Shown: positions 1-37,171 of the stretch, in pieces | Layout of the letters: every line of letters starts with the position of its first letter | How positions within the stretch are numbered: position 1 is the stretch's first letter | Virus record (IMG/VR): IMGVR_UViG_3300046103_001182 | Length of the DNA: 37,171 nucleotides | From: a virus | Strand: one strand, 5' to 3' | Notes under the pieces: generated by a model | What the model was told of the DNA's origin: nothing | The model's input: only the letters and a program-made list of their open reading frames with translations | The model's database searches: none | Made by a program: the position numbers and the translations under genes

Positions 1-150
1 ACTGGAGGCCAAGGCACTGGAGGCCAAGGCACTGGAGGCCAAGGCACTGGAGGCCAAGGCACTGGAGGCCAAGGCACTGGAGGCCAAGGCACTGGAGGCC
101 AAGGCACTGGAGGCCAAGGCACTGGAGGCCAAGGCACTGGAGGCCAAGGC
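1..150. repeat. Perfect tandem repeat, 15-bp unit ACTGGAGGCCAAGGC x10, encoding (TGGQG)n in frame +1
   Basis: Read directly: bases 1-150 are ten identical 15-mers. The same unit in the same phase ends the window (37030-37171). Confidence 0.98.
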
Positions 151-1353
151 AACAATGGAACTGGCGGCGTATCTAACGCTGATTGGCAGCAAACCCTTAA
201 TGGAATGGAGGACGCAGGGCTGCCCACAGTAGACTCTACGGGCAATCCCCTGAGAAATGATGGAACAGTGTACGACCTTAATAGTGACAACGAGTGGGTT
301 CAAATGGGGCCAACAGGGGGCCAAGGTTCAGCTTCTTCTGACTTTGTTCCACCACAAGGAAACCCTGTTCCTAGTCTAAATGGCGGGGGAGACGTTATAG
401 TTGGAGACGGCATCCGCACAGAAGCCACTGGACTAGGTGGAGTGGAGTCAGTAGACAGCTCAGGCAACCCAGACGCAAGCGGTGCATACGAAAAGAATAG
501 TCTAGGTCAGTATAGTGCTGCCCCTTCATCTACTACCTCAGAAGGCTTCAGTACCTTTGCTGCGGGAACTCCGACTGGGGCAACGCAGCCCGTTACCCTT
601 AGACTTGACGGTAAAGATACGGTAAATCTAGGGGGTTTCCAACAAGTAGTAACTCCTGATGATAAAATTGTAGCATGGTATCTTAATGACCCTCAGTGGC
701 ATGAAGAAGTAATTGTTACCGGAGTAAAACCAGAGGGAATTGAGTTTAAATTTGCGGGTGCAGCAGGCGGCGATAGGCTTTGGACTACAGCTTCCTTAGC
801 TCAATATATTGATGACATTATGGAGGGTCAAATTCCACCCGAAGCTATTTGGGACGATAACGCGCCAGCTCAAGAAGATGACGAAGAAAAGGACCCTCTT
901 TTAGAAGAGGTGGTTGTTACTGCCGACAGGCTTCCTACTGAGGACCCTTCAAACATCCCTATTGACATAAACTACGACCTCAATCCTAACGGTCAACCTA
1001 TGGACAACATTGTTGTCACAGCACCTAGACCCCCTACGACTGTTGTACCTAATGTACCTGTACCAGTACCAACGCCTATAACTACGCCCGTTCTTACGCC
1101 TATTACAGATACTTTAATTGACGGTCTTGACGGCACTGATGGCACTGATGGCACTGACGGCACTGATGGCACTGACGGCACTGATGGTGGCGGTGGGGGG
1201 ACAGGTGCAGCGGGACCCGCAGGAGCAGCAGGCGGTATGCTCTCAGGCTCAAGAGACCCTGTGCCGTTTATGGATACCCCTAGGATTCGATACCCTTCAA
1301 GAGCGGAGCAGCTTAGTATGTTTAACAGAGTTAGGTCAAGGCAGAGGAAATAG
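1..1353 (+). CDS. C-terminal part of a junction-spanning giant repeat-containing virion protein (continues from 34390..37171)
   Basis: Frame +1 is open from base 1 to TAG 1351-1353, and the ORF-track entry 205..1353 is only its first internal ATG. It contains (TGGQG)n, a P/T/V-rich linker, (DGT)6, a Gly run and a basic tail. Confidence 0.75.
   Translation, partial: TGGQGTGGQGTGGQGTGGQGTGGQGTGGQGTGGQGTGGQGTGGQGTGGQGNNGTGGVSNADWQQTLNGMEDAGLPTVDSTGNPLRNDGTVYDLNSDNEWVQMGPTGGQGSASSDFVPPQGNPVPSLNGGGDVIVGDGIRTEATGLGGVESVDSSGNPDASGAYEKNSLGQYSAAPSSTTSEGFSTFAAGTPTGATQPVTLRLDGKDTVNLGGFQQVVTPDDKIVAWYLNDPQWHEEVIVTGVKPEGIEFKFAGAAGGDRLWTTASLAQYIDDIMEGQIPPEAIWDDNAPAQEDDEEKDPLLEEVVVTADRLPTEDPSNIPIDINYDLNPNGQPMDNIVVTAPRPPTTVVPNVPVPVPTPITTPVLTPITDTLIDGLDGTDGTDGTDGTDGTDGTDGGGGGTGAAGPAGAAGGMLSGSRDPVPFMDTPRIRYPSRAEQLSMFNRVRSRQRK
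1132..1185. repeat. 9-bp coding tandem repeat GGCACTGA(T/C) x6, giving (DGT)6
   Basis: Read directly; followed by GGTGGCGGTGGGGGG (Gly5). Confidence 0.95.
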
Positions 1354-1354
1354 T

Positions 1355-2080
1355 ATGACTTATTTACAGCTTATAAATCAGGTGCTAGTGCGGCTACGGG
1401 AAACACAGGCTGCACCAGCAAGCATTAGCTCTAACCCTTTTTATAACATGATAGGGGCTGCTGTTAATGACGCTAAGAATACAGTTGAAGATTCTTGGGA
1501 ATGGGGGGCCCTTAGGGGCGCAGACTCCGTAACTGTTGCTAAGGGCGTATATGACGTTCCTCTTCCCCTTTCTCTTGGTGTTACCTATAACATAGAAAGC
1601 GTAGTAAACAGTTTAACAGGAGCAGTGCTTACACCCGTTCCTCTTGAAAGAATACGAGCTTTATACGCTAGAAACGCCACTACCCCTGTGGGCGAATCGG
1701 TGCCCTCAGCGTATGGTTTTGCGCCCGATCTGTGGGATGAAGCTAACCCCGCAGCGGCTACAAACGGAACAACGCAGATACGTTTAACGGGTCCCGCTAG
1801 TGTTGAAACTCCACTAACTGTATATAGGTCGGCCCACCAAGCTCAACTTGTAGCGTCTACAGACAAGCTAAAAGTACCTGCTTTACCTGTGTATCTTTTA
1901 GCTACAGCTTTAGCGTCTAGGGAGCGGGGAGAGATAGGGGGTACGCCTACGGGAGAGCTTTTTGCTATGGCAGGCACAGCTCTTTCTGACGCAATAGCTA
2001 TGGATTCTTCAAGGTTTTCAGGAGAGTTATTTTGGTATAATCCTTCTGATATGAGTCAAAGCAACGTAGGCACCTCATAA
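1355..2080 (+). CDS. Virion structural protein, possibly head-to-tail adaptor / tail tubular A-like
   Basis: ATG 1355 follows AGAGGAAA and sits 1 nt after the stop of the giant gene. The track start at 1118 would overlap that gene by 236 nt. The N-terminal pattern MTYLQLINQVLVRLRE resembles podovirus adaptor proteins, and the stop overlaps the next start (TAATG at 2080). Confidence 0.55.
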   Translation: MTYLQLINQVLVRLRETQAAPASISSNPFYNMIGAAVNDAKNTVEDSWEWGALRGADSVTVAKGVYDVPLPLSLGVTYNIESVVNSLTGAVLTPVPLERIRALYARNATTPVGESVPSAYGFAPDLWDEANPAAATNGTTQIRLTGPASVETPLTVYRSAHQAQLVASTDKLKVPALPVYLLATALASRERGEIGGTPTGELFAMAGTALSDAIAMDSSRFSGELFWYNPSDMSQSNVGTS

Positions 2081-3741
2081 TGGCTGTACAAGCTCAAACA
2101 TCTATTCCCATACCTGCTCCAGGATACTACGGTTTAAATACCCAAGATTCTCCCGTGGGTATGTCTACTTCTTTTGCATCCGTTGCAGACCACTGTGTAA
2201 TTGATGGGTTTGGAAGAATTGGGTCAAGAGCTGGGTTACAAGCTTTTACACAAAACCCAGCAACAACTTTAAACCAGTACCCCGCAGAACGGGCGTTTGA
2301 ATTTATAGATATACTCGGCAGAAGCTGGTTTTTTGTGTGCGGGGGAGGAAACATATATCTCCAAAGTTTAGTAAACGGAAACTTAACTGCACTTACTTCA
2401 TCCGTATTACCTATAGCAGCTACAAAGAATAACTGGCAAATGGTAAGCCTTGACGATAGGTGTTATTTTATTCAGGAAGGTCAGCATATACTTGTGTTTG
2501 AGCCTGCCATTAGTACAACGGTTTTAATAGAAATGGACTATACTCTTGGCTCTCCCTCTTTATGGCCCAGTGCAGCAACAGGTGAACCCTCTTGTGGGAC
2601 AACAGGATTCGGTAGGCTTTTTGTTGGAGATTTTGATAACAACAAGAGCCTAATTTTAGTCTCTGATCTTACAGTAGGGGCTCCGCTAGAGTGGGAACAA
2701 ACAATAGACGTTTCACAGTTTTGGCCTAACGGTACAGATGAAATTGTAGCACTTAAAGTCCACAACGATTTTTTAATTGTTTTTGGTAAACGCAGTATTC
2801 TTGTGTACGGAGTTTCCTCTGGTGATACATACACGATTAGTCTAATAGACACAGTGGGGGGAATAGGCTGCATAGCAAGAGATTCCTTAGCTGTAATAGG
2901 TACCGATATTGTATTTTTAGATGCGTCCGGTTTGCGTAGTTTTTTAAGAACAGTACAAGAAAAGTCTATGCCTATAGGAGACCTTTCTTTAAACATAAAA
3001 GATGACATAACAACAGCAATATCACAAACAGCAGCCACAACTATTACATGCGTTTACATCCCAGAAAAGTCACTTTACACGCTAATTTTTCCAGCACTAG
3101 GCTTTACGTATGTTTTTGAAACAAAAAATATATTAGAGAATGGAGCTTATAAGGCAACACTGTGGAACAATAGGCGTTTGACTTGTGGCTTGAGAACAAT
3201 ACTAGGGAAAACATATTACGGCGCTATGGGCGGCATGTACCAGTATACTAAACACAACGATACTAGTTTTGTAGATAATGGAACTCCTTTTTCTGTGGAC
3301 CCTATTGTAGGAAATATTACTTACACTGCTTCTCGGTCTACCACAGGAGTTCCTTTTAGATACTGGACACAGCCTCAGTCTTTTCAACAGCCTTCTAAAA
3401 CTAAGTTTTTAAAACAAGTAGATGTTACAGTGTCAGGAGGAGAGGGGGTTGTTCTTTGGCTAGCGTGGGTTTTTAATTATGATGACACCAGGAGTGTTAT
3501 TAGAGCTTCCCAAGAAGGCACTAACTTATTTTATTACAACCTAAATGCTGAGTTTAATGCTCAAAACAACCCAGTTGCAACCGCTGAGTATAGTGGTCAA
3601 GATGACTTCCCTTCTTCTAGGCAGCTTAACGTCTGGGGTAGCGGAAGGGTTGTTTCTATTGGTTTTGAAGCAACAATAAACGAATCACATTTTAGTATAC
3701 AAGAAATTAACATACAGGCATTGCTTGGGAGAATAATATGA
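2080..3741 (+). CDS. Large virion structural protein, possibly tail tube/nozzle (tubular B-like)
   Basis: 553-aa ORF translationally coupled to both neighbours. The call rests on its position after the adaptor-like gene; I recognise no catalytic motif. Confidence 0.5.
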   Translation: MAVQAQTSIPIPAPGYYGLNTQDSPVGMSTSFASVADHCVIDGFGRIGSRAGLQAFTQNPATTLNQYPAERAFEFIDILGRSWFFVCGGGNIYLQSLVNGNLTALTSSVLPIAATKNNWQMVSLDDRCYFIQEGQHILVFEPAISTTVLIEMDYTLGSPSLWPSAATGEPSCGTTGFGRLFVGDFDNNKSLILVSDLTVGAPLEWEQTIDVSQFWPNGTDEIVALKVHNDFLIVFGKRSILVYGVSSGDTYTISLIDTVGGIGCIARDSLAVIGTDIVFLDASGLRSFLRTVQEKSMPIGDLSLNIKDDITTAISQTAATTITCVYIPEKSLYTLIFPALGFTYVFETKNILENGAYKATLWNNRRLTCGLRTILGKTYYGAMGGMYQYTKHNDTSFVDNGTPFSVDPIVGNITYTASRSTTGVPFRYWTQPQSFQQPSKTKFLKQVDVTVSGGEGVVLWLAWVFNYDDTRSVIRASQEGTNLFYYNLNAEFNAQNNPVATAEYSGQDDFPSSRQLNVWGSGRVVSIGFEATINESHFSIQEINIQALLGRII

Positions 3742-3983
3742 CTACACCAGTTGCGTATGACTATCAATTAAACTTTTTTGCTAACAAAGACGGTCTTGCA
3801 AGCGGAGACCCTTTAAAACTCATTACAGGACAACAGTTTGAAGCTGAGTTTAGTGTTATAGACCCTGCAATTAAAAGCTGTATTCAAAACCAAGGGGGGA
3901 CTTATACAGGGGGCTTATCTGGGGATTCTCTTACGCTTACAGGTACCTTTACGGTGCCACAAATTGACGGAGGGACATTCTAA
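3738..3983 (+). CDS. Small virion-module protein, function unknown
   Basis: 81-aa ORF with ATGA overlap upstream and TAATG overlap downstream. Confidence 0.6.
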   Translation: MTTPVAYDYQLNFFANKDGLASGDPLKLITGQQFEAEFSVIDPAIKSCIQNQGGTYTGGLSGDSLTLTGTFTVPQIDGGTF

Positions 3984-4837
3984 TGGCAGAAGAAGCGGGA
4001 CTTTTTGAAAGTTATCTACCAACCGTAGCTGCGGGGTATGGCCTGTACGATCAATACGATAGCTTAAATGATAGGCTTGAGACTACTCAAGATACATTAA
4101 ATACTACAGCAGGCGTAATTAACGACAATACTGCGTTTACTCCCTATGGCGTTACAGGAGCTTTGGGAGGCGCTAACGCCACAGCCACTGGAATGAACTA
4201 CGAGCTGAACTCCACGGGGCAGGGCATACAAGATAATATGTTCTCTCAAGGTCAACAACAGTTAGCGGCTTCTACAGCAAACCCCCTTGACCGTCAGAAT
4301 GAGCTGTATGCGGCAATGAATCAAGCGCAAAGCCCTGAGAGACAAAGAGAATTAGCGCGAATGAACCAGCAGTTAAGGAATTCCGGTCGTTCTGGAATGA
4401 CTTCTGGAATGTACGGAGGAACCCCAGAGCAACTAGCGTATGCTAAGGCGGTGCAGGAACAACAGTCAACTAACTGGCTAGGTGCGGGTTCTGCGGCTGA
4501 GGAACAGCTACAGAATCAGTATACTCGCGGCATAGGCATGATGGACCAAGGCTATAAACCTATGGACCAACTTTCAGGTTACGGGGACCAAACTATACAA
4601 CAAAATAACTTAAATGACGCAAGAGGAACTACAAGAGCAGGGATGTTATCTGACCTCGCAATGGGTGGTCTTGCTACTAACGTAAACATAGAGAACCTTA
4701 AAGGCCGAGCATTGTCAGACTTTTTAACAGGAACCGCTCAACAACAAGGGGCACTTGGTGGCCTTATTGACCAAGCTACAGGTGACCTATGGGGTGGTGT
4801 AACATCATGGTGGGACGAGCAAAACTTCTTCGGATAG
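3983..4837 (+). CDS. Q/N/G-rich internal virion (ejection-type) protein
   Basis: 284-aa ORF, coupled start, low-complexity Q/N/G-rich composition typical of podovirus internal proteins. Confidence 0.6.
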   Translation: MAEEAGLFESYLPTVAAGYGLYDQYDSLNDRLETTQDTLNTTAGVINDNTAFTPYGVTGALGGANATATGMNYELNSTGQGIQDNMFSQGQQQLAASTANPLDRQNELYAAMNQAQSPERQRELARMNQQLRNSGRSGMTSGMYGGTPEQLAYAKAVQEQQSTNWLGAGSAAEEQLQNQYTRGIGMMDQGYKPMDQLSGYGDQTIQQNNLNDARGTTRAGMLSDLAMGGLATNVNIENLKGRALSDFLTGTAQQQGALGGLIDQATGDLWGGVTSWWDEQNFFG

Positions 4838-4884
4838 GGATAGCGATAGAGACTTATACAGAAAAAATAAAGGAGTAATTTAAA

Positions 4885-6039
4885 ATGGCAGGCAATTTAC
4901 CTAGTATGTTTGGACAGCTAAACCAAGCTATAAGCAACTCACCCATCCTTGACCGAGACAACCAAGGTGTGAGGGGTATGCCCTCTAGTCCCATGGATAA
5001 CATGAATCCTCTTATGAGGCAGTTTAGCCAAGGACTGGGCAAGGCTATGGGAGACACAAAAGGTGACTACACTACTTCTCAGGATAAAATGAGGCTCAGT
5101 AACAGTCAGGCTGCTTCTGCTGTAACTTCTCAGGACCCTAGGATGCTTACAGAGGCTGCTGGGCTAATGATAAAACAAGGTAGAATACGGGAAGGGCAAG
5201 AGTTAATGCAAAGGGCTGACCGAATTACAAATAGTGATGTAGCTGTATTAGAAGAAGGTCAAGCGGATATAGACGATCAAGCCGCACGTACCCAAGCCAT
5301 TGAAATTGCAAAGGATGAACAAGACGACCTGTGGGTAAGGTATTTACAAACAGGCGACAGGACGGCTGCGGAGTATTATAAGTGGAAAGACAAACAGTCT
5401 GAAAACATGCAAAAAGAAAGCCTTTATCGCTCTCGTCCTCGTAGTGGTAAAAGTGGGTCAAGCATGGATGAGCCTATGCCTGCTTACTTGGGAAAAATAC
5501 TTCAAGGTTATACTGAAGAAGCTCAGGCAGCGGGTTCTAGGCTCTCTAGGGCCCAGTCTCTTTCATCTAGGTTTACACAATGGATGGATACCGAGGGGGT
5601 GGGTCTTCCAACAGCAGGGGGTCTTGTAGGCGGTGCAGCAAAATCCTTTAGAAACGCAGCGGGTATTCGTGAGGTATTAGACGCATTACAAACTGATTAC
5701 CAAGGACTGCGTAACAGCGCGGCAATGAAAAACCTTCCTCCTGGTTCCGCCTCTGATAAAGACGTTGCGTTAGCTATGTCTGGATTTCTGCCTGATAATG
5801 CTTCTGTACAAAACATTCGAGATTGGTTAAAAAGCTATGCTAGAGCGCAAGAATTGTCGCTAGAGTACAACAGGTTTGCAGAAGATCATGTTTCAGAAAA
5901 AAGGGAGAACACCTTTATAAACAAGAGCTGGGAAGCGTATCTAAAAGAAAGGGACGAAAGGGAGGAAGAACAGAATACCTTGCCTTCCTATAACGATATG
6001 GTGAATTCTTCAACTATGCCTGTGGGAGATGATGAATAA
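4885..6039 (+). CDS. Internal virion protein, function unknown
   Basis: 384-aa ORF preceded by AAGGAG 8 nt upstream. Confidence 0.65.
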   Translation: MAGNLPSMFGQLNQAISNSPILDRDNQGVRGMPSSPMDNMNPLMRQFSQGLGKAMGDTKGDYTTSQDKMRLSNSQAASAVTSQDPRMLTEAAGLMIKQGRIREGQELMQRADRITNSDVAVLEEGQADIDDQAARTQAIEIAKDEQDDLWVRYLQTGDRTAAEYYKWKDKQSENMQKESLYRSRPRSGKSGSSMDEPMPAYLGKILQGYTEEAQAAGSRLSRAQSLSSRFTQWMDTEGVGLPTAGGLVGGAAKSFRNAAGIREVLDALQTDYQGLRNSAAMKNLPPGSASDKDVALAMSGFLPDNASVQNIRDWLKSYARAQELSLEYNRFAEDHVSEKRENTFINKSWEAYLKERDEREEEQNTLPSYNDMVNSSTMPVGDDE

Positions 6040-8207
6040 TGGAACCTGCTCAAGCTGCTACAACCAGTAAAGTTAAACTCCCCGATGGTAGAATCGTACC
6101 TGATGTGCCAAGAGGAACAAGTCAAACTGCCCTATACGACACCCTAGTACGTGCTGGGCAGTTGGACCCTGAAACTGCAACCTCTTGGTTAAACACAGCA
6201 AGGGAGGAAGTAAAACTCTCTCGTCAACCTCAACGCGGCCAAGGGGGTCCTCAGGGAGCCTTTGGTCCCGCTGGTCCTCCTACACCCCTAGGTGCAGACC
6301 CTAGGGCAGCTATGCCCCCAGCTCCCGTGGGTTCACCCATTACTAATGAACTTAGAGGGTCTCCGCCCCCTTACGCCCAAGGGGGAGCCTCTATGGGGCA
6401 AGTTGTTGAAGATATTGGTGGCGCGGTAGGGAGAAATATGGATATTCCTGGGGGAATAGCGGGAGCTGCATTAGGCGCTAAACTGGGGACCGTTGGTGGT
6501 CTTCCTGGGATGGTTGGTGGCGGCATTGTTGGTGGAGGCATAGGAACTTTTGGTGGCAGTATTGCAACGGATTACATTGAGTCAGGAGAACCTGATTTTA
6601 GCGAAGCAGCAAAAGATTCTTTAATCTCAATGGGTTTTGACATAGCTACATTAGGAACTCTAAAGTTATTTAAACCCGCAGCAAGAGCTATGGGGTTTGG
6701 ACCAGAAGAAATATCGGCGCTATGGGGAAAACTATCAAAGACAGTGGACCCTAAGGCTTTACCCGTGGGGTCTTCAGAGTCTTTACAGCAAACTCAGAAT
6801 CTTTTACAAGAGTCTGGTGGGTCTTTAAGAGCAGCTCAAGCCGCACAGAAAGGAGAGAATCAAATAGGTAATGTTGCTGAAGCTCTTGCCGAAGTAGGCG
6901 TAGGATCAGGGGGTTATTACAAAAGGTTAGACGCTACTAACACAGAGACAATCGCTAACCGACTACAAAGTATGATGAACGATGCTTTTGAAAAAGGAGC
7001 ATTAGAAACAAATAAGGTAGGGGAGTATGTGTACGGGGCTATACAAGGCGGTAAGAAGGCTGCTACTAAGCTTTATTCGGACGGCCTTGACAAGATTACC
7101 CAACAATATGGCAAGAAACAGCTCAATGCTGCAAACTATTGGCTCGGGTTAAAGCGTTTTAGAGACAAGGGACAAAAAGTTTACGGTTCTGACTATAGTC
7201 CTGAAACTTTAAAGTTTGTAGATGAGTGGATGGACACACTGGGAAAATTAGATACAATGTCTGTAGAGTCTGTTTTAGGGATGCAAAAACAAATAAACAG
7301 ACGCATTAGAGACATGGGTGCTTTTAGCAACACTGCTGAGATGCAAGCAGCTTCTAGGGAACTAGCCGAGCTTTCTAAAACTTTTAGAGAAACTACCTAT
7401 AAATCGTTTGATAATATAAATCCACAATTAGGCGCAAACGCAAGGCAGCTTAATGCTGACTATGGTAAAGCTATGGACGGTCTTTTACCAGAATTAAATA
7501 AATCATCAGTTGTTTCTGGAAGTAAAGAGGGGTACGAAAGTATTGCTTCTTCGTTACGAGGTAAAAACCCCGATACAATTAAAAAGTTTTTAACTTCAAT
7601 AGACGTAGCGTATGAGCAGGCAGCTAAATCAGGCATAGACATGACAACGGTAGGCGGTGTAGCTACCGCTAAAGAAGCAAAAGCACTTATTAAAGCAGGA
7701 TACTTAAAGAGTATTTTTGGTGAAACCCCTGATACTCTAAAAGCTTTTACAACTGGGCAGCGTAACTTAGCTGTAGACTTAGAAAAAAACTCTGCTGCGG
7801 TTAAGTTAATTTTAGGAGAAGACTACAATACTTACAAAATGCTTGTCAACGCTTTAAATGAATCAAGCAGGACACAGGGAAGCGGAATAGGCTCCCTAGT
7901 TTTAAGGTCTAAAGAAGCAGGGGCTGCGGCAGATGTCGGGCAAGTAGCTGTAGGGGGTACAGTGGCTTTGGCATCAATCCCCGCCGCACTAGCTATATTC
8001 TTAGGCCCTATGTTACTCCGTAAAATGGTGTCAAGCCCTGCGGCAGTCCGTAGACTAATTGCAGGTAAAAAACGTATTGCTGCCGCTACTGCTGCTGGAA
8101 AAGTAGCTTCTGTTTCAACCATAGTAGAAGAGACTCTATCTGGAATTATGGGGTCATTTAATGAAGAAGAACAAGCAGAAATACGTCAATCTATGCGACA
8201 ACAATAG
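6039..8207 (+). CDS. Large internal virion/ejection protein with Gly/Pro-rich segment and glycine-zipper hydrophobic region
   Basis: 722-aa ORF with TAATG coupling. Contains GQGGPQGAFGPAGPP and GGIAGAALGAKLGTVGGLPGMVGGGIVGGGIGTFGG. Confidence 0.65.
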   Translation: MEPAQAATTSKVKLPDGRIVPDVPRGTSQTALYDTLVRAGQLDPETATSWLNTAREEVKLSRQPQRGQGGPQGAFGPAGPPTPLGADPRAAMPPAPVGSPITNELRGSPPPYAQGGASMGQVVEDIGGAVGRNMDIPGGIAGAALGAKLGTVGGLPGMVGGGIVGGGIGTFGGSIATDYIESGEPDFSEAAKDSLISMGFDIATLGTLKLFKPAARAMGFGPEEISALWGKLSKTVDPKALPVGSSESLQQTQNLLQESGGSLRAAQAAQKGENQIGNVAEALAEVGVGSGGYYKRLDATNTETIANRLQSMMNDAFEKGALETNKVGEYVYGAIQGGKKAATKLYSDGLDKITQQYGKKQLNAANYWLGLKRFRDKGQKVYGSDYSPETLKFVDEWMDTLGKLDTMSVESVLGMQKQINRRIRDMGAFSNTAEMQAASRELAELSKTFRETTYKSFDNINPQLGANARQLNADYGKAMDGLLPELNKSSVVSGSKEGYESIASSLRGKNPDTIKKFLTSIDVAYEQAAKSGIDMTTVGGVATAKEAKALIKAGYLKSIFGETPDTLKAFTTGQRNLAVDLEKNSAAVKLILGEDYNTYKMLVNALNESSRTQGSGIGSLVLRSKEAGAAADVGQVAVGGTVALASIPAALAIFLGPMLLRKMVSSPAAVRRLIAGKKRIAAATAAGKVASVSTIVEETLSGIMGSFNEEEQAEIRQSMRQQ

Positions 8208-8218
8208 AGGTACTAATA

Positions 8219-10213
8219 ATGGGTGCATGGGAAGAAACAGTAGCAAAAGTTATGGGCGCGTGGGAGAAACAAAAGCAAGTGCCTAAGGGCTATACACCTC
8301 CCGATTATAGTTATTCCCCTTACACGGCTACCGCTACTTACGATAACTCAATTACGAGGAACATAGTACCAGCCGCTGAAGCCATAGGAGAGGGGTATAA
8401 TAGGGTAGGAAGGGCTTGGACTGACCCGACTAGAGGTGTACCTGAGGCACTAGGGGTAACCGCCGCTGAAGGCGTTGGGGCAGCAGCGCAAGCCGCAGGG
8501 GGCGTAATAGGCGCAGCTACGGATTTTGTTACTCCTGGAACTTTTGTGGGTGAAACTGTTGAAAGCGTAGCGGGTAAGGCGATAAACTATGCCGCTGAAA
8601 CAGACGTAGGGCAAAGTGTTATAGAAGGATATGGTAACCTATCTGAGGTAGATCAAGAAAGGTTAAAATCCGTAGGCAGTTTGGCAGAGGGTGGACTAAC
8701 AGCTTTAGGCGCAGGGCCCTTGGTAAGGGCTTTTAACGCTCCTAGGGATGCTGGTTTTAACTCTAAGGGCCTCATGGCTGCATCAACCGATAATTTTATT
8801 GAGGATTATTACGGACCCATTCTAAGAGCAGCCGGAATTCAAGGAACTTGGAAAGACGCTTTAACCGAGAACCCTAAAGTGGCGGAGGCTATTATGAAAG
8901 TTGCCCCGTATGTACCCTCTGGTAAAGTTCAGGCAATTACAAGCCCAGAACAGGCAATAGGCGCAGCAAAGAAAGCCATGGGTATGGGCAGTACAGGGGT
9001 TCGCGCTATTAAAGAGCAGTTTAAAAATCTTCTTTTTTCTGATCGAAGGGCTATTTTTGGAGAAAGCGGTCTTTCGCCTGCGTTCCAAAACGAAGCAAAA
9101 CAACTTCTAATTGCAGCGAATAAACAAAAAGCTGCGGCTGCTGCGCGTGTAGCCGAAAATAAAAAAAGAGCTGACGCTGGAAAAGAACCCCTGCCGCCTA
9201 TAGAAAAAGGAGTGGATAGGCCAGAAGCAAAAGCAGGAGCTAGGGCTATCTTACAGCTTCACGTTGCTGCCCAGTTTGGCAAAATAATACCAGAGGGTAG
9301 CCCCTTGGCTAAATTTAGAGATGCTGTTTTTCTAAAAAAATACGAAGCGTATTCACCGGGAAAGCTCTCTACTTGGTGGAAAGAACAGGCTCCCACACTC
9401 AATAATAAATCTAACCGTAAAGCCCCTGCCCCTGAAAAAGTAATCACAGGGTTTGAAACGCTTGTTAACCGAGCCCATAAATTAGTAGGGCACAGTAAGC
9501 CTGTACAGATAGTGATGAAAAGACCTGAAAACAACGTGTCAGGCAGGCATAACTCGGACGCTTGGGGACAAAACAATTTTAACCATCAGGTTATTGAAGA
9601 CGTTTTTAAAAATAACGGCTACAAGCCCTACAAAACAGACGCTGCGCTTAGAGAGGCAGTTGAAAAAGCAGTAAAAGACAGAAGAAAAAAAAGCGCCAAT
9701 AAAGACACTCCGAGTAATGTAAAAGTTATTATTGAGAATGGGGAAATATATTTAAGCTCGTCTAGGGCTGGTTCAGCTATCGTAGAGGGTGGTATTCGCT
9801 CTACTCACCACGTTAACAAAAGCGGCAGGGTTTACGCTGTGCTAAGTGACGAACACGATTTCTTAGAAAAGATACCCGTTCTTAACAGTGATCGAGCAGT
9901 AGGTTCAAACAGTGTTGTCGCTGTTACCCCCACCATGACAAGAAGCTACTTAAGCCCTGTTGGTCCAGACGGGAAGAAAATACCAAACAGAGATAAAGTA
10001 AGCGACAGGAGGCAGCCGGGGTCAGTCAGGTATGCAGACCAAGCAGCGCAAGGAATAACGGCTAGGAGTACACTGGACGATCTTGTTGATGTTGGCGCTA
10101 GTCCCGAGGCTCTGAAGGCTTACGCCACACAACAAAAAGCAGGATATGCGGGGTTAGCGGGAGCTGGTATGTTGGCAGCAAACGTACCTAATGAAAAGCA
10201 GGAGGAGCAATGA
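8219..10213 (+). CDS. Large internal virion protein, function unknown
   Basis: 664-aa ORF preceded by AGAGG; its stop overlaps the next start (ATGA at 10210). Confidence 0.65.
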   Translation: MGAWEETVAKVMGAWEKQKQVPKGYTPPDYSYSPYTATATYDNSITRNIVPAAEAIGEGYNRVGRAWTDPTRGVPEALGVTAAEGVGAAAQAAGGVIGAATDFVTPGTFVGETVESVAGKAINYAAETDVGQSVIEGYGNLSEVDQERLKSVGSLAEGGLTALGAGPLVRAFNAPRDAGFNSKGLMAASTDNFIEDYYGPILRAAGIQGTWKDALTENPKVAEAIMKVAPYVPSGKVQAITSPEQAIGAAKKAMGMGSTGVRAIKEQFKNLLFSDRRAIFGESGLSPAFQNEAKQLLIAANKQKAAAAARVAENKKRADAGKEPLPPIEKGVDRPEAKAGARAILQLHVAAQFGKIIPEGSPLAKFRDAVFLKKYEAYSPGKLSTWWKEQAPTLNNKSNRKAPAPEKVITGFETLVNRAHKLVGHSKPVQIVMKRPENNVSGRHNSDAWGQNNFNHQVIEDVFKNNGYKPYKTDAALREAVEKAVKDRRKKSANKDTPSNVKVIIENGEIYLSSSRAGSAIVEGGIRSTHHVNKSGRVYAVLSDEHDFLEKIPVLNSDRAVGSNSVVAVTPTMTRSYLSPVGPDGKKIPNRDKVSDRRQPGSVRYADQAAQGITARSTLDDLVDVGASPEALKAYATQQKAGYAGLAGAGMLAANVPNEKQEEQ

Positions 10214-10563
10214 GCCTATCTAAACACTTTAACCGAAAAGAGTTTGCCTGCCGCTGTGGGTGTGGCTTTGACACCGTAGACTCCATGACCCTAGAGGCCC
10301 TAGAGTCCATTAGGCAGCACTTTGACAAGCCCGTCAATGTAACGTCAGGGTGTCGGTGCTTAGTGCATAACAAGGCCGTAGGAGGCTCTGAGAGGTCTCA
10401 GCACACCAAGGGTAGGGCTGCGGATATACAGGTAAAAGGGGTGGAGCCAAGTGCTGTTGCAGACTACGCAACGTCCCTAGGGTTGTCCGTGGGACGCTAC
10501 GACTCCTTTACGCACGTTGACTCCAGATCAGGGCTTGCCGCCCGTTGGGGCTCCCCTGACTGA
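10210..10563 (+). CDS. Zinc D-Ala-D-Ala carboxypeptidase-type peptidoglycan hydrolase (Peptidase_M15_3-like), probable endolysin or virion lysin
   Basis: Motifs SGCRC..HN..VGGSERSQHTKGRAADI and FTHVD match the H-x6-D / H-x-D zinc ligand pattern of the M15 family. Confidence 0.85.
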   Translation: MSLSKHFNRKEFACRCGCGFDTVDSMTLEALESIRQHFDKPVNVTSGCRCLVHNKAVGGSERSQHTKGRAADIQVKGVEPSAVADYATSLGLSVGRYDSFTHVDSRSGLAARWGSPD

Positions 10564-10572
10564 GGAGGTACA

Positions 10573-11415
10573 ATGACCATATTATGTAAAGAAGGCACTG
10601 TGTATGATGGCAAAGGACAGCTTATTGAGGACGAAAAAGTTGCCTTTTCGATCAAAGCCGGTGTCAGCAACGTCACCATAAAAAATTACAAATTCAGAAA
10701 CGTAACCTATGGTGTCCTTGGCAGCAAAGGCGAGGGAGAGTCACGCAACATTATTGTCGAGCATTGTGAGATGCACAACGACCCCGGCTCAGACCCCTTT
10801 GTGGACTACGAAAGCCAGAGGATCACTAAGACAAGCGGCCAAGATACAGGTGCTGGTGTACTGATCTACGGCAACTACGCACTGCATGACACGATTGTAC
10901 GATTCAATGTCTGTACAGGTTTAGCGCGAATAGTCCTCACAGGTAGCGAAGCGCGAAACTGGACAGTATGCAGCAACCGCAGCGATGGAGCAGAAGACAG
11001 CTCAATTTACGTCAAAGGTACACAGTCCCTTGTGACATGGAATCACGTAGTTAATTCTGGCAAGTGCGGCATCAAGACCCGTCCCAATGGCAACCCTAAT
11101 ACTCAGATGGGGGGGCATCGTATAGCGTTCAATTATGTAGAAGAGTTTGGACTGATCAAGCCAGATAGCGGAGCTTGTATCAACATAGCGGTGCCAACAA
11201 TAGTCGAGTACAACACTTGCAAAGTCTTAAAGTTTCCAGCGGCAAAGTCACCAACAGGACACGCTCGTTGCTACAACTACGCCTCGCCTTTCATTATCAG
11301 TAGGCACAATGTAGCGATAACAAAAGATCACCACAGGTTTAGAGCGTGGCAAATTCACGATAAGTCTGTCTTTCTTGATAGCCTTGACGACCAGACCATC
11401 TATAGCGATGACTAA
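10573..11415 (+). CDS. Right-handed parallel beta-helix repeat protein, candidate polysaccharide depolymerase/tailspike-like
   Basis: Recurring turns spaced about 22-25 aa apart: NVTIKNYKFRN, IIVEHCEMHN, TIVRFNVCTG, NWTVCSNRS, SLVTWNHVVNSGKCGI, HRIAFNYVEE, TIVEYNTCKV. GGAGG lies 6 nt upstream of the ATG. Confidence 0.6.
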   Translation: MTILCKEGTVYDGKGQLIEDEKVAFSIKAGVSNVTIKNYKFRNVTYGVLGSKGEGESRNIIVEHCEMHNDPGSDPFVDYESQRITKTSGQDTGAGVLIYGNYALHDTIVRFNVCTGLARIVLTGSEARNWTVCSNRSDGAEDSSIYVKGTQSLVTWNHVVNSGKCGIKTRPNGNPNTQMGGHRIAFNYVEEFGLIKPDSGACINIAVPTIVEYNTCKVLKFPAAKSPTGHARCYNYASPFIISRHNVAITKDHHRFRAWQIHDKSVFLDSLDDQTIYSDD

Positions 11416-11448
11416 TTAGTGCCTATAAGCAAAAAGACCCGCTTGGTG

Positions 11449-11482
11449 GGAAAATAATTAAACCCTAAGATGCTACCTTAGG
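11449..11482 (-). terminator. Rho-independent terminator for the leftward arm
   Basis: On the minus strand, stem CCTAAG / CTTAGG (11477-11482 with 11464-11469) has a 7-nt loop and is followed by GGTTTAATTATTTT. Confidence 0.55.
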
Positions 11483-11489
11483 ACTTTTG

Positions 11490-11529
11490 CCCCCTCTGGA
11501 TTTAAAAAGAGTCCAAAGGGGGTTTTTTT
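11490..11529 (+). terminator. Rho-independent terminator for the rightward arm
   Basis: CCCCCTCTGGA (11490-11500) pairs with TCCAAAGGGGG (11512-11522) with one mismatch, and is followed by TTTTTTT. Confidence 0.8.
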
Positions 11530-13405
11530 ACGCTCCTGTAAACTCGCATGAAGTACCCACACAAGCTAACTCTTGACTGCCTGTAGTGGTGTCTTCAAAC
11601 TCGTACTCTGCTAGGGCTTCCCAGTCAAACACTGGCATTGCTTTTGCAGCCTCATCGTACTCTTCCTTGGTTATCTCTTGATACGGAGCCTGCGTATATA
11701 CATGATCACTGCGTGGTAACAGAGCGATACCTGAGACAATATCAAAGTTATTCCAAAGCCAATCACAAACAGCGAAAAACTCGTCATCAGAATAATAAAC
11801 TGTAATACTAGGCTTATGTTCACACCAATATTCAGAATAGATTTTCCAAAGCTCAAGCTGACCCAGCGCACCCACTTCCTTAGCGCAAACACTCCCGAGT
11901 GGTGAACGGACAGGGAAAGAAAATACCAAAGTTGTACTCTTTGTAACGTCCACTTCGTAAGGAAATCCAGATTCGACCATATACTTAGCCATTGGGTCCT
12001 TAGCGTCTGCCCTAACGGTTCTAATGTAGTATGGGCTAAAGCGAGGATGAATACCAGAGGCGCTGTTGACCAACTGACTAACTGTACCACTAGGCTTAAC
12101 GCAAGTGATAGCAGTAGATTGATTAACTCCCAGACGTTTTGCCCATACCTTGTTTGTTTCAATAGCGACCTCCTTTAGTTTTTTAAGCCAGTGTTTTAGA
12201 ACCTCTGGGTTTGTTCCAGACATTGTTTTATGGTCCATAATCCCCGTTAATGATACCCCCAGCAATGCCTCCTCTTCTGTGTTTTTACGCCAAACAGGGC
12301 GTAGATACCTAAAATCTATGAGAGTGCTTTGTAGAGTGCCAAGTATTGTTGCCTGCCTGACCTTTTCTTTAAGTATCTCAAGAGTATCCTGCGATCTAAC
12401 CACGACCTCTGACAGGTTGCAGAACTGATTAGGTCTAAGTATGATTTCCGAGCAAGGGTTAGTTCCGAACTCATGCTCAGGGTCTCTACGTCCATTCCGC
12501 GCTGCAATAGTTTTAGCTGCCTTACGCGAGAAAACTCCCCTCTCACCGCTTTTGCTTTCATGCAGGCTCCTCATCTCATCTAAAAAGAATTCAAACTCAG
12601 GCTTGTCTGTGTAACAGGCGCTGTTGTTGCTTAAAGCTCTGTGGGGCTCTGTTAACCACCACTGACCGCTTTTGGCACCTCTTAGGCGTCCATCACTAGG
12701 GTTGCTTAAGCTTATCAAAGCAGAGCGTCTTACGCCCCCTACAACGATTACTTCGGCTATCTTACAGCACAGGTCATGGCACTCAAGGGATGAGAGTTTA
12801 CGTCCTGTGGACCCTTGAAAAGTCTCTATGGTGTAGCGGAACAAATCAACCAAGGGCTGGGGTCCAGAAGCGCGACCACCAAAAGTCTTAAGACGCTCAC
12901 CAGAGCCCCTGACTCGGCTTATGTCCCATACAGGCACATGGCCTGCGTAGAGTAAGCTTATAAGCTCTCTAAGAGATTTTGCCCAGCCTATCTTGCTGTC
13001 AGCCACTGTGATAATGGAATCCGTAGCAAACAACTGCTCAGGAACTTCTGGAAGCTTCTGAACGTACTGGCGCTCTACTGAAAATCCTACGCCTGTGCCA
13101 CACAGCAGGATGTACATCAGCTCGTCAAAAGCTCTAGGGTGATCTATAGGTAGGTAAGAACAGTTAAACCCAGCTACGTTATCTCGCTCTAGGGCTTTTC
13201 CTGCGGTCATTAAAGATCGCATAGAGGGCATAACTTCTAAGTTTTCAATAGCACTAAAAAGTTCTTGGGATTCTTTAGGCTTAAGTTTATCCCCCCAAAA
13301 GTCTATGTACCGACTCACGGTTTCAGGCCAATACTCTCGGCGCTTTTCCTCTGGCATCCACCGAGCATACCTGCTACTGGCTATGTATTTGCTGTACTCA
13401 TCCAT
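11528..13405 (-). CDS. Ribonucleotide reductase catalytic subunit, probably class II (adenosylcobalamin-dependent, NrdJ-like)
   Basis: Active-site block NPCSEIILRPNQFCNLSEV and a C-terminal Cys pair CVGTSCEF. It is 625 aa, and I recognise no NrdB-like partner anywhere in the genome; the class is inferred from that. Confidence 0.8.
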   Translation of the reverse strand: MDEYSKYIASSRYARWMPEEKRREYWPETVSRYIDFWGDKLKPKESQELFSAIENLEVMPSMRSLMTAGKALERDNVAGFNCSYLPIDHPRAFDELMYILLCGTGVGFSVERQYVQKLPEVPEQLFATDSIITVADSKIGWAKSLRELISLLYAGHVPVWDISRVRGSGERLKTFGGRASGPQPLVDLFRYTIETFQGSTGRKLSSLECHDLCCKIAEVIVVGGVRRSALISLSNPSDGRLRGAKSGQWWLTEPHRALSNNSACYTDKPEFEFFLDEMRSLHESKSGERGVFSRKAAKTIAARNGRRDPEHEFGTNPCSEIILRPNQFCNLSEVVVRSQDTLEILKEKVRQATILGTLQSTLIDFRYLRPVWRKNTEEEALLGVSLTGIMDHKTMSGTNPEVLKHWLKKLKEVAIETNKVWAKRLGVNQSTAITCVKPSGTVSQLVNSASGIHPRFSPYYIRTVRADAKDPMAKYMVESGFPYEVDVTKSTTLVFSFPVRSPLGSVCAKEVGALGQLELWKIYSEYWCEHKPSITVYYSDDEFFAVCDWLWNNFDIVSGIALLPRSDHVYTQAPYQEITKEEYDEAAKAMPVFDWEALAEYEFEDTTTGSQELACVGTSCEFTGA

Positions 13406-13560
13406 TATTTAGACTCCTTAACTTCTATAGCTTTAAATTCAGAGCCTACGTTAGACTCCATGAAAGACATTACGACAGCCATGTCGTTTGTCATTAGCTC
13501 GTAGCTGTTAGCCGCTACAGCTCCTTTGTTTCCTACCAAATAAACCTTAACTGTTCCCAT
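13405..13560 (-). CDS. 51-aa micro-ORF (MGTVKVYLVGNKGAVAANSYELMTNDMAVVMSFMESNVGSEFKAIEVKESK)
   Basis: Hand translation. It fills the gap between two genes; its start overlaps the upstream stop by 14 nt and its TAA overlaps the RNR ATG (TAATG). It is below the ORF-track cutoff. Confidence 0.5.
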   Translation of the reverse strand: MGTVKVYLVGNKGAVAANSYELMTNDMAVVMSFMESNVGSEFKAIEVKESK

Positions 13561-13864
13561 TGTAGTTCTCCTTTAAAAGCTCTAAGTAATGTATGGCTTT
13601 GTCTAAGTCCTGTACCCCACCCTTGGACATATATCGGCAGATGTACTTTATAGCGTTACCCTCACAAAACCCTAAACTGTTTGCCATGATAAATTCTATC
13701 GGCTGTATGCTCATGTGTTTGTAGTGTTCACCACCTACCTGCACAGTGAGAGGGCTGTCCTCAGGCAACATGCTAACGTAATCTTCTAACGCTATTTCAG
13801 GGTCATACCACCTAGGGCCTACTTGCTCCTCGGGTCCTATCTCATTAAACTTTCTATGTCTCAT
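13547..13864 (-). CDS. DUF3310-family phage protein
   Basis: The signature GGEHYKH..IQPIEFI....GFCEGNAIKYICRY..KGG..DLDKAIHYLELL matches my recollection of the DUF3310 consensus. Confidence 0.75.
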   Translation of the reverse strand: MRHRKFNEIGPEEQVGPRWYDPEIALEDYVSMLPEDSPLTVQVGGEHYKHMSIQPIEFIMANSLGFCEGNAIKYICRYMSKGGVQDLDKAIHYLELLKENYNGNS

Positions 13865-14009
13865 TCTCTAATTCCTCTTCTAGCTGTTCAAACATTTCTA
13901 GTATTCTATCGTCAAACCTTTCTGCAATTTCCCTAGACCCTAGACCAAGTAACTCTACAAGGGCTTCTGGGTCGTACTGGTCTCCCAGCCTCCCTATAAT
14001 TTCCTCCAT
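13854..14009 (-). CDS. 51-aa acidic micro-ORF (MEEIIGRLGDQYDPEALVELLGLGSREIAERFDDRILEMFEQLEEELENET)
   Basis: Hand translation. It fills the 14017-13865 gap and its stop overlaps the downstream ATG by 11 nt. The SD is weak. Confidence 0.45.
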   Translation of the reverse strand: MEEIIGRLGDQYDPEALVELLGLGSREIAERFDDRILEMFEQLEEELENET

Positions 14010-14017
14010 TGTAAGAC

Positions 14018-14389
14018 TCACGGGTAATCACCAGACATAACATAGTCTACAAGGGCCTCAGGGCAGCTAAACCAGTTAAGGTTTTCTTTATTACACCACC
14101 CTGCCATTGTAAGTTCAGCACCCTTGGAAACTTTCTTTAGCGGGGACTGCAAGAGAAAAATAAACTCCATGTCTTCGCTAAGTGAATCCCTGATAGCTTT
14201 ATATTTTTGTCTGTCTCCTGGCCTGAACCAGCCCTTACACTCCACTAGCACATTACCTAGGGTAAAGTCAGGGGTATACTTATGGTTTATTGTGTAGGGG
14301 ATGCTGTAGGGCTCATAGAGGAACCCGTCCCGCTCCAGCACTTCCCCCATCCTCTCTTCAAACCCACTTCGTTTCTTTTTAATGCTCAT
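14018..14389 (-). CDS. T7 endonuclease I-like Holliday junction resolvase
   Basis: YTPDFTLGNVLVECKG matches the PD...E-x-K core of T7 gp3, and the size (123 aa) fits. Confidence 0.85.
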   Translation of the reverse strand: MSIKKKRSGFEERMGEVLERDGFLYEPYSIPYTINHKYTPDFTLGNVLVECKGWFRPGDRQKYKAIRDSLSEDMEFIFLLQSPLKKVSKGAELTMAGWCNKENLNWFSCPEALVDYVMSGDYP

Positions 14390-14390
14390 A

Positions 14391-15257
14391 TTAAAACTCC
14401 TTTGGTATCTCTAGGACTCGGGGCTCTTTGACTATTTTAGTCAACCATTTATGCCTCCCTGCATATCCGAACTCTCTAGCCTCAGGCCAGCAGTTTTCTC
14501 GATAATCGCAGTATGTACATCCCGATGCTAAACGCATATTTCCTGCTGTACCCTCGGGTACGGGCTCGTAACATATTGAGGGTACCTGAGCCGACAGCAC
14601 CATCTCCTTTAAAAAGCGTACTCTTTCTGCTACGTCTTCACTGAGTACCTTAGCATAGGGAGCGTCAGTGTCCTGAGTGTCATACGTTAACAAAGCCAGC
14701 TCTCCTGAGGACTTATCCATAGCCAGCCAAGAGAACTTCTGCTGCTCTAGGGCATAGGCGTAAGCCTGTAGCTGCTTAACGTAGCCAAAGGGGTCATCAT
14801 TGTGCAGGGTGTTGTTCTTGAATTTCTTAAGAGCAAAACCAGAAGCACTCTTTATGTCAACTAATCGACCATCAATGAAGCAATCAATGTGACCCTTGAC
14901 TCCCTCTACCTGCACTTCCTTTTGCTGGTCTGTCACTGAGTGGCCTGACAGCCTTAGCAATGACACTAGCATGGCTTCGGTAAGGTGACCATAGAGGAAC
15001 TTGATGTGCGTAGCCCCCGCTAAGTCTTGCCCAGATACTCCGTTGTAGCTGTTGTAAATCTGTCGGTCTGGCTTCCCTATGTTACTGAGGCGTAAGCGCC
15101 CCGAGCGGTCTTGCTCAGGCCCCATAGCTTCTCGCATAACCTGAGCCATTTCCTCTCCAAAGCGTAAGCACTCTGCCTCTACGTCAATGCCCTCAACCAT
15201 ATCTTTAGTTGATAGTAATTCGTATATGTCAGGTATTGCTCTTTCAATTATTTTCAT
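14391..15257 (-). CDS. PD-(D/E)XK (RecB/Cas4-like) exonuclease with C-terminal Cys cluster
   Basis: GHIDCFIDGRLVDIKS (D..D-x-K), QLQAYAYAL (QxxxY) and CTYCDYRENC (C-x2-C-x5-C, as in the Cas4 Fe-S cluster). Confidence 0.75.
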   Translation of the reverse strand: MKIIERAIPDIYELLSTKDMVEGIDVEAECLRFGEEMAQVMREAMGPEQDRSGRLRLSNIGKPDRQIYNSYNGVSGQDLAGATHIKFLYGHLTEAMLVSLLRLSGHSVTDQQKEVQVEGVKGHIDCFIDGRLVDIKSASGFALKKFKNNTLHNDDPFGYVKQLQAYAYALEQQKFSWLAMDKSSGELALLTYDTQDTDAPYAKVLSEDVAERVRFLKEMVLSAQVPSICYEPVPEGTAGNMRLASGCTYCDYRENCWPEAREFGYAGRHKWLTKIVKEPRVLEIPKEF

Positions 15258-15266
15258 AGTAAACTC

Positions 15267-16991
15267 CTAGTGTACGTCATACCATGTTAAGCCGATTTTG
15301 GCGTTTCCTTTCGTTGGGCACCTAAGATTAAAGTGTTCGCCTGCTGCTTCAAAGGCTTCCTCCATAATCTCAGCTAACCTTGGTGCTTGGTCCTCCCTAA
15401 CCTCTACGTTAATCTCATCGTGGACTACGGACACTTGATTAAAATCAAGACCCTCCTCCTTCGCTTTTGCATAGTACATCACCATGACCTGCTTCATGTA
15501 AACGGCCCCTGCTCCCTGTAGAAGCGTGTTGAGTGCAGCGTGTGCGCTCCTGACTTCTATCTGTCTACCGTCTAATCCTTTGAGGTAACCCTTGGCCGCT
15601 GCCTTTTCCACCCTGTCCCTGAGTGACTTGAGAGCTGGGAGGGAGTCCATGAACCGCTTTTTAGCAGCCGTTCCTGATGCTCTACCTTGTCCAAGAATGC
15701 TACCGATTTTAGCATCCCCCGCTCCGTACAGGAAAGCATAGATAAAAGTCTTCGCCTTATCGCGCGTAGCAATACCAGCCGCACGTTGATTAACTGAATG
15801 TACATCCGTAGCATCGTCCTTACTCCCTTGGTCTACTGTTTTAATGTATGTTTTGTCAGCCATGTAATGAGCTAACATTCTAAGCTCTAAAGCATCTGCG
15901 TCACACCCTACCAGCTTGTAACCCTTAGGCACCGTCCAGCACTGCCGCATCTCTGTACCAAAGGGTTTTCCTGGAGCAGTCACCTGTCCTAGGTTAGGCT
16001 TGCTGTGTGTCATGCGACCCGTTACAGCTCCAGAGGGGTCTACGTGACCGTGTACCCTGTCATTGGAGTCGGCAGCTTCTATCCATGACGCCGCCATAGC
16101 AATGCGCTTCTCTAGCATAAGGTACTCTGCTATCATCTGAGCCTCTGGTATACTAGAGCCCTCCAAAGCACCCTCGTCTACCACAGGCTGTCCTGTAGGC
16201 GTCTTAGACTTAGGCTCCCACCCGAAACGCACAAGGTACTCTCCGATCTGTTTCCTAGAACCTAGATTAAAGTGGGGGAACCTAATTTTAGTAAAACTCC
16301 CGCCAATATCGTCAATACTAAAACCACCAAGACCCACTCTACTAACCGTCCCGTCACACTTAACCTTCGGTACAACCAGCTTCTCCGCGCTCGCCATTGG
16401 TATAAACCTCTCATGTACAGCGTTCTCAACGTCATCTTTTCTCTCCCTTAACTTAGCTACAAGATCAAAACATTTCTTCATATCAAGCGTCCAGCCATGC
16501 TTAATTTGTTCGTCTATCACAGCACTAACCTGCTTCTCTAACAGCGCAGAGGGTTGCTTAAGCTCCTCCTTAACGACAGCGATAAGACGTTCCGTTACTT
16601 CGAGGTCTTGGACGCAGTAGGTTCCCATTTCTGGGGTAAACTTTGTCCAATCACTGTAGACCCCTTTTGGAAAACCAAGGGTTTGCCCCCATACCTTGAG
16701 TGAGTGCCCTCCAATGCGCCTAGGATTCGCTTCCCGTGACATAACAACGCTATCCCTAAGATGAACGTCACTAAAATCAATAGCCCACAAATCCCTAAGA
16801 ATAGGGTAGTCATATCTAAATCCGTTATGTGCATAAACGTGCGCTCCTTTGTGTTTATCTATGTAAGCCTGAAGGTCAGGCCCTGTCATCATAAGCTCAC
16901 CTTCTGGTTCACCAATGACCTTAACACCGCAACACCATATAGTGTCTGGCTTAAGCCCGTTCGTTTCTATGTCTAAAATTAACTCAAGCAC
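15267..16991 (-). CDS. Family A DNA polymerase with 3'-5' exonuclease domain (T7 gp5-like)
   Basis: Exo motifs DIETNGL, HNGFRYDYPIL, YCVQDLEV. Pol motif A DADALELRMLAH, motif B RDKAKTFIYAFLYGAG, motif C VHDEI. The start is GTG at 16991, overlapping the HNH stop. Confidence 0.95.
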   Translation of the reverse strand: MLELILDIETNGLKPDTIWCCGVKVIGEPEGELMMTGPDLQAYIDKHKGAHVYAHNGFRYDYPILRDLWAIDFSDVHLRDSVVMSREANPRRIGGHSLKVWGQTLGFPKGVYSDWTKFTPEMGTYCVQDLEVTERLIAVVKEELKQPSALLEKQVSAVIDEQIKHGWTLDMKKCFDLVAKLRERKDDVENAVHERFIPMASAEKLVVPKVKCDGTVSRVGLGGFSIDDIGGSFTKIRFPHFNLGSRKQIGEYLVRFGWEPKSKTPTGQPVVDEGALEGSSIPEAQMIAEYLMLEKRIAMAASWIEAADSNDRVHGHVDPSGAVTGRMTHSKPNLGQVTAPGKPFGTEMRQCWTVPKGYKLVGCDADALELRMLAHYMADKTYIKTVDQGSKDDATDVHSVNQRAAGIATRDKAKTFIYAFLYGAGDAKIGSILGQGRASGTAAKKRFMDSLPALKSLRDRVEKAAAKGYLKGLDGRQIEVRSAHAALNTLLQGAGAVYMKQVMVMYYAKAKEEGLDFNQVSVVHDEINVEVREDQAPRLAEIMEEAFEAAGEHFNLRCPTKGNAKIGLTWYDVH

Positions 16992-17352
16992 TATGGCACC
17001 TCGGGTGTGTTTTTACTGCGTGACAATTGGAGCAAAGTACCTGACACTTTGCCATTTCTTTTTCTAGGGTTGACCACTTAGCCCCAAGCCTTATCAGCGC
17101 AGAAACACAGTTTAACTTATTAGCTGGGTCAACGTGGTCATAATGTAGCGCGTGAGAGTGCGCGTTATACCCACAATGAGCGCACCCCGCCTCTAGCTTC
17201 ATAAGCCCTACCTTCTTATAAAGGGCTTTCCTCCCAGCATTCGCGCATCCACGACAAAAACTCTGCTTTCCGTCTTTGTTCTTACCGTTCTTGGTGTAAG
17301 AATCTAGGGACTTCCATTCTTTACACGTACTACACCGTTTAGTATCTGTCAC
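16984..17352 (-). CDS. HNH homing-type endonuclease with N-terminal zinc finger
   Basis: CSTC...CRGC plus HYDHVDPANK...CSNCHAVKTH. The GTG start has AGAGG 6 nt upstream. Confidence 0.8.
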   Translation of the reverse strand: MTDTKRCSTCKEWKSLDSYTKNGKNKDGKQSFCRGCANAGRKALYKKVGLMKLEAGCAHCGYNAHSHALHYDHVDPANKLNCVSALIRLGAKWSTLEKEMAKCQVLCSNCHAVKTHPRCHSA

Positions 17353-17353
17353 A

Positions 17354-17596
17354 TTAAACCTCTATGGCTACGTCTGCCCACGATACAAACTCTTCTTGCA
17401 TTTCTTCTATATCATTGAGATTAGTATACCATTCTGCAAAAGCATCGTCAACTTCCTCATCTATGACAATAGAATCTAACGGTGGCTCCGTAAACACTAC
17501 GGTCTGTAATGGGTTGTTACTGTCAGGCATTAAAGCAACAATAGATGAAGCTCTAACGTACACTGGCGAACCTTTAAAACTAAACTGGCATATCAT
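17354..17596 (-). CDS. Small acidic protein, function unknown
   Basis: 80-aa ORF with TAATG coupling to the helicase stop. Confidence 0.6.
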   Translation of the reverse strand: MICQFSFKGSPVYVRASSIVALMPDSNNPLQTVVFTEPPLDSIVIDEEVDDAFAEWYTNLNDIEEMQEEFVSWADVAIEV

Positions 17597-19218
17597 TAGA
17601 ACTCTCCCTTAAAGTCGCTGTCTTCTGGCTCACTGGGCTTTGGTACTTCAACCATACGCCCTGTGTCTCTTGAGTATTTTAGGTAACACGCTGGCCCTGT
17701 TTCTCCTGTGTATCTGTTCTTCAACACACGGATTAGCGTAGTATTTCTCAACTCTTCACTCTCAGCCTGCTGGTCTCTCTCCAAGCCTATCACCATGTCG
17801 CTCAACTGCGCGATAGATTGAGAGCCACGTAGCTCACCTAAGCTTATGCGACCGCCTTCCTCATGGCTGGTGCCGCCTGAGCGTCTAAGGTGACTAATGA
17901 GAAACATGCCTATGTTAAGCTCTGCCACAAGCCGCCTGAGCCTAGTCATAACCTCGTCTATAGCCTTACGCTCGTCACCGTTTTCCTGTGCCGACACAAT
18001 TATAGAAAGGTGATCTAGGACAATGTACTTACAATCATTAGCCTTGACCATGAAGCGTATCTTAGACAACAGGGAGTCCACGGTAGGTGAGTCCCAGTTA
18101 CCATAAAGAAGGTAGCGCCCTGTGCCTAGGGTCTTATCGAAGTAGGGGCGTAGCGACTCCATGTCGGCCTCTTCCTCAAGGTGTAGGGTACGGTTGGCAG
18201 CTATGGACATAATGCCCATGCCTGTGCGCTCTACGGTCTCTTCTAAGGCCAGTACGCCTATGTTGTGTGGGGTAGCCCCGAGCAGGTAATACTCCAGCTC
18301 TCTCACAAACTGAGACTTACCCATACCAGAGCCTGATGTAATAGTGACCAGCTCCTCTCGGATACCTCTGGTCAACACGTTAAGACCCTCCCATGGATAC
18401 GGAATGCTCTTTGTTTTCCTGTACTCTACCAGAGAGCCCCAGAGGTCAGCCCCGTTAACAATACCCTCGGGCGCGTAGTCCCTAGCGTCCCACCATGCCT
18501 TAATAAAATCCCTAGAACCCGCTGACAGTAGGTACTCGTTGGGGTCTTTCTTTGACATCTTTACAATCTTAAGCTTTCCTGGGCTGAAGAGGTCTTGTAC
18601 TTCCTTTATGGCGTCCTTACCTGCCTTGTCACTGTCAAAGCACACAACGATAGTGTCGTAGCCCTCAAGGAATGCAAGCTGGGCCTTAAGCTCCTTGAGG
18701 GCACTAGAGGCCCCGTTTCTAACCGATACCACATCGTACTTTCTCTCGAACATCTGGGACACACTAAGGCAGTCCAGCTCTCCCTCTGTTATCGTAATGT
18801 ACTTTCCGTTACCCCTGCACACCTGTTGCCCAAAGAGCATGGTGTTCGCAGGGGCTCCCGCTGGGCAGTAGAAAGCCTTATCCTCCACCACCCTCGTTTT
18901 GTAGCCTATAACGTCTGCGTTACTGTCAAACCAAGGGTAGTAGTGCTTATCAATTTCCCCCTTGGCGTCAAAGGATACCTTGACCCCGTATTTGTCACAG
19001 GTAGCGCGGTCTATGCCCCTGTCCTTAATGTGACTGAGTGTTGCGTTTTGCATGTTTTGTCCTTGCTTAGGTTCTATAATTACTTTCTCGACTGTCTCTC
19101 CCGAAGACCCTGTGAAGGTCTTGCAAACAAAGCACCACCGAGTACCGTCTGTATACAGCATGTTGCCGTCTGACGAGCCACATGACTCACAGGGTCCCTT
19201 GCTTATGATCTTACCCAT
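17596..19218 (-). CDS. Bifunctional primase-helicase (T7 gp4-like)
   Basis: Zn finger CESCGS...CFVCK; TOPRIM ITEGELDCLS and DSDKAG; Walker A GSGMGKS; Walker B IVLDHLS. The start is placed at ATG 19218 (MGKIISK) behind GAGGAG rather than the track start 19239. Confidence 0.93.
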   Translation of the reverse strand: MGKIISKGPCESCGSSDGNMLYTDGTRWCFVCKTFTGSSGETVEKVIIEPKQGQNMQNATLSHIKDRGIDRATCDKYGVKVSFDAKGEIDKHYYPWFDSNADVIGYKTRVVEDKAFYCPAGAPANTMLFGQQVCRGNGKYITITEGELDCLSVSQMFERKYDVVSVRNGASSALKELKAQLAFLEGYDTIVVCFDSDKAGKDAIKEVQDLFSPGKLKIVKMSKKDPNEYLLSAGSRDFIKAWWDARDYAPEGIVNGADLWGSLVEYRKTKSIPYPWEGLNVLTRGIREELVTITSGSGMGKSQFVRELEYYLLGATPHNIGVLALEETVERTGMGIMSIAANRTLHLEEEADMESLRPYFDKTLGTGRYLLYGNWDSPTVDSLLSKIRFMVKANDCKYIVLDHLSIIVSAQENGDERKAIDEVMTRLRRLVAELNIGMFLISHLRRSGGTSHEEGGRISLGELRGSQSIAQLSDMVIGLERDQQAESEELRNTTLIRVLKNRYTGETGPACYLKYSRDTGRMVEVPKPSEPEDSDFKGEF

Positions 19219-19261
19219 GGTTACTCCTCTTGGAAACATAGGGGCCCTGAGGCCCCTGTTA

Positions 19262-19636
19262 CTAGAACTCGTCAGGTACCTCGGTGACAGACTCTGCCTC
19301 CTGTACCACCCTGATCTTGCCTAGGTAGGTGCTGGGGCCCCATGTGGGATGCTCTGGCCCCATTGTGAACACCACTCGAACGTCAGAGCCTCGGGGAATC
19401 TCACCTAGATACGGGCTATCGTCTAGGTTTAGTGCCTCCACCGCGTACTTGGATTTAAACTTACGCTGGAAGGAACCCTCGTATTCCTTTAGCCTGACGC
19501 CTTTTTGCTGCAAAATCTCAGCGTCACCATCGTCTAAGGTTACTGTCAGGGAGTAATACCCCGTGTCCTGTCCATTGTACTCATCTGTTTTTGACACAGA
19601 AGAAAATGCTACCTTACCTGTTACCATTGAAGTCAT
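19262..19636 (-). CDS. Single-stranded DNA-binding protein (T7 gp2.5-like)
   Basis: The call rests on its position next to the helicase, its 124-aa size and the acidic C-terminal tail ending EVPDEF. AGGAGCAG SD upstream. Confidence 0.6.
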   Translation of the reverse strand: MTSMVTGKVAFSSVSKTDEYNGQDTGYYSLTVTLDDGDAEILQQKGVRLKEYEGSFQRKFKSKYAVEALNLDDSPYLGEIPRGSDVRVVFTMGPEHPTWGPSTYLGKIRVVQEAESVTEVPDEF

Positions 19637-19675
19637 AATTTACTGCTCCTATACATTATAAAGGGTACTGAGTTT

Positions 19676-19704
19676 AGTATAACACGCTTACGCGCAACTG
19701 TACA
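19676..19704 (-). promoter_or_regulatory. Putative sigma70 promoter for the SSB/replication block
   Basis: The minus strand reads TGTACA-17-TATACT with an extended -10 (TGTTATACTAAAC) shared with two other promoters. The -35 is weak. Confidence 0.45.
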
Positions 19705-19705
19705 A

Positions 19706-19912
19706 TTATATGGTACCTCCGTACTGGTTGTTGTCGTTATTCCTATCTATGGGTTCATACTGAGACATTACACGATCACCACAGCGCATAACGTATTTGT
19801 CTCCCCCTAGGGCATAATCTACTCCCTTGTCCCATGCGCTCAGAGCCTCGCTCCTGTTATCATAGGTGCCCCACAATTTCCCGTTTCTTTCTATCGTATA
19901 CTCTTCACTCAT
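19706..19912 (-). CDS. Hypothetical protein
   Basis: 68-aa ORF with an 8-nt overlap with the upstream gene. Confidence 0.55.
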   Translation of the reverse strand: MSEEYTIERNGKLWGTYDNRSEALSAWDKGVDYALGGDKYVMRCGDRVMSQYEPIDRNNDNNQYGGTI

Positions 19913-20207
19913 CTTTCTTCTCCTTAACTTTAGGTATCATGCCTTTTGACCACAGGGCCCAGTGGTGCGCCCTTACAACACCATAACAAGCCTCTACGAA
20001 CTCGTCAACACTACGCACATGCCCTACGGCATCCATCGGTATGTTAACGTCCATCTGTTCTTCAATCCCGGCCAGGATTTCTAGCTTACCCAGAGAGTCT
20101 ATGTCCTCCCAGCTTTCGTAGCAGCCGTCATACATATCCTCCATTACTGCCCTCCGTATGTCTGCCATGCAGTCCCACGATGGGTCTCTCTCGTCTGCTT
20201 CAAACAT
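19905..20207 (-). CDS. Acyl/peptidyl carrier protein-like (phosphopantetheine-attachment DSL motif)
   Basis: DSLGKLEILAGIEEQMDVNIPMDAVGHVRSVDEFVEA aligns without gaps to E. coli ACP [38 protein letters not shown]. Confidence 0.6.
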   Translation of the reverse strand: MFEADERDPSWDCMADIRRAVMEDMYDGCYESWEDIDSLGKLEILAGIEEQMDVNIPMDAVGHVRSVDEFVEACYGVVRAHHWALWSKGMIPKVKEKKDE

Positions 20208-20412
20208 AGCCTAAGTCCCTCGCTGTCTTTTTCCAATAGTCACACGCGCTGTCTACTATGTCGAACTCGCGTTTAGTCTCCGCTGCGTCCTCTAGCTGCT
20301 GCGTCACCTTATTAGCTACGTATCCCTCTTTAAACAACAGGTTCGCCATGTGGCACCTATCACCCTCTGACAGCCCCTCGAACATATCTCTTACAGTGTT
20401 TACGTTATCCAT
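20200..20412 (-). CDS. Hypothetical protein
   Basis: 70-aa ORF, coupled at both ends. Confidence 0.55.
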   Translation of the reverse strand: MDNVNTVRDMFEGLSEGDRCHMANLLFKEGYVANKVTQQLEDAAETKREFDIVDSACDYWKKTARDLGYV

Positions 20413-20573
20413 TATCGCTCCTCCTCTGGTTCATCTAAAGGGTCGTCTACATAGTACTCTGGTGGGCGGTCAGGTAACCGTGTTCCTGCTACTATCAGGC
20501 AGGTAATGACTACCATTAAACAACCCGCAACGGACATTATAAAAATTAACAGCGCCAAAAAGAAATCTAACAT
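20412..20573 (-). CDS. 53-aa membrane micro-protein (MLDFFLALLIFIMSVAGCLMVVITCLIVAGTRLPDRPPEYYVDDPLDEPEEER)
   Basis: Hand translation. One N-terminal TM helix plus an acidic tail. The start overlaps the upstream stop (TGATG) and the stop overlaps the downstream start (TAATG). Confidence 0.6.
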   Translation of the reverse strand: MLDFFLALLIFIMSVAGCLMVVITCLIVAGTRLPDRPPEYYVDDPLDEPEEER

Positions 20574-20962
20574 CAGTCCATCCTCGTTATAAAAGTATCG
20601 TCAGTATCTCTAACAACCGTTATGGCGTGAGAGTATATCAGTAATTCTACTCCACTGTCAGGGTACTTGCAAGACATATAGGGAAACAGATCAGGGTCTG
20701 CTGGTCCGTCCTCTGGGTCGTCAGGTTCATTAGAGACCATTACACCGTCTTCCTTAACGGTACCCCAGAAACCCTCTTTACCGTCCCCGAAGCCAAATCC
20801 ATAAATATCCATCATGGACTTAAAAATACCATCGGCTGGGGCTTCCTCTGTGAGGCGCTCCATAGACTCTGCATAAAACAGAGGTATTACGCCACACGCC
20901 TCTACTAGCCGCTGCTTCGGTACATCTTTAAACTTATTTAACGGGTCTACAGTTACCATCAT
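20573..20962 (-). CDS. Acidic hypothetical protein
   Basis: 129-aa ORF with AAGGAG-type SD (AAAGGAGTAGAGGAAATG). Confidence 0.65.
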   Translation of the reverse strand: MMVTVDPLNKFKDVPKQRLVEACGVIPLFYAESMERLTEEAPADGIFKSMMDIYGFGFGDGKEGFWGTVKEDGVMVSNEPDDPEDGPADPDLFPYMSCKYPDSGVELLIYSHAITVVRDTDDTFITRMD

Positions 20963-20980
20963 TTCCTCTACTCCTTTGGT

Positions 20981-21045
20981 TACCTTAGGAGCCTAAGGCT
21001 ATTTAGTTATTCATTAAACTAAAACTAAATAACTCTGGCTCCTTA
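20981..21045 (-). promoter_or_regulatory. Long imperfect inverted repeat forming a 5'-leader stem-loop
   Basis: The arms CCTTAGGAGCC...TATTTAGTT and AACTAAATA...GGCTCCTTAGG surround a loop of about 15 nt. The element lies between the predicted promoter and the SD of 20962. Confidence 0.6.
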
Positions 21046-21050
21046 GGTTT

Positions 21051-21079
21051 AGTATAACACAAATATACATCTGTGCCTA
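21051..21079 (-). promoter_or_regulatory. Putative sigma70 promoter (TAGGCA-17-TATACT, extended -10)
   Basis: The minus strand reads TAGGCA...TGTGTTATACTAAAC. The palindrome GGTAATATTACC (21089-21100) lies just upstream. Confidence 0.5.
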
Positions 21080-21101
21080 TTTTGTTTAGGTAATATTACC
21101 A

Positions 21102-21374
21102 CTAATCGCCCAGATCATCCAGAGGGCTAGTGATACCCTCACGGGCGCTTGTCTGGTCTCCCCTGTGCCTAGGGCTAGACATCATCACCTCGTCCATGGC
21201 TTCCATGTGCGAATAGCCCTCCTCTATTAGCTCTAGGTAACGCCCTTCCTTTTTAGCGTACATACGCACTACGCGCTCACTAGGATTCTCAAATCCTGCG
21301 CCTACGAGCCAGTGGGCCCTACTACCGCGCAGTTCTACCTCGGCCTCAAAAATCTTCTTATAGACTTCTTTCAT
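21102..21374 (-). CDS. Hypothetical protein
   Basis: 90-aa ORF with ATGA-type overlap with the upstream gene. Confidence 0.6.
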   Translation of the reverse strand: MKEVYKKIFEAEVELRGSRAHWLVGAGFENPSERVVRMYAKKEGRYLELIEEGYSHMEAMDEVMMSSPRHRGDQTSAREGITSPLDDLGD

Positions 21375-21613
21375 GTTTTTACTCCCTTTGGTGGTACATC
21401 GAAAGCTAGGTTATAAGACGCCTCTAGCGTGTCGTAGTCCATTTCTTTGTGCTTGTCTATGTACATCGCCATGATGCGGTCCTTAACGTCACCTAGCGTG
21501 TATATATCAGTGTTAAAACAGGCCATGGCTTCTTCTATCGTCCATGTGCGGGTCTTACGCTCGCTCAGGTCGTACTCCATTATGGCGCGCTTCTCTCTCA
21601 TTTCTTTACTCAT
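21371..21613 (-). CDS. Hypothetical protein
   Basis: 80-aa ORF, coupled at both ends. Confidence 0.6.
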   Translation of the reverse strand: MSKEMREKRAIMEYDLSERKTRTWTIEEAMACFNTDIYTLGDVKDRIMAMYIDKHKEMDYDTLEASYNLAFDVPPKGVKT

Positions 21614-21813
21614 CTTAATCCCCTTATAAGTTTCTCGTGTTGAACGGCTCTCTCGTGCAGCTCCTCAGCTATAAGCATGTGGTTTTCTGCGGAGGTTATA
21701 GTCCAACTGAGTAATCTCCGCGTTCCTCCCGCGCTTACAACTTTATTTATGTCATTTTGGAGAGCCTGAAGCAGCTCGTCTGCTGACATTTTTTGTAATT
21801 CCTTTTTACTCAT
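21610..21813 (-). CDS. Hypothetical protein
   Basis: 67-aa ORF, coupled at both ends. Confidence 0.6.
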   Translation of the reverse strand: MSKKELQKMSADELLQALQNDINKVVSAGGTRRLLSWTITSAENHMLIAEELHERAVQHEKLIRGLR

Positions 21814-21967
21814 CTATCTGTACTCCTTTGTGCTTACGATGCCCACGCTTGGACTTCGCTTTACGGTCCTCGAAAGTATGCGCTAGGTTAAACGTCCTAG
21901 CATGTTTAGCTACAGGGTTTCCCCTAGCGGCTATCTGTTTATCCTGTACTACTCGCTTGTGTCCCAT
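21806..21967 (-). CDS. 53-aa highly basic micro-protein, ArfA-like tail (MGHKRVVQDKQIAARGNPVAKHARTFNLAHTFEDRKAKSKRGHRKHKGVQIDE)
   Basis: Hand translation, checked codon by codon. It fills the 21972-21814 gap and its stop overlaps the next ATG by 8 nt. The pattern NPVA....F......DRKAKSKRGHRKHK recalls ArfA (..[21 protein letters not shown]). Confidence 0.55.
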   Translation of the reverse strand: MGHKRVVQDKQIAARGNPVAKHARTFNLAHTFEDRKAKSKRGHRKHKGVQIDE

Positions 21968-21972
21968 CGTCC

Positions 21973-22752
21973 CTACGCCCTCATGCGGTCATCATAAAAC
22001 AAGCGCATTGTATCATGCGCATCATCGTCTTTGCTGTGCAATAGTGGTGAATTTGCCAGATAAATAGCCCTTGACATTCCTCTGGGCGTCAGGCTGCGAA
22101 TGTACTTTGTACGCGCTGACTTCCCGCCTAGCATCTTGTGGCATGGGTTGACCTCACCCTCTGGCCGCTTGTCAATCAGGTAGTGGTGCGGCATCTCGGC
22201 ACCGTTAGAACACCATAGCCCTGTTTTTTTGTTATATATGTCCCGTGGCGGGTAATACTCTGGAAACTCTGGGTGTACGTCATCCACAGGTAACAAACGC
22301 TGGAATTCGTAGGGCTGCACGTACCCTGTGGGCCTCTTCCACGTTGTGGCTAGTACACTCACGGGATTTTCTACGATAGACGGACACGGCCAGCACTCTA
22401 CAAGCCGCGCTAGGGCTACCGCTTCCGTTTGAAAATCAGGGTTGTCTCTACGCTTACGCGCAAAATGAGCCGCACCCGAGACGGCCAAATCTGTGCATGG
22501 CGCGAATGACAGTATAAACGAGGGCGCAGGTAGCATTAAACCCGCTAGGGCGTTGTCTACGCGCTTATCTGCGTCACGCCCTACTAGGTCTACGTCTAGC
22601 CGACTATGACGCGGGTGCGTCCATTGTGGGCGCTCTGTGTCGCTGTGGTCTGTGTCGCTATGGTCTACACTAACACAGTGGTATCTACCATCGTCTAGCC
22701 ACGGTTGTACTGCGTAGCGTGAGCTATTAAACAGAAATAATATTGTTTTCAT
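21973..22752 (-). CDS. C5-cytosine-methyltransferase-fold protein with divergent motif I
   Basis: Motif IV-like SFAPCTDLAVSGA is followed 42 aa later by motif VI-like SIVENPVSVL, then a C-terminal RSLTPRGMSRAIYLAN. The N-terminal beta-strand TILFLFNSSRY lacks FxGxG. The start is placed at MKT (22752), coupled ATGA to the micro-ORF. Confidence 0.55.
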   Translation of the reverse strand: MKTILFLFNSSRYAVQPWLDDGRYHCVSVDHSDTDHSDTERPQWTHPRHSRLDVDLVGRDADKRVDNALAGLMLPAPSFILSFAPCTDLAVSGAAHFARKRRDNPDFQTEAVALARLVECWPCPSIVENPVSVLATTWKRPTGYVQPYEFQRLLPVDDVHPEFPEYYPPRDIYNKKTGLWCSNGAEMPHHYLIDKRPEGEVNPCHKMLGGKSARTKYIRSLTPRGMSRAIYLANSPLLHSKDDDAHDTMRLFYDDRMRA

Positions 22753-22841
22753 AGTAAACCTAATCCCCATCCGAATATTAAACCCATAGCCACACCCGTA
22801 CAGCATAGCAGTAAAAAGCCAGTTATATCATTATTACTCAT
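22749..22841 (-). CDS. 30-aa hydrophobic micro-peptide (MSNNDITGFLLLCCTGVAMGLIFGWGLGLL)
   Basis: Hand translation, checked base by base. The ATG lies inside the last codons of 22834..23139 and its TGA overlaps the ATG at 22752. Confidence 0.5.
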   Translation of the reverse strand: MSNNDITGFLLLCCTGVAMGLIFGWGLGLL

Positions 22842-23139
22842 TTCTCAATCCTCTTTTAATCACTATCCTAGTATCGGAAATGCCCACAAGGGCGCGAGTA
22901 CACTCACCCGCCCACACTGTTACCTTTTGGCTGGTGGTATCTATTAGGCCGCCATGTTTACCCGCTGTCACCTTGCGTAGTTTGCCAGTGGTGGCTTTTG
23001 CGTACACTATCCATTCACCCTCTATGGTAGTAGTAAACGTGTCACCACCCTGCCACCCGTGTGACGCTAGGCCTTGAACCCATACCCTATGGCCCTTTTT
23101 AGTGGGCGTGATTGTAGTGTTAAATATTTTCTGTTTCAT
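22834..23139 (-). CDS. Hypothetical small beta-rich protein
   Basis: 101-aa ORF with ATGA overlap with the upstream gene. Confidence 0.6.
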   Translation of the reverse strand: MKQKIFNTTITPTKKGHRVWVQGLASHGWQGGDTFTTTIEGEWIVYAKATTGKLRKVTAGKHGGLIDTTSQKVTVWAGECTRALVGISDTRIVIKRGLRNE

Positions 23140-23522
23140 ACTGATACCCTCACTTGTCTGTTTAGCAGTAGTGCTTTACGTGTGCCAGTGTACGCGCTCT
23201 CGTCTGACACGTATACAAAAGATTCATACTTATACGGATTGTAAGTTATCGGTACCATGTGTTCTGTTATAGGCGTATTAAACGGCACCCAATACCCCAC
23301 TAGACCCGCATGGACATTCTTTTTACGCTCACGTAGTACGCGCTCACGACCCGCTTGTGATACTCTAGGGGATACGTCCTGTAATACCACGCCACGCTTG
23401 TGTGCAATCACACGGCCCTTGTGTGGGCCGTCTAGCGCCCTGACAGACCATAGCTTACGATGTAAGTTAAAATACACGTACACGCGCTGTCCTGTAGGTT
23501 TCCCATCTCTTTTGTTTTTCAT
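23136..23522 (-). CDS. Conserved-looking basic phage protein, function unknown
   Basis: 128-aa ORF. The pattern VYFNLHRKLWSV...VHAGLVG looks familiar from other phages, but I cannot name a family. Confidence 0.6.
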   Translation of the reverse strand: MKNKRDGKPTGQRVYVYFNLHRKLWSVRALDGPHKGRVIAHKRGVVLQDVSPRVSQAGRERVLRERKKNVHAGLVGYWVPFNTPITEHMVPITYNPYKYESFVYVSDESAYTGTRKALLLNRQVRVSV

Positions 23523-23525
23523 ATC

Positions 23526-24380
23526 CTAACCCCTTGCGATTATGTTATTGAATTCCGCTACGTTTTGAGCCGTTACAAAAAAAGACTGATAACCCTCACC
23601 CGCGCGTTGCGTCTTATTACTACCTTTACGCTTTAAGATTCCTATGGTACCGCTAGAATCCAACGGGCGTAAGTCTGTAGTGTCAAACGATACCGCGTCA
23701 CTAGGTACCTGTATATTATCGGACTGTAATCCCTTCGTATTGTACGCTACCGCTATTTTGTAACGCGATTGTACTGCTTTTTTTAGTGCTGCTTTGCTTT
23801 GCACACTGTGCATACTAGCAGAAAATGTTAGGTCGTAATTGTCCAGTGTATTTTTACGGACACGCGACAATATTTTTGTATAGTCGTAAAATTGTGATTG
23901 TGGGCGCTCTGCTATAGTGTCAGAAAAGTCTAGGTCGCTAGTGCCGTTTAAACGAAACAGAGCGGGTATACCAGTTTTAACGGCTTTGCGCTCTGCTTTG
24001 TCTATATCTGCTTTTAACTGTAATACAAAGTAATCGTAGCGCATTAAATACCAGATGGTACGCTTTGTGGCGGCCCTGTCCGCGTTACCCTCTGCTATAC
24101 CTAATTGACCACTAGACTTTAAACAGGGCGCTTTACATCCACCTGCCACTGCCATAGCGCAAATGGTATCTAAAGCTACCTTGTCCGCTGGCTGCATATA
24201 AACAATATAGGTATCACGTTTGTCTGGTACACCCTCCGCGTTACCCTTCTCTACTTTTGTACTGGTACCTAAAATACGCATAGGTGTATTAAGATACTCT
24301 ATATTACTGTACGCCCACAATTTAGCCTTATTAGTGAGTAGCTTTGTATACATTATGTCTTTGCGAGTAATAGATAACAT
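23526..24380 (-). CDS. Cys-triad protein, possibly GP88-family-like, function unknown
   Basis: CAMAVAGGCKAPC (C-x7-C-x3-C) is followed by a basic helical segment. The start is placed at ATG 24380 (MLSITRK, AGGGA upstream) because a promoter lies inside the longer track ORF. Confidence 0.6.
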   Translation of the reverse strand: MLSITRKDIMYTKLLTNKAKLWAYSNIEYLNTPMRILGTSTKVEKGNAEGVPDKRDTYIVYMQPADKVALDTICAMAVAGGCKAPCLKSSGQLGIAEGNADRAATKRTIWYLMRYDYFVLQLKADIDKAERKAVKTGIPALFRLNGTSDLDFSDTIAERPQSQFYDYTKILSRVRKNTLDNYDLTFSASMHSVQSKAALKKAVQSRYKIAVAYNTKGLQSDNIQVPSDAVSFDTTDLRPLDSSGTIGILKRKGSNKTQRAGEGYQSFFVTAQNVAEFNNIIARG

Positions 24381-24417
24381 ACTGTTTAATCCCTGTGGTT
24401 TTTGTGTGTGTCCTGTA

Positions 24418-24445
24418 ATTATAGGGCCATATTGTATTATGTCTA
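24418..24445 (-). promoter_or_regulatory. Leftward sigma70 promoter PL (TAGACA-16-TATAAT)
   Basis: On the minus strand the -35 is TAGACA (24445-24440) and the -10 is TATAAT (24423-24418), about 40 nt upstream of ATG 24380. Confidence 0.65.
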
Positions 24446-24550
24446 TGGTAATATTAACATTTAAATAGCTGTACTTTATACGGCACCTTATGCTAGGGAA
24501 TATATACAACCTTCATTCTATTATGCGTGCGCGTGCGAATAGCACAATAC

Positions 24551-24773
24551 CCTATGGTTGTCTATAGTAAATAGTACCTTGCAATGATAGGTGTACCAGT
24601 GTAGGGCATAGGGTGCCATAGGCACCCGCCTAGGCCCACACTCCCCATGGTTGTCAATAGTATTGTGGGGTAATAATAGTGTGGACAGTCCCCTATGGTT
24701 TATGCTAGGGCCCCAGTGGATACCATAGGGGAACCCAGTGAGTACCATAAGGGAACCCAGTGAGTACCATAGG
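24551..24773. repeat. Array of CCATAGG / CCTATGG heptamer sites, including a 17/19 direct repeat
   Basis: Sites at 24551, 24607, 24616, 24644 (variant), 24692, 24723, 24745 (variant) and 24767. CCTATGGTTGTCTATAGTA (24551-24569) matches CCCATGGTTGTCAATAGTA (24644-24662) at 17 of 19 positions. Confidence 0.85.
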
Positions 24774-24780
24774 GGAACGG
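24721..24780. repeat. 22-bp iterons TACCATAGGGGAACCCAGTGAG x2.7
   Basis: Units begin at 24721, 24743 (1 mismatch) and 24765 (partial), preceded by the related CCCCAGTGGA. Confidence 0.9.
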
Positions 24781-24788
24781 TCCTGGAG

Positions 24789-24819
24789 TTATCCACAGGT
24801 TATCCACAGGTTATCCACA
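24789..24819 (+). promoter_or_regulatory. Three perfect tandem DnaA boxes (TTATCCACA) at 11-bp spacing
   Basis: TTATCCACAGG x3: boxes at 24789-24797, 24800-24808 and 24811-24819. Confidence 0.85.
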
Positions 24820-24890
24820 GGGGTCGGGGGGGTGTCGCCAAGTTTTTTCCTGATCGTGTAGCCGCACAATTTTACTAGGGGGTAAAACTG

Positions 24891-24940
24891 GCCCCTTTGG
24901 TTTAATAGTGCCCCATTTTGGTTTAATAAGGCCCCTTTGG
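24891..24940. repeat. Direct repeats GCCCC(A)TTT(T)GGTTTAATA x2 plus a partial third
   Basis: 24891-24907 and 24910-24928, then GCCCCTTTGG at 24931-24940. Confidence 0.85.
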
Positions 24941-25018
24941 ACGGTGTTTATACGCCTCAAAAACCATTAAGAATCAATAGGTTACTAAAGGTAACACCGG
25001 GTAACAAAAGGGACGCCA

Positions 25019-25037
25019 GTTTCTGCGGGACCAATGG
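25019..25037. repeat. 19-bp exact direct repeat, copy 1 (GTTTCTGCGGGACCAATGG)
   Basis: Identical to 25174-25192. Confidence 0.95.
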
Positions 25038-25060
25038 CTTGTAATTAGGCAATATTTAGC

Positions 25061-25089
25061 TTGACAGGTAACGCCTTATCTGTTATACT
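25061..25089 (+). promoter_or_regulatory. Rightward sigma70 promoter PR (TTGACA-17-TATACT, extended -10 TGT)
   Basis: TTGACA 25061-25066, 17-bp spacer, TATACT 25084-25089, preceded by TG at 25081-25082. Confidence 0.75.
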
Positions 25090-25100
25090 ACACCTAAGGT

Positions 25101-25148
25101 ATAAGAAGAAAAAAAATATTATTTAATTATAAATTAATTTATTAAAAT
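25101..25148. other. AT-rich tract of about 48 bp (2 G, 0 C); candidate DNA unwinding element or AT-rich leader
   Basis: ATAAGAAGAAAAAAAATATTATTTAATTATAAATTAATTTATTAAAAT. Confidence 0.6.
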
Positions 25149-25158
25149 CCTAAGGAAG

Positions 25159-25174
25159 CCATAGGTACCTATGG
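25159..25174. promoter_or_regulatory. Perfect 16-bp palindrome CCATAGGTACCTATGG (two inverted CCATAGG sites); operator-like
   Basis: Read directly. It extends to a 22/24 palindrome and covers ATG 25171. Confidence 0.8.
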
Positions 25175-25590
25175 TTTCTGCGGGACCAATGGGTTATAGG
25201 AGGGATTCTTTGATTGACACTGAAAAAAAGATAGGAAGACCAAAAAAGTCTAAGGCCCAAGAAAACCTACCTTCAAAGCCTAGGTCTGATCGTAGCATTA
25301 TGGAGGCGTACAGACAGCGCCTCTTAAACAGCCCATCTAGTGAAAAGGTAATAAGAAAGGTGTTCCAAACAGCCTTAGACGATGAGCATACCCACCAAGC
25401 TGCGTGTATGAAGATGATAATGGATAGGGTGTTACCTGCCACTGGTTTCTCCGAAGTAGTGTCTGGGGGACAACAAAGACAGTCAATACAAATAAATATC
25501 AGCGGTCTTCAGAGTGTAGAGGTTAACTCACAGGGTTCTGAGCCAGACGCCGAAGACGCTGTATTTACCCCTGTGGTGGACAATGGGTGA
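25171..25590 (+). CDS. Probable small terminase subunit (start uncertain: ATG 25171 or TTG 25210)
   Basis: Lies immediately upstream of, and overlaps, the large terminase. Basic N-terminus KKIGRPKK; the ...MKMIMDRVLP segment resembles small terminases. TTG 25210 has AGGAGG 6 nt upstream. Confidence 0.55.
   Translation: MVSAGPMGYRRDSLIDTEKKIGRPKKSKAQENLPSKPRSDRSIMEAYRQRLLNSPSSEKVIRKVFQTALDDEHTHQAACMKMIMDRVLPATGFSEVVSGGQQRQSIQINISGLQSVEVNSQGSEPDAEDAVFTPVVDNG
25174..25192. repeat. 19-bp exact direct repeat, copy 2
   Basis: Identical to 25019-25037, 155 bp away. Confidence 0.95.
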
Positions 25591-26842
25591 TTTAAACGTA
25601 TCCCTACTCCCGTGGCAGCAAGAAGTCTGGGCTGATGACGCCCGGTTCAAAGTAATAGCTGCGGGTCGTAGGTGTGGTAAAAGCCGTTACGCGGCCTACA
25701 GGCTCCTTGTAGAAGCCCTCCAGACTACCAAGGGAGAGGTTTTTTACGTTGCACCTACGCAGTCCCAAGCAAGAGATATTATGTGGAAAACCCTCATAGA
25801 GATAGGGGGTGATTTAATAGAAAAAAGTCACATAAACAACTTACAACACACACTCGTTAACGGCACCACAATATCGCTAAAGGGTGGAGATAGACCAGAT
25901 ACCATGAGGGGCATAAGCCTTAAGTTCCTTGTAATAGATGAGTACGCCCAAGTTAAGCCTTTTATCTGGGAAGAAATACTAAGACCAGCCCTAGCAGACT
26001 TAAAGGGTGACGCTGTGTTTATTGGTACCCCTGAGGGGCGTAATCACTTTTACGATCTGTATATGTACGCAGACACTAAAGAAGACCCCCAGTGGAAAGC
26101 ATGGCACTTTACATCCTATGATAACCCACTCCTAGACCCCGAGGAAATAAAAGGGGCTCAGAAATCAATGTCTTCTTATGCTTTTAACAAAGAATTTAAG
26201 GCATCGTTTAACGCCCAGGGCTCCGAAGTATTCAAAGAAACATGGCTTAAGTTTGACAAAGAGGAACCCAAAAGAGGTGACTATTACATAGCCATAGATT
26301 TAGCGGGTTTTGAAACCCTAGGAACTAAGCAAAGAAACACACGGCTAGACGATACAGCCATTAGCGTTGTAAAAGTAACAGACGAAGGGCACTGGTGGAT
26401 TAAAGAGATTATTTACGGGCGCTGGGATTTAAAAGAAACAGCACAAAAGATATTCAAAGCCGTTTCTAAATACAGGCCCGTAGCCGTTGGTATAGAAAGA
26501 GGCATAGCACAACAAGCTGTCCTAAGCCCCTTGAGCGACTTGATGCGTAGAGAGAACAAATACTTTAACATACAAACGCTAACCCACGGTAACAGAAAGA
26601 AATCAGACCGTATTATTTGGTCACTACAAGGGCGTTTTGAACACGGTAGGATAAGCTGCAACGAAGGAGAATGGAATACAAAGTTCATGGACCAGCTATT
26701 CCAGTTCCCCTCACACCTAACCAAAGATGACCTCATAGATTCCCTAAGCTACATAGATCAACTAGCTACAGTTCCGTATTGGAACCTAGAAGACATGGAC
26801 GAAGACACCTACGAATCCTTAGATATAACAAGCGGGTATTAA
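25583..26842 (+). CDS. Terminase large subunit
   Basis: Walker A AAGRRCGKS, Walker B FLVIDEYA, and C-terminal RNaseH-like acidic residues (AIDLAG, DDTAISVV, DDLIDSLSY). Confidence 0.9.
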   Translation: MGDLNVSLLPWQQEVWADDARFKVIAAGRRCGKSRYAAYRLLVEALQTTKGEVFYVAPTQSQARDIMWKTLIEIGGDLIEKSHINNLQHTLVNGTTISLKGGDRPDTMRGISLKFLVIDEYAQVKPFIWEEILRPALADLKGDAVFIGTPEGRNHFYDLYMYADTKEDPQWKAWHFTSYDNPLLDPEEIKGAQKSMSSYAFNKEFKASFNAQGSEVFKETWLKFDKEEPKRGDYYIAIDLAGFETLGTKQRNTRLDDTAISVVKVTDEGHWWIKEIIYGRWDLKETAQKIFKAVSKYRPVAVGIERGIAQQAVLSPLSDLMRRENKYFNIQTLTHGNRKKSDRIIWSLQGRFEHGRISCNEGEWNTKFMDQLFQFPSHLTKDDLIDSLSYIDQLATVPYWNLEDMDEDTYESLDITSGY

Positions 26843-26845
26843 ATT

Positions 26846-29083
26846 ATGGCAAGTGCAGAAATTATAGACGATAGTCCCTTGGAACCTAGGATGCTAGAAG
26901 ATAGCTCGTCCATCAAAGGCTATGTCATAGACCTTTGCCAAGAATGGCAAGAATACGTGGAATCTAATCACTTTAGCCAGTGGGATGAGTTTTATCGCAT
27001 TTGGCGAGGTATTTGGGCTGAACAAGACAAAACAAGACTAATGGAAAGAAGTCGTATTGTTACCCCTGCGTCCCAACAAGCAGTAGAAAGTGCTGTGTGC
27101 GAAATTGAAGAAGCTACCTTTGGTCAGGGCTTTTATTTCGACATTCGTGACGATAACCTCGAATTAACCAAATTAAGAAAGAAACAAAACATGGCACCCC
27201 CTGTGCCGCCAATGGCACCCCCAGGACTCTCAGGGGCACCCCAAGGAGCAGGGCCTCAAATGCCCCCTATGGGCCCTAGCGCCCCTGCCCTACCCCAAGG
27301 TATGCCTGCGTCTCCAATGCCTCCTCAACAGGCTCCTATGAGCCCTGAAGAGGCTATTGGCAATGACATGGCTTATTTAAGACGCCAACTAGAGCAGGAC
27401 ATGAAAAAACAAAGAGTAAGGGCTGCTACAGCAGAAGTTCTTATTAACGCCGCTGTTTGGGGCACAGGGATAGCCGAGGTTGTTATTGCTGAAGAAAATG
27501 AAATGAAACCTGCGTCTGAGCCTGTTATGGGTGGAGAAATGACCGCTTATGGAGTCAATACTACCCCTAGAGTAGTTGTTAAAATGAAGCCTGTGCTTAT
27601 CAAAAACTTCCGCATAGACCCAGCAGCTACCAGTGTAGAGGGCGCACACGGCGTTGCTATACAGGAGTTTGTTCCCACACACCAAGTTAAACAACTCCAG
27701 AGAGATGGCGTTTATCGCAAAGGAGCCATAGGCACAGCTTCTACGGATATGGACTTAGAGCCTGACCCCGATATAGACGTAATTAACACTGACGGTAAAG
27801 TAGAGCTTCTTAAATATTTTGGTTTAGTCCCTAAGCGAATGCTAACTTTAGCTAAAGATGAAGCAAGCCGAGAAAAAGACGAAGAAGAAGAAGAGGGAGA
27901 CTTAGAAGACCTCAGTATAGAAAACCAAGATGATGACGATGACGATGACGAAGGTGAGCTGGTAGAAGCTATTGTTATTATAGCCAACGGTGAGTTTTTG
28001 CTCAAGGCAGAAGAAAACCCGTACATGATGAAAGACAGGCCCATCGTAGCTTTTCAATGGGACATAGTTCCAGGATTGTTCTTTGGCAGAGGTGTTGTAG
28101 AAAAAGCGTATAACAGCCAAAAAGCTTTAGACGCTGAGATTAGAGCCCGTATAGACGCACTAGCCCTTACAATACACCCCATGATGGCTATGGATTCTAC
28201 CAAAATACCCCGAGGCCACAAACCTCAAATCATACCCGGAAAGATGATTTTAACTAACGGCGCTCCCAACGAAGTGCTTATGCCCTTTAAATTCGGGGAC
28301 GTTAGCCAAATATCTTTTGCTCAAGCAGGGGAACTACAGAAGATGGTACAGCAAGCCACGGGCTCTGTGGACTCTTCTGGTGTAGGTGGGGCCATTAACG
28401 GAGAAGCTACAGCCGCTGGCATTAGCATGTCCTTAGGTGCTATTATAAAGCGACAAAAAAGAACTCTTATTAACTTCCAAGAAAACTTCTGGGTACCCTT
28501 TGTTGAAAAGAGTGCTTGGCGGTACATGCAGTTTGCCCCTGAGATTTACCCTATAAAAGATTACAACTTTGTAGCCACCAGCACTTTAGGTATTATGGCT
28601 AGAGAGTATCAAGTAACTCAGTTAGTTCAACTATTGCAAACTATGAGCCCAGAGTCTCCTATGTATCCTAAGCTAGTAGAGTCTATTGTAGACAGTATGA
28701 ATATTAGCAACCGAGATGAGCTTGTAGATATTCTACAGCAAGCTTCACAACCTAAGCCTGAAGCAGAGCAAATGCAAAAACAAATGCACGGAATGCAGAT
28801 GGAAAACCAAGCTGCTGTCACTGACTACGCTAAGGCTCAAGCTGAGGAATCAAGGTCTAGGGCTAACAAGTATAATGCAGAAGCTCAGATGATGCCTCAA
28901 GAAGTTGAAATTAAGAAAATTGACGCAATTACTAAAAACCTGCAACCCGGAGCTGACGAAGACGCAGAGTTTACCAGAAGGCTAAAAATTGCAGACGTTG
29001 CTCTTAGAGAGCGAGGATTAGACATACAACAGACTCAAGCAGAAAACAAAAACCTTAGTAGCACCTTAAATGGAGGACAGTAA
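26846..29083 (+). CDS. Portal protein, with P/M-rich and poly-acidic insertions
   Basis: 745-aa ORF directly after the terminase and before the scaffold/capsid genes. I recognise no motif; the call rests on position and size. Confidence 0.75.
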   Translation: MASAEIIDDSPLEPRMLEDSSSIKGYVIDLCQEWQEYVESNHFSQWDEFYRIWRGIWAEQDKTRLMERSRIVTPASQQAVESAVCEIEEATFGQGFYFDIRDDNLELTKLRKKQNMAPPVPPMAPPGLSGAPQGAGPQMPPMGPSAPALPQGMPASPMPPQQAPMSPEEAIGNDMAYLRRQLEQDMKKQRVRAATAEVLINAAVWGTGIAEVVIAEENEMKPASEPVMGGEMTAYGVNTTPRVVVKMKPVLIKNFRIDPAATSVEGAHGVAIQEFVPTHQVKQLQRDGVYRKGAIGTASTDMDLEPDPDIDVINTDGKVELLKYFGLVPKRMLTLAKDEASREKDEEEEEGDLEDLSIENQDDDDDDDEGELVEAIVIIANGEFLLKAEENPYMMKDRPIVAFQWDIVPGLFFGRGVVEKAYNSQKALDAEIRARIDALALTIHPMMAMDSTKIPRGHKPQIIPGKMILTNGAPNEVLMPFKFGDVSQISFAQAGELQKMVQQATGSVDSSGVGGAINGEATAAGISMSLGAIIKRQKRTLINFQENFWVPFVEKSAWRYMQFAPEIYPIKDYNFVATSTLGIMAREYQVTQLVQLLQTMSPESPMYPKLVESIVDSMNISNRDELVDILQQASQPKPEAEQMQKQMHGMQMENQAAVTDYAKAQAEESRSRANKYNAEAQMMPQEVEIKKIDAITKNLQPGADEDAEFTRRLKIADVALRERGLDIQQTQAENKNLSSTLNGGQ

Positions 29084-29084
29084 T

Positions 29085-29252
29085 ATGATGTTATCTGGAG
29101 ACATGAACAAGATATACACAGAAGTTAACCGAGTAGCCGAGGGTATCATGGTACAAGTACGGGAGCTTCAAGAAAGGGTCAAAACCCTAGAAGAAGAAAA
29201 AGAATCAGCAAAAACTCCTAAAGTCAACAAAAAGATTGACAAAGCTGCATAA
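29085..29252 (+). CDS. 55-aa coiled-coil protein
   Basis: ATG 29085 with GGAGGA 7 nt upstream; charged heptad-like sequence. Confidence 0.55.
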   Translation: MMLSGDMNKIYTEVNRVAEGIMVQVRELQERVKTLEEEKESAKTPKVNKKIDKAA

Positions 29253-29264
29253 ACATGGTATAAT
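29236..29264 (+). promoter_or_regulatory. Full-consensus sigma70 promoter (TTGACA-17-TGGTATAAT)
   Basis: TTGACA 29236-29241, 17-bp spacer, TATAAT 29259-29264, with TGn immediately upstream. Confidence 0.8.
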
Positions 29265-29304
29265 CCCTGTATAAGATACAAAAACTAGAAGAAGGACAGT
29301 AGCT

Positions 29305-29574
29305 ATGAGTGAATTAGACCCCGAGAGCCCAGAGGCTCTTGAAGAGTATTTTGCAGTGCTTAAAGCAACCTTTTTAACAGAAGGCTGGAAAGTGTTCCAA
29401 AAAGAGCTTTTAGAGGAAGCTAAGAATTTAGATTCTGTGCAAACATGCAAAGACTCTACAGAGCTTCATTTTCGTAGGGGGCAACTGAGTATACTCGGTA
29501 ACATCCTTAATTTAGAAGAGAACCTTCAAAAGTCTCAAGATCACCTTGAGGAAACTTATTATGAAGGTACTTAA
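29305..29574 (+). CDS. Hypothetical head-module protein
   Basis: 89-aa ORF downstream of the consensus promoter. Confidence 0.6.
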   Translation: MSELDPESPEALEEYFAVLKATFLTEGWKVFQKELLEEAKNLDSVQTCKDSTELHFRRGQLSILGNILNLEENLQKSQDHLEETYYEGT

Positions 29575-29803
29575 TGATTTTATATGCCCACAGGGGCATG
29601 AAGAAGAAAGGTTTGTAGACAGCGGATTAACTGTTGTAGAGTGCGGCTCTTGCGGCTCCCTAGCTACAAAAATACGGCCTGTACCCAAATTTGCGTTAGA
29701 AACTGCTTCAGGAAGTTTTCCAGGAGCAACGCTAAAATGGGCCAAAGACCGAGAAAAGCGCCTCAAAAAAGAGGAGCGTACTATCGCCAACCATGGGGAA
29801 TAA
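29561..29803 (+). CDS. Zinc-ribbon protein (CPxGH ... CGSCG)
   Basis: The start is placed at ATG 29561 (MKVLNDFICPQGH) behind GAGGAA. It overlaps the previous gene by 14 nt. Confidence 0.55.
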   Translation: MKVLNDFICPQGHEEERFVDSGLTVVECGSCGSLATKIRPVPKFALETASGSFPGATLKWAKDREKRLKKEERTIANHGE

Positions 29804-29855
29804 TAGTACACCCTGAAAACCCTTCCACAATGGCTACCGCCACGGAGATTAGTTT

Positions 29856-30692
29856 ATGAGCGCAGAAATACTGGACAACGTAGAAGACCTAGAAGAAGTT
29901 GAACAACAACTGCCAGACCATACAGAAGCAGCTACCCCAGAAGAACTTGTACAATCTTTTTCTGATGAAACAGCAGCTCCCGTAGAACCTGAGCCTACAG
30001 AATACGACTTACCTGACAAGTATCAGGGTAAATCAATTAAAGAAGTTGTAGAAATGCACCAAAGTGCTGAAAGCCTTATAGGTAAGCACAGTGCAGAAGT
30101 AGGGGAACTCAGACAGTTTGTTGACGGCTATATAAAGGGCAAACTTAACGATAGTCCAGAGGCAGTGACAGAAACCTCAAATGAAGAAGTAGACTTTTTT
30201 GAGGACCCTGACGCTGCTGTAAACAGGGCAATAGATCGCCACCCCGCAGTTCAAGAGGCGCAGAAACAAGCACAACAGTACAAAAATGAGACAGCTTTAT
30301 CATCACTTCAAGCGAAGCACAACGATTTAGCTGAAATAATCTCAGACCCTACTTTCGCTACATGGGTCAACTCTTCTAAGGTACGCCAAGAGCTGTACCA
30401 AAGAGCTGACAAAGGCTACGACACAGACAGTGCTGATGAGTTAATAAGTAACTTTAAAGTTCAACGCAGTGTTGCAGCGCAAACAGTAGCAGCGGATAAG
30501 CAGTCTCGGCAAAGTCAAGTCAGAGCTGCTAGTACAGGAAGTGCAAGAGGAAGCGCACCACAGAACATGGGGGTTAGCGGAAAAACCTATCGCCGTCAGG
30601 ACCTCATTAAACTTATGGTACAAGACCCTGCTAGATACGAGTCCCTTTCAGATGAAATTCTAAAGGCTTACTCGGAAGGCAGAGTCCGATGA
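29856..30692 (+). CDS. Probable scaffolding protein
   Basis: Lies between portal and capsid; acidic N-terminus and helical, charged sequence. GGAG SD upstream. Confidence 0.6.
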   Translation: MSAEILDNVEDLEEVEQQLPDHTEAATPEELVQSFSDETAAPVEPEPTEYDLPDKYQGKSIKEVVEMHQSAESLIGKHSAEVGELRQFVDGYIKGKLNDSPEAVTETSNEEVDFFEDPDAAVNRAIDRHPAVQEAQKQAQQYKNETALSSLQAKHNDLAEIISDPTFATWVNSSKVRQELYQRADKGYDTDSADELISNFKVQRSVAAQTVAADKQSRQSQVRAASTGSARGSAPQNMGVSGKTYRRQDLIKLMVQDPARYESLSDEILKAYSEGRVR

Positions 30693-30719
30693 CCGATTAA
30701 TCTCTAAGGAGAATTTACA

Positions 30720-31712
30720 ATGGCTACATTTGCACCAGTTGTACCACAAGTAACTTCCATCCCCAACACCACGGTAGGTGGTAGGAATACAGGAACAGCA
30801 ACAGGTTTTATTCCTGAAATTTGGTCAGATGAAATCAAGGCTAGCTACACCAATAACCTTGTTCTTGCATCTAAAATTAAAACAATGGCAATGAAGGGCA
30901 AAAAGGGCGATACAATCCATGTCCCTATCCCTGATCGCGGCACAGCTTCAGTTAAAGCCCCAGAAACTGCTGTAACTTTGATTGCAGGCGCTACCTCTGA
31001 TTTGCAAATCAATATTGACCAGCACTTTGAGTATTCCCGCATGATTGAAGACATTGCAGGCACTCAGGCTCTTAGCTCTTTGCGTTCTTTTTACACAGAA
31101 GACGCAGGCTTTGCTATGGCTGTTAATGTTGATACTTCTTTGTTTAACCTAGGAGTAGGTCTTGACGGTGGCTCTATTGACCAAAACCCAGCCACAGCAG
31201 CACATTGGGTAAGCCCTCAGGCTTTCTACCCTGCGGCTACCACAGGCGCTTTAACGGCTTATAACGGAACTACAGCGTCTTCTGCGTTTACTGACCAATC
31301 TTTGCGTGACGGTCTTCAAACGCTTGATGATGCAAACGTACCTATGACGGGCCGTTTCTTTGTTATTCCGCCTAGCCTTGTTAATGAAATTCGCGGTATA
31401 ACGCGTTTTAGTTCTAGCGACTTTGTTAACTTTAAGCAGACTTCATCTGGTGAAATCGGTAACCTGTACGGTGTACCTGTCTATGTGTCTACTAACGTGC
31501 CTTCCGTAGCTAACGCTGGCGGTGGAACTCCTGTAGAGCGCATGTCTCTCTTGGCTCACAAAGACGCTTACGTTCTTGCCGAGCAAGTGGGTATTCGCAC
31601 ACAGACTCAGTACAAGCAGGAATTCCTGTCTACACTGATGACTGCTGACCGCCTGTACGGGCGTCAGGTCTACCGCGCCGAAAGCGCCGTTGTAATCGCA
31701 GTAGCTCCTTAA
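30720..31712 (+). CDS. Major capsid protein
   Basis: 330 aa with a strong SD (TAAGGAGAATTTACAATG) and a terminator immediately downstream. The N-terminal pattern IPEIWSDEI...KGKKGDTIHVP is typical of podovirus coat proteins. Confidence 0.85.
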   Translation: MATFAPVVPQVTSIPNTTVGGRNTGTATGFIPEIWSDEIKASYTNNLVLASKIKTMAMKGKKGDTIHVPIPDRGTASVKAPETAVTLIAGATSDLQINIDQHFEYSRMIEDIAGTQALSSLRSFYTEDAGFAMAVNVDTSLFNLGVGLDGGSIDQNPATAAHWVSPQAFYPAATTGALTAYNGTTASSAFTDQSLRDGLQTLDDANVPMTGRFFVIPPSLVNEIRGITRFSSSDFVNFKQTSSGEIGNLYGVPVYVSTNVPSVANAGGGTPVERMSLLAHKDAYVLAEQVGIRTQTQYKQEFLSTLMTADRLYGRQVYRAESAVVIAVAP

Positions 31713-31730
31713 TTAAGGGCTTCTGACACT

Positions 31731-31766
31731 AGGCCCCTAGGATTCCTTAGGGGCCTTACTTATTTT
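31731..31766 (+). terminator. Rho-independent terminator/attenuator after the capsid gene
   Basis: AGGCCCCTAGG / CCTTAGGGGCCT stem (one bulge) followed by TACTTATTTT. Confidence 0.7.
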
Positions 31767-31780
31767 AGGAGTTTTTTTAA

Positions 31781-33493
31781 ATGCCTACAAAAATTATTAC
31801 AAAGAACAGTCAGACAACCTCGGCTGCTCCAGCAGTTTCTGACCTTGTTTCTGGAGAGCTTGCAGTCAACGCAGTAGACGGAACATTATGGGTAGGCACT
31901 GGGTCAGCAACAGGTCAGCCTAGCTCTGCTGTAAAGTCCATCAATAATTTTCCAGAAGGTATAAAAAGCACTGGCGCTGGCGCGTTAGATTATACAGATG
32001 CAGGTGGATGGTCTGGTACTGATACTGCTGGCAGTTTCCCCCTTAGAAGTGGCAGTAGCGCATTCCCTAATAAGCCGTCAGGAGAGGCTATCTTCTTGCT
32101 CAGTACTGGTCAGAGCAACCCGCAGGGCTACGAACCAGCCACTGTACAGTTCCCAGTGAATGCTAATGTATTCGACTACGAAACTGCTGTAGGAGCATCG
32201 GGCGCACAAAGTACTAATCCATTTAATTTCTCTTGGCGTAATCCTAACCCTAGCGAAACTGCAATAAATGACCCTCCACTGGGGGGTCTTGTTGGATATG
32301 TAGGCTACATGCGCGGAAACACAGGCCATCAGGCTATGGCGTGTGCTAACGCACTTCAGGTAGCTACAGGTCGTGATGTTTACGTTTTGTCTATCTGTCA
32401 GGGCGCAGCGGGAATACGTTGGTGGGAAGCAGGACCTTTGGGGGTTGTCAAGGCTTTGCTTGAGTCGTTCGTTCCTTATGTTCTCGCTAACACGCCTGCA
32501 CTGGCAAACATCTCTTCTCCTGACGTTCTAATGTGGGGACAGAGTGAAACTAACGCTGATCCATATTTTACTCCTTTCGATGGCCCACAGGGAAGTGCGT
32601 ACTTGCCACCTAAAGACTACGTTACACGCTGGCAGGCTGTTCAAGAATCTGGTTACATTGAAGATTTCCCCACTACAGGTTGGAGGAGCAAAGACACTTT
32701 AACAATGCTCACAGAGCCTACTCAGAAAGTTAACTGGGGGCCAAGAGACACACCAGGAACCGAGTACCGTTGGGATGGGATGAATGCAGTTGCACGTTAC
32801 ACCAGTGATGCGACTAAGCTAGTTAGCAGTATGCACCTGCCTCTAGATGCAAATGGAGTTGGAACGGCTGATGTCCATTACTCAGGTAACGGTAACAACC
32901 AGTATGGGGAGCGAATAGCAAAAGCAATACTTGGTGAAGTCACCGCTATGAGTCCTGCAAGTCAAGAGCTACAACGAGAGACTTTGCCCATTTTAGGCGG
33001 CAACTTAAACACTAATGGCAAAAGCCTTGTGAACGGGGCGGTAACGGCCACTATGCCTACAGCTAGCGGTGCTTTAGTCACTACGGGGATGTCTCAAGCT
33101 GGCGTGTTTGGAAATCGTTTGCTTGGGGCGGTTACTAGCAATAACAATGTCTGGATAAATATTGCTGTTATAACTATAACTGGCAACTCTGCAAGCACAC
33201 AAAGTTTGACTGGGCTTGCAACTCTTGAGTCTTTTGTAGTTAATACTAAGGTATCAACTTGCCAGTTAATGAGTATAAGTCTTTATCCCTTCCCGCTATT
33301 AAGCCTAGTAATTGGAACATCAAGCGCACCTTTAGGCTCCGTAGGGACTGTTTCTACTGGCATAGTTGCGCCAGAAGTAAGAGTCGTGGCGAACGCTTAC
33401 GGCTTGGTTGTTCAGGTGCGGGGGCCGACATCAACTGTTGGGGATATAAAGCACAGGCTAACTTATGATTACAACGATGTAAGTGGACTCTAA
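31781..33493 (+). CDS. Tail fibre/spike protein with SASA (sialate O-acetylesterase)/SGNH-like esterase core
   Basis: N-terminal fibre-type motif SGELAVNAVDGTLWV; LLSTGQSNPQG (GQSN block); VLMWGQSETNA (W-x-Q-x-E block); ADVHYSGNGNNQYGERIAKAI (D-x-H ... G-x-R-x-A block). Confidence 0.65.
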   Translation: MPTKIITKNSQTTSAAPAVSDLVSGELAVNAVDGTLWVGTGSATGQPSSAVKSINNFPEGIKSTGAGALDYTDAGGWSGTDTAGSFPLRSGSSAFPNKPSGEAIFLLSTGQSNPQGYEPATVQFPVNANVFDYETAVGASGAQSTNPFNFSWRNPNPSETAINDPPLGGLVGYVGYMRGNTGHQAMACANALQVATGRDVYVLSICQGAAGIRWWEAGPLGVVKALLESFVPYVLANTPALANISSPDVLMWGQSETNADPYFTPFDGPQGSAYLPPKDYVTRWQAVQESGYIEDFPTTGWRSKDTLTMLTEPTQKVNWGPRDTPGTEYRWDGMNAVARYTSDATKLVSSMHLPLDANGVGTADVHYSGNGNNQYGERIAKAILGEVTAMSPASQELQRETLPILGGNLNTNGKSLVNGAVTATMPTASGALVTTGMSQAGVFGNRLLGAVTSNNNVWINIAVITITGNSASTQSLTGLATLESFVVNTKVSTCQLMSISLYPFPLLSLVIGTSSAPLGSVGTVSTGIVAPEVRVVANAYGLVVQVRGPTSTVGDIKHRLTYDYNDVSGL

Positions 33494-33904
33494 ATGGGCA
33501 TCGCTACAGCTATTGTAGGCTCACTTATAGACCCCGTGTCAGACCTGCTTTCTGAGTTCATCGTAGACAAGGATAAGCAGGCAGAAATATCGTACAAGAT
33601 AGCAACAATGGCTGAACAAAACGCCCACGCGCAAGTGGTAGCCCAGCTTGAAATCAACAAAGCTGAAGCCTCCAGCGAGTCTCTCTTTAAGGGCGGCTGG
33701 AGGCCAGCTTGCGGCTGGCTCACGGTATTCGCTCTCGGCATCAACTACGTTGTGATACCAATGGCTGGACCCGTTGTAGAGGCTTACACGCCAATCAGCA
33801 TGGAGCCATTGGATATGACTGTGATGCTGCCTCTGCTAATGGGTATGCTTGGCTTGACAGGCGCAAGGACACTAGAGAAGACTAAAGGAGTGGCATCTCG
33901 ATGA
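33494..33904 (+). CDS. Holin, 3-TM GTA-holin family (DUF3154-like)
   Basis: The DKDKQAE...QLEINKAEASSESLFKGGWRPACGWL signature is followed by hydrophobic helices. Confidence 0.7.
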   Translation: MGIATAIVGSLIDPVSDLLSEFIVDKDKQAEISYKIATMAEQNAHAQVVAQLEINKAEASSESLFKGGWRPACGWLTVFALGINYVVIPMAGPVVEAYTPISMEPLDMTVMLPLLMGMLGLTGARTLEKTKGVASR

Positions 33905-34176
33905 GCGACCAGTTTGATTACGAAGGAAAAGATGGGTTAGCAAGGGACTTAGCTAAACTAAAATCAGAGTTTAAGTACCTATACGCCCCCGCTATGAAAG
34001 GTCCGTGGCAAGAACTAAAAGACGCTTCCTTTAAAGATAAAATACATAAGGTTACAAATCTTCATGTCGAAAGCGCAAGGGCTGCACCTTATTTTTGGGG
34101 TCATGTGACAATGATTTCATCTGTTATTAACTTAGTGTGCGTAGGCGCACTTGTTGTATGTCTTCTAGGAACTTAG
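33901..34176 (+). CDS. C-terminally membrane-anchored protein (lysis-cassette candidate)
   Basis: 91-aa ORF with ATGA overlap and a C-terminal TM helix, MISSVINLVCVGALVVCLLG. Confidence 0.55.
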   Translation: MSDQFDYEGKDGLARDLAKLKSEFKYLYAPAMKGPWQELKDASFKDKIHKVTNLHVESARAAPYFWGHVTMISSVINLVCVGALVVCLLGT

Positions 34177-34385
34177 CCGTGACTCCCGCTAGTCAAGCAG
34201 GAAAAGCTGTAGAAGTTGCAGTAGGCAGCTCTCAACCAGTAATTTATGGGGTTGCGGCAGGCACAATATTTGGAATTCAGTTTAACGAGTGGATTATGAT
34301 AGGGTCAGCAATACTTCTTGTTTTAAATCTAGGTCTTTCGGTTTCGAGAATTATTACGCTATACCGAACAAAAAGGGACGTTTAA
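34158..34385 (+). CDS. Small membrane protein (lysis-cassette candidate)
   Basis: ATG 34158 lies in frame within track ORF 34137..34385. It has two hydrophobic segments and overlaps the previous gene by 19 nt. Confidence 0.5.
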   Translation: MSSRNLAVTPASQAGKAVEVAVGSSQPVIYGVAAGTIFGIQFNEWIMIGSAILLVLNLGLSVSRIITLYRTKRDV

Positions 34386-34389
34386 CATT

Positions 34390-37171
34390 ATGGAACAAGA
34401 CTCAGGAATGCTTAAATCTCTTATTACTGGAAAAACATGGCGCAGCATGAATGATGCTGAAAAAGCAGCTCATGTCTTAGGGCGAGGAGAAAATACGGCA
34501 GGGTACAATACAGAAGCAGGGCAGGCATGGCTAGATGCAAATGTAGGTTCTTCTCAAGACCAAATTAACTTGTTTGTTGCAGCAAGAGATGCGGCAGGAG
34601 AAAGAATTAAGGGGGGAACTTTTAATCAACAGAATGACCCCGCAGCAGTTGCTTTAGCATCCCGTTTAGCACAGGCAGCCCAACCCGCATATAACAACCC
34701 ATCCGAATTTGGGGGCGTAGGCACAAGTGGAAAAGCTACTTTAGGCATAAACTACAGAAACCCTGTTGATACGGGTAAGTTTGGGAACACTATCGCCGCC
34801 CCAGAAAAAGCATTTTCTAACGGGTTACAAACAACAGGTGCATGGGATAACAGAGAAGGATGGACCTTATATAACCCGGAAACACGAAAGTTTGAGAACT
34901 ACGCAGATCAGGGGCGTGCGTCAGGGAGGAATCCCTTTACTCCTGGTAACGGAAACACAGGTTATTACCAGACAGCAGACGGTACAACAGTATTGGGCTT
35001 CCTTCCTTCTGAATCCACACAGGTTGATGACGGCACAGGAAGCGGTACTGTATCCGTATCTGCTACTTCACCTCTTACAAAACAAGAGCTGGCAATAGGA
35101 ACAAATATGTGGTCAAAAGCTCTTAGCACTCCTGAGGCTAAAGCACAAATGACACAATGGGCCAAGGCTAATCCTAATGACCCCAGAGCCCAAAAAATAC
35201 TAAACGCTTCCATGGCAAACGCCATGTGGTCAAACGCTTTAAATACTCCTGAGGGTAAGGCATCCATGGTTGCATGGGCCAAGGCTAACCCTAATAACCC
35301 CACAGCCCAAGAAATACTAGTTGGGTCAGCACCTGCATTATTTACAGGCACTTACTCTGACGCTACTGATATTATCAGAGAGTCTTCTAATATATTCCAC
35401 TCCGATAACAGGGGCAACGACCGCAGCGTTGAGCTTGACGGAGTTCTTTCAACCGAGTCTTTTCAGACGGCCTATGTCAATGGCCTCAGGACTGAGCCTA
35501 ACACTAACCCACAAGAATTTTTTAATAGTGTACACACGATGTTTGCCCTTGACCCTGAAGAATTCAAAAGATGGCAGTCAAACCCAGAAAACAGGGACAT
35601 GGCAGTACGTTTTCATGCTATGGCTGCGACTGATAGCTTCAGTGCCAATGGCTATAATTGGGGTGAAGAAAAATGGTCAAAGAAAAAGCACCAAGAATAC
35701 GCTGATGTTTTAGGTAACGAAATTAGAAAAGATTTAGGTTGGGGTGATGAGTACGAGCGTGACGGAAGCATGATTGCTACGAATTATAGCGGTAATGTTA
35801 GCAAAGACGTTAATAACCCACAAAGCGGTGGCGATTTTTGGAAGATAGGAACACCAGAAAAAGTTACTGACGGTGTGCGAAACTTTGTTAAGGATAACCC
35901 TGTAAAGTCAGCAGCTATTCTTGCGGCTATAGCGTTTGCTCCCTACGCCCTAGGACAAGTAGCAACGGCAGCAACGGCAGCAACGGCAACAACAGCAGCA
36001 ACAACAGCAGCAGCAGCAACGGGTTTAACAGGCGTAATGGCAGGTATTGTACCTGCGGGGTTTGCATTACCCGCTGCTGTAGGAGTCTACACGGCAGGCA
36101 CACAAATAGGAACGCAGCTTCTTAGTGGAGAAAAAATTGATTTAAAGGCAGCCTTAACAACGGGGGCTATTTCAGCCGCTACTGCGGGTCTTGTTCAATG
36201 GGGTACAACAGAGCTTGTAAATATATCAAACGGTGCATTATCCGTTGATAACGCACAGCGCGTTGTTGGCGTAACTTTAGAAACACTAAAGAACGGAGGT
36301 GACCCTGTAGCTGCTATTAGTCAGTCTTTGCTAAACGAAGGTATAAATATTGCTAGGGGAGCCGTAGGAAACTTTGTATCTGGGTTTGGAACTGAGGCCG
36401 CGAGCTTAGATTTTCCTGATGGGTTTGGGCCTGCTGCTGGTATGCCCACAATGGCACAAGAAATGGCGTCAGGAGGAGGAGGACTTCAAGCTGGCGGTTT
36501 TAACCCCTTTGGTGATATTGCAAACACCGACCCTACTAATTCACCAGTAAATTTAGATGATTTAGATATTTTTACTGATACAACTAACACAACTAACACA
36601 ACTAGCCCTACTGTTTATGATGACCCTACACAGCAGCTAATAACAGACTTGGGTAACGGAACGTCAGGCGTCCTTACATCTAGTGGTCTTTCACAACCAA
36701 GACCTACGGTGCCCATTGATTCAGCTACATCGTTAAGTGATTTTGATATTTTTAACGATACGGCGACTGGTTTAAATCAACCCCCGACAATAGAAACTAG
36801 GAATTATAATGGAACAATAGACGCTGAAACAACTAGCAATATGTCTTACGATGAGTTTGAGACTGTTTTAGACGGACTCGCAGACAACGGTTACCCCCTT
36901 ACGGACACAGACGGAGAATACTTAGCTCCAGACGAGAACTATACGCTTAATGACGGGGACCAGTATTGGACTAGAACATCCGAAGCACAGCCCGAAACCA
37001 TTTTTAATGATACAGTAAACGAAAACTTTACTGGAGGCCAAGGCACTGGAGGCCAAGGCACTGGAGGCCAAGGCACTGGAGGCCAAGGCACTGGAGGCCA
37101 AGGCACTGGAGGCCAAGGCACTGGAGGCCAAGGCACTGGAGGCCAAGGCACTGGAGGCCAAGGCACTGGAG
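34390..37171 (+). CDS. N-terminal part (927 codons, no stop in the window) of the junction-spanning giant repeat-containing virion protein
   Basis: Hand translation of frame +1 from ATG 34390 to the window end found no stop. Frame anchors were checked at 34801, 35401, 36001, 36601 and 36901. It ends in (TGGQG)n, in phase with base 1. Confidence 0.8.
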   Translation, partial: MEQDSGMLKSLITGKTWRSMNDAEKAAHVLGRGENTAGYNTEAGQAWLDANVGSSQDQINLFVAARDAAGERIKGGTFNQQNDPAAVALASRLAQAAQPAYNNPSEFGGVGTSGKATLGINYRNPVDTGKFGNTIAAPEKAFSNGLQTTGAWDNREGWTLYNPETRKFENYADQGRASGRNPFTPGNGNTGYYQTADGTTVLGFLPSESTQVDDGTGSGTVSVSATSPLTKQELAIGTNMWSKALSTPEAKAQMTQWAKANPNDPRAQKILNASMANAMWSNALNTPEGKASMVAWAKANPNNPTAQEILVGSAPALFTGTYSDATDIIRESSNIFHSDNRGNDRSVELDGVLSTESFQTAYVNGLRTEPNTNPQEFFNSVHTMFALDPEEFKRWQSNPENRDMAVRFHAMAATDSFSANGYNWGEEKWSKKKHQEYADVLGNEIRKDLGWGDEYERDGSMIATNYSGNVSKDVNNPQSGGDFWKIGTPEKVTDGVRNFVKDNPVKSAAILAAIAFAPYALGQVATAATAATATTAATTAAAATGLTGVMAGIVPAGFALPAAVGVYTAGTQIGTQLLSGEKIDLKAALTTGAISAATAGLVQWGTTELVNISNGALSVDNAQRVVGVTLETLKNGGDPVAAISQSLLNEGINIARGAVGNFVSGFGTEAASLDFPDGFGPAAGMPTMAQEMASGGGGLQAGGFNPFGDIANTDPTNSPVNLDDLDIFTDTTNTTNTTSPTVYDDPTQQLITDLGNGTSGVLTSSGLSQPRPTVPIDSATSLSDFDIFNDTATGLNQPPTIETRNYNGTIDAETTSNMSYDEFETVLDGLADNGYPLTDTDGEYLAPDENYTLNDGDQYWTRTSEAQPETIFNDTVNENFTGGQGTGGQGTGGQGTGGQGTGGQGTGGQGTGGQGTGGQGTGGQGTG
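35107..35322. repeat. Tandem duplication (117-bp period) encoding two copies of a 32-aa module
   Basis: MWSKALSTPEAKAQMTQWAKANPNDPRAQKIL versus MWSNALNTPEGKASMVAWAKANPNNPTAQEIL (22/32 identical). Confidence 0.85.
37030..37171. repeat. Perfect tandem repeat, 15-bp unit ACTGGAGGCCAAGGC x9.5, identical to bases 1-142
   Basis: Read directly. Confidence 0.98.

What the first reader, a model, noticed from the sequence alone, without database searches (positions are those of the whole stretch)
19905..20207. Acyl-carrier-protein-like gene among the early genes of a 37-kb podovirus
Residues 45-83 (DSLGKLEILAGIEEQMDVNIPMDAVGHVRSVDEFVEA) align without gaps to the core of E. coli ACP ([38 protein letters not shown]). 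The alignment includes the DSL serine that carries phosphopantetheine, the EE-x-F/M-D-x-x-IP helix II/III region and the final amphipathic helix. A helix-I-like segment (ADIRRAVMEDMY) precedes it. I recognise no PPTase, synthase or acyltransferase partner in the genome, so the protein would have to plug into host enzymes. Candidate roles include diverting fatty-acid, lipid A or polyketide flux, sequestering the host AcpS or FabD, or carrying a group for a modification reaction. As far as I know, a carrier protein is uncommon in small lytic podoviruses.
Basis: partly seen in the sequence, partly recalled or inferred. Interest (0 to 1): 0.7.

Follow-up and report, generated by a model that had tools for sequence, protein, structure and literature searches.

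The report
Phage-encoded acyl-carrier-protein homolog
A small uncultured marine phage carries a real but divergent copy of the acyl carrier protein that cells use to build fatty acids; such phage copies were already known and annotated, and what this one does in infection is still not shown.

Summary
The ORF is real: 19905-20207, minus strand, 100 aa, under purifying selection. It is a divergent homolog of phosphopantetheine-binding carrier proteins (ACP).

Alone it falls below Pfam's threshold (PF00550, 15.6 vs 20.8 bits). At family level the link is significant:
- hhalign against canonical ACPs: 96% probability, E 2.8e-9, DSL motifs aligned.
- The family profile hits Pfam-verified ACP domains at E 1e-9 among 1.84 billion proteins.
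- The AF2 model has the four-helix ACP layout, with Ser38 at the start of helix II.
- Asp37-Ser38 are invariant down to about 25% identity.

It is not an AcpP or DltC ortholog. No PPTase, synthase or acyltransferase was detected in the genome.

The family occurs only in uncultured marine podovirus-like contigs. It has its own conserved N-terminal (ERDPxWD) and C-terminal (WxLxxxxMIPK) motifs.

Phage ACP homologs are already described, with function unknown, and JGI already labels this family "acyl carrier protein". I therefore file it as a new member of a known kind.

The best inference is a stand-alone carrier loaded by the host PPTase and acting on host ACP-dependent machinery. A decoy or adaptor role is a serious rival, because related gut-phage copies lack the serine.

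The parts
19905..20207 (-). ACP-like gene, 100 aa including stop codon. The core (residues 1-82) is acidic (pI 4.1) and the C-terminal tail is basic.
   Evidence: ORF; pI and RBS; dN/dS 0.21-0.37; homologs.
19965..20123 (-). Carrier-protein (PP-binding) core, residues 29-81: end of the helix I-II loop, helix II (38-52), helix III (58-61) and helix IV (67-87 in the model).
   Evidence: hhalign against canonical ACPs covers residues 29-81, probability 96.2%, E 2.8e-9. AF2 helices. PDB profile hits are all carrier proteins.
20094..20096 (-). Codon of Ser38 in the invariant D37-S38-L39 motif, the predicted 4'-phosphopantetheine attachment site at the N-terminus of helix II.
   Evidence: Invariant in 17 family members and in 19 sequences down to about 25% identity. 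It aligns to Ser36 of E. coli AcpP. Modification was not tested.
20172..20207 (-). Family-specific N-terminal motif MFEADERD(P/E)xWD (residues 1-12), not a feature of canonical ACPs.
   Evidence: Near-invariant in A1. ERDPxWD is kept in the distant members P0017 and P0030.
19929..19961 (-). Family-specific C-terminal tail motif W83-x-L-x4-M-I-P-K93. In the 115-117-aa variants a 17-aa insertion separates it from helix IV. It is probably a short docking motif.
   Evidence: W83, L85, M90, I91 and P92 are invariant. Synonymous changes occur within the motif. The motif occurs in no other ORF of the window or of related loci.
20200..20412 (-). 70-aa helical ORF directly upstream, overlapping the ACP start by 8 nt (TATGTTTGA). 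It is adjacent to the ACP gene in all close relatives but absent in distant ones. It is a possible partner, not shown to be one.
   Evidence: Synteny. Absent in L091 and L092. Invariant SEGxRCHMxNLL[FY]KEGY. No family, PDB or fold match.
19706..19912 (-). 68-aa ORF whose start overlaps the ACP stop, with an AAGGAG RBS inside the ACP 3' end. It is the remnant C-terminal domain of a 257-262-aa protein in relatives. This slot downstream of the ACP gene is variable.
   Evidence: The slot holds a Reprolysin-like lipoprotein in L001-3 and nothing in L004 and L089.

Best explanation
The gene encodes a divergent, stand-alone (type-II-style) member of the phosphopantetheine-binding carrier-protein superfamily. 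It has an acidic four-helix ACP core plus two family-specific terminal motifs.

It lies in the leftward non-structural gene block of an uncultured marine podovirus-like phage, just upstream of the T7-like replication genes (gp2.5-like SSB, primase-helicase, PolA).

Inferred mechanism. After infection the protein is converted to the holo form on Ser38 by the host's AcpS- or Sfp-type transferase; no phage transferase was detected. It then engages host ACP-dependent enzymes through helix II/III, as an extra or competing carrier that redirects or throttles host acyl (fatty-acid or lipid) metabolism. The conserved N- and C-terminal motifs dock it to a partner not yet identified.

Shown: the gene is real and under purifying selection; it is homologous to ACPs; it has the ACP fold (predicted); the serine is invariant; no recognisable partner enzymes are present.

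Inferred: phosphopantetheinylation, dependence on host enzymes, and the pathway affected.
For: Homology:
- PF00550 is the only Pfam hit.
- All PDB sequence hits are carrier proteins; the best are ACPs (2koo and 2cnr at E ~7e-4, 7qv0 at E 8e-4, with the family profile).
- The NCBIfam ACP model NF002147 is hit by 17/17 members.
- The family profile hits Pfam-verified tandem ACP domains of PKS/PUFA-type synthases at E 1e-9 to 1e-5 in a 1.84-billion-protein library.
- Distant member P0017 passes Pfam's gathering score (21.9 bits).
- hhalign against canonical ACPs gives 96.2%, E 2.8e-9, with DSL aligned.

Fold:
- The AF2 model (pLDDT 77) has helices 9-27, 38-52, 58-61 and 67-87.
- The listed top 50 Foldseek PDB hits are almost all ACPs or carrier domains, many with probability above 0.9.
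- The top BFVD hits include annotated phage ACPs.

Serine:
- D37 and S38 are invariant across 19 sequences down to about 25% identity.
- A related phage lineage freely replaced this Ser with Pro or Phe. The residue is therefore not structurally obligatory, and its invariance here argues that it is used.

Other:
- The core is acidic, pI 4.1, like AcpP at 4.05.
- No PPTase, KS or AT was found in the window ORFs scanned.
Against: - The single sequence is below Pfam's threshold, and Foldseek E-values are weak (0.2-1).
- Helix II is less acidic than in FAS ACPs and carries an invariant Gly40-Lys41. That could weaken recognition by AcpS or FAS enzymes.
- The closest non-family relatives in IMG/VR are Ser-less copies (45% identity over helix II-IV). 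The shared surface can therefore work without a prosthetic group.
- No acyl-metabolism gene is linked to it in any relative.
- The host is unknown.
- No experiment on any phage ACP was found in the searched literature.
Confidence: 0.5

Rival explanations
1. ACP mimic or decoy. The protein uses the conserved helix II/III surface to bind and block host proteins that normally bind ACP, such as AcpS, PlsB, FabD/FabH, LpxA, SpoT or MukB. This would be a host-takeover function of an early gene, and no acyl group would be carried.
For: - The window protein is 45% identical (E 9e-9) over helix II-IV to the Ser->Pro copy of the tandem ACP-like pair in ~150-kb phages.
- That Ser-less copy is conserved in 72 of 78 loci, so ACP-fold proteins without a prosthetic group are functional in phages.
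- No partner enzyme is encoded.
- It sits among small non-structural genes of unknown function.
- From established knowledge, not tested here: excess apo-ACP is toxic to E. coli, and ACP binds SpoT and MukB.
Against: Asp37-Ser38 are invariant across the whole family and its wider clade. A pure surface mimic would not need that, as the Ser-less lineage shows.
Confidence: 0.25
2. Adaptor or subunit of the phage's own DNA replication, recombination or nucleotide machinery. It would be analogous to ACP as a structural subunit of mitochondrial complexes or as the MukB cofactor, docking through its N- and C-terminal motifs.
For: ACP-like genes sit inside replication or nucleotide-metabolism modules in four unrelated phage lineages:
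- this family, next to SSB, primase-helicase and PolA;
- L095, next to helicase and PolA;
- ~115-kb PolB/UvsX phages, near FolE/QueD genes and a PD-(D/E)XK nuclease;
- ~150-kb phages, between DnaB and a PD-(D/E)XK exonuclease.

The tail motif is tethered by a variable linker, as a docking peptide would be.
Against: - Co-location may be trivial, because non-structural genes cluster anyway.
- The ACP gene tracks the well-conserved early block (genes 80-96% identical to relatives), not the replication genes (42-47%).
- No interaction evidence exists, and complex prediction was not possible.
Confidence: 0.12
3. Carrier for an unrecognised phage-encoded enzyme, for example the conserved upstream 70-aa protein, the 129-aa protein at 20573-20962, or the GP88-family protein. 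It would serve a phage-specific modification reaction rather than host enzymes.
For: orf70 is translationally coupled and syntenic in all close relatives. The orf129 homolog lies upstream of the ACP gene in every relative, including distant L092. Many neighbours have no family assignment.
Against: - orf70 is absent next to the distant members P0017 and P0030.
- orf70 is a low-confidence helical protein with no enzyme-like or LYR-like match.
- No neighbour shows any adenylation, acyltransferase or synthase signature.
Confidence: 0.1
4. Chance resemblance: an acidic helical phage protein that merely looks like an ACP.
For: Single-sequence E-values are marginal (0.002-0.02). Foldseek E-values are above 0.1.
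Against: hhalign 96%, E 2.8e-9. Library-wide significant hits to verified ACP domains. 0/5000 shuffles reach the gapless score. Hits are carrier proteins almost exclusively.
Confidence: 0.03

Closest known systems
Type II fatty-acid-synthase ACPs (E. coli AcpP; Streptomyces coelicolor FAS ACP, PDB 2koo/2cnr)
   Same: Four-helix topology. A D-S-L serine about 36-38 residues from the N-terminus, at the start of helix II. The EE-x-[FM]-D-x-x-IP helix II/III motif. An acidic core. 2koo and 2cnr are the top PDB sequence hits.
   Different: Only about 28% identity over 40 residues. NCBIfam AcpP models score 20-23 bits against cutoffs of 70-84. Gly40-Lys41 make helix II less acidic. There is an extra conserved N-terminal motif, a longer helix IV and a basic C-terminal tail. 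It is encoded by a phage with no fab genes nearby.
Phage-encoded ACP homologs (PHROG 5934; Erythrobacter phage vB_EliS-R6L ORF32; Ralstonia phage phiRSL1 ACP; BFVD entries such as Podoviridae sp. ct1h53 and Achromobacter phage Motura)
   Same: Small stand-alone ACP-like proteins in phage genomes, with no described function. [quoted passage not shown] They give structural matches to the model.
   Different: The match to PHROG 5934 is only marginal (E 0.017). There is no tblastn match to any of 50,697 GenBank phage records. Canonical AcpP-like genes occur in only 24 of those records, among them jumbo phages of 207-231 kb. This family is restricted to ~37-40-kb uncultured marine phages and has its own terminal motifs.
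Tandem ACP-like gene pair of ~150-kb uncultured phages (e.g. L064 9598-9882 and 9869-10153)
   Same: PP-binding-like proteins (25.6 and 20.7 bits) inside a replication module. Copy 2 is 45% identical to the window protein over helix II-IV.
   Different: Copy 2 has Pro instead of the serine in 72 loci, and copy 1 has Phe in 7. These proteins lack the ERDPxWD and MIPK motifs, are 94 aa long and are duplicated.
Tandem ACP domains of PUFA/PKS-type megasynthases (P0018, P0019, P0023, P0027)
   Same: Among the most significant non-family hits of the family profile, together with small stand-alone ACP-like proteins (E 1e-9 to 3e-5). All were verified as PF00550.
   Different: They are domains embedded in KS-AT-KR-DH megasynthases. 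The phage protein is free-standing with no synthase.
D-alanyl carrier protein DltC
   Same: It shares the DS[LFM]G motif with Gly at +2, and gives weak PDB and NCBIfam hits.
   Different: It scores 13 bits against a cutoff of 68. No DltA, DltB or DltD is present. DltC hits are weaker than FAS-ACP hits.
Pseudomonas podovirus LUZ19 early protein Qst (functional analogy only)
   Same: An early protein of a small lytic podovirus that rewires host acyl/CoA-dependent metabolism by binding host enzymes (bioRxiv 10.1101/577908).
   Different: Qst is an acyltransferase-like protein, not a carrier protein, and is not homologous.

Membership tests
Phosphopantetheine-binding carrier proteins (Pfam PF00550 PP-binding superfamily) | The single sequence reaches Pfam's curated gathering score. 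| tested here: not met
   15.6 bits against a cutoff of 20.8, E 0.019. 14/17 family members hit at E<=1 (best E 0.0028); no member was shown to reach the cutoff.
Phosphopantetheine-binding carrier proteins (Pfam PF00550 PP-binding superfamily) | Statistically significant homology at the family (profile) level. | tested here: met
   hhalign probability 96.2%, E 2.8e-9 against canonical ACPs. The family profile hits Pfam-verified ACP domains at E 1e-9 to 1e-5 among 1.84e9 proteins. Distant member P0017 scores 21.9 bits, above the cutoff.
Phosphopantetheine-binding carrier proteins (Pfam PF00550 PP-binding superfamily) | Four-helix bundle with the attachment serine at the N-terminus of helix II. 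| tested here: met
   This rests on a prediction only. AF2 pLDDT 77 and pTM 0.66, with helices 9-27, 38-52, 58-61 and 67-87. The listed top 50 Foldseek PDB hits are almost all ACPs, TM (target-normalised) up to 0.68.
Phosphopantetheine-binding carrier proteins (Pfam PF00550 PP-binding superfamily) | Conserved D-S-L serine. | tested here: met
   D37 and S38 are invariant in 17 and in 19 sequences. They align to D35-S36 of AcpP.
Phosphopantetheine-binding carrier proteins (Pfam PF00550 PP-binding superfamily) | Covalent 4'-phosphopantetheine on the serine (holo form). | not testable with these tools
   This needs mass spectrometry after co-expression with AcpS or Sfp. No PPTase is encoded in the window.
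Fatty-acid-synthesis AcpP orthologs (NCBIfam TIGR00517 / NF002147 equivalogs) | Score above the equivalog cutoff. | tested here: not met
   22.6 bits against 84, and 20.1 against 70.45. It is not an AcpP ortholog.
D-alanyl carrier protein DltC (NF003464) | Score above the cutoff, and linkage to dltABD. | tested here: not met
   13.1 bits against 68. No dlt-like genes were found in the window or in relatives.
PHROG 5934 (phage acyl carrier protein) | Significant match to the PHROG profile. | tested here: inconclusive
   E 0.017, 16.3 bits, residues 36-73 only.
LYR-motif protein / ACP pair (considered for the upstream 70-aa ORF) | The partner is a three-helix LYR-family protein. | tested here: not met
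   An 'LL[FY]KEGY' motif is present, but there is no Pfam, PHROG or PDB-profile match to LYR proteins. The AF2 model has low confidence (pTM 0.35) and no fold match. The ORF is absent in distant relatives.

The most novel reading that the evidence does not exclude
The ACP fold has been recruited repeatedly by phages for a role unrelated to acyl transfer: a small acidic adaptor or decoy acting in or near the DNA replication, recombination or nucleotide module.

On this reading the family, with its own ERDPxWD and WxLxxxxMIPK docking motifs, and the Ser-less tandem copies of ~150-kb phages are two versions of one function. The conserved helix II/III surface would bind a common host target, or a replisome or nuclease partner, rather than fatty-acid enzymes.
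Probability: 0.15. Interest if true: 0.7.

Novelty: new member of a known kind. Interest (0 to 1): 0.35.

Why it matters
Phage-encoded ACP homologs are annotated again and again, but none found in the searched literature has a demonstrated function. This family is a clean test case. The phage genome is small (~37 kb), no cognate enzyme was detected in it, the serine is invariant, and two extra conserved motifs could be mutated separately.

Showing whether the protein is phosphopantetheinylated, and what it binds, would tell whether such genes are metabolic helpers, host-takeover decoys or replication accessories. The contrast with the Ser-less copies in large phages makes that question directly testable.

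As it stands the finding is a solid but unsurprising annotation. It does not reveal a new kind of system.

Tried and rejected
1. Close relatives in cultured phages: none by megablast or tblastn, and none for the outgroup ACP P0024.
2. Relatives in 185,579 species genomes, looking for a prophage or a host clue: none.
3. Upstream orf70 as an LYR-like ACP partner: no Pfam, PHROG or PDB match, a low-confidence model and no fold match. It is also absent in distant relatives. Rejected as unsupported.
5. Downstream gene as a partner: the slot is variable. It holds a 68-aa remnant, a 262-aa protein, a secreted Reprolysin-like lipoprotein, or nothing. Rejected.
6. DltC-type or AcpP-ortholog assignment: scores are far below the cutoffs.
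7. Phage-encoded PPTase, KS, AT or adenylation enzyme: none in the window ORFs scanned with PHROGs and/or Pfam.
8. Tail motif shared with other phage proteins: found only in the ACP-like protein.
9. Literature on experimentally characterised phage ACPs: only annotations were found.

Full report
**1. Observation**

The coordinates 19905-20207 delimit an ATG-to-stop ORF of 100 codons on the minus strand. The plus-strand translation is full of stops.

The protein is MFEADERDPSWDCMADIRRAVMEDMYDGCYESWEDIDSLGKLEILAGIEEQMDVNIPMDAVGHVRSVDEFVEACYGVVRAHHWALWSKGMIPKVKEKKDE. The candidate serine is Ser38.

The gapless alignment to E. coli AcpP has these properties:
- 10/37 identities and 20/37 positives.
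- BLOSUM62 score 53.
- 0 of 5000 shuffles reach that score (mean 3.9, sd 6.8, max 39).

BLASTP returns the same alignment at pairwise E 1e-4.

The gene looks expressed and selected:
- An SD-like GAGG lies upstream of the ATG.
- The start overlaps the stop of the upstream ORF (TATGTTTGA).
- The stop overlaps the start of the next ORF, whose AAGGAG RBS lies in the ACP 3' end.
- Pairwise dN/dS against relatives is 0.21-0.37, with dS 0.35-0.81.

**2. Is it an ACP?**

Single-sequence evidence is marginal but one-sided:
- PF00550 PP-binding is the only Pfam hit: E 0.019, 15.6 bits, below the 20.8-bit gathering score.
- PHROG 5934 'acyl carrier protein': E 0.017.
- 18 of the 19 weak PDB hits are carrier proteins; the best is the S. 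coelicolor FAS ACP at E 0.002.

Sixteen metagenomic homologs (53-92% identity) were found. JGI already labels two of them 'acyl carrier protein'. In their alignment D37, S38, G40 and K41 are invariant.

At family level the link becomes significant:
- The profile against PDB gives only carrier proteins; the best three (2koo, 2cnr, 7qv0) at E 7e-4 to 8e-4.
- NCBIfam ACP model NF002147 is hit by 17/17 members.
- A full HMMER scan of 1.84 billion representatives returns only 21 proteins. Three are family clusters. The rest include large proteins with 5-10 matched stretches (E 1e-9 to 3e-5).
- Pfam confirms those as tandem PP-binding domains of KS-AT-KR-DH-type synthases.
- The most distant family member, P0017, passes Pfam's gathering score at 21.9 bits.
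- hhalign of the family against a small alignment of canonical ACPs gives probability 96.2%, E 2.8e-9, with the DSL motifs in register.

The AF2 model (pLDDT 77, pTM 0.66) has helices 9-27, 38-52, 58-61 and 67-87. That is the ACP helix I, long loop, helix II, short helix III, helix IV layout, with Ser38 at the N-cap of helix II.

Foldseek E-values are weak (0.2-1), as is usual for short helical proteins. Even so, the listed top 50 PDB matches are almost all ACPs or carrier domains. The best viral matches include annotated phage ACPs.

The core (residues 1-82) has pI 4.1, against 4.05 for AcpP. The last 18 residues are basic.

I conclude with about 0.93 confidence that this is a true, divergent carrier-protein homolog. 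It is not an AcpP or DltC ortholog: NCBIfam scores are 13-23 bits against cutoffs of 68-84.

**3. What is particular to this family**

Two conserved elements are not part of canonical ACPs:
- An N-terminal motif MFEADERD(P/E)xWD.
- A C-terminal tail W83-x-L-x4-M-I-P-K93.

Both are retained in P0017. ERDPxWD is retained in P0030.

In the 115-117-aa variants a 17-residue insertion separates helix IV from the tail. This suggests a tethered short docking motif. Synonymous changes occur within the motif. It occurs in no other ORF of the window or of related loci.

The family is tiny: three clusters at 50% identity. It is confined to uncultured viral contigs:
- Only two close relatives in IMG/VR.
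- None in GenBank phages.
- None in 185,579 species genomes.
- Relatives come from Tara Oceans and other metagenome assemblies (ENA, JGI, Logan).

**4. Genome context**

The window is a complete, circularly closed or terminally redundant genome of about 37.0 kb. Bases 1-142 equal bases 37030-37171.

The plus strand carries the structural and lysis genes:
- terminase;
- SU10-type portal and adaptor;
- scaffold and major capsid protein;
- holin and endolysin.

The minus strand carries, from the divergent intergenic region near 24.8-25.2 kb:
- GP88-family and L5-gp82-family proteins;
- a methyltransferase-like protein;
- a run of small unknown ORFs;
- the ACP-like gene;
- a gp2.5-like SSB, primase-helicase, HNH endonuclease and PolA;
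- a Cas4-like exonuclease and an endonuclease I-like protein;
- a DUF3310 protein (PHROG 'nucleotide kinase') and a class II RNR.

The capsid is closest to Anabaena phage A-4L-type podoviruses, and PolA is closest to pelagiphages. Both matches are at or below 42% identity. 'Small podovirus' is therefore plausible, and 'early or middle gene' is positional inference.

No PPTase, ketosynthase, acyltransferase or adenylating enzyme was detected in the 49 window ORFs scanned with PHROGs and/or Pfam. No acyl-metabolism gene is linked to the ACP gene in any relative.

The 70-aa ORF directly upstream is syntenic and translationally coupled in all close relatives. It is missing next to the distant members and has no recognisable fold or family.

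The slot downstream of the ACP gene is variable.

The ACP gene travels with the well-conserved early block, whose genes are 80-96% identical to relatives. The replication genes are only 42-47% identical.

**5. Wider comparison**

Beyond the family, the profile reaches a clade of 57-98-aa metagenomic ACP-like proteins with the signature DSLxxxxxI..[IV]ED..D[IV].IP[LI]N. D37, S38 and E49 are invariant across all 19 aligned sequences, down to about 25% identity.

The larger contigs that could be examined are phage-like:
- L095 has a helicase-PolA module.
- L097 and L098 are ~115-kb-class phages with PolB and UvsX. There the gene lies between a FolE/QueD/radical-SAM cluster and a PD-(D/E)XK nuclease.

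Seventy-eight IMG/VR contigs, most of about 80-180 kb, carry ACP-like genes. In 75 of them there are two tandem 94-aa copies. In L064, the locus examined, they lie between a DnaB-type helicase and a PD-(D/E)XK exonuclease:
- Copy 1 keeps the serine in 68 loci and has Phe in 7.
- Copy 2 has Pro in 72 loci.

The window protein is 45% identical to the Ser-less copy 2 over helix II-IV (E 9e-9), and has no detectable BLASTP match to copy 1.

Two consequences follow:
- The serine is not structurally obligatory in phage ACP-like proteins. Its strict invariance in this family therefore argues that it is used.
- ACP-fold proteins clearly also work in phages without a prosthetic group, through a surface this protein shares.

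**6. Mechanism**

Best-supported reading (confidence 0.5): a stand-alone carrier that the host PPTase converts to the holo form on Ser38. It then engages host ACP-dependent enzymes through helix II/III and redirects or throttles acyl metabolism. Its terminal motifs dock it to an unidentified partner.

What is shown and what is inferred:
- Shown: gene reality, homology, the predicted fold, serine invariance, and the absence of recognisable partner enzymes.
- Inferred: phosphopantetheinylation, dependence on host enzymes, and the pathway affected.

Rivals:
- A non-carrying decoy of host ACP partners (0.25).
- An adaptor in the phage replication, recombination or nucleotide module (0.12). ACP-like genes recur there in four unrelated lineages, but that co-location may be trivial.
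- A carrier for an unrecognised phage enzyme (0.10).
- Chance resemblance (0.03).

**7. Comparison with what is known, and novelty**

Phage ACP homologs are an existing annotation class:
- PHROG 5934.
- BFVD entries annotated as phage ACPs.
- Erythrobacter phage R6L ORF32, whose paper says the function of phage ACPs 'remains unclear' (PMC5463345).
- Vibrio phage R16F ORF117 (PMC10152775).

Canonical AcpP-like genes are rare in GenBank phages. They occur in 24 of 50,697 records; among the named isolates are jumbo phages of 207-231 kb.

I file it as a new member of a known kind, with variant features (the terminal motifs). Interest is moderate to low (0.35). The open and testable question is what phage ACPs do. 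The Ser-containing versus Ser-less contrast is the most useful handle on it.

Noticed in passing
window 1-142 and 37030-37171; ORF spanning about 34700 -> junction -> 1353 (+): The two window ends are identical and consist of a perfect 15-nt tandem repeat (ACTGGAGGCCAAGGC x ~10). It encodes (TGGQG)10 inside an open reading frame of at least 1283 codons that crosses the junction. The frame also holds a (DGT)n run and an Ala/Thr-rich hydrophobic stretch. It is probably an internal or ejection virion protein. Assembly closure falls inside the repeat, so the copy number is uncertain.
   Followed up: partly
L007-L084 (IMG/VR contigs, mostly ~80-180 kb), e.g. L064 9598-9882 and 9869-10153: Tandem pair of 94-aa ACP-like genes; in L064 it lies within a replication module. 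Copy 2 has Pro in place of the phosphopantetheine serine in 72 of 78 loci, and copy 1 has Phe in 7. These are ACP-fold proteins that cannot be carriers.
   Followed up: partly
L097 10001-10252; L098 10001-10258; L095 5144-5377: Small ACP-like genes recur in replication or nucleotide-metabolism modules of unrelated uncultured phages. In ~115-kb PolB/UvsX phages they sit a few genes from a FolE/QueD/radical-SAM (7-deazaguanine-type) cluster and a PD-(D/E)XK nuclease.
   Followed up: no
window 19706-19912 (-) vs L085 10502-11290: The 68-aa ORF downstream of the ACP gene is the C-terminal domain of a 257-262-aa protein in close relatives. About 190 N-terminal codons are missing in this genome. In relatives L001-L003 the same slot holds a 341-aa Reprolysin-like Zn-metalloprotease with a lipoprotein signal (LAGC, HEMGH).
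   Followed up: partly
window 17596-24509 (-) vs L001/L004: The genome is a mosaic. The early-block genes (GP88-like, L5-gp82-like, MTase-like, DUF7230 53-aa) are 80-96% identical to relatives. The SSB and primase-helicase are only 41-47% identical, which implies module exchange at about the ACP/SSB boundary.
   Followed up: no
window 24712-24935: Cluster of short tandem repeats (22 nt x3, 11 nt x3, 21 nt x2) in and next to the divergent region between the leftward early genes and the rightward terminase module. The strongest sigma70-like promoter matches lie nearby at 24445-24418 (-) and 25061-25089 (+). This is a candidate regulatory or origin region.
   Followed up: no
window 35107-35202 and 35224-35319: 96-nt direct duplication at 80% identity, encoding a repeated MWS(K/N)AL..TPE.KA....WAKANPN.P peptide inside the large junction-spanning ORF.
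   Followed up: no
window 16984-17352 (-): An HNH endonuclease gene sits between primase-helicase and PolA. A 122-aa gene occupies the same place in L085/L086, but none does in L001/L004. It is probably a mobile homing-type insertion.
   Followed up: no
window 19929-19961 (-) vs L001/L089: In the 115-117-aa variants the tail reads WALCLHDMIPK instead of WALWSKGMIPK. The nucleotide strings (TGTCTACATGAC vs TGGTCTAAGGGC) look like a short compensated frameshift. The flanking W-x-L and MIPK residues are preserved.
   Followed up: no

Follow-up and report, generated by a model that had tools for sequence, protein, structure and literature searches.

The 259-codon gene described here belongs to the compact PHROG 757 'Dcm-like' phage family and probably encodes an orphan DNA cytosine-C5 methyltransferase, one that has no restriction enzyme as partner and depends on S-adenosylmethionine (SAM); its glycine-free motif I loop is a recurrent trait of that family. 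The result for the window, meaning the whole 37,171-nt stretch of DNA that was analysed, is fairly ordinary: a confident gene call with a probable function and no new system.

The open reading frame proposed in the preliminary description is real, and all of the motifs listed for it were found and their coordinates checked (Table 1). A 5'-longer version of the ORF extends to 22806, but 22752 is the likelier start because homologs of the 259-aa protein begin MKTILFLF, with alignments that open at residue 1-4, and because the stretch GGGGATTAGG lies immediately upstream of the 22752 ATG.

Table 1 Position of the methyltransferase-like gene and of features within it (window numbering).
Feature	Position	Strand	Basis
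Compact Dcm-like C5-methyltransferase-family CDS, 259 aa + stop	21973..22752	minus	ORF, PHROG 757, translation checked
Motif I equivalent LFLFNSSRY (end of beta-1 and loop F8-N9-S10-S11-R12, no glycine)	22714..22740	minus	Conservation, AF2 models, Dcm alignment
VSVD, end of beta-2; D30, presumed ribose-binding acidic residue (motif II equivalent)	22663..22674	minus	Conservation, strand 24-30 in AF2 models
DHSDT-DHSDT, 15-nt tandem quasi-repeat with conserved D35-H36, loop after beta-2	22636..22665 (codon register)	minus	Repeat finding, relatives
DVDL, D55-L56 after beta-3, motif III equivalent (cf. adenine-contacting Asp in M.HhaI GDI)	22585..22596	minus	hhalign, conservation
Motif IV SFAPCTDLAVSGA, predicted nucleophile Cys86	22471..22509	minus	Conservation, alignment to Dcm/HhaI GFPCQxFSxxG, match to C82 of K42 Dcm
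Motif VI IVENPVSVL, Glu128, 42 residues past Cys86	22351..22377	minus	Conservation, alignment to ENV of Dcm/HhaI
YNKKTGLW, proposed substrate-binding lysines K175/K176	22213..22236	minus	K175 invariant, K42 Dcm quadruple mutant
C-terminal KYIRSLTPRGMSRAIYLANSP: motif IX-like RSLTPRG and possible motif X Asn (N234)	22045..22107	minus	hhalign, conservation

Family membership was assessed with the PHROG 757 'DNA methyltransferase' profile, which the protein matches with an E value of 1.6e-53, residues 1-246 aligning to profile positions 14-230 of 247. Phages carry most of this family, whose members span 210-260 aa and form at least 1,594 clusters at a 50% identity threshold. Relatives were found in 1,488 phage records, where most are labelled C5 or DNA methylases, and neither Pfam nor NCBIfam holds a model for the family. 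Identity to the proteins of isolated phages is only about 39-46%, and a megablast of the gene region against sequenced phages returned no match. The window protein carries the family-invariant P-C-T, E-N-P, K175, W180 and R-S-x-T-P-x-G.

The catalytic Pro-Cys and the ENV-like Glu, which had been described as retained, are indeed present and hold throughout the family. P85-C86-T87 is found in 79/79 diverse cluster representatives, and P85-C86 aligns with the PC of Dcm and HhaI; E128 likewise occurs in all 79, with N129 in 75 and P130 in 78. Towards the C-terminus, hhalign pairs IRSLTPRGMSRAI of the window protein with PRRLTPRECARLM of Dcm, and R219, S220, T222, P223 and G225 are each at least 90% conserved in the family. 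N234, which is 99-100% conserved in both branches, is a possible counterpart of HhaI N304, matched solely by the resemblance of LANSP to FGNSV, with no significant alignment behind it.

The attribution of a C5-methyltransferase fold is favoured by structure prediction. Two AF2 models were obtained (pLDDT 84.9 and 90.5), and when the better one was compared with the PDB using Foldseek, DNMT3A/3B filled the top 10 places, ahead of DNMT1, DIM2 and MET1. The top matches to the DNMT3A/3B/DNMT1 catalytic domains have E values of 1e-5 to 1e-3 and a probability of 1.00, although TM scores are only 0.38-0.49 and rmsd is 6-10 Å. Matches in BFVD outside the family are viral C5-methyltransferases. The order and spacing of the motifs also agree with C5-methyltransferases, as had been suggested: hhalign brings motifs I, III, IV, VI and IX into register with those of E. 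coli Dcm and M.HhaI. A relative is also reported to make 5mC. Profile and sequence searches gave a different outcome. A search with PF00145, put forward earlier as a check, yielded no match at E values up to 10 for the window protein and four relatives, and none is recorded for the homologs; NCBIfam likewise gave no match, nor did PDB sequences in phmmer and hmmsearch runs with single sequences and two profiles; and hhalign against Dcm and a 92-sequence HhaI/Dcm profile was not significant (best pairwise E 0.038, probability ≤1.4%). A sequence-level link to the canonical enzymes was set aside on these grounds, leaving the motif register alone as informative.

Compared with PF00145 enzymes such as M.HhaI, E. 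coli Dcm and DNMT1/3, the window protein is predicted to share the class I methyltransferase fold and has, in the same order, motifs I (hhhF), III (D-hydrophobic), IV (P-C), VI (E-N-x) and IX (R-x-L-T-P-R). By analogy, it presumably uses the same covalent catalysis. However, it reads P-C-T and E-N-P where canonical enzymes have P-C-Q and E-N-V, and motif VIII, Q-x-R-x-R, is absent, with Y-x-K-K (Y-N-K-K-T-G-L-W) in its place. The protein is also ~100 residues shorter and has no separate target-recognition domain, with ~40 residues from YNKKTGLW to RSLTPRG. Among the PDB relatives of E. coli Dcm there are also DNMT2 chains.

As noted in the preliminary description, F-x-G-x-G is absent, and the motif I position reads F-N-S-S-R, which is free of glycine. 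In the AF2 models the loop comprises residues 8-11 (pLDDT 93-96), preceded by strand 2-7 and followed by helix 12-21, and it aligns to DLFAGIGG of Dcm. What does not stand is the view of this loop as a peculiarity of one protein; it recurs across a very large family. Among the 79 representatives, the first Gly occurs in one and the second in 57, and 22 have neither, while S/T11 is present in 75, F8 is near-invariant and D30 is kept in 78. The window protein, with LFLFNSSR and the acidic D30 ending beta-2, fits the family consensus h-L-[FYC]-[DN]-x-[ST]-x. The family tree shows at least 17 losses of Gly12, in lineages scattered beside Gly-bearing sisters, and the N9/no-Gly12/non-Ser6 state has ~6 independent origins. 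Because they have been lost repeatedly while the catalytic motifs stay intact, the motif I glycines appear to be dispensable in this family, and the F-N-S-S-x turn appears as one of its two recurrent loop states. The local version of the loop seems to be under strong purifying selection, judging from branch B (137 sequences, ~55% overall identity), in which N9 is 100% and S11 99% conserved.

Other parts of the predicted cofactor pocket have counterparts in canonical enzymes. The presumed role of D30 in ribose binding follows from class I methyltransferase architecture, and hhalign sets V54-D55-L56 on G-D-I of HhaI, with D55 and L56 conserved at 96% and 99% in branch B. We also considered a reciprocal D/N swap between coliphages (D9...N30) and this protein (N9...D30), and rejected it since the census gives D9 with D30 as the norm and the coliphage N30 as exceptional.

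The sole tested relative is the Dcm of phage K42 (711 bp), whose branch, branch A, with the canonical F-D-G-S-G loop, accounts for 1/79 representatives. In an in vivo experiment in a dcm+ strain, K42 Dcm raised 5mC on the retron Ec86 msDNA as measured by LC-MS (preprint). It triggers retron Ec86, a C82/E128/K175/K176 quadruple mutant is inactive, and its effect on the DNA stem-loop of the msDNA required a CCWGG site (preprint). The protein of JLBYU26, a phage congeneric with K42, has the same four catalytic residues at the same numbers and is 39% identical to the window protein. The K42/KarlJaspers-type Dcm proteins of Drexlerviridae and the window protein share PHROG 757, size class, order of conserved blocks and the RSLTPRG C-terminal motif, and C86/E128/K175/K176 of the latter correspond to C82/E128/K175/K176 of K42 Dcm. 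Both genes are orphans adjoining replication genes. They differ in motif I (F-N-S-S-R here versus F-D-G-S-G), at the end of beta-2 (S-V-D versus C-F-N), in motif IV (SFAPC versus AFPPC) and in their carrier, which is an aquatic podovirus of ~37 kb here and an enterobacterial siphovirus for the K42 type. The differences from the tested branch concentrate in the half of the protein expected to bind the cofactor (positions 6, 9, 10, 12, 29, 30, 37, 82 and 127).

The gene lies in the early/DNA-metabolism module of the podovirus, which has a T7-like replication module, and relatives keep the synteny, with the gene beside an SSB/primase-helicase/PolA module. GP88-like, L5 gp82-like and 22834-23139 ORFs were considered as obligatory partners and discarded, since their presence varies across related loci. 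No tRNA or Rfam family was found when the window was scanned for them.

Of the three options raised in the preliminary description (a highly divergent SAM methyltransferase, an enzyme transferring something other than methyl, or a pseudo-enzyme), the first is the best supported. By analogy with its relatives, the window protein most likely uses SAM, acts on DNA and produces 5mC. Cys86 of P-C-T would attack C6 of a flipped-out cytosine, Glu128 of E-N-P would protonate N3, and SAM would donate the methyl group. The cofactor is expected to sit in a Rossmann-type pocket with its adenosine contacts retained, F8 stacking against the adenine, D30 (end of beta-2) binding the ribose and D55-L56 (after beta-3) contacting the adenine, while the F-N-S-S-x turn would stand in for the usual glycine loop. 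The probable benefit to the phage would be the shielding of its DNA from host restriction.

An unlikely alternative to SAM-dependent methylation is that the attack on C6 is kept but SAM is not the methyl donor. The enzyme might instead transfer another group from a SAM analogue, for example carboxy-SAM, or work with no cofactor at all. Canonical C5-methyltransferases can act cofactor-free in vitro, either by deamination or by aldehyde addition giving 5hmC. Both motif I glycines are replaced here, the substitutions that separate the branches cluster in the cofactor-binding half as listed above, and the glycine-less state recurs on the tree as if selected. There is also a natural precedent in phage CmoX, a DNA cytosine C5-carboxymethyltransferase of Synechococcus phage S-B43 that uses carboxy-SAM (PDB 8YF3; PMC12783734). 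Its hallmarks are SPPC, an Arg that replaces M.HhaI N304 and binds the carboxymethyl group, a co-encoded CmoA and often a CmoY ligase (PMC12783734). Like the window protein, CmoX is a C5-methyltransferase homologue encoded by an aquatic phage, but it is of canonical size (372 aa) and PF00145 type, matching E. coli Dcm at E 1.5e-10. Its signature appears to be absent here: the nucleophile motif is SFAPC rather than SPPC, and the candidate for the N304 position, matched by motif resemblance only, is N234 (Asn in 99-100%) rather than Arg. Among ORFs of ≥100 aa in the near-genome-length 37-kb window there is no CmoA, CmoY-type ligase, TET/JBP or glycosyltransferase, and so no gene of these kinds to make the cofactor or to use the resulting handle. 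A CmoX-like carboxy-SAM system and a TET-type hypermodification cassette were both rejected on this basis, and transfer of a group other than methyl is unsupported. Retention of F8, D30 and D55 favours a SAM-like nucleoside cofactor, and the scatter of Gly losses beside Gly-bearing sisters looks like structural drift rather than a new function. It is more doubtful still that the glycine-less state (hydrophobic-L-F-N-x-S/T-x), fixed in the aquatic podovirus clade, marks changed cofactor handling there, through a SAM analogue or through SAM-independent C5 chemistry (deamination or aldehyde addition). If it did, these phages would install a non-5mC mark, or damage host DNA rather than protect their own.

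SAM-dependent methylation of duplex phage DNA must also be weighed against a different substrate, namely RNA (tRNA, in the manner of DNMT2) or DNA only when single-stranded or replicating, which we consider about as improbable as the clade-specific change in cofactor handling. The protein is very small, and no target-recognition domain can be recognised from motif VI to RSLTPRG; for relatives, the retron msDNA stem-loop is the one substrate demonstrated so far; and DNMT2, which acts on tRNA, shows that the fold is capable of this. However, the K42 substrate is DNA and its modification depends on CCWGG, one family member exists as a fusion with a Dam-type DNA adenine methyltransferase, the nearest folds are DNMT3/DNMT1 rather than DNMT2 or NSUN, and the gene is located in a DNA replication module. 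Least probable, by some way, is a pseudo-enzyme that can no longer bind the cofactor and has become a DNA-binding protein, a regulator or a host-defence decoy. The glycine loop is missing, and inactive methyltransferase-fold paralogues such as DNMT3L do exist. Yet Cys, Glu, K175 and RSxTPxG are invariant or nearly so over hundreds of clusters, a degree of catalytic-residue conservation that is not expected in a pseudo-enzyme, and the near-invariance of N9 and S11 in the loop, at the modest overall identity of branch B, contradicts this option as well.

These results document a very large family of minimal C5-methyltransferase-like enzymes in phages that neither Pfam PF00145 nor NCBIfam detects, so that surveys of phage methylomes or anti-restriction functions using those models will miss it. 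Within the family, conservation of the catalytic core does not depend on the classic F-x-G-x-G SAM loop. No branch but that of the sole tested member has a canonical loop, which leaves a thin biochemical basis for the methyltransferase label on the other ~98% of clusters. As family members trigger retron Ec86, which of the variants are active bears on the prediction of phage sensitivity.

A 15-bp duplication encoding DHSDT DHSDT had also been reported in this gene. The tandem repeat is present, with 14/15 positions identical (22634-22663 in the register of the repeat finder), but a duplication event is not borne out, as the length is unchanged relative to relatives. An origin by slippage or insertion was rejected since there is no indel and the match between the codons falls short of significance (P ~0.09 for at least 4/5 codons identical given the same peptide). 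The loop formed by the repeat is of low confidence in the AF2 models (pLDDT ~61-64), and in relatives these ten codons read D-Y-[DS]-D-T-D-H-S-G-x, without a gap.

The window protein, the 259-aa product of the methyltransferase-family gene, has no match in Pfam, NCBIfam or the PDB sequence set at E values up to 10, and so fails the PF00145 test at that threshold, a check that the preliminary description had proposed. It was, however, matched from end to end by PHROG 757 ("DNA methyltransferase"; E 1.6e-53). Relatives were found by tblastn in 1,488 sequenced phages, mostly of Escherichia, Klebsiella or Salmonella, and every one is below 60% identity to the window protein; their labels vary between Dcm-like C5 methyltransferase, DNA methyltransferase and hypothetical protein. 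Searching 1.84 billion cluster representatives with a profile retrieved 1,594 clusters at E values up to 1e-3, and the nearest relatives, at 50-91% identity, lie in metagenomes and on IMG/VR contigs 35-40 kb long. No Pfam domain is on record for these homologs, unlike a control set in which all retrieved M.HhaI-like proteins carry PF00145. Among compact phage C5-methyltransferase-like proteins, a known but thinly characterized family, the window protein is a divergent new member, and this large family escapes Pfam.

An alternative upstream ATG at 22806 would give a longer version of the ORF; homolog alignments begin at the MKTILFLF start, and purine-rich GGGGATTAGG is present just 5' of the 22752 ATG only. 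All four motifs previously assigned to this gene were recovered by translation, and the motif I position indeed reads F-N-S-S-R, with zero glycines, rather than F-x-G-x-G.

Features of the methyltransferase gene and other regions of the window
Feature	Coordinates	Strand	Details
Methyltransferase-family ORF	21973-22752	minus	259 codons
Motif I position	22714-22740	minus	LFLFNSSRY; checked by translation
Motif IV with Cys86	22471-22509	minus	SFAPCTDLAVSGA; checked by translation
Motif VI with Glu128	22351-22377	minus	IVENPVSVL; 42 residues beyond Cys86; checked by translation
C-terminal block	22045-22107	minus	KYIRSLTPRGMSRAIYLANSP; checked by translation
53-aa very basic ORF	21806-21967	minus	phrog_1359, unknown function; directly downstream of methyltransferase
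101-aa ORF	22834-23139	minus	In most related loci, syntenic upstream of methyltransferase (37-49% identity); no match in Pfam or PHROG
Phage_L5_gp82 homolog	23136-23522	minus	PF25735, E 3.7e-40
GP88 homolog	23526-24509	minus	PF17338, E 1.9e-23
HNH endonuclease ORF	16984-17352	minus	phrog_2255; between primase-helicase and DNA polymerase A, overlapping polymerase start
105-aa ORF	13547-13864	minus	C-terminal ~60 residues match the domain that ends many families of phage 'nucleotide kinase' (phrog_236 plus 17 more); kinase part not visible
Right end of window	34400-37171		Sparse ORFs >=100 aa, overlapping on both strands

Structure prediction had also been proposed. Two AlphaFold2 models (pLDDT 84.9, pTM 0.84; pLDDT 90.5, pTM 0.88) share a Rossmann-type beta1-loop-helix-beta2 start, and in both the Pro-Cys loop follows beta4 and E-N-P closes beta5. 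When the better model was searched against the PDB with Foldseek, the top ten matches were all to the catalytic domains of DNMT3A or DNMT3B (E 1e-5 to 3e-4), followed by DNMT1, DIM2 and MET1, although TM-scores were low (0.38-0.49). Beyond the family's own members, a viral structure library returned C5-cytosine methyltransferases encoded by giant viruses, herpesviruses and phages. Comparison by hhalign with E. coli Dcm or a 92-sequence HhaI/Dcm profile gave no significant match (best pairwise E 0.038), but the alignments place family and canonical motifs in register: sLfD-TG with DLFAGIGG (motif I), V-D55-L with G-D-I (motif III), FAPCTDLAVSG with FPCQAFSISG (motif IV), VENPVS with MENVKN (motif VI) and IRSLTPRGMSRAI with PRRLTPRECARLM (motif IX). 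Motif VIII (Q-x-R-x-R) and the separate target-recognition domain of canonical enzymes are both lacking from the window protein. It nevertheless has the motif order of a C5-methyltransferase and is predicted to work like one.

Activity has been reported for one member of the family. According to a preprint (10.1101/2023.08.16.553469), retron Ec86 is triggered by dcm, a 711-bp gene of phage K42, which is 95% identical to KarlJaspers; in assays performed in vivo with a dcm+ strain, expression of the gene increased 5mC in msDNA by LC-MS, and a C82A/E128A/K175A/K176A mutant was inactive. The translated 711-bp frame of Warwickvirus JLBYU26 carries C82, E128, K175 and K176, numbers identical to the mutated sites, and its product is a homolog of the window protein (39% identity), in which these residues correspond to C86, E128, K175 and K176. 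JLBYU26 is presumably of the same genus as KarlJaspers. By these matches, the family includes a member with reported 5mC activity. Together with the motif register and the DNMT3A/3B fold matches, this supports the original proposal of a C5-methyltransferase-fold enzyme with Pro-Cys and an ENV-like Glu.

The loop was compared across 79 diverse cluster representatives. Glycine occupies the first F-x-G position in only 1/79 and the second in 57/79, and 22/79 lack both; F/Y/C at position 8, P-C-T and E128 are each found in 79/79, D30 in 78/79 and S/T at position 11 in 75/79. The consensus for the family reads L-[FYC]-D-x-[TS]-G rather than F-x-G-x-G, and a glycine-less loop is a trait of the family, which tolerates losing the classic motif. 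By Fitch parsimony on a neighbor-joining tree made with the loop columns left out, position 12 changed between Gly and non-Gly at least 17 times. Asn9, which arose independently about six times, excludes Gly12 (non-Gly12 in 9/9 Asn9 representatives versus 14/71 others; Fisher 3.5e-6, kinship ignored) and always accompanies a non-Ser residue at position 6 (Ser6 in 0/9 versus 53/71). The three residues thus form a coupled switch, S6-D9-G12 versus h6-N9-x12. The coupling and repeated origins indicate that h-L-F-N-x-[ST]-x is a second loop state, recurrent and selectively maintained.

Close relatives fall into two branches. Branch A (28 unique sequences), from enterobacterial siphophages including the K42 type, has S-L-F-D-G-S-G at motif I, C-F-N at the end of beta-2 and AFPPC at the Pro-Cys. 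Branch B (137 unique sequences), comprising the window protein and aquatic contigs, has h-L-F-N-[SHNT]-S-x, S-V-D and SFAPC, with N9 conserved in 100% and S11 in 99%. Positions fixed within each branch yet different between them (6, 29, 30, 37, 82 and 127, with loop positions 9, 10 and 12) lie almost all in the N-terminal cofactor half, whereas the catalytic and C-terminal half is alike in both. Experimental testing of the family is limited to its sole canonical-loop branch.

From hhalign against HhaI/Dcm and class I methyltransferase architecture, we infer that F8 is equivalent to HhaI F18, D30 to the motif II Glu and D55-L56 to HhaI D60-I61, all adenosine-pocket positions. Since these are retained, the simplest reading is that SAM would still be bound, the glycines being dispensable. 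Degenerate glycine loops occur in proven SAM-dependent DNA methyltransferases, such as M.TaqI. No restriction enzyme gene was identified in the window, which makes the methyltransferase an orphan. We consider it likely that this orphan gene encodes a SAM-dependent DNA cytosine-C5 methyltransferase whose cofactor loop lacks glycine, its role probably being anti-restriction.

An altered cofactor or chemistry has a natural phage precedent in CmoX, a C5-carboxymethyltransferase using carboxy-SAM made by co-encoded CmoA (PMC12783734). However, where CmoX has SPPC, the window protein has SFAPC; where CmoX carries Arg in place of HhaI N304, the sole candidate position is the conserved Asn234 in LANSP; and CmoX is accompanied by CmoA and often by CmoY, whereas scans of all window ORFs of at least 100 aa revealed no CmoA, ligase, TET/JBP or glycosyltransferase. 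CmoX is itself a canonical PF00145-type enzyme matching Dcm at E 1.5e-10, unlike the window protein. The carboxy-SAM idea is therefore unsupported, and an altered cofactor or chemistry is unlikely. Less likely still is a substrate other than duplex DNA, and a pseudo-enzyme, in a family with invariant P-C-T and Glu128, is highly improbable.

At 37,171 bp (46% GC), the window nearly amounts to a complete podovirus genome, with terminase, portal, major head protein, holin and endolysin on the structural/lysis side and a T7-like replication module (Gp2.5-like SSB, primase-helicase, family A polymerase, endonuclease I, Cas4-like exonuclease and ribonucleotide reductase). Within the early/replication block on the minus strand, the methyltransferase gene lies at the upstream end, and its position preceding SSB, primase-helicase and PolA is kept in related loci, where the neighboring GP88-like and L5 gp82-like genes are variably present. 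Both of these families, named after mycobacteriophage L5, occur here in an aquatic podovirus. In most related loci with the phrog_1359 ORF, conservation of that ORF (about 68-85% identity) exceeds that of the same-locus methyltransferase (55-83%). The HNH ORF is probably a homing endonuclease. The right end gave no match in tRNA and Rfam scans and may be a terminus of the genome, a regulatory stretch or an early region with small genes.

The preliminary description had also noted an in-frame 15-bp duplication. The 15-nt tandem repeat encoding DHSDT-DHSDT is present (14/15 identical), but a duplication event is ruled out: relatives read the same ten codons, gap-free, as D-Y-[DS]-D-T-D-H-S-G-x, the repeat look arises from about three point substitutions, and identity of at least 4/5 codons has P about 0.09 given the same peptide and local codon usage. 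The repeat spans the conserved D35-H36 in the model's least confident loop (pLDDT about 61-64).

Other architectures were seen in the family. In large rV5-like, Felix-like and T4-like myoviruses (e.g., phiWec189, SSE121 and ECD7), the tblastn match is limited to residues ~73-241 and is mostly annotated hypothetical; representatives of this kind retain, at the N-terminus, a short F-[DE]-x-T-G segment that has diverged. A 563-aa member (P0230) joins the compact domain to a D12 Dam-type N6-adenine DNA methyltransferase (PF02086, E 2.5e-48), an arrangement that fits a DNA-modification role. By fold match, the domain is also contained in BFVD A0A6J5SE15_1, a 1,397-aa protein annotated helicase/UvrB.

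Follow-up and report, generated by a model that had tools for sequence, protein, structure and literature searches.

Our analysis of a 37,171-nucleotide stretch of DNA from an uncultured marine phage (IMG/VR record IMGVR_UViG_3300046103_001182; hereafter the window) suggests, with a probability that we put at about 0.6, that the block at positions 21973-24380 belongs to a mosaic early operon of independently shuffled genes, which combines an orphan Dcm-type methylase with a recurrent GP88/gp82 pair and would serve in anti-restriction and host takeover. As a kind of feature it is ordinary: an early operon in which a phage has gathered shuffled accessory genes, among them an orphan methylase. 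In the operon of these uncultured marine phages of 35-39 kb, GP88, gp82 or unrelated small genes occupy or adjoin a variable slot, and the window carries the variant in which GP88, gp82 and g101 are followed by an 85-nt insertion with a 30-aa ORF and then by the methylase.

Layout of the leftward operon

The block comprises five minus-strand ORFs (284, 128, 101, 30 and 259 aa), which are listed here together with the promoter-like site upstream and the genes that follow:

24418..24445, minus strand: sigma-70-type promoter-like site, PL (TAGACA-16 nt-TATAAT; consensus scan)
23526..24380, minus strand: GP88-family protein, 284 aa, pI 9.5, exactly three Cys (PF17338, phrog_1617)
23136..23522, minus strand: mycobacteriophage L5 gp82-family protein, 128 aa, pI 10.5 (PF25735, phrog_586)
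22834..23139, minus strand: g101, basic protein, 101 aa, pI 10.2 (homologues in marine relatives)
22749..22841, minus strand: hydrophobic 30-aa ORF, GRAVY 1.33, within an 85-nt insertion (22753-22837)
21973..22752, minus strand: orphan Dcm-type DNA C5-cytosine methyltransferase homologue, 259 aa (phrog_757)
21806..21967, minus strand: DUF7230 small basic protein, 53 aa, pI 11.1 (Pfam PF23876, E = 3.2e-12)
21102..21813, minus strand: three small genes of 67, 80 and 90 aa, coupled in turn by an 8-nt overlap, ATGA and ATGA

The original prediction, made from the sequence by eye, had described these five genes as a tightly coupled cassette directly downstream of PL. The recomputed ORFs bear out the gene calls and all four junctions (a 3-nt gap, ATGA, an 8-nt overlap and ATGA, from the 284-aa to the 259-aa gene), and an SD-like motif is present at every start. 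PL likewise lies where it had been placed, directly upstream of the block (24445->24418), with some 38 nt between it and the GP88 start codon; it matches the consensus at 11 of 12 positions, and we regard it as a candidate near-consensus sigma-70 promoter from which the leftward operon would be read. The limit at 21973 did not hold up, since the four genes after the methylase (21102-21967) are joined in the same manner, by a 5-nt gap, an 8-nt overlap, ATGA and ATGA. The first of them, the DUF7230 gene, is the next gene in the operon and keeps this position in related phages, and the 67-, 80- and 90-aa proteins had no family matches in Pfam and PHROG profile searches. As the coupling runs on through four more genes, the five-gene boundary is arbitrary, and what the five genes represent is the promoter-proximal part of a leftward operon that extends further. 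This operon is presumably early, as judged from the consensus promoter match and the gene order.

Two of the five genes are of narrow distribution. The g101 protein, known solely from this marine phage group, has homologues of 41-45% identity in relatives, usually encoded 0.8-2 kb upstream of the methylase, and had no match in Pfam, NCBIfam, PHROG, the phage database or PDB. The 30-aa ORF was created by the 85-nt insertion: alignments with the L013 and L017 loci break exactly at its position, relatives with 82-88% nucleotide identity lack it, and in close relatives the ATG of this ORF is the start codon of the methylase. No homologue of the insertion was found among loci L001-L204, and metagenomes also contain the methylase ORF in its 277-aa form with the insertion (P0121).

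The methylase homologue

The 259-aa protein, counted from the ATG that overlaps the stop codon of the 30-aa ORF, matches phrog_757 with E = 4.9e-54 (residues 18-264 in the numbering of the 277-aa form). Its homologues occur in 1,507 phage records, many of them annotated as C-5 cytosine methylase; identity to the window protein is 43-46% for T1-like and Klebsiella phage genes so annotated and 42-48% for Tunavirus and Klebsiella phage homologues. It harbors a catalytic PC motif (C86, in the context SFAPC86TDLAVSG), an ENP motif (E128, in VE128NPVS), a KK pair (K175/K176) and RSLTPRG. Among 58 homologues, C86, E128, N129, P130 and K175 never vary, and K176 is kept in at least 90%; D30 and D55, which would correspond to the acidic positions of motifs II and III, are conserved as well. 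C82, E128, K175 and K176 of a Tunavirus homologue, whose residue numbering equals that of phage K42 Dcm, align with C86, E128, K175 and K176 of the window protein.

The same PHROG family includes the Dcm protein of phage K42, a D..G-type protein and the one member shown by LC-MS to make 5mC, whose named catalytic residues are C82, E128, K175 and K176, with C82 and E128 having been mutated (bioRxiv 10.1101/2023.08.16.553469). Both proteins are small (about 235-260 aa) and orphan, with no cognate nuclease, and they share the motif order PC, ENP, KK, RSLTPRG with aligned catalytic residues. They differ at motif I, where the K42 Dcm family has SLFDGSG or another D..G form and the window protein has FLFNSSxY. 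The Asp of the family's usual (F/Y)DxxG is thus replaced by Asn and the Gly is lost, its position being variable among FNSS-type proteins. FNSS is present in the window protein and in all 57 of its aligned close homologues, further marine loci encode FNSS, FNHS or FNNS, and T1-like, Klebsiella and other members of phrog_757 have FDGSG, YDYTG or FDKTG. These marine proteins, a branch of the phage Dcm family in which the AdoMet-loop motif is replaced and every catalytic residue kept, merit a biochemical check.

Comparison with classical enzymes gave a mixed picture. M.HhaI (sequence checked against PDB 10mh) matches phrog_757 at 4.9e-5 over motifs I-VI. M.HhaI and E. coli Dcm share with the window protein the nucleophilic Cys of the PC motif and the Glu of ENV/ENP, and the window protein differs from both in its very short target-recognition region and in lacking the FxGxG loop. 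None of the 58 family members matched Pfam PF00145 (DNA_methylase), no PDB match was obtained by sequence or profile, and hhalign against M.HhaI alone found nothing.

Taken together, the motifs and family matches identify the 259-aa protein as a predicted Dcm-type C5-cytosine methyltransferase, and methyl transfer by the FNSS subfamily is what homology would lead one to expect. By analogy with its homologues, Cys86 would attack C6 of the target cytosine with the assistance of Glu128 and Lys175/176, the methyl group would be transferred, and the methylated phage DNA would remain uncut by host restriction enzymes of matching specificity. It is a smaller possibility that the FNSS-type subfamily may lack normal AdoMet binding and carry out another C5/C6 reaction, such as adduct formation or deamination. 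The DNA-modification function that had been proposed for the block thus gains a concrete candidate. The accompanying view that none of the five proteins could be confidently assigned a function stands for GP88, gp82, g101 and the 30-aa ORF but not for the methylase, and three of the proteins have families.

It should be noted that many restriction-type palindromes, CCWGG and CCGG are strongly avoided in this genome, with 17 CCWGG sites observed against 78 expected; CCWGG is the site of K42 Dcm. This strong avoidance implies that the genes of the block, whatever their action, give no blanket protection.

The GP88 and gp82 families

The first gene of the operon encodes a GP88-family protein (PF17338, E = 1.3e-23, 84.5 bits against a cut-off of 24.4; phrog_1617, E = 3.8e-37), and all 57 of its close homologues match PF17338. 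The family is large (3,876 clusters at 50% identity), is promoter-proximal or nearly so in mycobacteriophages and marine podoviruses, and occurs in jumbo phages as well. The cysteine triad of the window protein (C74-x7-C82-x3-C86) is invariant in both homologue alignments, and the form C-x6-10-C-x3-C is found in 136 of 141 full-length representatives. Further invariant family-wide motifs are RLNGTSD, FYDYTK, DxxDxRxxD and GLxAKG; across homologues of 25-66% identity, 21 residues are invariant, including the three Cys. The AF2 model (pLDDT 81.8, pTM 0.82) is a beta/alpha barrel with a low-confidence Cys loop. It had no significant structural match in PDB (best E = 0.04) and matched GP88-domain proteins in BFVD at 5e-13, where GP88 domains are found within phage proteins of 995-1211 aa.

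The second gene encodes a Phage_L5_gp82 protein (PF25735, E = 3.7e-40, 137 bits against a cut-off of 27; phrog_586, E = 3e-41), with 40% identity to L5 gene 82 and up to 57.6% to mycobacteriophage proteins. Its AF2 model (pLDDT 91) is mostly beta plus a single helix, which bears the invariant motif S-x-x-G-R-x-R-V…E…N-V-H-A-G. Searches against PDB gave no structural match (best E = 1.0) and no sequence match, and gp82 has a weak, non-significant likeness to two ribosomal proteins of SH3/KOW type, L21e (E = 0.17) and L24 (E = 0.61).

These two families recur together. GP88 is present in 37 of 80 gp82-anchored IMG/VR loci, and in 30 of the 59 for which at least 3 kb of upstream sequence is present; it lies upstream of gp82, with a median gap of 850 bp and in 16 of 40 gp82 lineages, and in 36 of the 37 loci the two share a strand. 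No other family recurs broadly in the neighbourhood of gp82. The pair also occurs on jumbo-phage-like contigs of 98-385 kb, is adjacent in HMO-2011 (GP88 as gene 01, gp82 as gene 02), and is fused in a single 423-aa protein (P0424, at the protein level). The reverse association is rare, with gp82 in only 2 of 80 GP88-anchored loci, which means that GP88 clearly works without gp82 and that the association is one-sided. Proximity across lineages and the one fusion thus point to GP88 and gp82 as a probable, asymmetrically linked pair.

A close parallel is the right arm of L5 and other cluster A mycobacteriophages, whose early genes belong to the same two Pfam families as those of the block, although these are temperate actinophages and ours is an uncultured marine phage of 37 kb. 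In the cluster A phage Wizard007, GP88 is gene 84, upstream of gp82 and near the start of a leftward operon, where just two genes (86 and 85) precede it; GP88 and gp82 are five genes apart there and adjacent in our phage. The pair is a concrete link that can be tested in cultivable cluster A mycobacteriophages, in HMO-2011 and in Roseobacter phage CRP-143.

Regarding function, the barrel, a putative three-Cys metal or Fe-S site and the many invariant Asp, Arg and Lys residues would fit an enzyme in the case of GP88, and gp82, a small basic beta protein, would be its optional partner. From their context, both would act on nucleic acid or nucleotide at the start of infection, in establishment, anti-defence or takeover. 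We found no experimental work on GP88, gp82 or g101 in the literature, and PADLOC gave no hits. Early anti-restriction genes of T7-like phages such as T7 0.3/Ocr, the genes of conjugative leading regions and polyvalent proteins (PMC5512222) are likewise the first to enter or be expressed. The likeness to Ocr, ArdA and ArdC is one of position and context only, as none of these has sequence or structural similarity to the genes of the block. GP88 also occurs fused to RadC-like JAB domains (P0474 and P0433). This is a polyvalent-protein domain for which a role in processing nucleic acids, within proteins of mobile-element conflicts, has been put forward (PMC5512222; neither GP88 nor gp82 is named there). 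Whether the pair forms a widespread, unrecognised two-part system, expressed first and altering nucleic acid or nucleotide against defence or for establishment, is a suggestion that we make tentatively and at rather long odds.

Somewhat less probable still, in our view, is that GP88 and gp82 are host-takeover factors directed at host RNA, the ribosome, transcription or nucleotide pools, with the methylase as a mere neighbour. The genes are promoter-proximal. In several Autographiviridae the GP88 homologue is gene 1 or 2, and in the T7-like phages CRP-143, Lo5R7ANS and MedDCM-S46-C10 it precedes the RNA polymerase gene. Both proteins are basic, GP88 usually has no methylase nearby, and the resemblance of gp82 to L21e and L24 and the lack of PADLOC hits would agree with such a role. 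However, no particular target has positive evidence, and the GP88-RadC fusions point to nucleic-acid processing in mobile-element conflicts.

We consider it improbable that a radical-SAM-like GP88 and a methylase-like protein with an altered SAM loop install a hypermodified, non-methyl cytosine, with gp82 or g101 as accessories. The first beta strand of the GP88 barrel leads into the invariant three-Cys loop, much as a Cys-rich loop comes after the first strand in the partial beta/alpha barrels of radical SAM activases (PflA, NrdG). These are among the TIM barrels that neighbour GP88 outside its own family, all with non-significant matches, and sugar-epimerase and xylose-isomerase-type barrels rank higher. 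In Foldseek searches of PDB, the GP88 model matched PFL-AE (8fo0/3c8f) with E = 0.24-0.25 and TM = 0.21-0.37, and radical-SAM proteins in BFVD (PFL-AE, NrdG, Radical_SAM) gave E = 0.07-0.9. The hhalign alignment with E. coli PflA sets GCxxxC of GP88 on CX3CX2C but has a probability of 0.9% (E = 0.059). Moreover, Pfam Radical_SAM did not match GP88, the CX3CX2C motif is absent from it, the Cys spacing differs both here and family-wide, and GGE or ribose motifs are not established as recognisable in it. The non-canonical motif I of the methylase and the presence of GP88 beside FNSS-type methylases in 8 of 21 loci would suit such a pathway, but GP88 is missing from the other 13, no methylase lies near it in 77 of 89 GP88-only loci, and the palindrome avoidance speaks against a broadly protective hypermodification.

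Gene order and base composition

The mosaic reading preferred here departs from the original prediction on the origin of the block, which had been taken for a horizontally acquired five-gene module. That the five genes form one such cassette, encoding a single multi-component DNA-modification or anti-restriction system, now appears very doubtful, despite their tight translational coupling, the local CpG anomaly, the methylase among them and the close occurrence of GP88, gp82 and a C5-methylase in distant lineages (L128, L186 and Wizard007, in which a canonical PF00145 methylase follows gp82): the coupling extends past the five genes, the 30-aa ORF is an insertion product, and the parts assort independently in relatives, which share both the orthologues and the CpG elevation.

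GP88, g101 and the methylase have orthologues in relatives with 41-63% amino-acid identity, but only the close relatives L013 and L017 keep the order of the window. In L006-L011 the order is g101-GP88-small gene-methylase, L012 has GP88 and lacks the methylase, and gp82 is missing from all of L006-L012. The order is gp82-99-aa ORF-GP88-methylase in L014-16, with the 99-aa ORF unmatched in g101 searches, and methylase-GP88 in L106/L209, and in L218 two small unrelated genes fill the variable slot. No independent genome with the same five-gene set in conserved order was found among the loci compared. These arrangements share a loose scaffold of g101 … [variable slot] … methylase … DUF7230, and gp82 is an accessory gene in this phage group, the only gene of the block that behaves as an accessory insertion. 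At FNSS-type methylase loci, gp82 is present in 3 of 21 and g101 in 13 of 21, and at D..G-type loci GP88, gp82 or g101 was found in 0 of 44. A C5-methylase is no commoner near GP88 plus gp82 (10 of 54 loci) than near GP88 alone (12 of 89) or gp82 alone (9 of 58).

With respect to base composition, the 52-60% GC originally counted by hand for 22000-23500 was too high: the computed value is 49.9%, against 46.3% for the whole genome. This value falls at the 96th percentile among windows of 1500 bp; the genome maximum lies elsewhere, near 18 kb. The abundance of CG dinucleotides that had been noted is real, with a CpG observed/expected ratio of 1.10 in this interval against 0.67±0.07 in 14 other non-overlapping windows (z≈6). 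The rise spans about 21200-24200 and peaks at 1.26 in the GP88 gene (23526-24380), a stretch that had been treated as compositionally ordinary. In related phages, too, the GP88 gene is CpG-elevated over its own flanks. Since the rise is conserved among relatives, it is a standing property of these early genes and no sign of recent transfer; more generally, tight coupling and a local shift in composition are insufficient to call a horizontally acquired cassette. The enrichment is a matter of synonymous codon choice in these early genes: CGN codons make up 0.71 of Arg codons in the CpG-enriched stretch against 0.42-0.48 elsewhere, and the NCG share of NCN codons is 0.28 against 0.10-0.15.

Organization of the leftward operon

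Our analysis showed that the block at 21973-24380 is a feature of an ordinary kind, a presumably early operon of mosaic make-up that includes an orphan methylase, and that it offers two leads worth following: the GP88-gp82 pair and the atypical branch of the Dcm family represented by the methylase. Gene calls were re-derived and confirmed the five minus-strand ORFs and the junctions of the original prediction, listed here in transcription order:

23526-24380, minus strand, GP88-type gene, 284 aa; 3-nt gap to the next gene
23136-23522, minus strand, gp82-type gene, 128 aa; ATGA junction to the next gene
22834-23139, minus strand, g101, 101 aa; 8-nt overlap with the next gene
22749-22841, minus strand, 30-aa ORF; ATGA junction to the methylase
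21973-22752, minus strand, methylase, 259 aa

For the methylase, the start was placed at 22752, where the PHROG match and every homologue begin, in preference to 22806, the first in-frame ATG. The GP88 gene is preceded by a near-consensus promoter (TAGACA-16-TATAAT), which ends 38 nt before it, and an opposing divergent promoter (TTGACA-17-TATACT) would serve the structural genes. The limit of five genes did not hold, as coupling continues beyond the methylase down to 21102, through a DUF7230 gene (5-nt gap) and then three small genes (8-nt overlap, ATGA, ATGA). In relatives, a small Sigma70_r4/HTH protein (61-64 aa) is encoded between the methylase and DUF7230 (9593-9781 in locus L013, 8104-8289 in L006 and 8086-8280 in L009); the window lacks it. 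A terminator-like hairpin, GCGCATGATACAATGCGC then TTGTTTTATG, lies inside the methylase gene, in its final 50 nt (22003-22020, minus strand); shuffled sequence contains at least as many hairpins of this kind as the block does.

The window (37,171 bp; GC 46.3%, CpG o/e 0.70) looks like a complete phage genome, in which the rightward structural genes wrap around to ~11.4 kb and the leftward genes extend from 24380 to 11528. The 790 bp separating the divergent promoters (24381-25170) are dense in repeats and, judging from these, are probably a replication origin or regulatory hub. The features of these regions are:

17596-19239, leftward, primase-helicase homologue with 41-57% identity to Toprim/DnaB genes in relatives, adjoined by a DNA-polymerase-sized ORF
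24712-24778, three 22-nt iterons CCCAGTGAGTACCATAGGGGAAC, with a weaker copy at 24595
24788-24821, three GTTATCCACAGG units in exact tandem, each with a perfect DnaA-box consensus TTATCCACA
24896-24937, two copies of a 21-nt repeat
25019 and 25174, 25-nt repeat
25583-26842, rightward, terminase
26846-29083, rightward, portal-sized ORF

This phage appears to have no close relative in culture: region 21500-25200 used as a nucleotide query gave zero matches in the phage collection, and no entry there exceeds 34% identity to its terminase. The same group includes many metagenome contigs of 33-39 kb (JGI, ENA and one FRAM-labelled sample), and Tara proteins also match GP88.

Mosaicism and base composition of the block

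The five genes had been predicted to form a single, horizontally acquired cassette. Comparison with relatives argues strongly against one cassette, since both gene order and gene content differ. Loci L006-L011 read g101-GP88-small gene-methylase without gp82, L012 has GP88 and no methylase, L014-L016 read gp82-99-aa ORF-GP88-methylase (the 99-aa ORF being unmatched by g101 searches), L018 reads GP88-gp82-methylase and L106 reads methylase-GP88; among the relatives compared, only L013 and L017 share the order of the window. Loci anchored on methylases of the FNSS type (a variant at AdoMet-binding motif I) are laid out as g101, a variable slot, the methylase and DUF7230, with g101 in 13, GP88 in 8 and gp82 in 3 of 21. 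None of these three genes occurs in the 44 loci anchored on methylases of the D..G type, the usual form in the phage Dcm family. Dependence of the FNSS-type methylase on GP88 was ruled out, as GP88 is absent from 13 of the 21 loci. C5-methylases of either type are no commoner near GP88 together with gp82 than near either gene alone. A patchy, accessory-like distribution is a property of gp82 only.

The 30-aa ORF sits in an 85-nt insertion (22753-22837) relative to L013 (88% nucleotide identity) and L017 (82%). In both, the g101 stop abuts the methylase ATG, and the methylase starts at the ATG that opens the 30-aa ORF in the window. The insertion thus splits the g101/methylase junction, makes a hydrophobic ORF and recreates an ATGA-coupled methylase start; it also yields a spurious extended methylase ORF of 277 aa, seen in metagenomes as well (protein P0121). 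No other copy of the insertion was found. For g101, no relatives were found beyond this phage group.

The block had also been described as partly rich in GC and CpG, of which the CpG anomaly stood and the GC content of 52-60% did not. Computed GC over 22000-23500 is 49.9%, which places this stretch at the 96th percentile among windows of 1500 bp; GC is highest near 18 kb, outside the block. CpG o/e over 21973-24380 is 1.10, against 0.67±0.07 in 14 other non-overlapping windows (z≈6), a value reached by just 1% of sliding windows, all of which overlap the block region. The CpG-rich stretch spans ~21200-24200 and has its maximum in the AT-richer GP88 gene. The excess is synonymous: CGN codons make up 0.71 of Arg codons in the block and 0.42-0.48 elsewhere, and NCG codons 0.28 of NCN codons, compared with 0.10-0.15. 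In relatives, too, CpG in the GP88 gene exceeds that of its flanks (L006, 0.93 vs 0.60; L009, 0.98 vs 0.67; L012, 1.31 vs ~1.0-1.1; L013, 1.25 vs 0.71), and the signal is thus a stable trait of these genes within the group. A differing codon choice in early genes explains it better than recent import does.

Association of GP88 with gp82

The real association within the block is that of GP88 with gp82. Among 80 gp82-anchored IMG/VR loci, GP88 is present in 37 (30 of the 59 with at least 3 kb upstream), on the same strand as gp82 in 36 of the 37 and usually 0.5-2 kb upstream, and no other family recurs near gp82 as broadly. When gp82 lineages are defined at 70% identity, GP88 is found near gp82 in 16 of 40. 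The same arrangement occurs in HMO-2011, in Wizard007, in Limnohabitans phage DC31 (with 7 kb between the two genes) and in jumbo-phage-like contigs of 98-385 kb, and one protein (P0424, 423 aa) carries both domains. The link is one-sided, with gp82 in just 2 of 80 GP88-anchored loci. Bacterial genome assemblies rarely carry gp82: 20 loci were found, 5 of which have GP88 as well.

In profile searches the 284-aa protein is a member of Pfam GP88 (PF17338) and phrog_1617, a family of 3,876 clusters at 50% identity (E≤1e-3). Several phages carry a homologue at the promoter-proximal end of an operon, or close to that end: alphaproteobacterial T7-like phages as genes 1-2, Puniceispirillum phage HMO-2011 as gene 01 and the cluster A mycobacteriophage Wizard007 as gene 84, which belongs to the right arm and has just genes 86 and 85 ahead of it. 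In MedDCM-S46-C10 the homologue is upstream of the RNA polymerase gene, and jumbo phages also carry homologues. In an alignment of homologues only 25-33% identical, 21 positions are invariant, including C74, C82, C86, R143-L144…T147-x-D149, Y165/Y167, D233/D236/R238/D241 and K252-G253; the Cys motif is present in 136 of 141 full-length representatives. The AlphaFold2 model (pLDDT 81.8, pTM 0.82) has alternating beta/alpha elements, with the Cys loop, of low confidence, after the first core strand.

Foldseek comparison of this model with the PDB gave no significant neighbour (best E 0.04); the weak matches are TIM barrels, the PFL-activating enzyme among them. In BFVD the model matches GP88-domain proteins, some of 995-1211 aa, and, outside the family, radical-SAM proteins weakly; hhalign against E. 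coli PflA was non-significant. Sequence and profile searches of the PDB with GP88, gp82, g101 and the methylase returned nothing significant, NCBIfam and PADLOC scans gave zero matches, and nothing relevant was found in the literature on PF17338, phrog_757 or gp82/gp88 of L5 or D29. A relation of GP88 to Pfam Gp37/Gp68 (DUF5131), taken from the GenBank annotation of a homologue, was rejected, as none of 57 close and none of 7 distant homologues matches.

Anti-restriction genes of enterobacterial islands and plasmid leading regions typically have DUF932 and RadC-like genes beside them. Two unrelated phages (L012, 7638-8570; HMO-2011, 4544-5380) have a gene for a DUF932 (PF06067) protein downstream of GP88, at a distance of a few genes. 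GP88 is also fused to RadC-like JAB domains, which have been proposed to process nucleic acids in mobile-element conflict proteins (PMC5512222); when long proteins with a fused GP88 were scanned against PHROG and Pfam, RadC and gp82 were the sole informative additional domains. On contextual grounds, GP88 may be a metal- or cluster-dependent enzyme that acts on nucleic acid or nucleotides as infection begins, with gp82 as a putative optional partner. In L013, the 38.8-kb FRAM-labelled contig (ena:ERZ24888615) nearest to the window in arrangement, the gene calls break GP88 (7044-7997) into three fragments (33, 147 and 95 aa), reflecting either assembly frameshifts or a decaying gene.

The 128-aa protein is a member of Pfam Phage_L5_gp82 (PF25735), a family with unusually high conservation (~50-60% identity among marine, soil and mycobacteriophage members), so its 57% identity to mycobacteriophage proteins is no sign of recent transfer. 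Its model is confident (pLDDT 91) and mostly beta, and matches no PDB structure (best E 1.0). A phage-like contig of 385 kb (L101) encodes an LPD29 domain (PF18847, a 'large polyvalent protein-associated domain') at 7192-7596, two genes downstream of gp82.

The methylase and restriction-site avoidance

The 259-aa protein matches phrog_757 ('DNA methyltransferase') at 5e-54, and many T1-like phages are among the roughly 1,500 whose genomes encode homologues of 41-46% identity. M.HhaI (query sequence identical to PDB 10mh) gave a match of 4.9e-5 to the phrog_757 profile, extending over motifs I-VI. In phage K42 (Drexlerviridae), a dcm gene of 711 bp makes 5mC at CCWGG, with active-site residues C82, E128, K175 and K176 (10.1101/2023.08.16.553469, a preprint on retron Ec86). 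A Tunavirus homologue has these residues at identical positions, aligning with C86, E128, K175 and K176 of the window protein; across 58 homologues C86, E128 and K175 do not vary, and conservation of K176 is 90% or higher. Together, the profile match, the K42 activity and the shared active site argue that this is a real C5-methylase family. None of 58 family members reaches Pfam PF00145, and hhalign of the methylase profile against M.HhaI was non-significant. Whereas other members read FDGSG, YDYTG or FDKTG in the AdoMet loop, the marine branch reads FLFNSS. By homology, it is moderately likely that the protein methylates cytosine C5 via Cys86 and would thereby shield phage DNA from one class of restriction enzymes, a rating lowered because of the altered loop. 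A TcmP-like partner was dropped, having no NCBIfam match.

Restriction-type palindromes are strongly avoided throughout the genome. Zero occurrences were counted of CAGCTG (13 expected), AGCGCT (12.6), AACGTT (11.3), CTGCAG (9.2), GAGCTC (7.8) and GGCGCC (5.3), and CCGG (14 vs 62 expected), GATC (37 vs 71) and CCWGG (17 vs 78) are depleted. This points to heavy restriction pressure and indicates that the genes of the block give no general immunity to restriction. CCWGG and CCGG are equally depleted in relatives without the methylase, which argues against reading its target from motif depletion; CCWGG is depleted in HMO-2011 and CRP-143 too. In addition, every single-mutation neighbour of the two motifs is enriched, not the deamination products alone. 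Their depletion is therefore restriction avoidance and not a methylation footprint.

In Wizard007, genes 76 and 75 (L005, 4221-5316) both carry the annotation 'DNA methylase' and look like the two parts of a split C5-methylase. The match of gene 76 to PF00145 is confined to the N-terminal half of the profile (positions 3-161 of 324), and gene 75 gave no Pfam match; gp82 and a gene for a SprT-like protease lie immediately upstream of the pair.

Follow-up and report, generated by a model that had tools for sequence, protein, structure and literature searches.

A phased array of consensus DnaA boxes beside iterons and a G-run in the control region of an uncultured marine podovirus-like phage: a possible accessory module for phage replication initiation

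DnaA is the universal bacterial replication initiator, and clusters of its boxes are already known from plasmid and phage-plasmid origins, from lambda and from T5. At oriC the cooperative geometry of DnaA bound along one helix face is established, and in the basal unwinding system box orientation matters. Titration of DnaA by chromosomal boxes and by datA is an established control principle, and DnaA is also a known transcription factor, with lambda pR and the dnaA promoter itself among its targets. The low-affinity arrays of Escherichia coli oriC have one orientation and gaps of exactly 2 bp (PMC4451416). In plasmid R1, DnaA is stimulatory and not required, and box orientation matters at RK2 oriV (PMC4980987). 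T5-like phages carry eight boxes in their terminal repeat, away from mapped origins (bioRxiv 10.1101/866236). The T5 case, together with reviews on plasmids and oriC, is what our literature search returned; within that search, whose coverage was incomplete, no DnaA-box arrays were described for T7-like, marine podovirus or Microviridae genomes. A lytic phage that encodes its whole replisome would not be expected to depend on DnaA, yet oriC-style arrays appear to be kept under selection in such phages.

The window analyzed here, a stretch of 37,171 bp, was assembled as a circle and represents the genome of a marine, podovirus-like phage that has not been cultured. Tara Oceans scaffolds were found to contain this phage and an 85% relative. 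Megablast of the region against cultured phages gave no match, and the phage has no close relative among them, the best match of its primase-helicase being 48% identical and that of its terminase large subunit, TerL, ~33%; TerL is distantly T5-like (~27% identity). Genes read leftward, from 24380 down to 11528, have early and replication functions: L5 gp88- and gp82-like proteins, a methyltransferase, a gp2.5-like SSB, a T7-type primase-helicase, an HNH endonuclease, a family-A DNA polymerase, a Cas4-like exonuclease, an endonuclease, a nucleotide kinase and ribonucleotide reductase. Rightward from 25210 come a small basic protein, TerL, portal, scaffold and capsid, and then tail and lysis genes that run across the assembly break. 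Searches of Pfam, PHROGs and NCBIfam with the ORFs near the region and the small early ORFs revealed no Rep or initiator family. The preliminary description, made from the sequence of the window, was thus right to credit the phage with its own helicase, primase and polymerase and with no recognizable initiator.

The early (replication) and late (packaging/structural) operons diverge from a non-coding region of 829 bp (24381-25209), and the boxes lie inside it. From left to right this region holds P_left, CCATAGG-type repeats, iterons, boxes, a G-run, GCCCCTTTGGTTTAATA repeats, an IHF match, P_right and an A/T tract. The features of this region and of its flanking genes are as follows.

23526-24380, minus strand: first leftward gene, Pfam GP88 family (mycobacteriophage L5 gp88-like), probable start ATG at 24380
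24445 to 24418, minus strand: putative promoter P_left, TAGACA-16-TATAAT, reading into the early/replication operon
24680-24688, minus strand: weak box-like 9-mer TGTGGACAG, a 7/9 match
24712-24778, plus strand: three iterons of 22 bp, CCCAGTGAGTACCATAGGGGAA, left of the boxes and ending 10 bp before the first
24788-24821, plus strand: repeat unit GTTATCCACAG three times, then G, with an 11-bp period and 0 mismatches
24789-24797, 24800-24808 and 24811-24819, plus strand: the three DnaA boxes TTATCCACA, exact, head to tail, with 2-bp GG gaps
24820-24832, plus strand: G-run GGGGTCGGGGGGG, 13 nt, directly right of the boxes, with the family consensus CCGGGGGRGGG
24891-24940, plus strand: direct repeats of GCCCCTTTGGTTTAATA, ~2.5 copies with a 21-bp period
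24972-24984, plus strand: AATCAATAGGTTA, the sole match in the window to the IHF consensus WATCAANNNNTTR
25061-25089, plus strand: putative promoter P_right, sigma-70-type and near-consensus (TTGACA-17-TATACT), with TG before the -10
25109-25148, no strand assigned: pure A/T tract of 40 nt, the least stable 40-mer in the window, ~290 bp right of the boxes
25210-25590, plus strand: first rightward gene, 126 aa, TTG start after AGGAGG, overlapping the TerL start
25583-26842, plus strand: TerL

Three perfect head-to-tail boxes phased at 11 bp had been described at this position, and they are indeed present within 24788-24821 as the sole exact boxes of the window, no further exact TTATCCACA being found on either strand. 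All three 9-mers match TT[A/T]TNCACA, the consensus for the R-type box TTATNCACA. The earlier estimate that a given 9-mer is expected about 0.3 times by chance in 37 kb, counting both strands, became ~0.28 on recomputation (2 x 37171 / 4^9). Matches with one mismatch are at chance level, with 7 elsewhere in the window and 10 in all, compared with 7.9 +/- 2.8 in shuffled sequence. Since slippage generates tandem repeats, chance is more fairly judged by asking whether a repeat unit of 11 bp would happen to contain the DnaA 9-mer. The chance of this is 22/4^9 = 8e-5 per array and ~0.002 for the whole window, in which TRF finds ~25 tandem arrays. The same phage was assembled independently two more times, as L508 and L509 (related contigs are designated here by L and a number), and since the array is identical in both it is not an assembly artefact.

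The surroundings of the boxes agree largely with what had been reported for them. Three 22-bp iterons do stand directly before the boxes, sigma-70-like promoters are found on either side of them, so that the boxes are indeed placed between divergent promoters, and the AT tract announced downstream is a pure A/T run that P_right reads into on its way to the terS-like/TerL/portal operon. P_right is kept in L309, L519, L513, L142, L157 and L176. The second least stable 40-mer (24429-24468) contains P_left, and the array is flanked by the two least stable 40-mers of the genome, ~290-320 bp off. The iteron sequence is lineage-specific, being kept in L309 and L519, expanded in L510 and different in L513, L516 and L176; its CCATAGG core recurs at 24550, 24643, 24689 and 25159. 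Two other elements of the preliminary description stand as sequence and fall as parts of a shared element: the upstream 7/9 site is present, but near relatives have no box there (it reads TGTTGACCT in strain L509), and the downstream GCCCCTTTGGTTTAATA repeats are present, but L309 and L519 have a single copy. Since neither is conserved in relatives, both were left out of the element. The IHF match is kept in L309, L519 and L510, and it is a mere hint, as ~1 match is expected by chance in 37 kb. The cumulative GC-skew minimum falls at the control region, which is no independent evidence because the coding strand switches at the same spot. Rfam gave one sub-threshold chance match on the non-coding region, and no tRNAs were found.

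The position of the array between two promoters raises the possibility, already named in the preliminary description, that DnaA bound there acts as a transcriptional sensor, tuning P_left and/or P_right according to the host DnaA-ATP level. In line with this, 42 of the 115 intergenic viral arrays for which both flanking ORFs were found lie between divergent ORFs, and the gaps that hold such arrays are long (median 636 bp). The boxes are, however, separated from P_left by ~345 bp and from P_right by ~240 bp, more than occlusion or direct contact would allow, relatives carry the same promoters without boxes, and box orientation and copy number vary freely. We consider a sensor of this kind quite improbable.

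Relatives sharing the synteny of the region (gp82/GP88 genes leftward, terS-like/TerL genes rightward) were ranked by the identity of their terS-like protein, the product of the first rightward gene, and differ in their boxes as follows.

The window, L508 and L509 (terS-like identity 99-100%): 3 boxes, forward
L309, L519 and L520 (88%): 4 boxes, forward, one of them TTATGCACA, with spacings of 11, 11 and 12 bp
L510 to L512 (84%): 0 boxes, with extra iterons that reach straight to the G-run
L513 to L515 (75%): 9 boxes, all reverse, at the same place, with iterons on one side and the G-run on the other
L516 (56%): 0 boxes

Three of these five close lineages thus have the array. A relative with 85% TerL identity has four boxes at the same spot, and L309 and L519 retain their four boxes despite a diverged right flank. 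Among the 51 distant relatives (TerL ~65%) that have enough upstream sequence, 13 carry at least 3 boxes, up to 13 of them and in mixed orientation in some, whereas the array is absent in 38; the rest carry other lineage-specific repeats. Copy number in the family ranges from 3 to 13. The G-run is present in every family member examined, with or without boxes, and the last box ends 0-20 bp from it in 18 of 19 family arrays, at any copy number and in any orientation. Conservation of the boxes in relatives had been named as a test of the initial proposal, and the outcome is divided: they are kept in L508 and L509 and in L309 and L519, but absent from L510 to L512 and from L516. As judged from these comparisons, the array is an accessory module that is apparently gained, lost, expanded and inverted, and whose position nonetheless appears locked to the iteron/G-run core.

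Titration of DnaA had likewise been named at first as an alternative, and the turnover just described might be expected of a DnaA sponge or modulator that acts in trans, titrating DnaA or changing its nucleotide state in the manner of datA/DARS, so that host chromosome initiation and DnaA-controlled genes would be shut down or deregulated as the phage multiplies. Boxes of perfect consensus offer maximal affinity, their number is variable and their orientation free, their distribution is patchy and accessory, and arrays occur in very different phages, ssDNA Microviridae included. Against this, a sponge could work from any place in the 829-bp region, but the array is found next to the G-run in nearly every case, and this locked position favors a local function in cis over a free-floating sponge. 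In addition, three sites per genome is a small number, and it is doubtful what a lytic phage that grows fast and encodes both a replisome and a ribonucleotide reductase would gain from them. We regard action in trans as unlikely.

Several lines of evidence bear on whether DnaA is the ligand. When 9-mers located 11 or 12 bp from an exact box were collected from family members, 41 of the 46 substitutions in these in-phase neighbors fell at position 3 (16) or position 5 (25), with 3 at position 1, 2 at position 4 and none at positions 2 and 6-9. This pattern fits the tolerance expressed by TT[A/T]TNCACA and the TTGTCCACA variant. In a survey of the sampled viral contigs that allowed gaps of 0-20, the commonest spacings of same-strand boxes were 11 bp (94) and 12 bp (81), and secondary peaks recurred at 21-23 and 33 bp. 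The array of the window shares the phasing of oriC, with boxes in the same orientation, 2-bp gaps and an 11-bp period. The identical triple is present in at least 120 bacterial genome contigs from many phyla, and a DnaA-like ORF, called by a regular expression for DnaA signature motifs, lies within 1 kb of it in 43 of the 120 bacterial contigs sampled. Control 9-mers of the same composition and in the same triple layout were found in 1 and 3 IMG/VR contigs, vs at least 119 for the DnaA box, which makes them 40-100 times rarer.

The same array is also found in phages that share no genes: Berlinvirus coliphages, gokushovirus-like Microviridae with ssDNA genomes, Arthrobacter siphoviruses, T5-like phages, Lactococcus 949-like phages and Vibrio phages. 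For a motif common to unrelated phages, a universal host protein is the simplest ligand. On the sequence evidence, the reading of the boxes as genuine, selected sites for host DnaA is strongly supported by their retention in relatives, the substitution pattern, the oriC-type spacing and the recurrence in unrelated phages, and DnaA very probably binds the array. It could be argued that the array is no DnaA site at all, and is instead a functionless slippage repeat or the site of a phage protein that resembles a DnaA box, the more so as the region is full of other phage-specific repeats. This is hard to reconcile with the low chance level in the window alone, with substitutions that follow the tolerance of DnaA, with the rarity of the control motifs, with the presence of the same 9-mer array in phages sharing no proteins, and with an array that outlasts flank divergence and changes in copy number. 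We hold it to be very improbable.

Arrays in other phages also bear on where in a genome such an element works. In viral contigs 116 of 124 arrays are intergenic, and their commonest annotated neighbors are terminase genes. In cultured phages with known ends, similar arrays are found in terminal repeats or near cos ends, away from mapped origins. The Berlinvirus Shigella phage VB_Ship_A7 begins and ends with the same 177 bp, which are made up almost wholly of about eight DnaA-box-like units. In Arthrobacter phages, 4 boxes with G-runs after them are placed 45-110 bp from the right end, and in Klebsiella T7-like phages and Vibrio BD1 arrays are located within ~100-190 bp of the record ends. In the window, the rightward operon opens with the terS-like, AT-hook-like protein, TerL and portal. 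It is thus a packaging operon, which the preliminary description had missed, and a packaging or terminus role has to be weighed as a further alternative.

In that case the non-coding region would hold the packaging site or a terminal repeat. DnaA bound to the array could be a host architectural factor for terminase, like IHF at lambda cosB, or could capture, anchor or protect the first-entering end, as has been proposed for the injection-stop region of T5. The array and G-run are ~390 bp upstream of the terS-like gene, with repeats and the one IHF-consensus site in between, an arrangement loosely similar to cosN-cosB-Nu1. The gene itself is presumed from its position to encode a small terminase subunit or a DNA-binding protein. 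Its product has a basic GRP (AT-hook-like) N-terminus, and Pfam AT_hook passes the cut-off in the relative L142; an upstream ATG at 25171 is unconserved in L309. NCBIfam and PDB sequence searches with the GP88-like and terS-like proteins returned nothing, and the AlphaFold model of the terS-like protein (mean pLDDT 64.5, pTM 0.33) had no Foldseek match in the PDB at E <5.

A number of observations weigh against the terminus. The sequence of the window, like that of most related contigs, continues uninterrupted across the G-run and array. The terminase association is in large part the signal of one broad group, that of the phage studied here, since a TerL, portal or terS-like relative of the phage is found on 77 of the 223 IMG/VR contigs with at least 3 exact boxes; this marine group is a major carrier of such arrays. 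Relatives package their DNA without boxes, and we know of no precedent for DnaA in packaging. As for the ends of the window, they share 142 identical bases of a 15-nt tandem repeat within an ORF of >900 aa, and this 'terminal repeat' was rejected as a physical end because it is an assembly break inside a coding repeat. Physical ends were likewise not taken from the points where related contigs stop, which are iterons or inverted duplications where assemblers break. Altogether, a terminus, packaging or entry element seems unlikely. A broader version, which we consider doubtful, would see phased arrays of consensus boxes as a widespread, uncatalogued cis-element of virulent phages at or near the first-entering end, for which membrane-associated host DnaA would be a landing pad that captures, protects or positions the incoming genome, or an end-processing factor, unrelated to origin opening.

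The reading we prefer, tentatively and with the alternatives above in mind, is that the array is a module for a DnaA oligomer acting in cis on the iteron/G-run core, most likely as a non-essential helper of phage initiation. The 2-bp gaps and the single orientation would place successive DnaA molecules on one helix face and favor a cooperative short oligomer. The array may be considered an accessory cis module added to a conserved core of lineage-specific iterons and G-run, and DnaA bound to it would build or stabilize a nucleoprotein complex at the putative phage origin and aid the opening of nearby easily melted DNA. Initiation by the phage's T7-type primase-helicase and polymerase would in this way be boosted, DnaA remaining dispensable. 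That the region is an origin is suggested by the combination of iterons, boxes and easily melted DNA between divergent promoters, which is the classical layout of an iteron plasmid origin, where DnaA helps the plasmid's own initiator; such boxes next to iterons are standard there, as in P1, F, RK2 and R1. The inverted orientation of the boxes in L513, nine on the minus strand vs three on the plus strand in the window, points in the other direction, as does the location of similar arrays in cultured phages.

A stronger role had been put forward at first, namely that host DnaA is recruited to open the origin. The part of this claim that concerns host DnaA sites is strongly supported, but an essential role for the group is ruled out: the boxes are missing in L510 to L512 and L516, and absent from most of the distant relatives, they are inverted in L513, and neither trios nor an unwinding element adjoin them. 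No DnaA-trios were found within 16 bp of the last box, applying published criteria (at least 3 trios, 3'-GAT-5'-like and of the form NAN, after a short GC spacer; PMC8287927). Between the last box and the first NTN/NAN triplet run there are 23 nt, GGGGTCGGGGGGGTGTCGCCAAG. Likewise, no AT-rich unwinding element directly adjoins the boxes, where there is instead the 13-nt G-run. An array that is dispensable in close relatives of the same synteny argues against DnaA as the essential opener. Moreover, since the phage has its own helicase, the usual job of DnaA in loading DnaB would be unneeded. No Rep-like initiator for the iterons was found among the phage proteins searched.

If such arrays boost origin firing, phage replication would be coupled to the initiation potential of the host; if they act at genome ends or as sponges, they would represent a new use of DnaA. 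Besides an abundant marine group, the phages that maintain them include several groups of cultured coliphages and actinophages. A tractable system is offered by the Berlinvirus phages of E. coli, which have the same element in a 177-bp terminal repeat. A simple annotation rule also follows: wherever TTATCCACAGG is repeated with an 11-12-bp period in a long intergenic region of a phage, it marks a site for a host factor, left blank in today's annotations. In the literature searched we found no description of an accessory, orientation-free, G-run-coupled array in a lytic group with a T7-type replisome, of the breadth of the array across virulent phages, or of a Berlinvirus terminal repeat that is essentially a DnaA-box array.

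Compared with known systems, the locus combines traits that are usually met separately. It is similar to the primary origin of T7 in having a strong promoter (P_right) that reads into the most AT-rich 40 nt, together with a T7-type primase-helicase, SSB and polymerase. T7, in contrast, relies on an RNA polymerase of its own and lacks DnaA boxes, and this comparison covers the neighboring element only. With datA and DARS the phage array has in common that DnaA-box clusters outside origins can act with IHF, although datA and DARS have specific box arrangements and act on the initiator cycle of the cell itself. The iss cluster of T5 also consists of consensus and near-consensus boxes and belongs to a virulent phage that encodes its own replisome, where it lies in a large untranslated region rich in repeats (bioRxiv 10.1101/866236). 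There, eight boxes are arranged in pairs with 3-bp gaps and in inverted repeats (IRC/IRD), whereas the array presented here is a direct triple with 2-bp gaps located beside iterons and a G-run.

The geometry is closest to that of oriC. The E. coli arrays R5M-tau2-I1-I2 and C3-C2-I3-C1 are likewise made of 9-mers in one orientation with 2-bp gaps on one helical face (PMC4451416), and bacterial arrays adjoining DnaA-like genes contain the identical triple, TTATCCACA-NN-TTATCCACA-NN-TTATCCACA. The phage sites differ from the low-affinity E. coli arrays in being all of full consensus, in having a G-run where trios or an unwinding element would adjoin, and in belonging to a lytic phage in which the array is lost or inverted between close relatives. 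In composition, the region resembles the origins of plasmids and phage-plasmids (P1 oriR, F oriS, RK2 oriV, pSC101 and R1), in which iterons, boxes and AT-rich DNA share one non-coding region, and in P1 tandem box arrays flank the iterons. Unlike these iteron origins, no gene for a Rep (winged-helix) initiator was recognized in the phage, and its replisome is of the T7 type, for which DnaB loading by DnaA is unneeded. Differently from RK2, box orientation is free between relatives of the phage while position is fixed at the G-run. Plasmid R1, at which DnaA is stimulatory only (PMC4980987), is the precedent that fits the accessory status of the phage array.

The G-run (consensus CCGGGGGRGGG) is the most conserved landmark in the non-coding region of this phage group and was found in every member. 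It lies directly to the right of the DnaA array or, in members lacking the array, to the right of the lineage-specific iterons. Its positions in the window and in four relatives are:

Window, 24820-24832: G-run
L309 (close relative, four DnaA boxes), 657-672: G-run
L513 (nine boxes in reverse orientation), 1624-1640: G-run
L142 (further relative), 2718-2735: G-run
L157 (further relative), 378-392: G-run

Relatives without DnaA boxes (L128, L135, L158, L175, L194 and L199) carry other short repeats at the same site upstream of the terS-like gene, and these replacements, CATGCCAAC, CTTTAAAGA, GCAATCTGC, CTATGACAA and CTCGTGTTG(CAT), vary by lineage. The IHF consensus (WATCAANNNNTTR) is matched only once in the window, by AATCAATAGGTTA (24972-24984) between the G-run and the rightward promoter; chance alone would give about one match in 37 kb. 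This site is retained in the close relatives L309, L519 and L510, with differences confined to N positions of the consensus.

A further non-coding block, TTAACATTTAAATAGCTGTACTTTATACGGCAC...ATTATGCGTGCGCGTGCGAATAGCACA (window 24450-24545), is near-identical in a relative with just 85% TerL identity and is conserved more strongly than coding DNA; it had no match in Rfam. Some distant relatives carry a second copy of the rightward promoter together with the start of the terS-like gene (its initial 30 nt, encoding MTTEVKKRGR). This copy is inverted and slightly diverged and sits where the non-coding region begins on the left (L157, 1-88 versus 534-617). In these phages, the two divergent operons therefore share one promoter sequence and one N-terminal peptide at their starts. 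Many contigs end at this inverted duplication.

The packaging operon opens with a gene for a 126-aa product that has a GRP AT-hook-like N-terminus, and the first packaging-operon protein of L142 scores above the cut-off of the Pfam AT_hook model. The gene and the elements just upstream of it are:

Window 25210-25590: first packaging-operon gene
Window 25159-25174: perfect 16-nt palindrome CCATAGGTACCTATGG
Window 25019 and 25174: direct repeat GTTTCTGCGGGACCAATGG
Within window 25019-25198: 40-nt pure A/T tract

The tract, palindrome and direct repeat could be binding sites of the AT-hook-like protein, conceivably a pac site.

The window suffix equals its prefix over 142 nt, and a 15-nt tandem repeat, ACTGGAGGCCAAGGC, occupies both ends (1-151 and 37030-37171). 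The repeat codes for (TGGQG)n, and the ORF that crosses the end junction exceeds 900 aa. The window represents a circular assembly whose break falls within a coding repeat; its ends are not real terminal repeats.

DnaA-box arrays also occur in other phages. In Shigella phage VB_Ship_A7 (MK685668; Berlinvirus, a T7 relative), DnaA-box-like units spaced 11-12 bp apart, about eight in number and reading GTTATCCACAG or a variant of it, make up almost the entire direct terminal repeat:

L003 (VB_Ship_A7), 1-177: direct terminal repeat, 177 bp
L522 (VB_Ship_A7), 383-559: direct terminal repeat, 177 bp

The same units were found in P483 and phiEap-1, and in Klebsiella T7-like phages comparable arrays lie no more than about 100-190 bp from the record ends; none of these arrays is annotated. 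Bajarodmic virus 162 (Microviridae) has five exact boxes with a period of 11-12 bp just past its replication-initiator gene (L002, 1501-1555). The actinophage Tiff81, an Arthrobacter phage, has three exact boxes plus the variant TTGTGCACA (L004, 48-102), at a distance of 45-110 bp from the right end of its genome. Further matches came from Lactococcus 949-like, Vibrio BD1/BD5, Proteus and T5-like phages. As in the window, the arrays of Arthrobacter phages and Berlinvirus are followed by G-runs.
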